A stretch of DNA of 62,563 bases from NCBI GenBank assembly GCA_000934665.2, contig JYFJ02002133.1, positions 1 to 62,563 on the forward strand, written 5' to 3'. The notes below the pieces were generated by a model. It was not told the origin of the DNA. It made no database searches and was given only the letters and a program-made list of their open reading frames with translations. This DNA comes from Catajapyx aquilonaris. Lineage: Eukaryota. Positions 1 through 62,563 of this stretch are shown in pieces (position 1 is the stretch's first letter; each line of letters begins with the position of its first letter). The position numbers and the translations under genes were made by a program.

Positions 1-470
1 GGGGGGGGGGATATTTTTGAAAGATGGGGCGTACTCGGAAAAAAATACTAAAAAAATAAACTCAACTTTTAGTCACACCAGGTCACCAAGAAGGAACTGC
101 CAGTGGAGAGGCCATCTTGTTATATAGGTCAAACTTAAAGTCACGACACCAAAGCACAACGCTAATAATTATTATAAGCATGACTCGTGTGGGTTTGCAC
201 TGCACCCTTTCTCTCTCACTCATTCTCTCTCTATCATTCTCTCTTCCTCTTTCACATCTCATACACTCACTCCCACTCTTTCATTTTTGTCACTGCCATG
301 ACTTTGACCACCCCCAGTCTTAGCACGACTGGCGTGAAGAACACACTGCACTGGTTTTACGACTAAAAACATTCGAATTCGCCACTGTTTGTACTGGATT
401 CCCCCATGTCTTCACTCTCTCTCTCTTTCGCTCTCTCTCTCTCGCACTCTCTTTCGCTCATATTTAAATC
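1..470 (-). other. Antp: Antp 3' UTR (partial; GA-rich on the mRNA strand; continues beyond the window)
   Basis: Lies immediately after the TAA stop at 471-473. CT-rich tracts on + at ~205-285 and ~410-460. I saw no minus-strand AATAAA inside the window. Confidence 0.75.
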
Positions 471-749
<279 letters not shown>

Positions 750-921
750 TCAGAACTGCCTCCCACATGCTTGAAACATGCTGAAAAATTTCGCGCCATA
801 TTGTGACCCAGGGATTGATTACCCCTTTCAGTCAACCGTCTGCAATCCTGCAACAAGACTAATGAAAACTTGGCCCGCACGGCGACCAATAAGCAGAAAA
901 TTCAATTACGCTCCTCTGGGT

Positions 922-985
922 GCCAGATGGGGGCCATCAGTCACCGCCATCTTCGTTGCAAAAATTTGGGGGCGGCCATTTTGTG
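922..985. promoter_or_regulatory. Cluster of Pho/YY1-type GCCAT motifs (candidate Polycomb response element)
   Basis: GGCCATCAG, CCGCCATCTT and CGGCCATTTT within ~50 bp, next to the homeobox exon acceptor. Confidence 0.3.
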
Positions 986-3900
986 GCCTCATCGAATCAG
1001 AGGGCGGAAGATGCAGACGCCAGGTTTAGAAGAAAATGAATAAGTAAGATAAAAGAGCTGACAAGATATCTGGCTCATCATCTCTGTTTTCCCAGACTGT
1101 TGGCGCGCCTAGCAGGTGATACCTGGTCTCTTGGGGGCCCCCTCCTTCGCAGCTTCGTCAATCCAGATCATTATCCTGATGGATTCGAGAATGTCATGGC
1201 AAGCATCATGGGCGAAAAGGAGGCTAATAAAGCATCGGCCGCATCAGTCACGGCCATGACACTCTAATAACATGGCCGTCAGTTCTAAGAGAAGGCAAGC
1301 AGTGCCCGGAGAAAACTTTCCCAGTGACCTTACAGGATTAGAAAAAAGAAATAGAAGGGGGTGTTGGAAGCTTCGGGGAGATGAGATTAAGGGGTATTTT
1401 TCAACGGTCGTAATTGAAGGTGGATGGTGTCCCAGGGGCTTTCAAAACACCTAGTCGCAACCGTCAGTTACAGGACTCATAGATACTAAATTAACGAAAT
1501 TTCCGGTACCTTAATAGCACTGCATCTGAAAAATGGGATGTTACAATTCGGAGGTATTTGCGAATTAAAGTACAAGGTTTTTCTGGGTTACAAGCGTAGG
1601 GGTAACCATTTAATTAAGCTTTAATACGTGTATAGATGCAGTAGTTACTGTGCCAACACGTAAATGGCCATCAACAACTGCCCTAATATTTTAGCCGGCT
1701 CTTCGACAAAATGCCAAATGAACTGTAGATTATACAGACATCAATTTCCAGATTTGCAATCTGTTGACAATTGGAGTTCAGGTTAGTATAGGCCTACTCA
1801 GCAGACCATATATCTGCGAAGGTCCCGTTTTTTGGCATGTACTGAATCATCATTAGGCCGACTTATAGAGTCACGCTTAAGCTACTCTATACCGGTCCGT
1901 ATGGTATAAAATTGTGAGTACTTCTTTAACAAATTGCCTGAGAAACACCAGACGTGAAATAATTGCGCTCAATGCATGCAGGTATTGCCCATTGAAACAT
2001 AAAGCACCACTTTCATGCAGAAAAATACAGTACGTATCCGACAAAAAATCATGTCCCACTTGAAGATTAAAAAGCGGACAACAAAAACTAGGCAATTACT
2101 CAACCCAATGTTGAAGCAGCAGTGGATTCGGAACGACCATGTTATTCACAATAGAAAAGAGTTTTCACTCCTCATTTCGGTAATGTATCAAGCCCAGTAA
2201 TGACAAGAGCAGAATGACGATAGAGCCCGATCCGGCTTTTACGATTATACGAATGGCCTCCGACAAGCTCCATTCTGATGTAATGACTCCTACTTAAACT
2301 TTTTAGAGATTTAGCTCTAATTTTCAACACCGCCATTTCATATAGGCTGAGTAATAATTAGCAATTGGCACAACAATGATATGGTGAGGCCTAGGTAGAA
2401 CAAAGTAGCGTTCCATCTTGTTTTTGGAACCAATCAGACGTGGAGTTTTGTGAGGCAGTGACGAATGAAGCGCCTCCACGTAGAGGCGTCGGGGGAAAAA
2501 AAATGAGCCAACGGTCTTATGCCTTTCGGTTGGGTCCAGACAACCCCAAAAGGCTGTTCCATCATTATCCGCGGGCGCCCACAGATAATTACCTGTGCAT
2601 CCCAGCAAGCGGGGTGGGCAAAAGATGATGAATGGAGCTTGGCCCACCGGCCACTTCACATGTCACGGACGTCTTTCTTTGATAGATGACCATTTTTCAC
2701 TCGCTCTCCACAACACACACGTACATGCACACCCTCCACGCCAAAAAAAATGGCCAGAGAAAGGAAGAACAAAATGGGGGAGTTTCATAGGGTGGGGGCG
2801 ACTCGAATGGGATTGCATTTTAATTTTACGCCTAGCTCCGAATATAATTATACACGTAATGCATGGCCCTGATGATGTGAGTGGGCAGCATAGTGGGGGC
2901 TATAATTTTCATATCCGCCATTGTGCCTCAGGAGGGTAGCAGATTCATTAAAAACTGGTGCCTAATGTGTCTATTCCACGACCTCGAGACAAAAACAATG
3001 CTGTTTCCTTCCGGGACGTCAAAATATGAGGTATAAAAAGAGTGGGGATTTCTTCACAATGGCGGCTGTAATCACCCAAATGGTGCCGTTATGGTCTTAC
3101 TTCTACCCAAGACAGAACCTGTAATTCTTCCAGTGTTCACTTTAGCAATATTTCCGTCCTTTTCCCCTTGGCTCCGGAGCCATTTGTCTTAATTAATTTA
3201 GATAAACACGAAGCAGTGCCTTCCAGATATCCATCCAATGTAAAGAGCAAAGCCAACATTTCTCTTAACAGTGCCTAATATTTATGGCTCATCAACTAAA
3301 GTCAGCGCGTAAATAAGTCGTGTCGCTTGGCAAACACCCGTTTTTCCAAAAAAAAAATGCATCTTTTGAACCCGGTTCCAACGACGCAAAACGGAATCAT
3401 ATCACTTCATGACTTGATTTAAACCTGCAAACTTGGACCAAACCGTAATTTCGTACCAGATGGAAACACGGGCGCACTTAATAAACTTTGGCCAAAAGGA
3501 AATCTGACAAAAAAAAGTGTCAACATTGGTGGTACGAGTTGACAGTGTGGCAAGCAATTCCTTTTCCGGCGGCTCCGAAGAGAAGCCAAAAGGGCCAGGG
3601 TGACTGGAAGATGAAGCACAATGCTCGCCATCACACATCTGTTATGGAAGAAGGCAGGCATAAATCTCGGCCCAGTCTCAAGCCAAGAATGCGGGGGCTC
3701 ACATGTGCTGCACAACCCTTAGAAGAAGTTCGAGTCAAGCACGATCCAGGAAGAAGAAGTCTCTGGATTCATTAGCTTTTCCTGTTGTTGGGGAAACAAA
3801 AGCTCAAGCTTTTCCTGGGTGGTATGCATTTGCATCATGTACACACGCTAAGAAATTGTGCACGCACACTTACCAATTGGAACACTTTTTTTGTACCGAA

Positions 3901-4710
3901 ATGAGAAATGATACCTCACGTATATGCATGTGTGTGTCCGTGTCTCATTACTTGTAAATATATTACGTCGCTGAATGGATATTAATTTCCCAGACGGCTG
4001 CCGCTTTTGCTATATGACCCTAGTCTTAAGCATTTCTAAGAATCATTCGTTGAAGCCCTCCCTTTATTAGCATGACAGGCAAAGTTGTAATATCTGATCC
4101 TCTTGGAGAATTAGTCGGTTCATTATAAGTTGGAGAAAAAAAAAATGGGACCGGAGAAGTGATCGAAGTTCATGTGGTGCTCATTCCACCAACTGACGGG
4201 AGAAGAAGTAGTGGGTTTTCGGTCAGACGCCCCCACGATTTCTCAATTCGAGAAAAGAATGGTCACATGTTGGCAAGGAGATCGCAAAGTTGCTTTGGGG
4301 CTGCTCCAAATGGCAGATGGACCATCATTTTAGTGTCATCCGTCCCCTCTTTTTTTTAAGTATAGGTACCGATACCTGATGTACAACCCTAATTTGGTGG
4401 ACTATAAATACATGCCAAGTTTTCATGCACAAAGCGACTTTGATTAATATCTGCTTTAAATATGACAAGGGCCCGACTAATTTCCTCAAGTCCGCCTTGC
4501 CATATCCGGAGCACATAACATAGGTAACCGGAAAAATATGAATTCGACACGACTTATGGCAGCCGTTTCGGAACTGATTTTGATAAATTCGGTCGCCCAG
4601 TCACGCCATGACTGCTAGAAATAGACTGGTATGTACCAAGAGAGTAACTGAACTATTATCAATGCGGCTAGAGAGGAACATGGTGTACAGGACCGGTTAA
4701 AATAGGAAAC

Positions 4711-5336
4711 GAACCAGGTGTGTCCATCCTATTATCAGATTGGGTGCCCCCGCCGGGATTCGAACCCGGACCACGGGCAACGTTACGTTGCCCGTATCCT
4801 CCCTGTTAGACCACAGGGGCCCACTCACGAGGACCACCGGTCCAAAAAGGGGCTTCACTCCATCGTCGGATTCCCCCTACAGGTTTAACTCTTTGAAAGG
4901 AGTGTATGGGACCTGTGGGGGGAATCAGGGCACAATTTGATAATTGGATGAGAGGCCACACCTGGTCAGTTTTTGGTTTGGGTTTTGTGGAAAAACTATG
5001 ACTGCCTTTGGGGTAAAGATGGGGGTCCACCGTCTGCTTTTTTTTAAGGTTGGAAGGGAGAGGTTGGATGGTTGGAAAAAGGTGCACTCCAATCACAAGC
5101 ACGGTAGGCTGGCTCCAGCCCGATGGTATCAGCCAGTTACAGGTGAGGAGGACAGGAGGAACCAGGTGTGTCCTATCCCAATTATCACAACATGCCCCCG
5201 CTGGCTCGAGATACAAGCTCTGCCCTGACTGATGACCTGAAGCTACCAACAGGCCATCGGCAGTACCAAAGCTTATTCCCTGTGAAATGGGTGTCAAATC
5301 AGGGTGGGACAGGTCATAAGGAATATCCACCAGGTC
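4711..5336. mobile_element. Composite inverted-repeat (MITE/foldback-like) structured element
   Basis: A ~40-bp motif ACCAGGTGTGkCC..ATCC.ATTATCA...TGCCC occurs at 4711-4750 (+), 4928-4967 (-) and 5159-5200 (+), with a degenerate copy at 5306-5336 (-). Contains internal hairpins and a tRNA-like cloverleaf. Confidence 0.5.
4745..4820 (-). ncRNA. tRNA-like cloverleaf (Glu/Asp/Gly-type scaffold) with non-canonical 11-nt palindromic anticodon loop; pseudo-tRNA or SINE-head-like
   Basis: Minus strand GCCCCTG TG GTCT AACAGGGA GGAT A CGGGC AACGTAACGTT GCCCG TGGT CCGGG TTCGAAT CCCGG CGGGGGC A. The 7-bp acceptor, D, anticodon and T stems all pair, and A-box and B-box (GGTTCGAATCC) are present. Confidence 0.7.
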
Positions 5337-8300
5337 GGAAAGATGGTTCCCCTCCTACCACTTACTTGGCCTTATTGGCTCTAAATGCAATGCCTCTTGG
5401 TACATATCACTGAATTTGTACCTATGTACGACGGCTACTGTAACGCTCTTTGACCGGGGTGAAAGTACCTGCCCCTGCCAGTTAGACCAACCTGTGAACA
5501 CCTAAGTTACATTGGTTGTCCCAATACCAGGATGATGGCACCGAATATTTTTTTTAAATATATTGTTACTGGTTCCAATTACTCTAAGTGGTGGGGACAG
5601 GAGCCCACATACAGCGCTCTAGAATGATTTGTATCGGCAGCACACCCCACGTCGTCTCCTTCTTTTTCCTGTATGCGGTCTCCTTTTTTGATCTACAACT
5701 CTGCATTATCCTCTGGGAACACTTACGACTGCGAGCTTTTATTTATAACAACCTCTCCGCACCACCTCAGTATTTTCAACCCCCTCCCGCTTTTTCTTTT
5801 GAAAAAGAGAGTTGAAAATAGGAAAGGACGGAAGGGCGACATCTTTATGGGAAAATACTCGGTGTGGCTTAAAAATCCCTTCTTATAACAAAAAAAAACA
5901 GGCAAAAATGCAGTCCTCCTCTCTCATTATTGCTCCAGCAAGGTAGGGGAGGGGGGGGGGGGGNGGGAGGGGGGGGGGGTGTGCCCTCAACATCAAGGTA
6001 GGTATAAAAAAAATTCTTCTCCCGCGGTGGAATTGGTCACCTAATGGAAACTAACGACCCTTTATATCCTTGTACTCAAATTAACACGTCGAGATCCGGA
6101 CTGGGGTCCGGGGGCCCAGTGGCGGCCATCTCCCAACCAGCGCCCCCTTATTAATTTTGATACCTTGTAGGTTTATTAAAATCGTCACCGCGCCGGTATA
6201 AACGAGATTTGCGGCTTGGAACGGCGTAAACTTCCAACCATGCTGAAAAGCCTGGATTTAGCAAACGCGTAATTTCTAACTCGGTAAAAAAAAATGGCGC
6301 ATGCGTGATCAGTAGGGTCTAACTTGTCACCAGGTTCTTTGGTAGAAAACCGTTATGGAGAAGACAAGTTTTGGCAGGGTTTTGCGGCCTACCAGGAGGA
6401 AGCCAAGGCAATCCCCCTCAATAAATCTACAAGACGAAGTGGGTGGAGGGGAGAAGAGGGTCCACATATGCGAAAGAGCCTAGGGGCCTCATCCAGGATA
6501 TGTGAGGATGTTTTATTACTGTGCCAAGTGCCTGGCGAATCCACAAACCCAGCCGGAGACCAAGACTCCGTCGGGCTATGAGCTTCTGTTTAGTTTCCCG
6601 AAAGGGTCAAGTCCATAAATCCTAGCTTCCCCCCCGCCTCTCCCACCCCTTACTCTCTCCCTAACAAGAGTCTGGGTTGACCACTGTTTCCATACCCACA
6701 ACATCACCGCCGCCAGCGACATGGCTTCTCACTCTCCGTTTTAATGTGGCTAATTCTCAGCTGGGGAAAGGAGGATGCCAGCAGCCATGTTTCAGTAAGA
6801 AATATTGCAATATTCACATTTTTTTTGTGAGGAAACTGGACTTGTCACCGAGTAGAAAACCGGGCGTGATTTTAGCTCCGATTCATCACCGGTTTCTAAA
6901 TCCCTCGTTTTATCGCCGCCTATCACCAACGCCGCCCTATCTTTATTCATTTGGCCACAGCTCCCAAAGGCAAGCAACCTAATGGATGTATTTCCAGGGC
7001 TGGATTTTGGCGGGCTCTCCCGAGAGCTCCGAGGGAAAAGCCTTCGGAATCCTACAGCAAATGAACGGCACATGGTTCGAACGTGGTGGGTCCCTAGGGG
7101 GCCCTACGATTCAATCGTCACTAAATCCACCGAATTCCAATGGTTAGAAATGGGTGACTAGTTTTTTTAAAAGGTACTATCGCCACACTCGCAGGATATT
7201 TCTAAGGTTACTTACAGAGAGCTGTCCTTCCACGCGTCCAGCACACGAACGACTGTCTCAAACCCCGTTCGAACCAAATAGGGTTCAAGGTTTTTGGACC
7301 TAAACTACCACTTATCGGTGCATCGAACCCTTGTTATTGTCCAGTTCCCTCTTTACAGTCCACCCTTTTTTTGTTTGAAAAGACCGGGAACGTCTCAATT
7401 TTGTAGCTGTGTCCGCATGGGGCGCGACGGTCAGCCCCCAGCGTACAGTGATGGAAATTAATGACCGACCGGTTTCAATGGGCTGAATGAGCACGAAAAT
7501 GAATCCTAATGACCATATATTGAATCAACGGATTTGAGACTGGATAGGATTGAGCCGGATAGACTTCTTCCCTTCTCATCTGTCAGTGAACAATGTCCCC
7601 CCGGCATCAACTTCCCACCTGAACGTGACCGTCATATTCAAAGTTGAGAGAGGGGGAGGGGGGGCTCCCTTGCCTTCCCGGGGGCAGAAGACCTCTTATG
7701 TCCCTCTGCTGGCACAATTAAGTCATTAAACTCGGCAGTTCTGCAATGGCCCCCACGTTTTACGACTACTTGTGCACAGGCCCCTGAGGGAACTTACAAA
7801 TGGGGCGGAAGGAAACCCTGACCCTTGTTCAAGAAAAGAGGGTTGGGAGGGGGTGAATTTTTGAAAAGCACTTTTGCGCTTTTTTTCCTTCCCTTCCGGA
7901 CATCTCCTGCTGATAGGCCTGGACAACCCGTCGAGCTTTGCAAATAGGCCAGGTGCATGCCAGCCAGGTGACACTGACTCTAAAATAGCTAGTAAGTGGT
8001 GGGATTTATCCTGTCAGGTGCGCAACCACCATTGCCTATCATGTTACTCAGAATGAATAGCGTTTGTGAGAAGAATAGACTATTGGGCAGAATCCAACGC
8101 TCCGTGGGATTTCTTGTCCGTCAATGAAGGCAAGCAATTCGGCAGCACTCATTAGCACGAGAATTAGTGGCGCCATTGTTAGGGGGTCCGGTTGTAGTGT
8201 CCCAATTTCAGCCTGGTCCTGATCCAACGACCATCTTTCTCTCGTCTCTACAAATCGCCCTGCTGATAAAGGGAGACTAAATGCGTCGAAAAAACTAGAC

Positions 8301-9343
8301 GGGTTAAGAAATTTTTAACGAACAGCGCCGGATGAGGTTGCGACGGCGCCACTCAAGGATCCTTAACTTCCTCTTCCAGGAATAAAGACAACGCTTAGGA
8401 CTCAAAGTCATCTAACCGACGCGATCAATCCACGTCTTCCTAACCCTGGCGTTTCAACTCGTTACTTTCAACGTAGCAGACTGATCAAAGGAGCTTCATT
8501 TGATATGTGGAGCTATTTGCGCCAATTAGCTTCAAAAAATTCTGTTTCTGCGCAAACGCATGCACTTACGGCTGATTTGGCGTCAATAAAAAGAACCTAT
8601 CCTCTACCAGTCACGATTTGACCACCCCTGGGATGAAATATCGGATCTTCCAACAATTTTTCACTTTGGCTCCGGAATTTCCCTTTCATTGGCTATCTCC
8701 AAGAAAAGGCGCCCTCTATATATTTTTTTATCATCGTCTATTACAGGCCAGTGGATGATAAGAATGGCCTTTTCGCAGTGCCGAACACAACTCTTCTGTT
8801 AGGTGCCATCTGTGGATAATGTATCCTACATTATTTTTTTTTATTAGCCTTACTTTTTTATATCCGGGGGCTCAATACTACCTGACTTGATTAATGTCGG
8901 TGGGGTCAGATAACTACAAAGATGAACACCCACTTGGACCATTCATCTTGGTAGGTCCAACTGGTGTGGGCTAAAAGCAAAGTCGCTTGCATGCGCGACT
9001 GTGACGTGCGACATTTTTTCCTCCCGGTTTCCAAGCTCGACAAGAGGACGAATCTAGCGTCACATCCGTTACTCCACTAGTGTCAAAGACCCCCTCAGAA
9101 TGGCGTAAACAGGTGAGCAATAAAGCAGTTGAGTGACAGTTACCACCCTGCTTCAGAGGCGGAGGGCAAGGCAGTAAAAATTGAAGGAGGTCAAGGGTGC
9201 CCCCTTGGGGGTAAATGGGTGTAAAAAGCGGTCATGCAGATGTGAAGAATATTGCGTCTCCTGGCATTACCTGTGGACTCATGCAATAAGACAAGAGGAT
9301 TAGGCAGATGATGACACCCACCCCAGTGGCATGTGGAACTCAC

Positions 9344-10052
9344 CAAACTGACTCCTCATCCAGGGATAGAGAGGACTGGGCAACGCCGCCGCTGGGTTGG
9401 TGGTGGGTGGCTGTTGCTGTTGCTGCTGTTGTTGCTGCTGCTGTTGTTGCGACTGCTGGTGCTGCGGAGGGCCTTGCTGATGCGACACATTGACCACCTG
9501 AGGGTGCGCGGGGTGTTGCGGGGGACTCACATTGTTGTACATCATATGGTTGGCCCCCCCTGTATGGTTGGTGGCACCCATAGGGTGGTGGTTGGCCTGA
9601 TCCAGTCTGTGGGGGTTGCCAGCTGCAGCCCCGGGGCTTCCTGGCCCCGCTTGCTGCAGCTTGCAACTGGAATACTGCGACACTGGCGGATTGGCCTGCA
9701 CATGGCCGCCCATCGAGTTCACCTGGGATTGCGGCGAGGGAGGTCGCGGGTAGCCTTGACCGTCCACCATAGGGTTCAAGCCCGGTTGACCTCCCTGGCC
9801 GTAATAATTCACTGCGGCCGCGTTGCCCACACTCCGGATGTCCAGGCGATCGTAGGGCGGGAAGCGCGGGTAGGGCATGCCCTGGGCAGGTTGCCCCGGC
9901 ACGCCATAATGGTGGGGGATGGCTTGCCGCAGGTTGGGGTCACAGCTGGGGTCACTGGGCACTGCCGGGTTCACACCTTGACTCCCATAGTGGTCAGGCG
10001 TACCGTTCCGTAAGTCAGTCAAGTATGAGGAATTGGGGAAATACGAGCTCAT
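9344..10052 (-). CDS. Antp: Antennapedia coding exon 1 (N-terminus to hexapeptide)
   Basis: ORF 9300..10052 translates MSSYFPNSSY...YPRFPPYDRLDIR...QYSSCKLQ...poly-Q...PSPLYPWMRSQF. These are Antp-diagnostic motifs. The exon ends at a consensus donor G|GTGAGT (709 nt, phase 1). Confidence 0.96.
9411..9464 (-). repeat. opa (CAG/CAA) repeat encoding QHQQSQ13
   Basis: Mixed CAG/CAA codons just upstream of the hexapeptide. Confidence 0.9.
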
Positions 10053-10211
10053 GCTATTGTGGTTGGGGGTTATTGAGTATGACGGATCCAGCTCGACTTC
10101 TTTCTAAAACAACCAAGTCCGAGAAAAAGAGAAACGCGATAGTGTCGCTGTAGGAAATTGAGAAGAAGCACTGGGTCGTTCCACCAATAGAAACGCCTCT
10201 TGCATCCGCGC
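10053..10211 (-). other. Antp: Antp 5' UTR portion of the first coding exon, with two candidate acceptors (10211 and 10103)
   Basis: Minus strand CTAAT branch-like motif + ttgttattcttgttcttctcttttttattcccag| at 10212. A second tract tttctctttttctcggacttggttgttttag| ends at 10104. Confidence 0.75.
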
Positions 10212-11795
10212 CTGGGAATAAAAAAGAGAAGAACAAGAATAACAAATTAGTAGGTAGTCTATCACTCCACACAGTAGGCTAGACTAGGCATCATTTACTC
10301 CCCATGACCTGCCAATATGCATTTGGAACAAAACAAAAGGGCTGCCAAGCTGCCCTCTTTTACCTTTTCGCCACAGCGTGAAACCACGCGTTAAATTATC
10401 GGAGCTACGACAATGGCACGGTCCACCAACCAACCTCTTTTGCGACTCAAGAAGGACCACCAAATCATCTGCCAAGACGTACACTCACATGCACCTCTGA
10501 TAGCCAACTGTGTGTCTATTCCCTTCGGACCAGAACAGCCAGCAATTATTCTAGAGCCTCCTAGAGGAGAGGTCATTACGGTCGCATTAGAAGCCCTGAT
10601 TAACAGAAAAAGACGTCTTGAACGAATATCAAATTAGCCTTTCTTGCCTGGCCACGTAATGACAGTGCACCAGACATTTCACGTGCCGCCTGTTGGGAAG
10701 TCAAATGGACTCGTTTACATTCTTTCCGGATCAAACTCATTAGGGATGCTGCTGTTGGCTGCCCTCATCTCACTATAGCCTCTCCAAAATCTTACGCAAG
10801 CGACAGGTGTCGTCATTAAGTACTACTTGGCAGCACGTGTTCCGTCCCATTTGAAAGCCGCGCCAGCCGCCATCTTTGCTCCCCCCCTCGGCAAGGGTGA
10901 CCAAAAATACACTCCACACACGCTACTTTTCTAAGATAGGTGTCATCAAGGATGGTGGCAAAAAATTAATTAATAAAGCAGCACACCTTTGCTACAGGAA
11001 ACTACTCCCGCCGATAACAGCGAAGTAGTTAATAGCCGATTGCGGTCGCATCGAAAAGGGAGCGTCTCAGGAGAGCAATACATTGGAGTGTCGCTGAAAA
11101 AACCTTGCCAGCGCCCAATAAATAGATGGTGGTAGCCCCCCCACTCTCTTTCTCTCGGAGGCGATGCCAGCACTGAAATTGTCACACACACACACTAGGC
11201 ACACGCGTTCCCTGACAAGGTTCCTGCAGCCGCAGGCTTCTGAGTGGGTCCTGAGGGACTTCGTCATGGGACGATGCATGAAGCTATGCACAGTCGAGAG
11301 GGGTGTGTGTAGGGGGGTGGGGGTGCCTGTTTTTGGGGGTAGCTGGGTAGGGGGGAGCAAAAAGAGGGAGGTGTAGGCTTACATAGAGCAAGGCCGGCCT
11401 ACCTCCCAATTGAAACAGATGTTCAACACATTGGTCCAGCGCCCCCGCTCCACCCCTCCTAAGAATGGCTTTGGTCCTTTCAGAAAACCTTTTCAGTGTC
11501 GTTTGGGTGAAGCCAATCCTGGCTGAAGGGGAACGAGTGCCAATCATCCCCTCTCCATCCAGTTGCAACCCCCCATATTGCATATTGCACTCTAGGTAAT
11601 GATAGGCGGACCTCATTCATTCTGGCGCCTTGCCCACGGGGAAAAAGGGTAGGGTCATTATTCTCCCAAGACTGGGTGGTCACTACGAGATAACCCTGAG
11701 GGCGGTTAATTTGTGAATGAACTCATGAGGAGATTGATTCCTGCCTCGTGGCTTCCAACGTCTATTTAAAACATATACTACACACAATTATGGGG

Positions 11796-11894
11796 CCTAT
11801 TAGACCACGTGGCATATTGATAAGCGCTGCCTATTAGTCCACGTGGCATATTGATGCGCCAAGCCTATTAATCCACGTGGCATATTGATGCGCC
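11796..11894. repeat. 3 x ~33-bp tandem repeat, each copy with a CCACGTGG E-box
   Basis: cctattagaccacgtggcatattgat / cctattagtccacgtggcatattgat / cctattaatccacgtggcatattgat. Confidence 0.9.
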
Positions 11895-14507
11895 ATCTTC
11901 AAACTTCAACAATTCCTGAGATTTATGTGTAGCAGTCGTAAAAATCCGTTTTGTAACCAAACGCTTAAAATTTTCCACCATTTTTGGCTGCCACCTAGTT
12001 CAGAATAAATGGCGGCGTACACGTGCAAACGCTCATTTTTCTGCCCGCCTCCCTAAGGAAGGCATCTCAAATACAAATCTGTCTGAATGTTTCTGAGCAT
12101 TCCAGCAAGGTGGGGGAATTCTGGCGACCAACCATTTTATGACATGGCGTGAAAATAGTGTGGGGGGAGGTTTTGTAGAGGATGAATTGAGTGGGCCACC
12201 CCCAACCATTCATGTTGACTTTTTCCTTGGGGCAATGACTGTCCCTGTTGTAATGACAGGGGCTTGGAAAAAGCGGGGCAATATGGTGGAAGAAGAGCAG
12301 AAAAAAAAAGAAAATGGGCGCCGTAAAAGTTTTGGCCCCTGAGGCTGCTTGTAAAAATGGGACCGAACAAAAACTCTTGACACAAAGTGGTTGTAGAAAC
12401 CTGCTTACACAAAACAAACCGATACACTTTAGGTGATGCAGGGACCTACCCCAACACTTGTTTCACCAGGGTCTGACCCACATTCCTAAAACATTGCGGT
12501 CCGTGTGACCCAAAGCATTGGCCAGTTTCAGTTTGGTCTTCATGCAGCCAGGATACCAGTTGCTAGGTAAGCTCGTGAATTTTTAGGCCACAGTGTTCAG
12601 TGATGGACCATATCAGTGAAGTGTACAAGGAGACATGATTTTTTTCGAGTGAAATTAGCCTGCATTCACATCACCTAAATTCCTTCATGACCTGCTGAAT
12701 AATGTAACGCATTGTTGTCACCTGACACGCATACTCCAATTGTTCCGCAGGAGCCAACTTGGCATTGTCACTACTGCGAACAGAAATCCGGTAGTCAGCA
12801 CATACGTTTCCTTTTGGCCGCACAGCAGGGCTTCCTAAAATGTGTATAAAAAAGCTAAGAGATTTATCCTGGGTGCTGGCTCCAAGAGCTCTCACGCCAC
12901 AGGAGGGCAAAAGTGACTCCGGTAAGGTCGCGTGGAAGCCCTTCCAACAGGCCCCCCTATGGTACAATCGACACCTTTTGCTAGAATGGGGTGGGCCTCA
13001 TTGTCACCAAAACGGTAGAGGATGCAAAAGAAGGGGTTGGGGGCAAGGTCGCGGTTATGTATTACAAGAACTTACAATGAAAGGCCCCCTTTTGCTCCTT
13101 CCAGCCCATAAAACATTTCACGCCCACTTTTTGGACCAAATTTGCATGCCAATACCCCAATTATTAGGATCGAAGTTCGATACAGTGCCGTTGAGTGGAA
13201 CAGCCACGTGGTCGGATCCCACCAAACTAGTTACACCACTCGCCACTAGGATCGCTCTCCCGGTTCATACAAATTTTTTAAATATATAAAACCAGGCTGA
13301 GCCCGTATTTTCATGACCAAAATGGCGACCCCAATGCCAATGCCGAACTTCAACACTCCAGAGATTGCTTTTGACAAAGTGTTCAAAGCGGTGCAAAGTT
13401 ACACCTTAAAGATTTTGGCGCCTGCGTATTTCCCATCATCCTCTAGCATTCCCAACAGTGCCATTTTCCATTCTATCTCAACTCTAGCTCCCCTCCTTCC
13501 CCTACTTCTCCCCTTTTATTATCGTCCCACCACGCGCAGTCATTACTCGAGAGGTAAAGCCACTAAAGTTGCGGCCCCGACCCCGAACTTACTACTTGAT
13601 GACAAGTTTCCTAAAGCACCCGGCAGCTGCTGCAAAAGGCGACCTGTTGCTTTTCCTCATATTGGAAAAGGAAAAGGGGGGGGGGGGGGGNCTATATAGC
13701 AAGCTATCCTAAGAACTTTGTAAAAAAAAGAGGAAATGATCGCTAATTCCGATTGATTTCCGACGGCTCTATTGATTTCCGTACTTACTTCAGATTTGGA
13801 AGAAAAGTGTATCTTCTCTCGAATTTATCGCCCGGAAATTCCTCCGGGTTCAATTTCGGGTCGGGTTGCCGTATTTCATCTATTTATAGGAAAGAAGAGG
13901 GAAAAAAAGGTAGGGGGGGGGTGGCTAGGAAAAGAGGTGGAAATGTTTCTTGGCTGTAAGCAGCTTCTTTCGCCCACACCTCCCTTGGAAAACGGACACC
14001 TTTTTATTTTAAGAGCAGACCCATTCCATCACCTTCCCTGTTTGCCAGCCAATAGCAAGCCGTCACGCAATTTAGAAGTCGACATATCTCATTTTGTGAC
14101 TAAGATTCATCAACTAGACAACTCCCAATTCGAATCAATTCTACTTGCAAAAAAAATGTACATACGCTTATTTACTTTACATAGCGAAAGTGGTCCTAGA
14201 CTCATTTCAGTGTGGCACAACACCCATCAAGTGATTTAAGCCAACTTTCGCGCAGATTTATGGTCGGAAAAGTAGTCGAGTTAGTCTACACAAGCCATCA
14301 TCTATCTGAAGAGGTAACTCCCCTCTTTCTCCCCCCCCTGCACTCAACCATCAGACTAAAATGCTATATCAGAGTTCAGATGGCCCAATGATCAACAGAA
14401 CTATCCATTTTCTCTTGGCCACTCACCAGGCAATAAATTACAATAAACTTGGAATGGATCCACCGTTTTCCAGGGCGTACATTAGTTGTATTATTGTACT
14501 TGAAACA

Positions 14508-15330
14508 ATTTGGATGCTACTTTAAACGCAATTTTTTCCGCCATATTTGGGGCACCTGTATGTGTTGAATAGGGGTGTTCCAAATTCGTGGGTCGTTTTT
14601 AAATAACTGATATAGCCCGATAGCGTATGTTTTGCTAAATTCGTGGTTCGTTTTTTATAACTGATAACGCCCGGTAATTGTTATTTTTGTAGCTTGTGCC
14701 CCTAATCAGATGCCTCAGTACTCCCAATAGTAGTAAATAATGGATAGGCCTCCTTGGCCCTCTTAGGGGCGTCATCTTTTCGTCAACCATCTTTAATCAT
14801 TGCCTGCCCTGTGATGGATTTTGATAGTGGGAGGAAACCCCAAGAAAACCCACGCGAACACGGAGAGAACCCATCGAAACTCTCACATAAGTATCCTCCG
14901 TCCGACCCGGGGATCGAACTCGGGACCTCTGAGGTGGAAGGCTGCGGCGCTAACCACTCCGCCACCGTGTCGCCCAGGGGGTGGAATATAGCAGTTGCTA
15001 TAGAATGGGGCAGCTGGTTAGGGGCACAACAAGCGACAAAATAACTAAGTTATTATCGGGCGATATCAGTTTAAAAAACGACCCACGAATTTGGAACACC
15101 TTGTATATTCAACACGTGTAGGTGTCTCCCAAATATGGCGGAAAAAATCGCGTTTAAAGGGGCGTCCAAATATAAGGTGATAGCAGTTATCTAATAAACT
15201 ACCCACGAATTTGGAACACCTGTATATTTAACACGTGCAGGTGTCCCAAATATGTCGGAAAAAACCCGTTTAAAATAGCATCCAAATATCAGGTGATAGC
15301 AGTTGGAATTTGGAACACCCTGTATATCGT
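14508..15330. mobile_element. Foldback/MITE-like element with long inverted arms and tandem arm copies
   Basis: 14508-14725 is the imperfect reverse complement of ~15000-15171 (e.g. ccaaattcgtgggtcgttttt vs aaaaacgacccacgaatttgg). Further arm copies lie at 15172-15330, ending caccctgTA. Confidence 0.75.
14728..14975 (-). mobile_element. tRNA-derived SINE with V-domain-like central region
   Basis: Minus strand A-box TGGCGGAGTGG, B-box GAGTTCGATCCC, then tgtgagagtttcgatgggttctctccgtgttcgcgtgggttttc...ggtttcctcccact resembling the V-SINE domain. Short TTA/CTA tail. Confidence 0.8.
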
Positions 15331-16775
15331 GGACATACAGGAAAAATCCGCTAAAGCAGATTTTAGGTTTTTTAAAACACTATTATGCAGATTTTTTCTG
15401 GTCAATCACCCGTTGATTCATAATGAGCCAGCAATATTTTCTGGTCTCGAATCTAATTTTTTGAACAAAGTGTTCAAGATTTGCTTTTAAAAATACTATA
15501 CATTTTAGCTCTGTAAGTCACACCTTCCCCTAGACACCATCTATAATTACTAGACCTTGCAGCAGCATTGATAGCACCGTAGGGGGGGACGGAGGCAGAT
15601 TTTTCATGCGGCAACAATGCGTGTCACAATCAATCACTGCTCCCCCGTCACGATTCTTTTTCCCGCTTTCCTACACATGAATCCATGTCCGTTCTCCTAC
15701 GCTACGGATTCATTCGGTTGGAAAAATGCAGCATAGGCAAAACGTTAAATTTGTGAGCAGAATTATTGCCTTCCCCACCCCCACCCCCCATCCCGCCATT
15801 TTAAAATGGTCATGGAAGGCACTTTTCAAACTATTGATTTCGCCCACCCCCGCAAAACTTGGCCTGCTTGCATTACTAATGTCAACACTTCCTTTCCNNN
15901 NAAGCTTTTAATAACACAGCACAATGTGCGTGAGAAAAACTCCAGCCGCTAGTAACAATGCACCCTCCGGTAATTACTCTCTATCTCACTCAACAATAGC
16001 AATTCTGACATGCTACCCGAGCCGGCTGGAAAATTACCATCGTCCTCTGAAAAGTCCAGGAAAAATAGGAACCATTTTTATCCCCTCACGGAACACTTTT
16101 TTAAATGTGTGGGGGAGCGGTAAGCAGCGCGGTCCTTAGGCGCGGAGAATACTCGAACTGCTTGGGGGAGAAGTGCTCGATGGAGTCGGCCTCTTACGGC
16201 CAAGATGTGGACTTGGTGGGGAAGTAAGGACGGTTTAGGAGGTGGGGTACGGACTACGGGGTGCAAATCCCAGGCAATCACTGCGGCGGTTAAGATATCG
16301 CTTGTGTTGCGAGGTCGTTACTGGAGGGGGGGAGGTGGAGGAGCTGGGAGATGGGGAGTATGGATAGAGCGGTCATCGATCCTCCGGCTCGGGTGGGCTG
16401 GGTGTTTTAGAAAGGGGCAGTCTAGGGTTGGTGGATTTGTTTTTTTTGGCGAGGGAAGAATTTTGGATATTTTTTTTGTGACACTAATTGTAGCGACTAA
16501 GAATGTCACGATGTTCACAAACCACGTTTTTTTCCCGAATTATAAAGTGCATAGTTGGTCAAAAATGTGTAGGACGTAATTCTGTTAACCACCACCGGTG
16601 GCACTGCCATTGCTACTAGTAGTACCAACCGAAAATAAACAGACTAAATTCAAAAATATTAGCTGCAAATATTAGTTTAATATCTTACCCCGTTATCAGC
16701 CTTTTTTCGGCTCTTTAGGGGGAATTTTTTGTTTTGTCTGGAACTCTTGCTTACATGTTTACATTTTGCTTTTTG

Positions 16776-16876
16776 GGATAGGATAGGGAAGGAAGGAGGC
16801 GGCTGTGGCCTTTTAAATTAGGAAGCAACCCCGGAATTCTCCTGGAGGGACAGTGGGAAAACACAGAAAACCACGG
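16776..16876 (-). mobile_element. Probable SINE body fragment
   Basis: ggaaggaggcggctgtggcc...cccggaattctcctggagggacagtgggaaaacacagaaaacc resembles the reverse complement of a common arthropod SINE body. No head visible. Recognised from memory only. Confidence 0.4.
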
Positions 16877-19800
16877 TTATATTAGTTTAATTAAATCTAT
16901 CCAAGCTGTGAATTGAACACTTCCGGTTTGAATCGCTGAATCCATTTTTGCAATCCCACTTGCAGGATTTAAATATTATTGCTAAACGCAGCTGATACTT
17001 TTGATAGCCATTAAAAGTAGCTGCTTAAAATTAACTTAGCCATAAAATCACTAACCACTATGGATATTTCAGTTGGACACCCTGTATAATGCAACAAGTG
17101 CTATATACAGGTTGAGCCATTTCCCATGGTAACATTGGGAACTGGGAGTATAATAAATAAATAAATCACTGCCCATGCTCCCAGTTAACGGGAAGAATTT
17201 ATAGATTGTTTAATCCAGCAACAAATATGAGAAGCAAAAACACCGACAAGTGAAAGTGTGCTTGGACCATCGCTTCTCAACTGGTTGCTGGGCCAAACAA
17301 TCCATAATTTCTTTCATGGGCGTGAAGCAAAACATATCCGGCCTAATTACATATTAATTTTTTGACAAAACTATCCCACAATTAATAACAATCCGGCCGG
17401 ATTTTTAATGATGAGCTAGGTAATTCCAGCCCTTAGTAAACGAGTGTTTAGACGTAACTAAGATGTAAATATGCGATGAATGCTTTGTTTGGGGGTGGTT
17501 GGCACGAACTGACTAATGTAGCGACCGATTACAATCAACTTCTGCGGTGGAAATGGAGCATTGGCACGTATACGGTTACAGCTTGTTACTATTCAGGATG
17601 GGAACCAGCATGAAAGGTCCCCGCTTGTAAAATAACAATTAATGGCGCGTTATGAGCCAAGTGGCTTCTGCACACGTATTCAAGCGCCCAATGCTTTTTA
17701 TCTGAATGGTCCGGGTCTGAGTTTACGTCACCGTAATTGCCACTTGTTCATCCGAGAGAGTACACTGAACCTGACTCATTGTTGCCAGATATAATGAATG
17801 GTGAACCCGTCAGCCCGTCACGTAAAGGTGACACGTGACAGAAGCAATCAGTGGAGATATGTTGCTAGGGTGGATGAATCCTCATCTGTATTTTCTTTTC
17901 AAGTTTCCCCCCGCTTAGACAATTGCCCCAGGACTCCCTTTGTTTATACGCCTTTCAGGCCACCGGCAGAGGTAATGGATTTCCTCACTTGGAAACCTTA
18001 AGCGCAGGAAAGATGGAAAGACGATTGCTCATATTCATCACTGCAGTGGGGAGCTATTGTTACACTTAATGGATTGGGCTCCCCCACCATCTTCCTCCCC
18101 ATAGGCAGCCATCTTCTGCATTCATGATTTTCAATCTCTTTGCCTCAGATTTACGGGTACACACCTGACTATACGTTAAGGACCGGTGTAAACACGGTTG
18201 GTGTCGGATTGATGCAGTGGACACTAGCCTTGAGGTCGTGAGGACAATTTTGAGGAGGGTTGGGTGGGCGGATGGCTGGGAGAGAGGCATCCAAATCTGC
18301 GAAGGGGCCACGCGCCATGCAAGGCTGATGAGACCGGGGGCTAAAGCAGCCAGATTGGCTCGGGGCCAGCTACCAATGGGGAGCTTGCTTAGGGGGGAGG
18401 ACACTGCAAAGGGGAAAGGGCAAAGGGGTTTGTCAGAGACAGACACCATAGTCCCCATCCACCCACCCTCGCTCAGGTCCAACGGGACACGACACAGTCT
18501 AATGGCCCGCTTCCTAACGCCCACTACTCATCATATAGTGCGCACAGGATAAAACTATTCAGCTTCACAATAATCAGCTGGAGTGTCACCACGCAAATAA
18601 TGAAAGACACCATTTCAAATCAAGACTAATTTATGGCATTGATCACTATCATTGCCACTTATAAGCAGGGTGTGCCATTCGTATAGTGGTTCTCAAATAT
18701 TTTATCATGATATTTTATCATACTGTAATTCAATATGGCGTATACTCCACTTGTGATAACATGTCCTGACAGTACGCACACAAAAACTAAGAGCGGAATG
18801 TGACATTCGTAGGCATGTGAAAATATGGCTGCACATGTGCCATAACACAGAGTGAGTGACAGTCGTGCCTGCGTTGAACAAGTTCTTTCCATATTCAGGG
18901 TATAGAAATAGGAGGCAACTGTAGTAGTTACTTTGTTTGTGACAAGTTGCCCACAGCTCATATGGCAATGGAAGGTGTAAGGGTGAAATTTGTAATAAAT
19001 CTTTGAGAATTGTGCGCTGAAACTGAAGGTACGACCACACCCTGTTGGATTGCGCCGTGACTATAGAAGGCATTAGTTTACTAATACAAATAAATATCTG
19101 ACAGCTAATCTCAATATCGTTTAGGAGTGATATATCTGACACGGTCAAGTATGTCACACATGCGCAAAAATTAAATGATGCAATGCAAGAAAAAGCTAAA
19201 CCCATACATTGTGTTTCAATGTAAGTTGCTTAAAATTTTAACAATTAAAAAAATGTTAAGGAAAGAAACTTCTGCGTACCGTCCATAACCATCAGTATAG
19301 CTTCATCTTCTGAGCAACAATCACGACTTGACCCGTAACACAGTCGAATGTTCAAAGCGTACTTCCTTTCTTGCTCTGGTGCAGAAACCTGTAGTACACC
19401 ACCACAGCAGCCTGCCACGCTCAGTTAACTATTTGAGCCCACTACCGGCATGCAAATGATGCAGATTTAATCAGTACAAAAATTCCACCGACTCATACGC
19501 AAACAAATGAGAAATGGAATGTTTACGATTCCCTCTACATAGCATAGTCACGATGCCTGCATTCACGTAACTGATGATAAAATAGCCTGAAGCAGCACAA
19601 CAACAATGAAAAAAATCTTCCACGATGTCAATCATAACATGCATGTTGTGATAATATTTTTCTCAGGACGACAAATAAAATAATAACATATGCCATAGAT
19701 TCGCCGGGTTACGAGACAATATCGGATGTGAATACAATATAATACAAATGGCCCGACTATAAAATAATCTCGTTGAATTTAAGTCAGTTAGTAAGGTCAG

Positions 19801-20918
19801 AACAGGATGACTTTTCCATGTGTTGTACCACATTCTATATCAATGTCATGGGGACTATAACTGCTATCTTGCACTCGCTTCACTAAGCTCCTGCCGCCGT
19901 CCGCGTGGCATTTCCCACTTCATTTCCTGTAGCACAGCTTCGCAGAGCCTATAAATTATGAAACTATTTTTGGAGATGTAATTATGACATGCTCATCACC
20001 TGTGAACGTGTTTGTCCGTGAACGTGAGTCATTGCATGGAGAAAAGAAGACTGATATTTTAAGTGTTACAGTTTTAGTCTATAACAAGAATAACGAACGA
20101 TTCAGCCAACAGTCAGCATTCAAAATTCGGACAGATAGTCTAACTTTTTATAGTTGCAAAAAGCAATTATTCACAGAGAAATTTATCTAACACTATTGAA
20201 TGTCGGCTGACGTGGTTTTCTTGTAGTGTTCCCGTTTCCTCTCATCATCATTTAGGCCATTTAGTCCTAAGTACCTATATAGGGGGCCCCAGGCCTACCA
20301 CACGGTGTTCAATTACCATTCAAAAATTATTGTTATTATTAATGTATATTAACCTGCATATTACACTAATTAATCAGCATATTAAATTATTTATGACAAA
20401 TTTTGCATCAGTAAAATATTTCTTTAGCTCTCTATAATCAATTGTAAATGTTTTTCTTGACCAATCCAAGTACTTGAGATGATTATACTTACCGTATAGC
20501 ACTCTGCGACAGGAATTAGAGGCCATATATTAGAATAAAATTGAAAACTGTCTGCACACGCAATATAATCTCTTATTTTCCCTTATGAAAGCTTCACATT
20601 TACAACCGCACTGCATGAACCTGCCGATTACACAAGCGGATGCTTCACATGAATGCTATAGGACACAAAAGGTGTTGAGAAACATTTTAAAATATGGTGT
20701 GTAAAATTTCAATCGATAATATATGTATAAGCAACAGCAACAACTATTGCATTTAGAAGCATGCGATAATATTGATATATTATATTATTTGGTCCATTCC
20801 AAACTGCAGTAAACAAGAAGGAACGGAATTTACTTGACTTTTCAATTTTCATATAATTTCTCAGCTGTGCGTGTGGAAATCCCGAGTATATACGTTCCTT
20901 ACTCGAAGTTGGAGGGAG

Positions 20919-21140
20919 GCGGAGTCTGTGGTCCTGCGGTAACGCACACGCCCACGGATTGTTAAGGTCCCGGGTTCGATCCCAGCCCGGGGACACCCCC
21001 TTCACCTCGTGCAGAGTTCCGGGTCGTTCTCTGACTTCGTCTTGGGTGGTATTTCCGTTAAGATTAACCACCCGGGGGAGTTCACAAAATAACCACAGCA
21101 TCAGATGCACCTCACCTTGCACATCCCCTCCTGTCATCCT
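20919..21140 (+). mobile_element. tRNA-derived SINE
   Basis: A-box-like TGGTCCTGCGG (~20929) and B-box GGTTCGATCCC (20973), in a GC-rich block within AT-rich DNA. 3' end approximate. Confidence 0.65.
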
Positions 21141-24100
21141 GCCCGTATATGCCTATAGTGATGCTAGACGGATATTTTCTGATGATCAAGTCAGCATACT
21201 GATTATTAAAAAATGCAGCATTCCGGATAAATTATTTTTTGAAACATCAATCGTCAAAATATCAAACCCTCATAACTACTTCCAAACAGTCCAATGTGAC
21301 TCAATTATCAGTTCATGTCTCGTCGGAAGCCGGACAGTTTTTTCCTTCCAAAACTATTTAACGCCACATAGCAGGTTTTTGCTCTCAATTTCATTTACAT
21401 ACCGCAACAATTTCACGCTCCTGCACTTATCCTCGAAATTCTTTCCATTGGAATTATAGGTTACGGTTAAGCGCACTTCCTGATCAATTTTCACCGCCAT
21501 TTAGATCAAAGTATCATGCGTTAATTTATGCGGTGTCAAGTTGTAACTCTTATAACCGTTACGGCCTCTAAAACTATATTAAAAGTTAGTTGATACATTT
21601 TTTTAAAATCCAGAATAAATTAGCAGTCCTAATGCGACTCCGACACACTACAACTGATCTGAATAATTCAACTATTGACCCATCCCAAAAAACCAGTCTC
21701 GACTCCGTGTACTCAAATTGAGAACACTAAGGTTTATTTTCAATTCAAGATTGCATATAGGCATCTCTGCCAAATGCAAACAAAGAAAAGTCGTCGCTGT
21801 TGGAACAAAAAAACAGCCTAAGTGCAATCTGAAAAGATGTGCTGATGCCAAGGTCAGGAAGTTTGAGGCCTCGGATTCCCTAGCGAACGTGGCCCAGAGG
21901 AGAAACGAGCGTGGCCAGGGCCTTTACAGGTCGTGCCTTGACAGCCGGAACGTTATGCATACAAATCATCGCCATAACAGGCCTAACTTGGCACCCCCAC
22001 CCCCCCAAATCCACCTTCTTCTTGCTAACTCTCCACCTGCAACTTCTGTCTCCAACAAAGATCCCATGTATTCGAAGCCAAAGAAAACTATCCTTCACAA
22101 ACCCATTATGTACTAAGTAAACTAGGCTTGTTAGCCAAAAAATATGGCCGTCCTTAAGTAGTATCGGGCACAAAGCATCCCGACACTTTGACGCTAGCCA
22201 TAAATAGTTTTTTTTAGATAAGTTTCAAGAACTAGTTGGCAACCAAAAATAACAAGCCCCCCAAAAAATCTTAAGAGTGCTGAGTCATAATCAATCCCCA
22301 GCTCTCCAAATGGCGGCTGCCACAAAGGGCGATTTCGGTGTGGCAGACATGCGCAGACAATAATCGGTCGACGCGAGCCAAAATTGCGGGGCCCGGATGT
22401 AGCAATGGCAGCTTTATCATGGCCGCTCTGGAAATAGCGCCTCTTGTGGATTCACTTTGTGCGAGGTGCCGACAGAATCATTAGGTCTAGATGTGAACAA
22501 ATTTATACCCGCGCTATAAGAAACGCACCCTGCCCGGTAATGAAGAAATTACACGCAAACCTTGGAATTACAATCATTTTAAACCACTAGGTGTCATCCA
22601 AGTACTACTTATGCTCAAAATGAAAAATTGTGTCAAAATTAGTTCTAACGTCCAATTTGACACCGGTACTAATAGACAGGTAAGTGTAAAAGTGGGCCAG
22701 CTTAATTTTAGGCCCAAGTTGAGGCCAAGTTGAGTCGATATAAATAATCAGTGCGCCATGTTGGAGGAGGGGCCGTCCGTCCCCGTCCTTTTGAAAAGGG
22801 TCCTGAAAAGGGACCTTGGGACCACCAATAGGACCCACCAAAAAATTCCTTCTCGGACAGGTCGGCCATTAGTATTCGGTTCGCACCTCCCAGAAAAAAA
22901 CCTCACTATTTTATTTTCTCTTGTTGTGTCCCCCCNCCCCCCCCCCCCAAACACACGCTGCTTAATTACCGTTACATGCTCATCAGGTCAAATACCTAAC
23001 ATGCGGACGACTATCTCTACCCGCTATCACTGCCACTTCCATGCCAACAAGCAATAGACTCGTGTTTGTCCACACCCAGAGTCTTTTATCTAAAGTCCGA
23101 GATAATTAGGTAGTTTGCCAGTAGACGACTGATGTTCCAACACCTATATAGGTTCTACCTTTAGGTTTTTGAATTATTTAAATATTCGTTTTGCCCACAC
23201 TTATTCCGCCTCTCTCGGCGCAATTTAGTATTCATCTATCGAGTCCCCCTTTGGCCTTGCTCTCTTACATCACCGCGGTGCAAAATTAACATTCGGGAAC
23301 TTAGAAACCATAAATTCGTTTACGGTTGTAGGCATGGCTCGTAGGCTCAATCTGCAACCCAAATTTCGCATGCGAAATAAGGCCAAAGATGTTCCCAGGC
23401 AAGCTTGAAAAATATTCAAATTGAAATCTAATTAAGCAGCATTAAACGAGCCCATTGCATATTAGAGATTGGTCCCAAAGGTGATACTGGAACATCCCTT
23501 TTCAACGCCAAGAAATATTTAGGTTGGGTGTTTTTTTTAGGAGGGGGGCATCGTGACGTGGCCGCAAGGTATCGATCTGGCCAAGTTTATTCCCGTGATA
23601 ATACCGCCTTTCCTGCAGCCTCAAACCTAATCGCCAAGATCGCCTGGAAAAAACTGGAAGGTACAAAAAAAAGGACTGGACTTGCAATCGCTCCAGATAA
23701 ATCCGTTAGGAAAGCGACGGCAGGAACAGCATCAACTTGCAACAAAGAAATTCGGATCTAGCACACTGTTTTAAGTCGAACATGAGCTTCTAAATTGTTC
23801 GTTTCCTGGTATTGACTCGGGTAAATATAATGATAATATCGTATTAATTATGAAATTATTTAAAAACCGGAAAATTTGAACTCGTACAATAATTTTCATT
23901 ATGTAGGGCTAGTCGTGCTAAATGTAATAATGTGCAATTTTATATTTGCCTGGTTATAGCATGGAATTTTTATAGCATGGAATAAGCCTATTCATCATGT
24001 TTTTATTGTCAAGATTATATCAGTGACTTGCCTCAACAACTAATGATGGAAAAAAATTACAGGTGTTCTTTGGTATACTGTAGTGTTATTATTGCGTTTG

Positions 24101-27100
24101 ACATGATTACACCAGGCTTGTCTTGTTTTCTTGTTTTTTCATTCCCCTTCCCCCTTTTTTGCGTTTTGCATGGGATATGATATAATGAGTTATTGTTATG
24201 CATATGATATACACTATTGTAGTAGCCTATCGGCCTGTAGCCTATATATAGGAACGTGTCGGAAAAACAACTAAACAATCCCTCCGATACATCGCAATGA
24301 GCATAATAATAGAATGTCTATGATGCTCATATTATTATATTCCATTTCGGTGACATAGTCCTCCAATGCACACGTTCCAATTTTTTAAACAATGATATAA
24401 AATAAATAACTAAAGCAATGAATTCAGTCTTCACACATTAGGCATACTCCTTGAATAACATCGTGACTTCACATTTACAGCACTTTTAGTAATAGCCTAA
24501 TATGGAGCATAAAATGTTTATAAAAAGAATGACCCATAAATGTATAGGCTAACTTGAGTGTTCTATTATATTTACAAGGTTAATAATTGACTCCACCCTT
24601 TTCAATCCAAAGGCGGAATAGTGTAGCACGCACAGTCTATCTCGCTGGGCGTGGAGACAGAAAGGGGAGGAGTCGGCAGTTGGCAAGAATGCTTAGTAAG
24701 CGCATTATTACGATTGTTTCCAAACTCACAATACCCTTATGAAAAGCATAATTGAAAAGCTTATTACGAAAAAAAATACTGCTGTAGTAACACATATCAA
24801 TCAGGATATTTCGTTTCGTTTATGAATTCTCTGGAATGAACTTACTCGTACATACAATCAAATTGTAACCAGCATGGAATTATACAGTATTTTGTTCACG
24901 CAATCATTGCGCTATTGTTAAAATCATGGCGCGACATTTTCCCAGTATGTTAAAACCTATTAAATATTTATCAGTAATTGAATGTGTGTTATTCCACATC
25001 ATAATAACAATAAACTGTACTGATAAACAAAATCTTGACAAAACAACACGAAAAACTAAACAAGGCACAGATTCTTTATGCGGAATTTCAACAACATAAT
25101 GGGCAAGTGCCAAAATGACGCTCTGCCGATAAAAATACATTGTCATTCTCACACTGTGCTCCTCTATCCCGGCATTTTAAGCCAGGCCAAATTTTGAAAG
25201 CCATCTGGCTGTAGAAGAATGAACGCTATGATGACCTTAAGAGATATGTAAAGAAACTTCGCCATAATGCCAGAAAGACGGGAAGTTCTCTATATCAATA
25301 TCTTACTTTGTACCATCTTGGCACTGGCTCAATTACAGAGAAATATCCAGAATTACTCGAAAATGCCGTGTATGACTTCATTATTATTAGTATCAGCATT
25401 ATATGCAAATAGGAAAAACCTCATCCTTGTATAATTCCAAAAATATTGGTGTCAAAATAAGTAAGCTGGTAGTAGTTGTAATTGCTTCGAATTTAACATC
25501 AACACTTTGAATATATAAAAATTGAGATTCTGAAGGAGGGTTCAGTAAATTTTTCCACCCTTAAACTAGCGAAAAAGAAGACTAAGAAAAAAACTATTGT
25601 GATTATATGGCCTTATATAAGTACAGACTATTACTGGATGTAATTTTCTAACTACAAATTTCAAATTCATAGAGAAGCTACTCAACTATTAGTGCGAATA
25701 ACTATTAAAGTATATTATTTTATGCAAGCCTGGCGGGATTCATTTAAAACCTACAGAACAAATTAAAATTTGTTACTATAAAATAGCGCAAAAATATTTT
25801 GCTATTCAACTACTATCGCAGTGACTCCAGTCCTAATGCAGTTAATTATGGTCCCCTCATAAATCTCAAAGCGATGAAGCTTTTATTTCCAAATTTAATG
25901 ATGCATATAAGGGTTGACATTCTTCTAAAATAGAATGCTCTCCACCGTTAACAGCTATCAAATATCGCCAACACATTTTTAGTCAAATTAATACTACATA
26001 ATTATCAGCATGCACCGTGACGTCGGCTATAAATAATATTCATATCCTTTACAGCCTGTAAGTGCCAATCACAAAATTCCACAACCCATAATAATTACAA
26101 CTCCAGGTCAAACACAGCCTCAAACATGCCCTCCGCCAAAAATATCCCGCAATAATTTAAAAATGCAGGCACCATAATTCAACCCCGTTTTTCCCACATG
26201 TGCAAGCCGCACTTATCCCCTAAAAATCGTCTTCATGGGAAAGAAAGACGCCTTTTAAAAAACGTAGAAAAAAGGAGGGGAGGAAAATTTAGGTCGAACG
26301 GTTGCCAGTTGGGGGGAAACAAACAAAGAATAGGGGGCGAGCAGTCGCCATTTTGATGGAGAGTCTGAGCTCCCCTCCCGGCTCAGCTATCGAATTTAGG
26401 GCCAAACGCCGCCAGATCGCTTTGGAAATTTCTAGCATCTATCACCCGGGGGCCAAGGGAGGACGATCCGAAGAAGAAACTCCTAGAGAATCAACGAAAC
26501 CGGATTTTTGCAACACACTATTTCTAACTCAGCCAAATATGTCAGTAAATATTTTATCAGCCGTTTAGCCAAATTATCTTTATTACGTGTGTATGGACAC
26601 CTTCATAAGGGTCTGATTGTCCCAGGGTGGTATTGTTAGAAAAGGTGCGGTGTTGTATAGGGAGGTAAGGTATACATGGGGAGTGGAGGCTTAATAGCAG
26701 TGGTGATAAATTTTATTACCTCGTTTGACCGGGGCCATCGGGGGTTCACGCAGAAGTGGAAACTTGCCACCCTAGGGTGATTTAGATTCTAGCAGCTCCA
26801 CTAGGCCAGTAAGCACAAGGACGACCGGGGTAGGGGCTGTGTTTTAGGCCCCTTCGTTCCGGATGGACTCATTACAGGCCTGGACCAGATTGCAGATAAC
26901 AAGGCGCGATTAGAGATGATAAGTTCATCTAGAACCCCGCTTTATTTCCTTTTAAAGCAAACGTTTTTTAATACACGTTCATTACTGGACACAAACCTGG
27001 AATTTACTAGTATTTACAACACTTGTTTTTGTGGGTGCGTGGTTACGACTTTTTTGGGATGACTTTATTGGGGTATAATCTGAGTGACATGGCGGAAGAT

Positions 27101-27917
27101 TATCGCGGAACATTAGGCCGGTCTGATCGTTACAAGGAAGGAGCTTGTTATGGTCGTATATATATGACAAGTTAAGCTCAAGTGGGGGAAGTTCCAACAT
27201 GGCATGATGTAGGATTATCAGGCACGTCACGGTTGCAAACTGTCGACTTTTGAGAGAGACACTATTATTTTATGTGGACTGTGAAGATATCAACAGTGCG
27301 ATAATGTCAGGTACACGGAATCCGAATTTTTATACTAAAATTACAATGGGGGGGAAAAAGTTTGTCTTCTTAGTCTTATGTATACAGACACAAAGTTTCT
27401 TATGAGAGGTCCCTCCAGCAATAAATTTATTCCGGATGCTTCAAAATTTATTACCCGCGGTCAACCTAACAGTTTCCAGTTCGAAGGGGTTGTGAACAGA
27501 ATGTCTCGTGAATTGGCGGAGATTTAGGGAATTCGTTCGTATACCTTTTTGCCGCCAACTTTTCGCATGCGACTTTTGGGTCGTCTATTCGAGTTACGAT
27601 TTTCGTGCGTTAACGCCTGAGTTGCATATATCATAATGACGTTTTTTTAGAAACCTGGCTTCGGAAAAGTTTTATGAAGCGTAAGCCTAACAATAGGCTC
27701 ATATTTTACAAATGTATCCAAATGTCTTATTGATGGGGTGGTGAATAATAGTCCCAAACTTTTTTCTTATTTTCTTCAGTTGATTCCAAAAAATGTGATA
27801 GATGCTATGTTGCCACGTTGGATCACCCTGAGGCCACAGGGCTATACCACTTTATTTAGCTATCGTTGCATACGCCAAAATTGTGGTACACAATCATCAT
27901 CATTGTCATTGTTGTCA

Positions 27918-27920
<3 letters not shown>

Positions 27921-27962
<42 letters not shown>

Positions 27963-27972
27963 ATTATTATTA
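27921..27972. repeat. (TTA)n microsatellite
   Basis: About 17 TTA units with one interruption. Confidence 0.95.
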
Positions 27973-28243
27973 CTGTTTTTGTTTACGCCCCATTCGTATT
28001 TGCTGTTATGAAGAACAAACTTGACCTGGGACTTTAAAATATATCAGATTACAACATCTGTACACAAATATGAGTGACAGTTTCCTTTTATGAATTTCCT
28101 ATAAGTTATTTTACATTCGCCTTAAGAGCAAGATGTGTATACTTGTAATATTGTATTGCTCAAGTTATAAGTAACTTGACACTTACGCAATAAAAAATTC
28201 ACTGCCATTATACAAATTCGATGACGTGTTATTGTTGTCATGC

Positions 28244-28318
<75 letters not shown>
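28244..28318. repeat. (AAT)25 microsatellite
   Basis: Perfect AAT run. Confidence 0.95.
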
Positions 28319-28319
<1 letters not shown>

Positions 28320-29271
28320 TATTTGTGTGTAGGGTCTAAGGCAAAAAATTACTCGCTCGTTATTAATTAGCGAATCCGCAGAATTAAATTCCAGGCACAA
28401 TCACGAAACAAGTGATGCAAGTGCATAACTACAGTGTTTCAGCCATTACGAAACAATGTTACGATTGCAATGTGGTCTAACCGGCTTCGGTCATATACAT
28501 ACAAGTTGGTAATAATGGCAAAAGTCCCATGCTGGTGACAATATAAATACATGCAAATGTGACAACCGTAAATATCACGAAGAGCCACATCCCTCTCACA
28601 CTCCCAGCTGCATATTGCACGAGCACCTCATAAATAACAGTTTGACTGAAATTAGCTAGAACACACCTGGGCACATGACCTGACCCCATGACCACTCTTA
28701 CCTTCACGTGAGAATCCTGCTTCCCCACATGTCCCCATCCACGTGACTTAGCCAGGGAGGCGATCATCATGAACTAGGTTCACGCATTTTTTATTATTAT
28801 AATAATTCCCATCCCTCCGCCCTCCGCCAGGTGTTATCCACACACCAGCTGACCAGTTCACGTGGCGGGAGGGCGGGGGTAAGACTCGCACTACACACGT
28901 GGTGTGGGTCACTCGAGGTCACCACCACTAACACTGTCCGTCTGCTGCTGACAAAACCTGCGGCTGGTCTCTCCCCGCCCCCCTTCGACAGTGTGCGCAA
29001 CAGGGCCAGCCTTTTCCCCCCCCTTACTAAGGGTTGGCCCCCACGCTTGTTTTTACCCGTCTGTCCCCGGTCCCTTCCGCCCTATCCGCTGCCGTCATTT
29101 GGCAATTTCAAATCGCGCGCTTCAACAACCAGCGCCATCTACCAACCCAGAAAACTTCCTTTTCCCCAGCTGAGAAATAACACACGATTCAGCGAATCCT
29201 GCATGAACTCGGGAAGTGCAGATAAAAGGCCCGCGACGGTGGAATTGACAGCGATAAATCTTGGTCAGAGG

Positions 29272-29274
<3 letters not shown>

Positions 29275-29338
<64 letters not shown>
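29275..29338. repeat. (GA)n microsatellite / GAGA-factor-type tract
   Basis: About 32 GA units with one substitution, inside a CpG-rich island. Confidence 0.92.
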
Positions 29339-32300
29339 GCCTGCAGGAGAAGTGCGTGGAATGGTATTCACACGACCGCGGTCCCGGAATTTTCATCGCG
29401 CCCCAGTTAACTACAATTTTCTCAAGTTATCACAAGCTCCAGCAGTCTTCCTCCTGCCTTTTGCCTTTCAAGCAAAAGAATTCGATATAAATTGCCTGTT
29501 GGAGGGTAGGGTGGAATGAAAAAGGTTGAAGGGGATGGAGAGAGGAGTTTTTTTTTTTCAACGCGCGCAATTCGAATTAATCCACCCCCTCACACACAAG
29601 CGCTTTAATTGAACTTTCACGCTTTTCTGCGATTGCCAAGCTTTCCCCCACCCGCGTTTTTTTTTTTCTAATGGATTTCCATTAAATGAAAATGCCAGGG
29701 CAGAGTAACATGTTGCTAGAGATTTGGGTCCTGCTCCTGCATAATGCCAAATTAGGTAGCCTCGAGGAAAGGGAACATTCGTCTTGTGATTCTGATTCCC
29801 CTCTACCCTCTAGACTTCCATTTGTTATTATTGACGGTGCCGACAAAATTAAACCCGGTTCACTCAAACGGAACGAGAGATGACGCTGCCGTTTGTTATG
29901 TCACATGTGTCATGGACTTACAATAAGAGTCATGCACACGTCCGTGACTTGATGCCACATACATCTTCCATTACGTTGACAAACGCTAGGTGTATTGTCC
30001 TGTGTGATCTGAACACACTTGGTGAAAAACAAATCCGCATAAATCTCCAGACAATTAGTTCACCCAAACAATGACGTTTTTTAAGAGCGAATTATAGCTC
30101 GTCATAAATCAGCACAAGTAAACTAGCAGCGCCGACATGAAATAAATGCTTATACCATGCGATCAGTGTTTCAACAACTGGAATGGAAGTGAGTAAAAAT
30201 TTACCACCCGGCTGAAGGTCACTTACATGTTCCACTTGACCACTTCATTTCAGTAGTGTAAAAAACCTGCCAACGACTTTCGCGCCAACCATGACTTGTC
30301 ACGAAGGGTCATATTCCACCGGCTCATGTTATCAACGCTTCCCACGAATTATTGCGTCAGGAAACACACAACCGGTTGCAAATCTTGGCGCACTTTTGCC
30401 ATAAAAACACTTATCGTTAGTCTACAAAAAATGCGATAATCGGTGAATTACTTTCAATTACTAACCCGGAATTGGACGAACGGGAATTAACGTGCATTTA
30501 TCAGCCATCTATTTCATTCATTATCTCTCTTTACCTGAAAAATAGCCAGCTAAAAAAGTCACCAATCATATTCGATTTGCACACGGCCCGCTGTTAGGAG
30601 AGACATCACCGGATTTTGCACGAACTACTGTCCGCATCATTTTGTTCCGGACTGTATCCCACCATGGAATAAACCGATTATGTAGAAAACCTTCCCTTCT
30701 CCCCCCCCCANCCCCCCATAGGAATATGCATGAGGCATCACATGCCGCAAATTCAAATTATGAATTAAGGGGATGAAAGTACAGGGAGTTGGTGCACCGG
30801 ATGGTGTGCAACTCGATTATAAGTTTTTACCACATTCCTACCTAAAACCTGACCGACGTGGGTTGGAAATCCTGCCAAAATTCCGGATGCCCACTTGGGG
30901 CCTCGCAACAAGCCGGTGAATAATGTCGTATGGAGACCTCCAGTCAAGTTGATGCGACACAGACCCGAGGCCGCCATTTGCTGCTCTTGGCCAGCCGGAT
31001 GCAAGCCATAATAAATCCCTAACCCCCCCGCTTCCTTCCCTCCCCTACCCTATTCCCCAACCTTCACAGTTACATGCTGGACTTTGTCTAGTTTTGCAGG
31101 CCACTAATTTCATTACATGCCTCTGTGTAAGATCAAAATCCTGCCGACTTCACAAGTGGTACCTCCCAAGGCGATCGTAAAATTGTCAGAAGTGTACTGT
31201 TGACCCGCATCATTAACACCCTTAATTAGCTCCTTTTTTATGTTCTTAAGCTGTGACCAATCTCTAACCAATGATTATCCGAAGAGCAATAAAAAGGCAT
31301 TTGTATGCTGATCTACAACAACCCCTTTCCTATTTACGAGCGCGGGCGCCCGTGACAAGCAGCCCCTTGCCTGCACCAGCCCACTTGATATACCACTTCA
31401 TGATGGTTATTACGGCCATAAAATCTGAGTTAAGTGAAAATATGGTGTGGCTGAGGTCAGGGCAAATTACCAAGGGACAAGTCGGGGAGGACTACTTGAG
31501 CGCCCGTTGATACACATGCTATTATCACCTCCTGTGACGATAACGGCGCTTTTATTGCCCGGGCCCCGTGCTCGCTCATCTCGCCAAAGGCAGGCGGGCT
31601 AGACGAAGCATGGGGCCCCCCCGAACCCCCCACTTTTGGAACAACTTTCCTTGGGATGTTTCCAGCGCTACTTGTTCCTATTTTGTAAATGACTCACGCC
31701 TTGCGCGAACGACAGCGACTACGGGTCTGTGAAATGTATGGGCCGCTTATGCCTCCGAACCACCCAGATAGACGCATTGGCCATTTAATTAATAATTTAA
31801 TAATAAAACGTATGTCCGTTGTTTAATGACCGTAATACCGCTAAAACTAACCGCAGAGTAGCATTGACATTTTGATAACAAGCCATTAGTTCAGGCTGGG
31901 TCCGCGCCTACTTGAAGACAATAGAAGTGGCTGGCTGTTGGTCACCATAATCACCCTACTCGGTCATATTCGCCTGCTGCATATAGGCGGATACAAAACA
32001 ATTGCGAAGGAAAACACGCAACGACTTCCGTCCGAAATAAGTGTGGCTTATCAACGCCCGAGTTTTTGGGAGGCCTGAAACTACCACGTAGCAGACATTT
32101 CTCACCCGGTATGTCACGGGACGAATGTTTTTAGAGGTCCTGCGTGAGGCACTCCATGTGGAAACATGCGATGGATACGATTGGCATAAAATGAGAAGCC
32201 TCCCAAACTCCATCATGTGCGTCAGTCCGCGTTTTCATCGATTACACCGTCCAACTAAAACCCAGCACCATTGCACTAAATTACGATTAGACTACCCGCG

Positions 32301-35300
32301 GACACAAATCTGCTGGCATGTACCCTCCATCATCGCAACCCATGAAGGAAGAGGATAAGTAAGACTTGATTCACATGCTGGCGTACATCTCTTGAGATTA
32401 CGTCAGCAAGGCTGTCACGATTATCCCATTGTCCAACCCCACTTGAGGGCACACATCACGCGTTATGTATGCGAACCAAGCTTGGAATTATAGTGTCCGG
32501 ATATAAAAGTGATACGAACGGATATCCTGTAGGTTGGATTAGCCGTCCTTATTTGGCAGGGATGCAGGGAGTGGGTGCAGTATATTGATTCGAGATGGGG
32601 GAAGGTGGGGGACCAGTCCGGGGGAGTCGGGCTTTTGTGTCGGCACAGGCATGAGACGTGCAAGCCCGGCCCCAGGCAAAGCTTCAGCTTTTCTCCCCAC
32701 GCTCCCTAGAACTTCCTCTGGCAGCAGAATAGAGGATGCGGCCATGGATGGGGAGTAGGGGGGGAGTCTTGGCGAACGAAGCAGATCGATGTTGGATGTC
32801 ATTCACCAGGGGAGCTGCTGGCGGTGGAAAAGCGAGGGAGAGTTATCAGAGCGGCCATGTTTAGCCTCCAGGCCCAAATTGAATATTTGCCTGAATACTA
32901 GTGTGAAACATACCCTCATATTTCCTTGTCCTCTTTCGCTTATTTTCCCTTTCAAGAGTCTTCCCTTAGGTCTCCCCTCCTGGCTTTTACGGTGTGTCCA
33001 TCAAGCACCCATTGTGACACTTAAAAAAAGGATCCTGGGCCAGACCTCTACGGGAGTCCCGCTGTCATCTGCGGCAGGTAGACTAGGCTTCGGGCGCTCT
33101 TCTTTTTCTCTGGAGGGGCCAACAACCAGGAAGATTCTACGGAGGTGATTTACAACCAAGCAATGTGCACGCCCTTTTTTCTGCCAAACCGTCGTTGTCA
33201 GATTTATGCTCGTATTAGCCAGAATATGGGTTAGGTATTGTTGCGAGTCGCATCTGGCGCAATACTCCAAGTGGCTCATTGTTCATCTCATTGGGCGAGG
33301 ACGTATACATTGGGGCGTGAAGGAGTCCCGAGGGTTCAGTACCCAACTTGTGAATACTTGATGCCGAGTTGCTAAAGGAAATAAGCCGCCCAGCAGCACC
33401 GTCAGTCGATAACACCCCCACCCCCACAGCAGCACAGCCTCCCCTAGTGTTCTCTCCAATTAATTGGAAAGGCTTCCAATATATGCATGCCGACGGAGTG
33501 CCATAAATCTGCCAATCGTGTGAGGGCACGCATTGTGCTTCTACATATTCATCCCCGGAGGATTATGGCCCTTTTTCTAGGGACTTTCTGGGACACCCCG
33601 TATATACGGTGGGCTTCAAAAAAAAAGAATAAAAAAAGAATCCCTACTTAGCCCCTGATGATACGATGGCGCTGCTTGTCTTTTGTCTCTGGAGAGCCTT
33701 TAAATTCCGGGGGCCTTCACTCCGCTTTGTCTCTTTTGGACGATGGCCCCGCGTCTAATCGAACTTCCATGTGCAGGGGTGGAGATGATGAGAAAAGAGC
33801 TACTCCCCAGTGACGAAGCGAGAAATTGTCACTTCGGGCAACGGGCTAAGTTATGGCATGGGGGGGCTCTGATGACGGGGATCTAAATTATATATGCCTC
33901 AAGACAAGAGTGGGAGAGAGGACGCCAGGTAGAGGATGCGCGTGTATACCCAACTTGATTGGAAAACGTGTAATCTAATATAGCCTAAAGCATAGCTGCT
34001 AACGAACCATTACCACGTTGTTTACTTTTTTTTTAAAAAAAACCCAGCGTTTTATAGTAAATGGTACTAGATAAAAGGATAGCTAAATTAACTTGTTTCT
34101 ACTCGCATTTCATGTCATTACTTGTGCTTAATGCCCCCTTTTCGACGCAGGTAGGCGGAGCCAAACTCTGGACGCCATTCTCCCCTCCTACCGCCATTTC
34201 TCCACGTCACTTCCAACCCAAATCTCGGCCCTTTGACTGGCGCACAACGCTTCATGTAAACCGTCACTCGAATACCACAAATTTTTGTCAAAACTATACT
34301 ATACATAACGTTTACCGCTAAAAACTTGTGGTCAGACTAGGGTGTACAATTTTCTTCAAGGCGGCAACCTTGTTTCCGGGAACCTGCTGTGTCTCATTCC
34401 AATGTGGTGTGTAGGACGCAGGTGTGACAGGACTGAATCGAGTTGGGGGAGATAAAGCTAACGGAATGGCTTGTAAGGAAATTCAACGACGCCGTTACAT
34501 CACTTGGAACTTGGAAGCCAGGTGACCAAAATGGGGTCTTAAATGCGGTGCAAATGGGGGACCAAATTTTGAATGGATTTGAAAATTAAAATATTGGGTA
34601 GGTTTTTTTTTGTGTGTGTGTGTAAAACCGATGGAGGATGAAGGATGAGATGCGGCAACTGGCTGAAATTTATGAAGTACGCTCTCTTATCGGGTTTACG
34701 GAACTCAAAGTCTTGGCGTGAGGCCACATGGGAGTTGAAATCACATGCGGTATAGCAACCGGTATGTGGTCAACCGGTAGTATTGGTGGTGCAAATACCG
34801 GATTAACCCTGGCCATGAAATGTTGTCGAGTCAGCACGGTGAGCTGTGTTTGCTGTAATGTATTGCGACAATTGAAATCTTGGGTGGGAGGATGGGATAC
34901 ACATTTTTTTACGAAATTAAGGGCGAGCTACTGTTCAGGATTAAAATTTCGCTAATAAATAAACTGATTGTTACCGGCATTTGGTGCCTGTATTATGTAA
35001 CAAATATTAACTCAGTCTACAATTAATCCTGCAGCTCACAGAGGCTGAATATATCTGTATTTCAAATCGCGTTAGTGTAATTATGAACTTAGAAGATTTA
35101 GGAGAATTTATCATACCATATATGTAACTATAATAATCCAACTAGCTTATAAATTCGGTGCATTTTGTTGTCGCTTATGGTAGACAGGCCCACTGAATTT
35201 ATTTTTTGATTCCACGTCAGACGGTAATTTGGCAACCAATTTTGCTGGACTGTAACCGGGACACACTCTAAAATATTTTGAGTACTTTGGGTTTAGCTTT

Positions 35301-36489
35301 TTCTTGATACACGATTTTTCCTTGTCGAATTATTTTCATCCTATAAGTTATATGTTAGTCCTATTAAATCGAGCTATATGGAGAAATATTACGGGAGTGT
35401 GATTCCCATTCATTTTCTTCAGAAAATAGCTTTATTTGAATTTGAAAATTTTGCTCTCACTTGAGGGGAAAATATCATTTAATTTTATGGGTAAATGGGT
35501 AAATGTTAATTACAAAATGCTCAAAATGCAATGTTTCTGTGTATTAAAATTTTGCAAGCCAATAAATAATAGCAAGCTAATGTTCAAATAGAGTAACTTG
35601 ATTTTTTGTCTTACTGACAAGTTTCTATTTACAGCGCAATAGTTGGCATTCCTCCATAAGCCATCTTAAGAACTACTGGATATCTATAGTCTGTGTAGTA
35701 CGAGTATAAGGAAATGTATAAGGGAACAAAACCCACCAAACAGAAATTTTGTTTAAATGTGCCCACGGTTTTCCCCTATGTTTGTTGGCCCAACAATAAT
35801 TTTTCATTAACCTAAACATGGGTCGGAAACAAGTCTAGGTGTCATGGTGGCATTTTTACACGAATTGTAACTGTCATAATATTGTTATTACGATTCTTTA
35901 ATATCTTCCTACAGTTATAAATGTCGATGTCTGGGAGGGTATTGGCATCATATAAGGGACTGATAAAAACACCACAGGCAATATTTTATCATGAACAAAT
36001 ATTTTGTTATAACAGTTCATTTTTTTCGAGTGTTTTGTTTAAGTTATTCTGTTTACAATGTGTGCCTAATTCAGGAATAAAATTATTTTGTAATAGCAAT
36101 GAGTTACATCCAACTTTATCAGAAACGTGGATCTGCACAATGCAATATACACGGTTTTTAGCATAAAATTATAGCAATTAAAAATAGTGGTACGCTTTTC
36201 CTGCCCGCTTTCACTGTGTGGATAAAAATGTAAATAAAGAAAACACTATAAGGCGTTGATCCCTGTCAAAAATTACAGCAGGCTTCAGGCACACAAAATC
36301 GGCTTTAGACAATATATTCTTGGGTCATAACTAATGGTAATAAATTTTGAATGGAAAACCCACATTAAGCAAAGGTTGGGAAATCAGAATCATGGAACTC
36401 CATATTTTTCATTACCGTACCCTTGAGCATGAACAATAGCAGTCATTTTCAACTATAAAAAGTAACCCAATATCTGAGGGGTCTCACAG

Positions 36490-36723
36490 TCAGATCAAAG
36501 GCGGCTAAGTCCCCCCCCCCCCCCAAAAAAAAAAAAAAAAACGGGTCGTAAAATGAGCAAAAACTGCTGATGATTACTCTTCAAACTTTTTGCGTCCATA
36601 TGTTGCCACGGCTCAGCTACATACGCAAATGTGAAATTAATACCCAATGACATTAAAATACATTATTACTGGACGTATTTGTGTTACACGCCCCAAAAAT
36701 GGACTTAGCCGCTTTTGATCTGA
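36490..36723. mobile_element. MITE-like element with 23-bp terminal inverted repeats
   Basis: tcagatcaaaggcggctaagtcc (36490-36512) vs ggacttagccgcttttgatctga (36701-36723): 22/23 reverse-complement match. Confidence 0.7.
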
Positions 36724-39697
36724 TACCCCCCATCTACATATGCTTATTGGAAACAGCTAAATATGCATATTGGACAATCTTGTATAGATGCGATTCAACA
36801 ACAACAAGAATTGAGGTAATTAATATATGCTCAGTTGACATCATGCTATTCAAAGCATCGTTCATATTATGAATCTACAGAGCTAAGTACAGGGTGACTC
36901 AGTGACTATTCCCTTAGCGACAGACCTGATTAAAACACAAGCAACAATATTTTGTTATCGCCCAAAACCGGTGAGGTCACAAGAAGGTTGAGGGGACCGC
37001 ATCCGGAGATATCCGGGCGAGTAAGAGGGGAAGTTCCTTACTCATGGTGGCCTTCTGGGAAATGGCGTCAGAGAAACAAGGCGAGGGAAAGAGGGAAAAC
37101 AAGATAGATCAGTCTTTTCTGCCAGCCAGGGCGCTCTCCGGGTAATCGGCCATGCAGTTCAAGTCAGATCGGTCACCAGAGGGAAAGATCGACCCTGAAT
37201 TGAGTCTAGTTAACTAAATTGCTCCATGAGGTCGCCAGACTGACACTCGGATATTTTTCTTCATTTCTGATGGGCCAGCTATGACATTTGTAGGGAACCT
37301 ATCTTGCGGATTCATCTTTGCTCCCATGTGGGGACTTGCAGGAAGGAAGGGAGGGGAGGAAGAAGAAGAAGAAGAAAGAAAAAAATGAGGAAACAAAGAA
37401 GCGGCAAAGAAGATTAGACAAGAGGCGAGGGAGGTACGTGGGGAATCACAACTAGCAACTTCTGCCGACTTTTCCGCTACGATATGGTTGCACGGTTCAG
37501 GATTTCCTTGCAAAACGTCGTCCGGAGGCGATACTATCATCTTGAAGTGGTGGGGATTACTGTTTCTCCCATGCAAAATTTCCAGCTATGTTAATCAATT
37601 TTTTGTTTGGAAAACTCACGCTGAAACTCTCTAACATTTCGTTATCGTTTTTTTTTGTTCCACACGGAAAAGCCGACAGCCCAGGGCGGACTAAAGGTGA
37701 GAATTACAGTCTCCAATTTGGATGATGTAAGTCTCATTCCTGTTTGCCCCCTCGTGTCTTGAAAAACCGCTCAATCAGTGCAGGTACAAATTTTTTCCAG
37801 CTTGCGAAAAACCCTTGCGTGGGAGTGGACCCAAAGGACTGGTCTTCAACATCAATTTTCACTTCATTTTTCATTATTGCACCCCATTTTTACAAGTTAG
37901 TTACGCTTGACCGCACTTTTTCGAGGGTTAAGATTGCATAATGCACATTTAATTCTAGTGTTTGTTACGCGGTATGTCTAATGACAGACGTTAGAAGCCT
38001 TAAGAAATAGCTCACGGTTTTTGAGATAACGTGTCTGACATCGCCAAGCGTGTTCGACATGAATCATAATAATTCACCACCTCTTAAACAATAGGTAAGA
38101 GCACCGGGTTAAAAAAAAGAGCTTAAGCGGTGTTTTCAAGACACATTGCTTGCCTCTAAAACCTTAATGCTATTACCTGGCAAAAGTGATAAAAAACAAG
38201 TGGGTGCAGTTGCTAGTCTATGACTCCCCACATTTAATTTTCAGTGAGTTTGGGCTAAACGGCAATGGCCAAAACTGACAAGCAGAGCTGGGCAAGTAAC
38301 CTGGTTAATGTGCCGCATCTTTCCTAATGAGAAAACCACACGCGCTGATGCACCGCGCCAGTTTGGAGGATCGCCAGATATTTTTCTCACCTGTTACCTC
38401 CATCTCAACAACAAATAATTTTCACCGCATTTTATTCAAAGGGCGATGAATCGGGGAAAAATTTGCACGTGGATATTTCTGAATTTTTAGCAAATAAAAA
38501 TGGTGTCTTGCGACATATTTAATCAGAAATCTCAGACGTTATTAAGGCAAGGGGAGCACAATTTGGGCGCGTTAATTTTTTAGAACGTTTCCGCTGGGGA
38601 CAATTGAAGGGCATTACTGTAACCCAAATTTTTTTGCAAAAAAAACAACAAAAAATTACTCGCACGTTAGTGTTTTTGCAACATATTTTGGTACATGTCC
38701 GAATAGTTTTTTTAGCACAGGATGTCATAGCCTTCATAGACCGGTTCGATGGTCAATCAAGTGGTCAAGCCGGTTACATGACGCAGGACGTCGGAGGGTA
38801 GGGAACAAAATGGCCCCAAGTTATTTTCATCTCTCCCCTTGAGCTCTTCCTTCCTGGTGTAGTCAACTATTCCAAACCCATGCAGCTACAATAGACCATA
38901 CCGGACGGACAAACGCTAATTTACAGCTATCTCGGGATTCACTAGCACAAATGCACCGGCATAGAAACGATGATAAATGCGGAGAAATATATGCGGACTG
39001 CTAATAAAAGTGAGCGGACCAAAATGTGGTTGGAAATTATTCGCCTGGTCGTGAATGCTTATTTTTCACTTTCATTTCATTCAGTGTTTATGTGCGGAAA
39101 TATTTTTTATGCAAACAAGGTCACGTGGATTACCCGTCATTGTGGGTAACCAGAACCACGTGATTGTGTTGATAATATTCCAAAAATACATTTTTTTTTC
39201 CAAATTCAGTGTGTATGCACAACACATGATCTTCCAGGATATATGTTATTGTTTCACCACAAACCACAACCGGTTTCATCCTCAAACCTCAAAAATGCCT
39301 GGTAGGCCCAAACTTAGAATTCCATGTGAGTCCATAACTCTCGTTTTTTTTTTTCGTCTCCCCCCTTGAACTTGCAAATCCCCCACCTGCCAGGCACGTA
39401 ACCGACGTGCAGAGCTTCTTAAACATTTCGCATGTAATACTGGAATTGGCTGTTTGCGCTACTCGTTTGTCACTAAAAAGACCAGATTGGAGTATCCACA
39501 AGACTAGCTGGTGGCCAAGGCACCTTTCGGCTCCATAACTCTCTCCTAGCACATGGGGCTGGGCGTGGGAGGAGGTTGGTAGTAGTGGGGAGGGCAAGGG
39601 GGTTACACGTCGCCAGGGTCAAGCCCATCTATTGAGGTAAATTATCTGTACACCGGCCCTATTACTACAGAAAAAAAACGATTTGAGCGACACCTAC

Positions 39698-40500
39698 CTT
39701 GTTCCTTAGTGGACGAAAGGTATACTGATTGTTTCCTTTTTTTGGGGTTTACAATTTTTTTTTATTTATCCACAGCTTCCCAGAGATTTATGGACGTTTC
39801 ATCTTACGACATATACTGAGGAGTTTTAATTTGGGGTGCGGATGCGGCGGGCCGGCATGCCTCTGCCGGATTAACGAGTAATCCCATTCGCACTTTCGGA
39901 GGCCAGCTGGACCGTCCGGGTTGGCACCGAGCACCGACACTGCCGAAAATTCACGCCCGACTCTCACCGGCGCCGATGACCCGACCCGCGTGTACTGGTC
40001 GTAAGTGCCCATTCACACCCGGGGGCGGGTAGACGTGACGATCCTATCGAGCAGGGCATGTAAAACTCGGGGTTTGAGAGGGTTACGCCAGGCTCATACC
40101 CCCACAAATTATAGTAATAATTTGATAGAGTGTTGCACACCATTCAGACTTCAAAAAAATTCACAACCGCACTAAAAAGAATATTGATAGCAAGGCACCC
40201 CGGGTGGCGCGGTTTCAACAATTGGAAGACAGTGTGGCCAGTTCTTTTACATAAAAAAATGGGTGTTATTGTTGGGTGTGTATATGTGTGTGTTGAGCAC
40301 ACCCACCGATGCAGTGTGAGACTAGGGCGGACTGGGCCGACTCTGGGGCTCCGGGAGAGGAGGAGGATCGAGAAGACATGCGGCGGCCCGGCCCAGAGTC
40401 GGCGCAGCGCAAAATCATCTCTCTCTCTCTCTCCCTCTCTCACCCACCCTTCTCTCCCTCTCTATCCCCCTTCCTTTTCCCGCCTTTCATCACAGCTCTA
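39698..40500 (-). promoter_or_regulatory. CpG-rich island with GA-rich tract and downstream donor; candidate Antp promoter / non-coding first exon
   Basis: High CpG density at 39830-40050 and 40320-40410, CT/GA tract at 40418-40480, and minus-strand donor AAG|GTAGGT at 39697. No clean Inr+DPE found. Confidence 0.3.
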
Positions 40501-43155
40501 TTTGCTGCTCTGACAACTTGGTGATATATACCACAAGGTGTTTCTATCACCCACCACCCACTAGATGTACTTTTCCTACCTTTGTTTTTTTTTCTCGTTT
40601 TTTTAAGTGGCTGCACACTGCTGTATGGTCCACTCACAAAATGTGTGAGACTGGGGTGTCAATATGGGCGCGTGTCTAAATTCAGGTCGTACACAGTGGG
40701 CGCGAAGTGTTGCCAAAAGAGTTTATTTTTGTGGCGTGGTAGACGAACCGATTCGGTGACTTTTGTCGCGTTAGTATATACATGCAGGTAGCAGGTGTGT
40801 ATATTTCGTTTATTTTCAACAAGTTGCCATGATATATTTTGCAATAGGCCTATACACACGTTATGTTACAATATTTCAATTTTTAATTCAATAATGCGCT
40901 AAAATTATTTAGTGTCTCAATAGTCAGCAGTTGTGAACTAACTTTTTGGATCTGATCGCCATTCTGAATCATCAGACCATACCGACATGGCTATAGTAAC
41001 CCAAGTATTTAATCCGCATTAAATACTACAAAGGCCTACTGGAGGGTGTTCAATAAAACACTGCGTATAGTGTCGCAAAATAAGTCAACAATTTTAGGCG
41101 CTTTTTACAAACTCACAAGAAATTTAACGAATGTGCATATTAGAATATTCTATCTGTACCCACTTTAATGTCAATCGTAATCAGCCCTTAAAATAGACCT
41201 CCACTTGCTCACTGTATGAACATGTACTTCTTTAAAACAATGTTGTATCCCAGCCCTGTCTACTCCTAATGGCCAAAAAGCCCAACGGGGTAAAATAAAA
41301 TAAAAATAAAAATATTCAAGTTGTTGAGCCTAATGCATATTTTTATAATTATTGCACGAGTTACTTAAATATTACGATAAAATCATTTGACAAAAAAATT
41401 CAAGCATCACAGAGTGCATATTTACTATTCGTCATGAAATACAGTTTGTGTATATAGTATTAGGTCCAAAATGATATATGGTGAATTGTTGCAAAAGATG
41501 ACCGGGCATCTTTAGAAGTCAATGAGTAATCCATAATCAAAATAATTTGGTATTTTATGATGACTTTCTTAGTTTATAATATATCAGTTACATCAGTCTC
41601 TTAATCATGGCCCGGTGGGGATAACGCACTTGATGTGCTGAAACCACCAATAACCAATAACAGTCCCCTAAAGCGAAATATTAGAAAAAAAAGTTATTAA
41701 ATAAAAGATAATGCAATCTTCCAACAATCAAATCTGGAACTCATTCCAACCCATTTCAGGTTTCGAATTTATTATTGCTGCTCAATTACAAGTGTGAATA
41801 CAAATGAAAATTACATACCCAATTAATCATAAATTGCTCAATTTCATAATTTTTATTCCCCATAATAAATCCCTCGAAGCATTTGTTGCTCATAAATCAA
41901 AGAACAACATTGCCACGACATAATCAATTTAACCCCCCCCCCCAATATCCACCCCAATAAAAATTACTACGGTATACTGCTCATCTTAAAACCCCAATAA
42001 TAACCACAACCGGCAATAATTGCCGAATAAAATAATAAAACAATTTCTTCCCTCCCCCGCTGGAATAGTGTAACGCAACCGTGATCGGAATAAGCGGGCC
42101 CTTGTGGGACAGGTAGAATAGATAACTTAATTACCAGGTGAAGGATAATGAATAACAGTGAAAACTGTAATTTCCGCTGATGAAATGAAGTAGTAGGCCG
42201 GGGCCTCGGCCGTCCCGACCTCAGTACCCGAGCCAAACATTGTGGGGGCCTTGATTTGTAGCCCGGGACGTCCCTAAGCCCAGTCTGCAGGCTACATCCA
42301 ACCGCTTTACGACTCAATAATGCCCACCCCTGCCTGCCACCTGACTACTCACCGGAATCGCTCATCCCAATTCCTACATCTTAGTATGCGTATACTCATC
42401 AGTCAAGGGAAAAATAAAGTGTGGCTACACCTGGTGAGGAATAAAAATTACCCGGTCGATACCATACGAAATGAAAATTGTAGACGCGTTTTGCTGTTTC
42501 TTTTTTTTCCCCCATGCTTCTATATACACCCCTCTGTTAGATATCGGAGATTTTGTGCCGGAGTCGTGCAATATTAATCCACATGCCGCAGACGCACCCA
42601 AAACTAACTGAGTCCTAATAACCTGCAAGCCCTCTTCTTCCCAGGCATTGAGAATATGGATGAGTATTGACTGTTCGGATTGTAATCACATCTGGGGATC
42701 GATGGGTGGTGGAATTTTATTCCCGAGCGACTCACACGTTGGGAAGCATATGGATAGCATTTACTAGATGTGTCATATGGATAATAAACAAATTTCAAAT
42801 TGTACAATAATGTAGCCTATACTGTGAAAACAACCGTCAGCACTCGCTCAAGGTGAAGTCTTTATGCATGAAATAACAATTATAATCACCTAAAACTATT
42901 AAAATGCTATAATTCACGCATCCAGGCAGCAGTATATTATAAGGCAGTTTAAAATCGCCATATCAATTGACACTTTTGTACTACACTCCAGATTGGTGTA
43001 ATCCTACAAGCGTAATGTAAATCAATGGCAGTTTCATCATGATCGATTAATGAAATTTGCTTTCTGATACGGTGTGGAGAGTTTATCTTTGCCCATCTAG
43101 TATTCATAGGCAGCGGCGCAAAATCCTCAGTGGAAAAACACAGCATATCGCTTAC

Positions 43156-43235
43156 CAGCCAGTCGATATGTGTCTATGTGCTGAAGTCATAAACAGGAAG
43201 TGATTCTTACCTGCAAAGAAGAAAGACAAATTTAG

Positions 43236-43236
<1 letters not shown>
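43156..43236 (-). other. Recursive splice site (ratchet point) with 55-nt RS-exon
   Basis: Minus strand cctaaatttgtctttcttctttgCAG|GTAAGA (junction 43211/43210), followed 55 nt later by CTG|GTAAGC (43155). Same strand as Antp. Confidence 0.7.

Positions 43237-43304
<68 letters not shown>
43237..43304. repeat. (AAT)n microsatellite abutting the ratchet point
   Basis: About 22 AAT units. Confidence 0.95.
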
Positions 43305-43307
<3 letters not shown>

Positions 43308-46300
43308 CCACACCTATAGGGCAATATATAGGCACATGCAAGCTTCAACATTACGAAATAGGCGGGTAACTGAACGGAGCTCATACTTCATTCACCACTG
43401 TGGCCCGTACATAAAATTGACATTTATGTTCCTGCATATTTGCAGCGACTTCCCCCCCCCCCCCCCNGGTTCAAATAAATGCACCACAAGAGCCATAAAA
43501 TACCTTGAAAAACACAACATGTCCGCACGATTTGTACAACATTTTCATTTAACACCTTTTACACTCCATCAAAGTTCATCAAACCAGTTTAGCCACCTAT
43601 TACCCTGGTTATTTAAGATATCGCTACCGGTACTTGCTCTGCGGTACAAAACTCGAAAACCGGTTAGTCATAGTCTTGAGCTGATCCCAAGCGCATAGAT
43701 ATGAGGCGATATATCCTCTGGGATGCCTCTCAGACGAGTTGTGTTCAATCAGATCGTTCCCCAACTTTGGGCCCCAAAGTCAATTTGAGGAAACTCTATA
43801 TGAGAAGCACACCAAAATGGGGGGATGGAGAGGAGGGGAGGGGGAGGGGGAGGAAGGAAAAGACGTACTATCCTACGATAGCCCAATACGCCTTAGGGAA
43901 TAGCCCTAAGGACTTAACAAACATGGAGTAGGGTGGAGACGTGGTGTGTTGATAGGGACTCCCAACGCCAATATTTCAGAACATTTCTCGCCACATATTT
44001 AGTTTTATCCCACCAATTTACAAGTCGTCGTGCACATTCTATGCGATTTATTCTGTTGGAAAGCAGAGGTAGAAAAAGATCTCCCCTCAAAACATACCCA
44101 TGTAGATTTTCAGTAAGACGATGTGATTTATAGTTTGTGCCCGACGCTTTTTAGACCATACAGTGGTACCATATGCTGCTGTCGAACCCCCAAAAAATGA
44201 CAAATGACTACATAGGCCTACAGTTAATTATTATATACAAGATTATAATAATATGGTGAATATGGTTCATATTATGCGCGCCGGAGGGAATTGTTGTGAT
44301 GGTGTGTATAGCTTCTTTGTTGAGATTGCTTTCGGTGTAGTTGGTGCAGGTAGCCGGGTCCGCCCATCCCTTTGGGAGAATGAAGATTGATTGATTGATT
44401 CAGATCCTTACCCTACTAATTTTATGAAGATTGTAACTGTCGTTTTCGAGCGGCAATGCATCTTTTCATTCGAAGGGCCCAAATTAATGGTACCAAGAGT
44501 GTCGCTCTATTGCGTATTGGGTGGTCAATCCTTGTGTTCCAAATGTAATTTGTTTTAAATAAGAGCAATTATATGGACACACTCAAATAAATATAGTATG
44601 GTGCTGTACTTTGATGTTAGCTTGTTCAACTTTAGAAACCAGAGATTTGAAGTCAGTAGCATTAAACTTGACATTGGTCAGAGGTCATGACGGTCAGTAA
44701 GAACCGGGGGTTGGACAGTCCATTACTTAGGTAAATGCATGTCTATTTTTTATACACCAAAATCATATCCATTTTATGCCTACATCTCTGAAATTCGTTT
44801 GTTTTGTTACGGATAGCAACCGAAATGTGTTGTTATATACACTGTATCTATACAGGCCTACGTACTGTAAGTTATCTTCCGCATTTACCAATAATGTTGT
44901 AAATTGTAGAATGAACGTGGAAAACTTTTCAAAATGCGGGATCGGCCTAATAAACTAATACAAATAAAATAATTATTGGAATTAATATACCTGTTAGACA
45001 AATATCCCGTTGAAGTGAAAACACGCACAACCGGTAATCCTGGTAATAACATTTACCAACTACAAAATTCATGACATAAGCAATTAGTAAATGGAGGGTG
45101 ACACAGGTTAGTACAGTTCCCCCTTCCCCTCCTTTTTGAGCGAGCACAAGTGGAAGGTCTGCACGCCCTTCCACGACTCATGATCCACGATGACAAAGTG
45201 CATCGTTCTTCGTTGGACTAAAATCTCACAATACATTTCCCCCAGAATGAAAATAATCGAGATCAGTCACTCTGTCTGATACCTCGCCCCTCCTTTCAGA
45301 CATTTTGGGGACTGTGGAGCAGACGAGCAAACCGACCAACCCGGGCTTCTAGATGGGGGACTGCTGATGCTGGGGGAGGCCCAGAGAACCCTCGTTTTTA
45401 GGGGGGAGGCTCATGGCAGCCAGCTTCCTTTCTCTGCATTCTACCCTTCGGAGATGATACATGCTGGAGGCTGATTCACAGCTAGCTCCCCTCCCCCTTA
45501 TCCCCTATTCCTCCCCACCCTCCCTCACAGCAATCCAAAGCAGTCCAAACCTACATGGCTCTGAATTTCTGGCTCGAGCAATCATTTCCCCAAGCCTATG
45601 GGATACATGCTCAGTCTTCCGGTCCCCTTCCCCTTATCTATACAGTGTCTTGACTCATTCAGTCCAACTGTATCAACATGTTCCTAACAATTATTGCTCA
45701 TCCAGTTCTCCTATTACAGGGCAGGAGGTGCAGGCCTACGCTATCAGGACAAACAAGACATGACGAATCGGTTGCCTACATGCCCAGGGACTAATATCCA
45801 GCCGAAGAGGATTGTTGGAACTGATAAACTGGATCGAATGTTGTGAAGTATATATCGAACTCCCTGTCATCACTATAATATGTGGAACTAGTCTTAGAAA
45901 TTCAAATGTAAGGTATGAATGTTAAGCGTATTTTGTAATTCACCTTGACATTTTTCAGTTCATCTTATTTTTGGCATTTTCAGGCAATAAAATCACGTTG
46001 GTGCATAATTTATGTCCAATCCTGTCATGCAATGCGGCATATATTTACTATTGTCAATCACAGCATATAAAAACTGAATAATACATCCATTCAAAATATG
46101 TTACATGTCACCTAAGTATATAAATTAATTATGTAAAGAAAAGCCAGTAATCAAGCAATGGTATGAAACTATTAATAACGGCATTAAAGCATTCTAATAG
46201 TATTTAAAATATTACACTCAAAACTCCGAAAAAGTACTGCGATTGGCAATTTAATATCCTTCAAAAAATTGGTAGGATATTCTTTGGTTGCTTTATACGG

Positions 46301-47720
46301 TAAACAACTTGATATGAAAAGTCAAAAGAGCATCTCACAACATGCTAGGCTTTTACAGTTTTACTTGCATCATTTTCGCTTCTAATTCAATTAATGGCAC
46401 TTCAATCGCTATGCCGCTAATACTATTTCCGATTAATTAATTCATATACAGTATATAAATGAGTGCAAAATCTGATGAAATTACAGTAGAAACTGGATTA
46501 TTTGACCCACGAATCATCAGAAAATCTTATTAACTTTGAGATAATAATGCATTGGCGTCCACCATTGATACCGGTATAATCTTATATAGGCACAATCGGA
46601 AATCCCGCTTCAAGTTTGGATTTAAATATGAATATATAAAATATTCGCATTTCATTAAGCATTGAATAATCTTGAAATTGAGCGGGAAAGGAAGGGACAT
46701 TGAATATGATTAATGAAATGACAGCGAACTGAAGATTAATGTCCGTGAACTGGAATGGAATTACGCCGTTTGAATGAAGATTCATACGAGATCTAGAATT
46801 TAAAATGTATGATGCTCATCAGGAAATACGTAGTCTACACTTAGATATTTTGCCGACCTTTCCAAAATAAGTGACAATGCATTTGATAAAATTTTACCCT
46901 GCTGCAAAAAGTTATATTATGTAAAGCAAAAAGGGCAGTGCTTTAATGGAGAAGGTGATAAACACATGGAAAATAATATAACCCTTGTAATTATTAATAA
47001 ACCCGACTACAACAAATTAACTCATGTAATGCTATATAGTATATACCATACACGTTGCCATATACGTTGCATATTAGACCATTTTATTTCAGGTCATGTA
47101 TTGAACATAAATGCAGCTTGTGGATATTATCTATAGGGTGGATACTATACAAGTAAAGCTTTAAAGCTCTAAAAACTCAGTGTATTCACTCATGTACCTA
47201 TAATCCCGCTTCATCAGATATTGTATGCTATGGATTCAAAGTACATTCGTGAAATTAAGTGTTGGAACTTTCAAACGACAGCATCTATATTACAGGTTGT
47301 TGATTAAGTGTCATCATTTTCATGCCACATGAAATAAAGGATCTTGTCGTTCATTATACTCTGAAAGCCCATACTGCATAATAATTAGACAGCTTGTGAA
47401 TGGCCGTTTTATTTTGACAATAAGACAGCATGGCTTTTGAAGCTATATCTTGACCTATACGATCCCACCAAAATAATCAGGTAAAATTCTATAATCTACT
47501 TGTAATGTATATAACAAAAGCAGCATAACTATTGTATTTTTCTTCACTAAGAGCCATTTATTTTGCAATGTTACTAACGTTTCAAGTAATTAGATGCCAT
47601 TAAAATTTGAAACACCCATGTACAGTACAGTACATAACAATTATATTGTATACCTTAATTTTGGCCGGTTATTGTAACGTATATATCATACATTAAGTGT
47701 GGTAAATGGGGGCATTAGTA

Positions 47721-48026
47721 CAGTCAGCCCCCGGTTATCCGCGGTAATTAGTTCTGAACTGTATATAATGTGTTTAACATATCCATCCTATATGATAAAT
47801 TTAATTTACAAATTATTACATCGATAAACGCGAATCAAGATAAAATAGAATTGTTATAATAATACAGTAGTACAACACTAATGAAATATACATACATACG
47901 GTGCATTTTAATTTACGAATTATACACGTTTACACATACAACAAGTGTATTGATACTGTACTGTACTTCACCTTTCATATTTTCAAACCGAGGATAACGA
48001 TAGCGGGTATCCGGGAGCCCGCATTG
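47721..48026. mobile_element. Degenerate Tc1/mariner-pogo (Tigger-like) MITE
   Basis: TA|CAGTCAGCCCCCGGTTATCCGC at the left end and GCGGGTATCCGGGAGCCCGCATTG|TA at the right (imperfect TIRs, TA flanks). AT-rich interior. Confidence 0.5.
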
Positions 48027-48135
48027 TATACCATATCTCACAGAATTGTGTCCACACGCGCTATTTTTCCTGCAAATCCCCCAGTACTTTTCCACAAGAT
48101 ATAGGCTCAAAAGTGTCTACCCTATGTTTCTCATG

Positions 48136-48441
48136 TAGCCATCCATCAAGTACGTCAAGCAGTAGGGGGTTGGTGGCAGCGTGACGGACCGTGACTTAGG
48201 GGAAGGGGAATGTCTCTGCCTACCGTGACGTTACGATCAATATAACCACAATTTAAAAAGTGACATGCGGATATTCATATTGAGCAGTTAACAAGTAAGT
48301 GATAAATATTACCTGGACAGTATGATGGGGCAAACTAGGCAACTTTTTGGAGGACAGTATGTTCCACTGTATCTGTGCGTGACATAACCGGGGTGGGGTC
48401 AAAAAGCCGAAAATCACCGTGACGCACTTAATGGATTGCCC
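48136..48441. mobile_element. Non-autonomous DNA transposon (MITE) with imperfect TIRs
   Basis: gccatccatcaagtacgtca at left vs tgacgcacttaatggattgc at right. Internal repeated (c)cgtgac motifs and GGGG tracts. Confidence 0.6.
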
Positions 48442-51400
48442 TTTGCTTGAATGAACAGATTGTAAAAAAAAATACGTCTAGACACGCAGAAAAGCATCGT
48501 CGCCAAGCAAACGAAATCCTTGGCAGGACAACCACCAGGTATATACGATCAGCCCAAAAACCGTGCCAATCCCCACAGCTCTGTTTCTCTCCCCTCCCAC
48601 CCCTCTTAGAATGTGCTGCTGCACATAAATAACCCCTCTTCCTCCCCATGTCTTATATAGGTACAAGAAAGTGGGCGTCATAACGAAACGGTGGCAACCA
48701 AGTACCTTAATCAATAAGCCGCACCTGCAAAAACCAAAAATAAGGCAAGTTTCCATCTTTGCTTATTGCGACTGCTTTTAGTTAGCAAAACCGCTCCCGG
48801 TCCGGAAGGTGACGGCATGAAACATGGCGACAGATGTTTCAAAAGCCACCAGCTCTTTCGGGAAGAATGCCATCTCACACCTCCCCCTTAGAAAGTGTGC
48901 TAAGAAAAATACTGGCAGATTGTCATTTTTGGTTGATCGCTCTCAGCATGTGTGTCCACATACTACTGGAAATGCATGGAGTTTTGCTGTGGCATGACTG
49001 AGGTTCCTCAGTTGAAAAGCAAAGAGGGAAGCTCCCAAGACCGAGTGATTTAGAGCTGGCCAAAGAAGAGGAGGTGGAAAATCCTCCTCATCCCCCCACC
49101 TTCCCTCTCTCCCCACGCAGGAAGGAGGCGCCCCTTGCTTTTATGATGAAAACAGGCCGCCTCCGCTAGGTCTGAAAGTGAGAGACGATGCTTCCTGCAC
49201 TCCGGAAAGCGTCAGCACCGCCTGCCCATTATATATGTCGCTCTTCTTTCTTTTTCTTCCAACTCCCCCCCAAAAGATGTCTTCGAATCTACCCCTCCCA
49301 ACACCCCCTCTACCTCCCATCAAAATGCTCGCAGAAATTATGTAGCAATTATACAGCCATCCCCATTCTTCTGCTGACTGCGTGTTTCCTAGGGTGATGA
49401 ATGAGGATTTTCTCTTCTTTGCCGGATGAGGCCTACCGTCGACCCAAAAGCCAGCCACCGAGCCCACCGCCATCTTTTTTAAAATAAAAAAAAACTTGGG
49501 GAGTGAGTGCTGCATCTGGCTGCTTGTCAAACTCCCGCCAGAAACCACTCGTGGTAGCGGCCATTGCTCATAGGTTTTCTACACGTGTCCGACTGCACTG
49601 CGGCACGCATGCATTTTAAGCATGCACTTGCAGATCCATATACTGCCCCATTATGCAGGTGAGAGGTAAAAATGTGAGTTTTTTTTTTAGCTCCGTCAGA
49701 ATATGCGATGAGAAGACGAGGAGATCAAAGTCGACAGAGATGAAAAATGTCAACTGCAGTTGGCGAAAGTTCCATCTGTCATAGTGTTAGCTGTGAGAAT
49801 TACTACTATAGGACGTTTCCAGCTGCTGAATGGTTACGTCTGGCGGAGAAGAATAATATTTATACGGTTTGGCGTCATTTTTGGAGTACATTGGATTCCA
49901 TTATCGCTGAAATGGCTGAATAGCAGTCAGATCTGTTCCAGCCTTTTCAAGTCTGCCCCCACAACTCGTGATGCTAAAGACTAAAGCGAGAAATAAATCA
50001 CCAATTTCGCATGAGCAAAAGATGCATACTTATGACATGTTAATAATCCATAATGGCCTATTTTTTTTCCTCCGTTGGCAATATAATAGTCCGCTATCTA
50101 GTACATCGGACCGTAACTTAATGGATAGGGTCAGGCAAGAGCGCTCCTCAGAAACGAAAATATTTATTGTCGTGTGTGCAGCTCCTGATAACACGGGCAC
50201 ATGCGCCGAAACGACTTGTTGTTTTCGCCATGCCTTCAGCATCCGCACAGTTTTTAATGAGACCATGTGTCCTTCCTGGCACGATCTCACGCAATCAACA
50301 CGCCAGCTCACATTCTGCATGCAGCAATCGCAACCATAACACTGGTGACAACCCCAACCAAAATGGCTGACCTGGTCCGCGACTTTTTATGCCTCCCTAA
50401 GTGGCAGCTAGCGAATAAATAGCTTCGGGTAGGTCGCCGCCATGCACTTTGGTAGGGGGGCCAGGCAAGGACCCAGGGAGCCAATCCAGGACCAAATGGA
50501 AACCCAAAAGGAACTTGGGGGGAAACGGATGAGTCATGGCGGCGGAGGTTCCTGATTCAGCCGGCTGGGGGAAATTGAAGGAAAGAAGGGGAGATGGAAG
50601 ATGGTGGGCACCCCTGGCCAAATCCATCAAACAGGGCTTGTTTTAGGAGGGGGTGGGCCAGCAGGCTTCTGTTTGGATTCCTATCTATAGGGAGGTTCAC
50701 GCACTGGGTTGGGCTCCCCCAGCTTCTGGTGAACTACTAGGAAAAAAGTCCTATCGGGGTTCTCGTGTCTTGCTACTAATCACTCTGGGTAAAATCAATT
50801 TACCTGCCTGCTATGCCAAGGACAAGTGGAATAAAAATGAGACTCTTAATAGAGTGTTGACGTGAGTGTACGTATCTGTCACGCGAAGGGAGATTTACGG
50901 GTGGTTTGTCCAAGTGCGGTTCTGCGTAGCACAGGCCTATGCAAATAATTGAAACATCCACGTTATTATTGCACGAGGGCTGGGCTACATGCGATTTATT
51001 ATTAATGACGCGCCTCCAATATGTGACAAGTGACTGCCGCATGCAGGTTCCCGCTTATCCCTGGATAACATTCCCTCCTATGGAACAATAGGCCTACCCG
51101 CCTCTGATGAATTGGTCACCCAATTATTCATTAGGCTTACTAAGGCGTCATGACACACGCCTATTTCTGTCCTTCTTTGTTGATTAACACGATTCCAGTG
51201 GCAGAAAATTGATGCCTTATAAGTGAATGATTAATATTCTTTGTTACAACGCACTTGGGCATGACTTTCTCATTGATATAATTCGGCTCCAAAAAATTCG
51301 GCGCCTCTGCATCGATTATGTGGTGAAAGTTAGTATATAATTTTCCTGCCCAGTATTATTACGTACTGCCAACCCTTTTCTGGTTGTTGTATTGCCAGAA

Positions 51401-54015
51401 AAAAATACCGCTCGATTCTCACGATGCTATCTACTACCGCCGCACTATACTAAAGTGGCAAACAGGACCCCCAAAATAATACCGGAATCCGCATTACTTG
51501 CCACACCGCGATAGGCATGCTCATTAATTTTAATCTGACATGCTCGACAGCATGTACTGCAAATAATTCCAAAGGTCATAAATAAATGCAGAGGGCGGAA
51601 ATAAATACACATTACACGACTTTCAATCCGTGCACGTAATTGAAATTTGTTGCAATTAGAGAGCCCCAATTGGTCTCAGCAACCGACCTGAAAATTCTGG
51701 TACGGCAAAGTCATTCTGGACACGCCAATAGTTCCTGATGCACGAACTGTGATTTGAAAATAACCGATCCGGACCCCCAAAATCGGCATTGGAAGTAGGG
51801 CCTATGACATCTCCATAAAAAGAAGGTATATCCACAGGATATCTTTGGGAAACATAGAAAAATTGGATCACGATAGTCAAAGGTGACTGTAATTATCTCT
51901 TGTTTGAGAGAACGGAACAGGTGCAGTGTGGAAATGTCCGCATCTGTCTCACGTTTGATGCATTCCATTTGCATGAGCTTGGGAGGAGGGGGGACGATAT
52001 CGGAAATCTTTTGACCTTCGTAATGCCGATTTGAATAGCAAAACCTGAGTGAATTTGGATTCGCCCTCACGCAAGCTCAATTTCCTTTTGTGACAGCAAA
52101 CAAAGACGTCACCACCTGTACGTATCAATTGTTTCACCTGGACTAATGCGCCTTACCTGACAATAGGCGTGGCGCTACTATACGCTAAGGTGCACGCGAT
52201 GAGTTTCACCAAGTTGATTTTCGCCGGTACACTATTTTTCAAGGTTTCAAGGACATACAAGCTACCTCAACCTTACAAAGAGGGGGATGCTCTCTTTCTT
52301 CGACGTCACCTGGTAAGGCCATAAAAAACGGGAGATGCAGAAAGAATAGAAATTCCTAGGGACGACTTTTCCTTTCGAATATTCCCGGGCCCATGCCCTG
52401 CAGGTCATCCCCAAACAGGCGCGAATTTCAACTATCATGTCCACGCGCAAATAAACAGTTCACACCATAGTGACAAGGTCCCCATATCCCCCTTAATATA
52501 TTAATGAGAGATATTTCTGTACACAACCTGGGAACAGATCTTGATTAATTCGAATCGCCCGCTGAAACGACTGAGGGCCTCACACACACAAAAAAACAGG
52601 GGTTTTCTGTTTATCGCTCATGATATATGTGGTTGATGGTCCATTGGCAAAAAGCTTGACTATGCGTTTGGCTGATTGGAACTAATGTGTAAGGGAGCAT
52701 GCAGGGACATGTGAGATAAACTGTACAACCCGCGCCGACTCCAAATATCGATCTCGTAGATTTTCACCCCATCTGGGGGCTTAAAAACAAGCAAGACGCA
52801 TATTCATAGCATGTAACACCCCCCCCCCCCCCAACAAAAAAATCATGTGAAGATTATATCGTTGGCATATAAGAGAAATTCAATTTTGCTAGTCGTAAAA
52901 ATTGACAATGAGCCAGCAGGCCAGGATTTTCTGTATTCCCTATCATGTAAACAATGATCTAAATTATATCGAAACTATTTTTTTTTGGACAGTGGATTTC
53001 ACTTGTATTCCCAACGATATATCTCTCGCCTAAAGAAGCTTAGGGGGCCAGGTGGTCCGATTAAATTTCGATAAGAATCGATTTTAATTCTGGGCGTAAG
53101 CTGCTCGGCGACCCCAGCGACAGGAAAGTGACATTGTCGTGAAAATGCTGGAATGCTTATCTGATGCTAACTATATATCGCGTGCTATAGGCTGCTTTCA
53201 TTTCCACGAACGCTCGTGCATTGTTCACCATTTCTTTACACGGTCCCTTAATTGACTCCATGCATGTCCTCATGGTCGATTTTCTTACCAAATAACTACA
53301 AATCGCCCATTTTTAAATACACTATTGGAATTGAAATGTAACCAATGCAAAAATGTGCCCCTAGAGAATCCCAAAAAAATAGAGTAGGGGAGACGTAAAA
53401 AAAAAAAAAGTCAACGAGGCGCGAAACTTTTAATTTGGAGCGTGACTGGTGAGGAATCCATGGAGAATTTTATAGGCTAATAATATTGGAATGTGGGTGG
53501 CGCTGGCAAGCGAGAGGGCCCTGCATGCACGCACTTGTCCCTTCGGCCTTATAAACCCATCAGGGGCTTTGATACGGAGCCTGCTGCAGCAGCAGTTCAG
53601 CATTTCGGCCCTTGCCTCCCGCCAATCTGTTGGAAATATTTGAATGGGCTCATTCATCATGCTCTGGGGGGGTGGTAATGAGTAGTCAGCGAAATTTGAC
53701 GTCTGCACTCATAAATTACAGGCGTCCGTCCCAACCCGTCATTATTCTCCACTTGCACTGTGTCGGCCTTATCTCCCATTGATCTTTTCCCCCCTGTCCC
53801 TCCTTTGCCCCCCCCTCCCCCCCTCTTGATATATTTTTATAAAACTCCCCATGAAATTAGAGTACAAAATCCGGGTAGCAAATATCGATCTATTTGCAGG
53901 GGTCGACACGCCTGTTTGTAATGACACGACACTCTCAAATGTATTTCGTATTGAGCATATAACACTCTGAATAGGTAAACATAATAATATTATATTTCAT
54001 ATATAAAATTGACGC

Positions 54016-54226
54016 AATGTGAATAAAATAGTTCAGAATTGTGCACAAAATAATTCAGAGAGGTGCACAAAATAATTCAGAGAGGTGCATAAAATATATT
54101 TCATAGGTGCGTAAATTGATTCAGAATTGTGCATAATTTATTGAGAAATGCGAGTAAAACCATTCAGAATGAAGCATAAAATTTATTCAGAGGTGCATAA
54201 TTTATTTCAGAATGGGGAGTAAAATA
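54016..54226. repeat. ~21-22-bp AT-rich minisatellite (~10 degenerate units)
   Basis: Units such as gtgcacaaaataattcagagag, gtgcataaaatatatttcatag and gtgcataatttatttcagaatg. Confidence 0.85.
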
Positions 54227-57200
54227 GTGTATTATGGCGAATAAATTTACACTCTGGCTGCATATAGTGGATGTTTTATGCGTTTTGAATTTTCAACGAA
54301 CAAACCGGGTTCTGATCAACGTGAATTTTATTCCTGCACATTTTCCCATGCCGGGGGTGGGCCCCCCTCTCGTTTCATCCCCCAGACCACGTACGCTGGG
54401 GCATTTTGCAATCACAACCCTAATTTCCGGTAGGAGCTATTACGGCTAATGTATTTGTTGTGTAATTCTGCCCAAGTGCATGTCTCATGTCGACACCTTG
54501 TCATAAGGAAAAATAATGCGAGCCGGGGGCAGGCTCCAGATAATTTTTGCACGGGGAGTTTATACGGAAGCCGACCATGTGGGGGCAACCCCCCACTTTC
54601 GCACCCACATTTTGTCCATTGCATTTCTGCAGTCCGTTATCAGTTCTCCTGCTTCAAGCCATCCATCAAAAAAAGGGGGCCGGAATATCAAAGCCACGCG
54701 AATGGGCTTTCTCATTCATGATACCCTGTCTCCAAACCTTGATTTACGGGCCTTACTATTTAACCTGCGCTTAGATGGGTCGTGGTATCGAATCAATGAG
54801 GTCGACAGCAATCTGCCCATATCATGCGAGCATATGTAATTTTTTTACTTGTATATACTCGATATCACGCCAGAAAAAAATACACACTCACACACACAAC
54901 ACTAAAAAAAACTCACCAGTGTGTGCACCTCCCATATTGCCCTATATTTTCTCCAAGACTAGTAGACAAGGTAGCACGCAGCTGGGCTCCTGTGCCCAAG
55001 TCAATACCACAAGCCCCACAAAGTCATGCACACAATATAACACTGCCATGGGGCGAAGACCACAGACAGTGACAAATAGCGCGATTGCGTAATTGTGACT
55101 CAATAGTACTCAACAAGATCCCGGTCAGCATACACTTCTAATTGTTCTTTAATCCCATACTGCGCAGAAGCAGTGCCAGTGTGACCAAATGCAAGTGGTC
55201 CAAGAAGGTCGTCAAGTTCATATGCGTGGCAACGTTGTGACAACGAATCTGGCGTGAACTTGGCCGGTCTCCAGCGCAGCTAACTGCCTTGTAAGATATG
55301 GAGGGGGGACAAAAAATATATGCATTCTTTTGCCTGACTCACCTTCATCCGGGCCATTTTAATAGCTGACATAATAATTCCACTTTAATTCTGCTAGTTA
55401 CTGAGTCAGATGTGGAATTGCTATTAAGCAAAGTTGCTAGTTTTTTGTCATGAATGTCGGTCGAAAAGTTAGTGTTCCGGAGGAGAAACTTTAAAAATAG
55501 TTCTAATTCGTACCATTACAGTCCTGTACAATATGCAAGGACGACAATAGGAAATAAATATGTATATACGAAGTCGACCTACAGAACCTGTTTAATACTT
55601 TACATGCAACGATTCAAATCGTGTCGATAGAGTGGTGTCCAAACGAGTGACGTCACTAGTGGGCCTAGTGTCGGCTTGCTTATTACTTAACGAGTAGGTA
55701 TGCCTTCGTTCTTGGTCAGATATTACGTGCAAATAAGCCTGTCAGCTGATAGGAGGTTAGGGAAGATAATGTCCAACTGAATAAGATTTGGCATTCTTAG
55801 GTCCCAAATGTTACACTTGATACTGTATTTCGAATCCATTTTTTAGGCTAAATATGCAAATACAGTAATAGAATAACCTGTAGTTTGTATTATTTGGGGA
55901 GCGAAAGCAACTATGGCTATCTGGCATAGGAGACGGTGAACGGGGAAGAGAAACATTTCCACCGCATGGACGGAATCTAAAATGGAAGGTGAGTTCATAT
56001 ACATTATTTGTTTTAAAGTTCTGTTTAAATAGCAGTTCCTTTTTGCGGACTGCTACTGTTGCTGGACAGTTTCATAACATGCTTCGAGGGAAACTCTCTT
56101 TTCAACGCCGGTAAAAAATAAAGGGCAATGCACTGCTAATTTACATGTCTGTGTGGCTTCATTAGTATAGAAACAAAAATCACTTTATTATTTGTATCAA
56201 CTTCGGTACACAATAACCATTTTCTAGAGTATACTTTAGAAAATGGTTATCGTGGAAGTTGTACTATACTTATGAAAATAATAATTATCAGGGGAATTAT
56301 TACATAACATTTGTCATCATTATTATTGCTCTTCTTTATGCAGCTGCTGTTGCTGCAAACATCGACAACAGCAATATAATTATAGCTACATCATATTTAG
56401 CTACGATGAACTATAGGGCTACTTTAAAAATTGCTCACTTTTAGTCATTACACTAGCTAGAGCTTACGCCAAAATTTATTTTTCATAAACAACCTGAAAT
56501 TGACCTGTACAACTAGCATATACGGAATTAAGTGGTGCATACAATTTTATCTTTGGCTTACAGATGTTGCTCAGGCTCATTTCGATATATTGTCCTGTAC
56601 TTCCCAGCCAAAATCTTACATCGCAGGCCAATGCATCTGAATTGTAAAGCAGACAATATAATAACACAAAATACTCATTCTGATATATTGGCTGCCCAAC
56701 TCTCTTTGGGAAGGTACAAATCAGACTTGCTAATATGTGAAAATGCGATCCTTGTCGGGATAAGCAGCATATTTGTAAGTGCTATTAGTCACAATACCGC
56801 AAGTGTCACACACTACCACCATTAATTTTCGAGCCCTCAACTAGCCCAAAACAAAACATCACAATGAACTGTTCTATGCAGACAGGATGAACAGTGGCGC
56901 CGCTATGAGTCGAATCCCGCAATTGAAAATAAAGCCAGCATGGCCGCAGGCAACATGAGGGACTAGGGGAGCACAATAAAAAAAAGAGAAAAGGACAGAC
57001 AGCGCCAGGCGAGAAAGAAGTAGAAAAAGTGGGTCGACAGCAGCTGGGTTGTAAATTCCTATGGCGAGCTCTCATCTAGGACCCAGATCTTGGAAGAGAC
57101 CTAGCCAAACTCCATGGATTGCCGCCTCGGGGACAGATTCAGCTCTCCCAACAAGGGTCTGAGGACTCCCCGACCCGATACCACTTCTTTGTTGTCCTCC

Positions 57201-60200
57201 CTGCCTCTGCCATAAAAAAGAGAGAGGGAACTGCTGTGTCCTTTTACGTGGCCCATGACTGCACAGATTAAGTCATCAGGGGTAGAGAAGCGACCCCGCC
57301 CAAGGGGAGACCCACCATTTTCAGTCCTAAAGTCTTAGGCAGCGCTGGTTGGCTCTGTCCTCTCTTTTTCTTTTACAAAAAAGGCCCAGAGGCCTAATTG
57401 ATTTAGTGCCCTACCATATACTCCACCTACTTGGCTGGTCACCGGACGACCTTTCCAAATGTCCGGCACAATCTGGGCGACGTAAAAAGAATCATGCCAT
57501 TAGACCAGGAGCTACTGTGCAGTTCGCCACCAGCTGTGGTACGGCTCAAGCTTTTTCCCGAAATTCTGGTGAGTACTCCCGATTTGTGCTATCAAGTGAT
57601 GCGTAGTCAGCAAAAAATCAGTCGATACGAATGTTTTTTTTCCACTTGTTAACTTGTGAGTCTCTCTAATGCATCACATTCTTGGGGGTCCCCTAGGAAA
57701 CTCAAATTGAGCCATACTAGTTGATAGAAACAAAAGGCATTTGGATTCTTCCCCCTACCTCCTAGTCCACCCCACCATAACAGAGGGTAGCTCCCGAAAA
57801 GAAGATTAATAACTGGGTGTCCCCTGGAAACATGGCGTGACCCTCCCCTTGCAAAGAATCAACCAATCATAGTAAGTTTTTAGGGGGGTTGCAGGCGGAG
57901 GCAAACCCTCATTAGGGCTCAGCTCCCCTATTTTTATTCCACTACCCTCCCACCCCCACCTCCACTTTAATCACTCTATTTTGGCTGCCAACATGGCCGA
58001 CCCAACTATGTTTTTTTGAACTGTATACTATTGGCCAAGGGCCACTAGCAGAGTTAATCAGGGATATAACTTATAAGCATCTTATCCTTGCCTCCTTCGA
58101 AGACTTGGGAAACTTCTTAAGGAAGAAAACTGGGGGAGGGGGGNTGCCAACAACGGAAACAATTAGTCAACTTCATGTATAAGTAGGGGGGGGGGTAAGT
58201 TTGGGGGAGGTGGTGGAGTAAAAATGAAAGCCAGAGCCAGAGAAGCTGGTCGAGATTCCATGCATACTAGACTCCCCATCCTCATTACCTTTGGTATAGG
58301 AATCAAAAAGTTTGGGACCATGACTTCGCATTCAGGAGGTCAATTCTCTCGGGTGAAAAATTCCCCAAGTCAACGGGAGCTCCATGTAGACGGTAATCAA
58401 GCACAAGAAGCTATTCATTACGTCCACCAGGAATCTTTCCATTGGATTCCACACTTCGCGACTAGAAGCAAGTCAACCTCCGGAATCTCAGCTTCCCCTT
58501 AAAAAAAAAAAATCACATGACAACCCCCCCTCCCCCCCCCATTTTTTTGGTTGCAAAAAAAAAATTGTCATAATGTCGTCTTCTGGTCTGGTCCGCACAT
58601 TAAACACTAAGCCCACGTTGTCTCCTAAACAAGCTTCCGCGGCAGTATCCCCCACGCCCTCAGGCCTAAGATTAATTGGGCTCTCTCTGCTGCCTTTCCA
58701 ACTTGCAGCATACTTTGAAACCTGTCACCTTTCATTAGCCGAAAGAGACCAACAAGTTCCTGGGGGTAAGGCTAAAGGTCCTCCCGGATGCTGCACATAT
58801 ACGGCTCCGGGAAATTATTTTCGACGTCCTGCACCGGCGCCATCTCTCCTGGTGCTGCCAACACAAACTTACGCTCCAAAAGCGTTCAAGTTCAAATGGA
58901 ACTTGAATTTTGATTCGCGGGATATATTTATGCCGTTTGGTGAAATCAAAAATTATATAATTTTGCATTAATTTATGACCCGTCAGGATGGATATTGACC
59001 CGATAAATTTTCTTGTTTTGGTGTCCAAAAATTGTATTTCGCCATTGAAATTTATTTCCCTCTCCAAATGTAATGGATATCCGGAAGATACCGATCATGT
59101 GAATAGTGCTTATCGCTATTTTTTTCTGTATCACAACCTATAATTACATAGCATGTAGGTCATTTCCTTGTGCACATTGCATTATGTACAGTACATAACG
59201 TTATTGCGAAACAATGTACTTCCTGTATTTTTTTACAATACTAGACACATCGAATTCAGGAAAAAAACTGACATAAATCTATTTTCTATCCTGTATGGTC
59301 AGTTCTTGTGTAGACTTAATATTTAACAGGCTATTGTTGCACTATGATTCACTGTTCTGAAAATATTATTACCGCGTAAGCAGTCTCTAATTGACAACAT
59401 TCACAAAGCCTGTTGTAAAACACAAATTAATGAAAAGATTTTAATAATATATGGGCATTCGCAATACATTATCTTACTCGGAATTAATAGAACTGTTAAC
59501 AGCAATATTAGCAGACTGACATAAATATTGTCCACACCGACAGATAACTACTGTACAAAAAAAAATTAATTACGGTTAATCACATACTCCCAGACGGACA
59601 ATAAAATTTTTCGGGCAAATAGGTTACGCAATTCAGCCGATTCTACTACAAGTATAAATTCTCCATTGTTGTCGCACCATCACACTGCAATTTTGAATCC
59701 ACCGGAAAATCACTACCAGTAAACCATAACCAGCACACATCTTAATTGGAATTTTGACTTATTAGTATCCTAGTGGGGGGGACAAAAAAAAGGCGGGATG
59801 GGGAGAGGAGTAGGGCGGGGGTGCACCGAATCATGGATGATCTCACTTGGGTAACCTTGCGTAAATGCAAAAGCTTTCGGGAAGTGAATCCGGGGGCCCC
59901 CTACCGGTGGGCCTTTCACGTACAATAGATCATGTTGCATGTTCGCAAGGCATACACACCCACAACCCTGGCCTCTGTTAATTTCCACCCACCTTAAAGG
60001 TTGGGTCACCGCATGGTTCTCCCTGCCCGCGATCATAATTCTGGCACGTATAGACCATATCACTATGAGGTTGGGGTAGAAAATGTGGGGGCATGACAAC
60101 GCCGCTGAATGAATGGCCTCTATGCACTCCAGTGATGTTACCAACTATTTTACACCAGTTCCTAGCGTGCAATGCCCGCTAACTGAATACGAATTGAAAA

Positions 60201-62563
60201 TGTAGATGCGCTGAATATAATGTCAATTACAGCTTTTTTTTTTTTTCGCTAGATCCAACGCGCAACCTGTACTTTTTCCCTACTGTTTTTATCAGATCCA
60301 ACCTTTGCATGCAACCGTTTTTACTTATTTATATTCGAGGCAGTAGCCAAACCTCAGTCCTCTTTATCTATAATCTCAGCGCCTGATAATATTCCAATCG
60401 ATACCATCGACAAGTAAGGCGACCCTGACATCACCTGCACTTGGTGGTCCCCTCTCCCAAGCAGTAAGCAACGAAGGACACGTAACTGCAAGACAGCCCA
60501 TCACACGAATCGCGACGCATTATTGGCATTTGTTTCCACCTTGTTAAGCTTTTACTGGAGGAAGACAAATAGGCCTGGCTCATTCTTGCATGAAAATTAC
60601 ATGCATCTGATTACGTAACCAATCCAATATTCTGTCGTTTGATAAGAGTTTTATACACACAAATAATTAGTGGGATAGGCGTAATAAGTCAGCTGGAAGC
60701 TATGATAGCTGGGATGGTCACTTCAGTCGCTGGGCATTATTTCTAAGGAGGAGATGGGAGGGAATTTAAAAAAAAACAGTGGCTACAAACTTGTAAGCAT
60801 CGATCCAGAGAACCTAGAAAAGCCTATAAATTCCGGGCCGACATCACACAGTCACACTGCTTGTAACCTACAACTGTGCCAATTATCGCCAAAATCAATT
60901 TCGTATTAGAAATCAACCTGTAGATATAAGGGTGGTCACCTCATTGTTTCTATGCACGTTATTGCACCTGGACGATATCAATCACTAGTAAAAAGTGGTC
61001 GGGTTATTAGGCTGGAAGCATTATAGAGGCTGTTGGGTAACTGGTAACTAGTTAGTGTACCGCCACAAAAAATTAAGTTATTAAGAATTGTATAGACCAG
61101 TTCTTTTGTTATCGATGCCTATAGTTGTACTGTACAACCAATATGTAGTGGCTGCTGGTAAATTGTGCTGGAACACATAACATACTGCCTATTTCTGCAA
61201 TGACTCCATATTACCCACCACAATAATGGCAATAAGAAGCGCAGTTGTCACACCTGCATCAAACAATTTCCGAGCTACTTTAGTGTCAGTTGCATAGCAT
61301 AATTATGACAACAATGCGTCATTTCGAACTTCAGTTATCGAGTGATCTGGTGTGGGTGGGATTCAGAGAAGGCGATAGGTGGGAGCTGCCTTTTATTAAT
61401 GGATTAGCTACATCATTTGCGCTGTCCGTTAAGTTGCACAAAATAATCTAAACCAAAAGGTGTTGTGTCGTTTTTTGTTCCATCGAACACATATGGACGA
61501 GCCCAACATGGCTGCTCCCATATAAAGTGCTGTCGAGGGCTTTATTTTTGTCTTTCATCAATATTAATGATTTTTTTGCAAAGTACATTTTTATGTAACG
61601 TCTACCACACTGAATAGTCCGAACATTTTAATGAAGATGTTAATCACTATCGACATCAAGTATTACTCATTTTATAATTAATACCATCATCATGAATGGT
61701 TATAGGGCAACTTAAAAGTGCCAATTACGTCAATACGTCGCCTTTGTAGTAAATAATTGCAAAAAAATCAAATTCAGATAATTATGGTTACAGTTGTAGC
61801 AACTATGCAATTTGCCTGGTCATACCAGTGGCTTCAGTGGCCTGTGTTATACTGTATAATGTGAATCCAACCCTTTCCCAACTCTATACCGACGTATACA
61901 GTACGTACAGCGTAACGATATGCCTAATAGCCATTAAATAAGAACGGTTGAAAAGGGTTTAAATTTTTATTGCAACGTTCATATCGGCACTAATATGGAC
62001 CCTATTTTGATGACCAGCGTGACACAAATACTTGGCAAAGCGGCATGATGATGCACATCGTGTCAGATCTTCTGAGAATGTTCATAATTATCAGGTTACT
62101 ACTTATAAGTTATCTCAAATCCAATCAATGTTTCATCCTGCCTCATTGTCGCAGGAATTAAGAAGCAGTTTTTCCTATTTTTTGCATATATTAAGTCGAA
62201 ATTCGGCTTTCTACTTAATGAATACTCATTGGTAAACAAAATTAGTAAGGCAGTCTTGTCAATGAATAATACATGGTGCTCCTGACTTACACAGAAGTTT
62301 TATTGCCCTCATTGGATAATTTGTATCATAAGATATCATCATTGTAGAGTCGTATTAGCAGTGTCATTTAAAATTCTAGTTTTTGATGACTCGTAAACAA
62401 AACAAAAAATGGATCAATTTTTTATTGAAAAATAGCAGCTAGTGTCTTATTCAGTTCTTAGTCTGAAAATGGGTCGTAGCTTTACCAAATATTTTTGTGT
62501 TGAAATATAGTTTGTCAGAAATTAATAACGTACAGCTAATATTGCCACAGATCCGACCATATA

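What the first reader, a model, noticed from the sequence alone, without database searches (positions are those of the whole stretch)
43150..43236. Recursive-splicing ratchet point with a 55-nt cryptic RS-exon in the Antp 5' region
Seen in sequence: on the Antp (minus) strand a strong 3' splice site (tttgtctttcttctttgCAG) is directly followed by a near-consensus 5' splice site (GTAAGA). A second donor (CTG|GTAAGC) lies 55 nt downstream. It is the only AG|GT site in the window where both halves are this strong. Established: long Drosophila Hox introns (Ubx, Antp) are removed recursively at AG|GT ratchet points defined by short cryptic RS-exons of about this size, and Ubx microexons also start with GTAAG. 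Inference: this arthropod processes a primary transcript of more than 43 kb recursively, starting from a distal Antp promoter or from Ubx. That would extend Hox recursive splicing to this lineage. The RS-exon contains an ATG, so its inclusion would add an upstream ORF to the Antp leader.
Basis: partly seen in the sequence, partly recalled or inferred. Interest (0 to 1): 0.8.

Follow-up and report, generated by a model that had tools for sequence, protein, structure and literature searches.

The report
Candidate recursive splice site upstream of Antp
A short sequence 33 kb upstream of the Antennapedia coding exons looks just like the recursive splice sites that fruit flies use to remove very long introns in steps, and it is far stronger than chance predicts, but no RNA or cross-species data could be obtained to show it is used.

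Summary
On the Antp (minus) strand, tttgtctttcttctttgCAG|GTAAGA sits at 43211/43210. A second donor, CTG|GTAAGC, ends a 55-nt segment (43210-43156) that contains an ATG.

It is the clear outlier among 404 AG|GT sites on both strands. It scores 15.5 bits on a home-made splice model, against 9.1 for the next site. None of 1,700 dinucleotide shuffles reached that score. Chance expectation is 0.002 to 0.12 per window, depending on the null, and the +55 donor multiplies that by about 0.03.

Every sequence-level feature reported for Drosophila ratchet points is met:
- a U-rich tract
- TT at -5/-6
- an RS-exon of about 50 nt
- a ratchet donor at least as strong as the RS-exon donor

The functional criteria could not be tested. 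No sequencing run was listed, no genome is held, and no related genomic DNA was found. So sense transcription, junction reads and conservation all remain open.

Points against: a perfect (ATT)22 microsatellite abuts the site, and strong splice-like motifs are strand-symmetric in this window.

Verdict: a credible but unproven ratchet point (about 45%), against a chance or low-complexity by-product (about 40%). If real, it is a new member of a known kind.

The parts
43211..43236 (-). 3' splice-site half. It has a branch-point-like CTAAA (43235-43231, candidate branch A at about -22), a U-rich pyrimidine tract (15 of 17 pyrimidines at -20..-4), TT at -5/-6, and CAG. There is no AG between the branch-like site and the CAG.
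   Evidence: sequence. (15/17 pyrimidines, best of 22 YAG|GTRAGT-like sites). (11.7 bits, joint top of 6,771 AG dinucleotides on both strands).
43205..43210 (-). The ratchet donor GTAAGA. It would be regenerated as a 5' splice site once an upstream exon is joined at 43210.
   Evidence: (intronic part 3.8 bits; 81 of 6,788 GT sites score as high). (in situ CAG|GTAAGA scores 7.3 bits, rank 5 of 6,787).
43156..43210 (-). Putative 55-nt cryptic RS-exon, with an ATG at 43190-43188.
   Evidence: (if included, a uORF of 58 codons via acceptor 10211 or 11 codons via 10103; out of frame with the Antp ATG). The size fits the '~50 nt' given in PMC8605326.
43150..43155 (-). RS-exon donor: CTG|GTAAGC, with the first intron base at 43155.
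   Evidence: (4.7 bits, rank 49 of 6,787, slightly above the real Antp exon-1 donor at 4.5 bits, rank 59). (a donor this good lies 25-100 nt downstream of 2.9% of positions).
43237..43304 (.). Perfect (AAT/ATT) microsatellite of 22.7 units. It abuts the branch-point region on the upstream side of the minus strand.
   Evidence: 100% matches, score 136..
10211..10236 (-). Strong candidate acceptor cttctcttttttattcccag|GCGCGG, 159 nt upstream of the Antp ATG (first exon base 10211). It is the likely partner for a donor at 43210 or 43155. The intron segment would be 32.9-33.0 kb.
   Evidence: sequence. (16/17 pyrimidines). (11.0 bits, third of 6,771 AGs). Its use is inferred, not shown.
9344..10052 (-). 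First Antp coding exon (MSSYF...YPWMRSQFG), with donor TTG|GTGAGT at 9343.
   Evidence: (96 Antp relatives at E<=1e-10).
471..727 (-). Antp homeobox exon ([21 protein letters not shown]...[13 protein letters not shown]) through the stop codon. The acceptor is ttcattgcag|AAAGG.

Best explanation
The element is a Drosophila-type intronic recursive splice site on the sense strand of Antp. It consists of a ratchet point (a strong 3' splice site fused to GTAAGA) plus a 55-nt cryptic RS-exon closed by a second donor.

Proposed mechanism:
1. A transcript starts further upstream, most likely at a distal Antp leader exon or promoter that has not been located. A Ubx read-through is less likely.
2. The 55-nt segment is recognised by exon definition.
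3. The upstream exon is joined at 43210, which rebuilds a 5' splice site at the junction (exon|GTAAGA).
4. That site outcompetes CTG|GTAAGC and is spliced to the strong acceptor at 10211. This removes the remaining 33 kb and leaves no trace in the mRNA.
5. Occasional use of the second donor would insert a 55-nt leader exon carrying a uORF.

What is shown: the sequence anatomy and its statistical rarity. What is inferred: transcription across the site, use of the splice sites, and the choice of partners.
For: - The motif is present exactly as described.
- It is the single outlier among 404 AG|GT sites: 15.5 bits against 9.1 for the next.
- 0 of 1,700 shuffles reach its score. Chance expectation is 0.002 to 0.12 per window, times about 0.03 for the second donor.
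- It has TT at -5/-6, as in 196 of 197 fly ratchet points, and a prominent pyrimidine tract (Duff preprint passages).
- The RS-exon size fits '~50 nt', and the ratchet donor is no weaker than the RS-exon donor: 7.3 against 4.7 bits in situ, 3.8 against 3.2 for the intronic part.
- It is on the Antp strand, in 52 kb without any Pfam-recognisable coding sequence. Of 132 ORFs, 128 had no hit at E<=0.01; 4 had weak hits below Pfam's cut-offs, in low-complexity translations.
- It lies 33 kb upstream of the third-strongest acceptor-like site in the window, which sits just before the Antp ATG. That segment length is within the fly range of 2.6-63.6 kb.
- Fly Antp itself has four ratchet points, and most fly introns over 40 kb are recursive (PMC6110457 abstract).
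- The minus-strand T>A skew is similar on both sides of the site (+0.022 and +0.028) and in the known Antp intron (+0.036). This is weak support.
Against: - There is no transcript, junction, lariat or conservation evidence of any kind, and no upstream exon or promoter was located.
- A perfect 22-unit microsatellite abuts the site. The pyrimidine tract may be decayed low-complexity sequence rather than a selected signal.
- Strong acceptor-like and donor-like motifs are strand-symmetric here: 12 of the top 25 and 48 of the top 100 acceptors, and 15 of the top 30 donors, are on the minus strand. So there is no sign of sense-strand enrichment.
- The one certain acceptor in the window scores only 2.1 bits, rank 325. 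My model is therefore not validated for this organism.
- There is only one such site in at least 52 kb, and the next candidates (48724, 38176) are ordinary: 165 of 1,500 shuffles reach 9.1 bits.
- Position +6 is A, not the T of the GTAAGT consensus as I recall it.
- The G>C skew seen upstream is absent from the known intron. It is also opposite to the invertebrate pattern described in PMC5786239.
- The weight model was written from recalled preferences after I had seen the site.
Confidence: 0.45

Rival explanations
1. It is a chance juxtaposition in non-coding Hox DNA. A T-rich, low-complexity tract beside an (ATT)n microsatellite happens to end in CAG and to be followed by GTAAGA, and another GTAAG happens to lie 55 nt on. 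It is either not transcribed in sense or not used.
For: - The microsatellite lies directly adjacent, and the tract has a CTT-repeat flavour.
- Equally strong acceptor-like tracts occur on the plus strand, for example 27780(+) at 11.7 bits. Splice-like motifs are strand-symmetric.
- The crude null gives 0.07-0.12 per window, so many such sites are expected across a very large scan.
- No independent support could be obtained.
Against: - The full composite is rare under every null: 0 of 1,700 shuffles, a semi-empirical expectation of 0.002, and a further factor of about 0.03 for the second donor.
- It lies on the sense strand of a gene that is recursively spliced in flies.
- Even a chance-born site this strong would probably be recognised by the spliceosome if the region is transcribed in sense.
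Confidence: 0.4
2. It is an ordinary or alternatively included 55-nt leader exon, either of Antp or of an independent sense-strand non-coding transcript. Its GTAAGA start would then be incidental, or would make it an expressed RS-exon like the Ubx microexons. The product would be an mRNA isoform with an extra uORF rather than a traceless ratchet.
For: - The acceptor, the 55-nt body and the donor all score at or above the real Antp sites in this window.
- Fewer than 50 expressed RS-exons exist in flies, including Ubx m1/m2 at 51 nt (PMC8605326).
- The uATG would open a uORF of 58 or 11 codons.
Against: - GTRAG directly after an acceptor is very unlikely unless it is functional: 81 of 6,788 GT sites score as high.
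- The ratchet donor is no weaker than the exon donor, which in flies favours skipping.
- There is no transcript evidence.
Confidence: 0.1
3. It is part of a retroposon or other repeat inserted on the plus strand, with (AAT)n as its 3' tail. The splice-like motif would then be the antisense of a repeat end and would be present in many copies genome-wide.
For: On the plus strand the motif lies immediately 5' of a perfect (AAT)22 run, an arrangement I recall from some LINE/SINE tails. That recollection comes from no call.
Against: - No target-site duplication or second copy was found in the window.
- No reverse-transcriptase or other transposon domain was found among 132 ORFs in 10.3-62.5 kb.
- The idea could not be tested genome-wide because no genome is held.
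Confidence: 0.05

Closest known systems
Intronic ratchet points of Drosophila melanogaster Antp (four sites) and other long fly introns (Duff et al. preprint 10.1101/006163; Pai et al. PMC6110457)
   Same: - Juxtaposed 3'/5' splice sites around AG|GT.
- A prominent U-rich tract with TT at -5/-6.
- The same gene, the same strand, and a location in the long 5' region.
- A prospective 33-kb segment, inside the fly range of 2.6-63.6 kb.
   Different: - No junction, sawtooth, lariat or conservation evidence here.
- The organism is a distant arthropod. Its Antp exon is at most 64% identical to anything in the protein collection, and the nearest named relatives are mayflies and a springtail.
- Only one candidate, against four in fly Antp.
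- Position +6 is A.
- A microsatellite abuts it, whereas fly ratchet points sit in conserved islands.
Cryptic RS-exons at fly ratchet points (Joseph & Lai, PMC8605326; Joseph et al. 2018 was not held)
   Same: - A short exon of about 50 nt, closed by a downstream donor.
- The ratchet donor is no weaker than the RS-exon donor.
- The exon content is non-coding.
   Different: - The two donors are close in strength on their intronic parts (3.8 against 3.2 bits).
- The true ratchet donor depends on the unknown upstream exon end.
- No mutagenesis or reporter data exist.
Ubx microexons mI/mII (expressed RS-exons, 51 nt)
   Same: A short exon in a Hox gene whose 5' end regenerates a donor after splicing.
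   Different: - The Ubx microexons are coding, in frame, ultraconserved and included in mRNA isoforms.
- This one lies in the leader, is 55 nt, would add a uORF, and its inclusion is unknown.
Predicted recursive site in the 230-kb intron of locust NPF1 (PMC8892266)
   Same: A motif-predicted recursive site in a non-drosophilid arthropod: a branch point, a T/C tract and AG|GT.
   Different: The locust site has U2AF65 RNA-immunoprecipitation support. This site has no experimental support.
Ubx/Antp bicistronic read-through transcripts (PMC2938723)
   Same: They would provide sense transcription across the whole Ubx-Antp interval, and would need removal of a very long spacer.
   Different: - They were reported in crustaceans, myriapods and an onychophoran, and were not detected in Tribolium.
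- No Ubx sequence lies in this window.
- No recursive site has been described for them in the passages I read.

Membership tests
Drosophila-type intronic recursive splice site (ratchet point) | A 3' splice site directly fused to a 5' splice site around AG|GT | tested here: met
   tttgcag|gtaaga at 43211/43210. Top of 404 AG|GT sites. 0 of 1,700 shuffles reach its score.
Drosophila-type intronic recursive splice site (ratchet point) | A prominent pyrimidine tract with TT at -5/-6 (196 of 197 fly sites) | tested here: met
   15 of 17 pyrimidines. Positions -5, -6 and -7 are all T. The criterion comes from the Duff preprint passages.
Drosophila-type intronic recursive splice site (ratchet point) | A downstream donor that defines a short (~50 nt) cryptic RS-exon | tested here: met
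   CTG|GTAAGC gives 55 nt. It ranks 49 of 6,787 donors. Chance of such a donor 25-100 nt downstream is 2.9%. The criterion comes from PMC8605326.
Drosophila-type intronic recursive splice site (ratchet point) | The ratchet donor is generally stronger than the RS-exon donor | tested here: inconclusive
   In situ 7.3 against 4.7 bits; intronic parts 3.8 against 3.2 bits. The real -3..-1 bases come from an unknown upstream exon, and the model is home-made.
Drosophila-type intronic recursive splice site (ratchet point) | Lies on the sense strand inside a long (over 11 kb) transcribed intron | not testable with these tools
   It is on the same strand as Antp and 33 kb upstream of a strong acceptor. 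No upstream exon is known and no RNA run was listed. The strand skew is only weakly suggestive.
Drosophila-type intronic recursive splice site (ratchet point) | The AG|GT core is evolutionarily conserved relative to its flanks | not testable with these tools
   No genome is held. The metagenome scans found nothing. No collection of arthropod genomes was available.
Drosophila-type intronic recursive splice site (ratchet point) | RNA evidence: junction reads into the site, a sawtooth coverage pattern, recursive lariats | not testable with these tools
Expressed RS-exon (Ubx mI/mII type) | The exon is present in a share of mature mRNAs | not testable with these tools
   No transcript data.
Expressed RS-exon (Ubx mI/mII type) | The exon starts with a functional donor sequence | tested here: met
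   GTAAGA at 43210-43205. This shows the sequence only; function was not tested.

The most novel reading that the evidence does not exclude
Recursive splicing of the Antp leader is ancient rather than a drosophilid speciality. This distant arthropod would use a single ratchet point with a 55-nt RS-exon to remove a leader intron of more than 50 kb in steps. The same site might also let Ubx read-through transcripts be spliced across the whole Ubx-Antp spacer, with regulated inclusion of the RS-exon adding a uORF that tunes Antp translation.
Probability: 0.12. Interest if true: 0.7.

Novelty: new member of a known kind. Interest (0 to 1): 0.42.

Why it matters
In the library I searched, ratchet points in arthropods outside Drosophila appear in one paper only, the locust NPF1 study. 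None concerns a Hox gene outside flies.

A working ratchet point in Antp of a distant arthropod would show that stepwise removal of long Hox introns is old. It would also suggest that this removal is linked to the unusually long 5' regions of these genes.

It would give a precise, mutable handle on Antp processing: one AG|GT, one RS-exon and one uATG. If it is not used, the case is a useful warning that a motif this rare can still arise beside a microsatellite.

Tried and rejected
- **RNA evidence.** The look-up of sequencing runs on 38211-48210, kind rna, listed none. This says nothing about expression.
- **Whole genome.** None is held, so copy number and paralogous clusters could not be checked.
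- **Related DNA.** The metagenome scan with the Antp exon protein gave 617 pattern matches, none confirmed. An exact 30-nt pattern across the site gave 0 matches.
- **Rfam.** At gathering and at E<=0.5 it found only a tRNA at 4745-4820(-), plus a below-threshold mascRNA-menRNA match (E 0.15) on the same bases. No Hox miRNA or other RNA family lies near the site.
- **Pfam.** On 132 ORFs of at least 75 aa in 10.3-62.5 kb, 128 had no hit at E<=0.01. The other 4 had only weak hits below Pfam's cut-offs, in low-complexity translations. So there is no gene or transposon protein around the site.
- **Second homeobox (Ubx).** None in the window.
- **Retroposon-tail idea.** No target-site duplication or second copy was found. 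Not excluded.
- **Strand-composition skew as a proxy for sense transcription.** The sign is consistent for T>A, but the effect is small. The G>C component is absent from the known intron and runs against the invertebrate pattern in PMC5786239. I judged it inconclusive.
- **Inr+DPE pattern search for a promoter.** There were three matches at about chance level, and none lies on the minus strand upstream of the site.
- **Weaker minus-strand AG|GT sites at 48724 and 38176.** Their donors are poor (GTGCGG, GTAATA) and their scores are within the shuffle range.
- **Papers not held.** Burnette et al. 2005 and Joseph et al. 2018. What I say of them is recalled or taken second-hand from PMC8605326.
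- **A badly designed paper search** returned noise.
Full report
**What is there**

On the minus strand the window reads cctaaatttgtctttcttctttgcag|gtaagaatcacttcctgtttatgacttcagcacatagacacatatcgactggctg|gtaagc. The first boundary is 43211/43210 and the second is 43156/43155. The enclosed segment is 55 nt and holds an ATG at 43190-43188. Immediately upstream on this strand lies a perfect (ATT) microsatellite of 22.7 units at 43237-43304. The coordinates and letters in the finding are correct.

**Gene context**

The window carries Antp on the minus strand.
- The first coding exon, from ATG 10052 to 9344, ends in YPWMRSQFG with donor TTG|GTGAGT.
- The homeobox exon runs 727-471 and follows an 8.6-kb intron.
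- The N-terminal exon finds 96 Antp relatives at E<=1e-10. The best is an unnamed protein at 64% identity.
- The nearest named ones are mayflies (Ephemera 58% over 58% of the query, Cloeon 48%) and a springtail (Allacma 49%).

So this is an arthropod, probably a hexapod or close to hexapods, with no close relative in that collection.

Upstream of the coding exon, 10.3-62.5 kb contains:
- no second homeobox;
- no Pfam-recognisable ORF. Of 132 ORFs of at least 75 aa, 128 had no hit at E<=0.01, and 4 had only weak, sub-threshold hits in low-complexity translations;
- no Rfam family.

A strong acceptor, cttctcttttttattcccag|GCGCGG, with first exon base 10211, lies 159 nt before the ATG. This suggests the coding exon is preceded by an intron and by at least one leader exon that has not been located.

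**Is it more than chance?**

Of 404 AG|GT sites on both strands, 22 are YAG|GT with at least 5 of 6 matches to GTRAGT. Among those, this site has 15 of 17 pyrimidines upstream and the next best has 11.

Three nulls were tried.
- A crude count gives 0.12 expected per window on both strands: 9 YAGGTRAG cores times 1.3% of 17-nt windows with at least 15 pyrimidines. Using the rate among windows that precede YAG (24 of 3,248), I calculate about 0.07 from the counts.
- A home-made position-weight model (U-rich tract, C/T at -3, GTRAGT) scores the site at 15.5 bits, against 9.1 and 7.3 for the next two.
- No dinucleotide shuffle of the window reaches that score: 0 of 200 and 0 of 1,500. The mean of the maxima is 6.8, sd 1.8, highest 14.96.
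- Pairing the real upstream contexts of all AGs with the real downstream contexts of all GTs at random predicts 0.002 such sites per window.

The second donor adds a further factor. A donor at least as good as CTG|GTAAGC lies 25-100 nt downstream of 2.9% of positions (13 of 404 AG|GT sites).

The weight values are rough recollections of metazoan splice preferences. I wrote them after I had seen the site, so the lower estimates may be optimistic. Even so, the composite is rare under every null.

**Comparison with known ratchet points**

From passages of the Duff et al. preprint:
- Ratchet points resemble fused 3' and 5' splice sites with an especially prominent pyrimidine tract.
- 196 of 197 have TT at -5/-6.
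- Recursive introns are 11-133 kb, and the segments removed are 2.6-63.6 kb.
- Fly Antp has four ratchet points, and the sites are conserved among Drosophila species.

From passages of Joseph and Lai (PMC8605326):
- A ratchet point needs a short cryptic RS-exon (~50 nt) with its own donor.
- The ratchet donor is generally the stronger of the two.
- The Ubx microexons (51 nt) are expressed RS-exons.

From the abstract of Pai et al. (PMC6110457): most fly introns over 40 kb contain recursive sites.

The present element meets each sequence criterion.
- It has a fused AG|GT.
- It has 15 of 17 pyrimidines, with T at -5, -6 and -7.
- Its RS-exon is 55 nt.
- Its ratchet donor scores 7.3 against 4.7 bits in situ, or 3.8 against 3.2 on the intronic bases only.
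- It has a branch-like CTAAA about 22 nt upstream, with no intervening AG.
- The prospective segment to 10211 is 33 kb.

**What speaks against it**

- Nothing functional could be tested. No sequencing run was listed for the region and the single search was then spent. No genome is held. Neither metagenome scan found related DNA. Sense transcription, junctions, lariats and conservation, which are the criteria that actually define a ratchet point, remain open.
- Strong acceptor-like and donor-like motifs show no sense-strand excess in this window. 12 of the top 25 and 48 of the top 100 acceptor halves, and 15 of the top 30 donors, are on the minus strand. A plus-strand tract at 27780 equals the site's acceptor score.
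- The only certain acceptor in the window, that of the homeobox exon, scores just 2.1 bits, rank 325 of 6,771. A strong tract is therefore not needed here, and my model is unvalidated for this species.
- The site abuts a perfect microsatellite, and its tract has a CTT-repeat flavour. Low-complexity decay is a ready non-functional origin. Fly ratchet points, by contrast, sit in conserved islands.
- It is the only such site in at least 52 kb. The next candidates have poor donors and scores that 165 of 1,500 shuffles reach.

**Indirect look at transcription**

After masking simple repeats, the minus strand has more T than A. (T-A)/(T+A) is +0.036 in the known Antp intron, +0.022 in 10.3-43.15 kb and +0.028 in 43.24-62.56 kb. 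Nothing changes at the site.

PMC5786239 (passages) states that T generally exceeds A on the coding strand of transcribed regions, so the sign fits sense transcription on both sides. However, the effect is small. The accompanying G>C skew (+0.036 and +0.044) is absent from the known intron (+0.005), and it runs against the C-excess that the same paper gives for invertebrates. I count this as weak at best.

**Source of the transcript**

- Ubx/Antp bicistronic transcripts are documented in crustaceans, myriapods and an onychophoran, but were not detected in Tribolium (PMC2938723 passages).
- The nearest named relatives here are hexapods, so a distal Antp promoter is the likelier source.
- Neither option could be located. 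An Inr+DPE pattern search gave three chance-level matches, none on the minus strand upstream of the site.

**Weighing**

If the region is transcribed in sense, a site with this anatomy would very likely be recognised. The acceptor is joint top of all 6,771 AGs in the window, and both donors score at or above the real Antp donor. The open question is therefore mostly whether sense transcription crosses 43.2 kb, and whether this lineage uses recursive sites at all.

I guess a prior of roughly one in ten that a selected recursive site exists in this interval. That is my own figure, not a computed one. Set against it is a composite that chance produces in at most a few windows per thousand. On that basis I put a real recursive site at about 45% and a chance or low-complexity by-product at about 40%. 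An ordinary or expressed leader exon gets about 10%, and a repeat-derived motif about 5%.

**Novelty**

If real, it is a new member of a known kind. In the library searched, ratchet points in arthropods outside Drosophila appear only in the locust NPF1 paper. That site is a motif prediction supported by U2AF65 RNA immunoprecipitation (PMC8892266). No paper links recursive splicing to a Hox gene outside flies.

The uORF remark holds only if the exon is included. The uATG would open 58 codons via 10211, ending 17 nt before the Antp ATG, or 11 codons via 10103.

Noticed in passing
window 4743-4820 (-): A tRNA-Leu (anticodon TAA) gene lies inside the 8.6-kb Antp intron between the first coding exon and the homeobox exon, on the same strand as Antp. 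Rfam gives 47.9 bits and ARAGORN agrees. It could be a true tRNA gene or a tRNA-derived repeat.
   Followed up: partly
window 10211 (-) and 10103 (-): There are two candidate acceptors ahead of the Antp ATG. The one at 10211 is the third-strongest acceptor-like site of 6,771 AGs in the window (11.0 bits). The one at 10103 is weak (0.2 bits).
   Followed up: partly
window 27893-27956 and 28244-28320; 43237-43304; about 29300-29400: The Antp upstream region holds several long, near-perfect microsatellites: ATT/AAT runs on both strands that form inverted pairs, and a GA/RE-coding run. It holds no transposon protein domains across 52 kb.
   Followed up: partly
window 5964, 13691, 15898-15901, 22936, 30711, 43467, 58144: There are isolated N bases (10 in all) inside otherwise continuous sequence. 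One lies 231 nt upstream of the candidate site on the minus strand. They look like ambiguous consensus calls rather than gaps.
   Followed up: no
window 10300-62563: The minus strand shows a persistent G>C (+0.04) and T>A (+0.02 to +0.03) skew over the whole 52-kb upstream region. 19 of 26 2-kb bins are positive for each skew. The G>C part is absent from the known Antp intron.
   Followed up: partly
window 9400-9480 (-): The Antp N-terminal exon carries a run of about 14 glutamines (QQSQQQQQQQQQQQQ) just before the YPWM motif.
   Followed up: no
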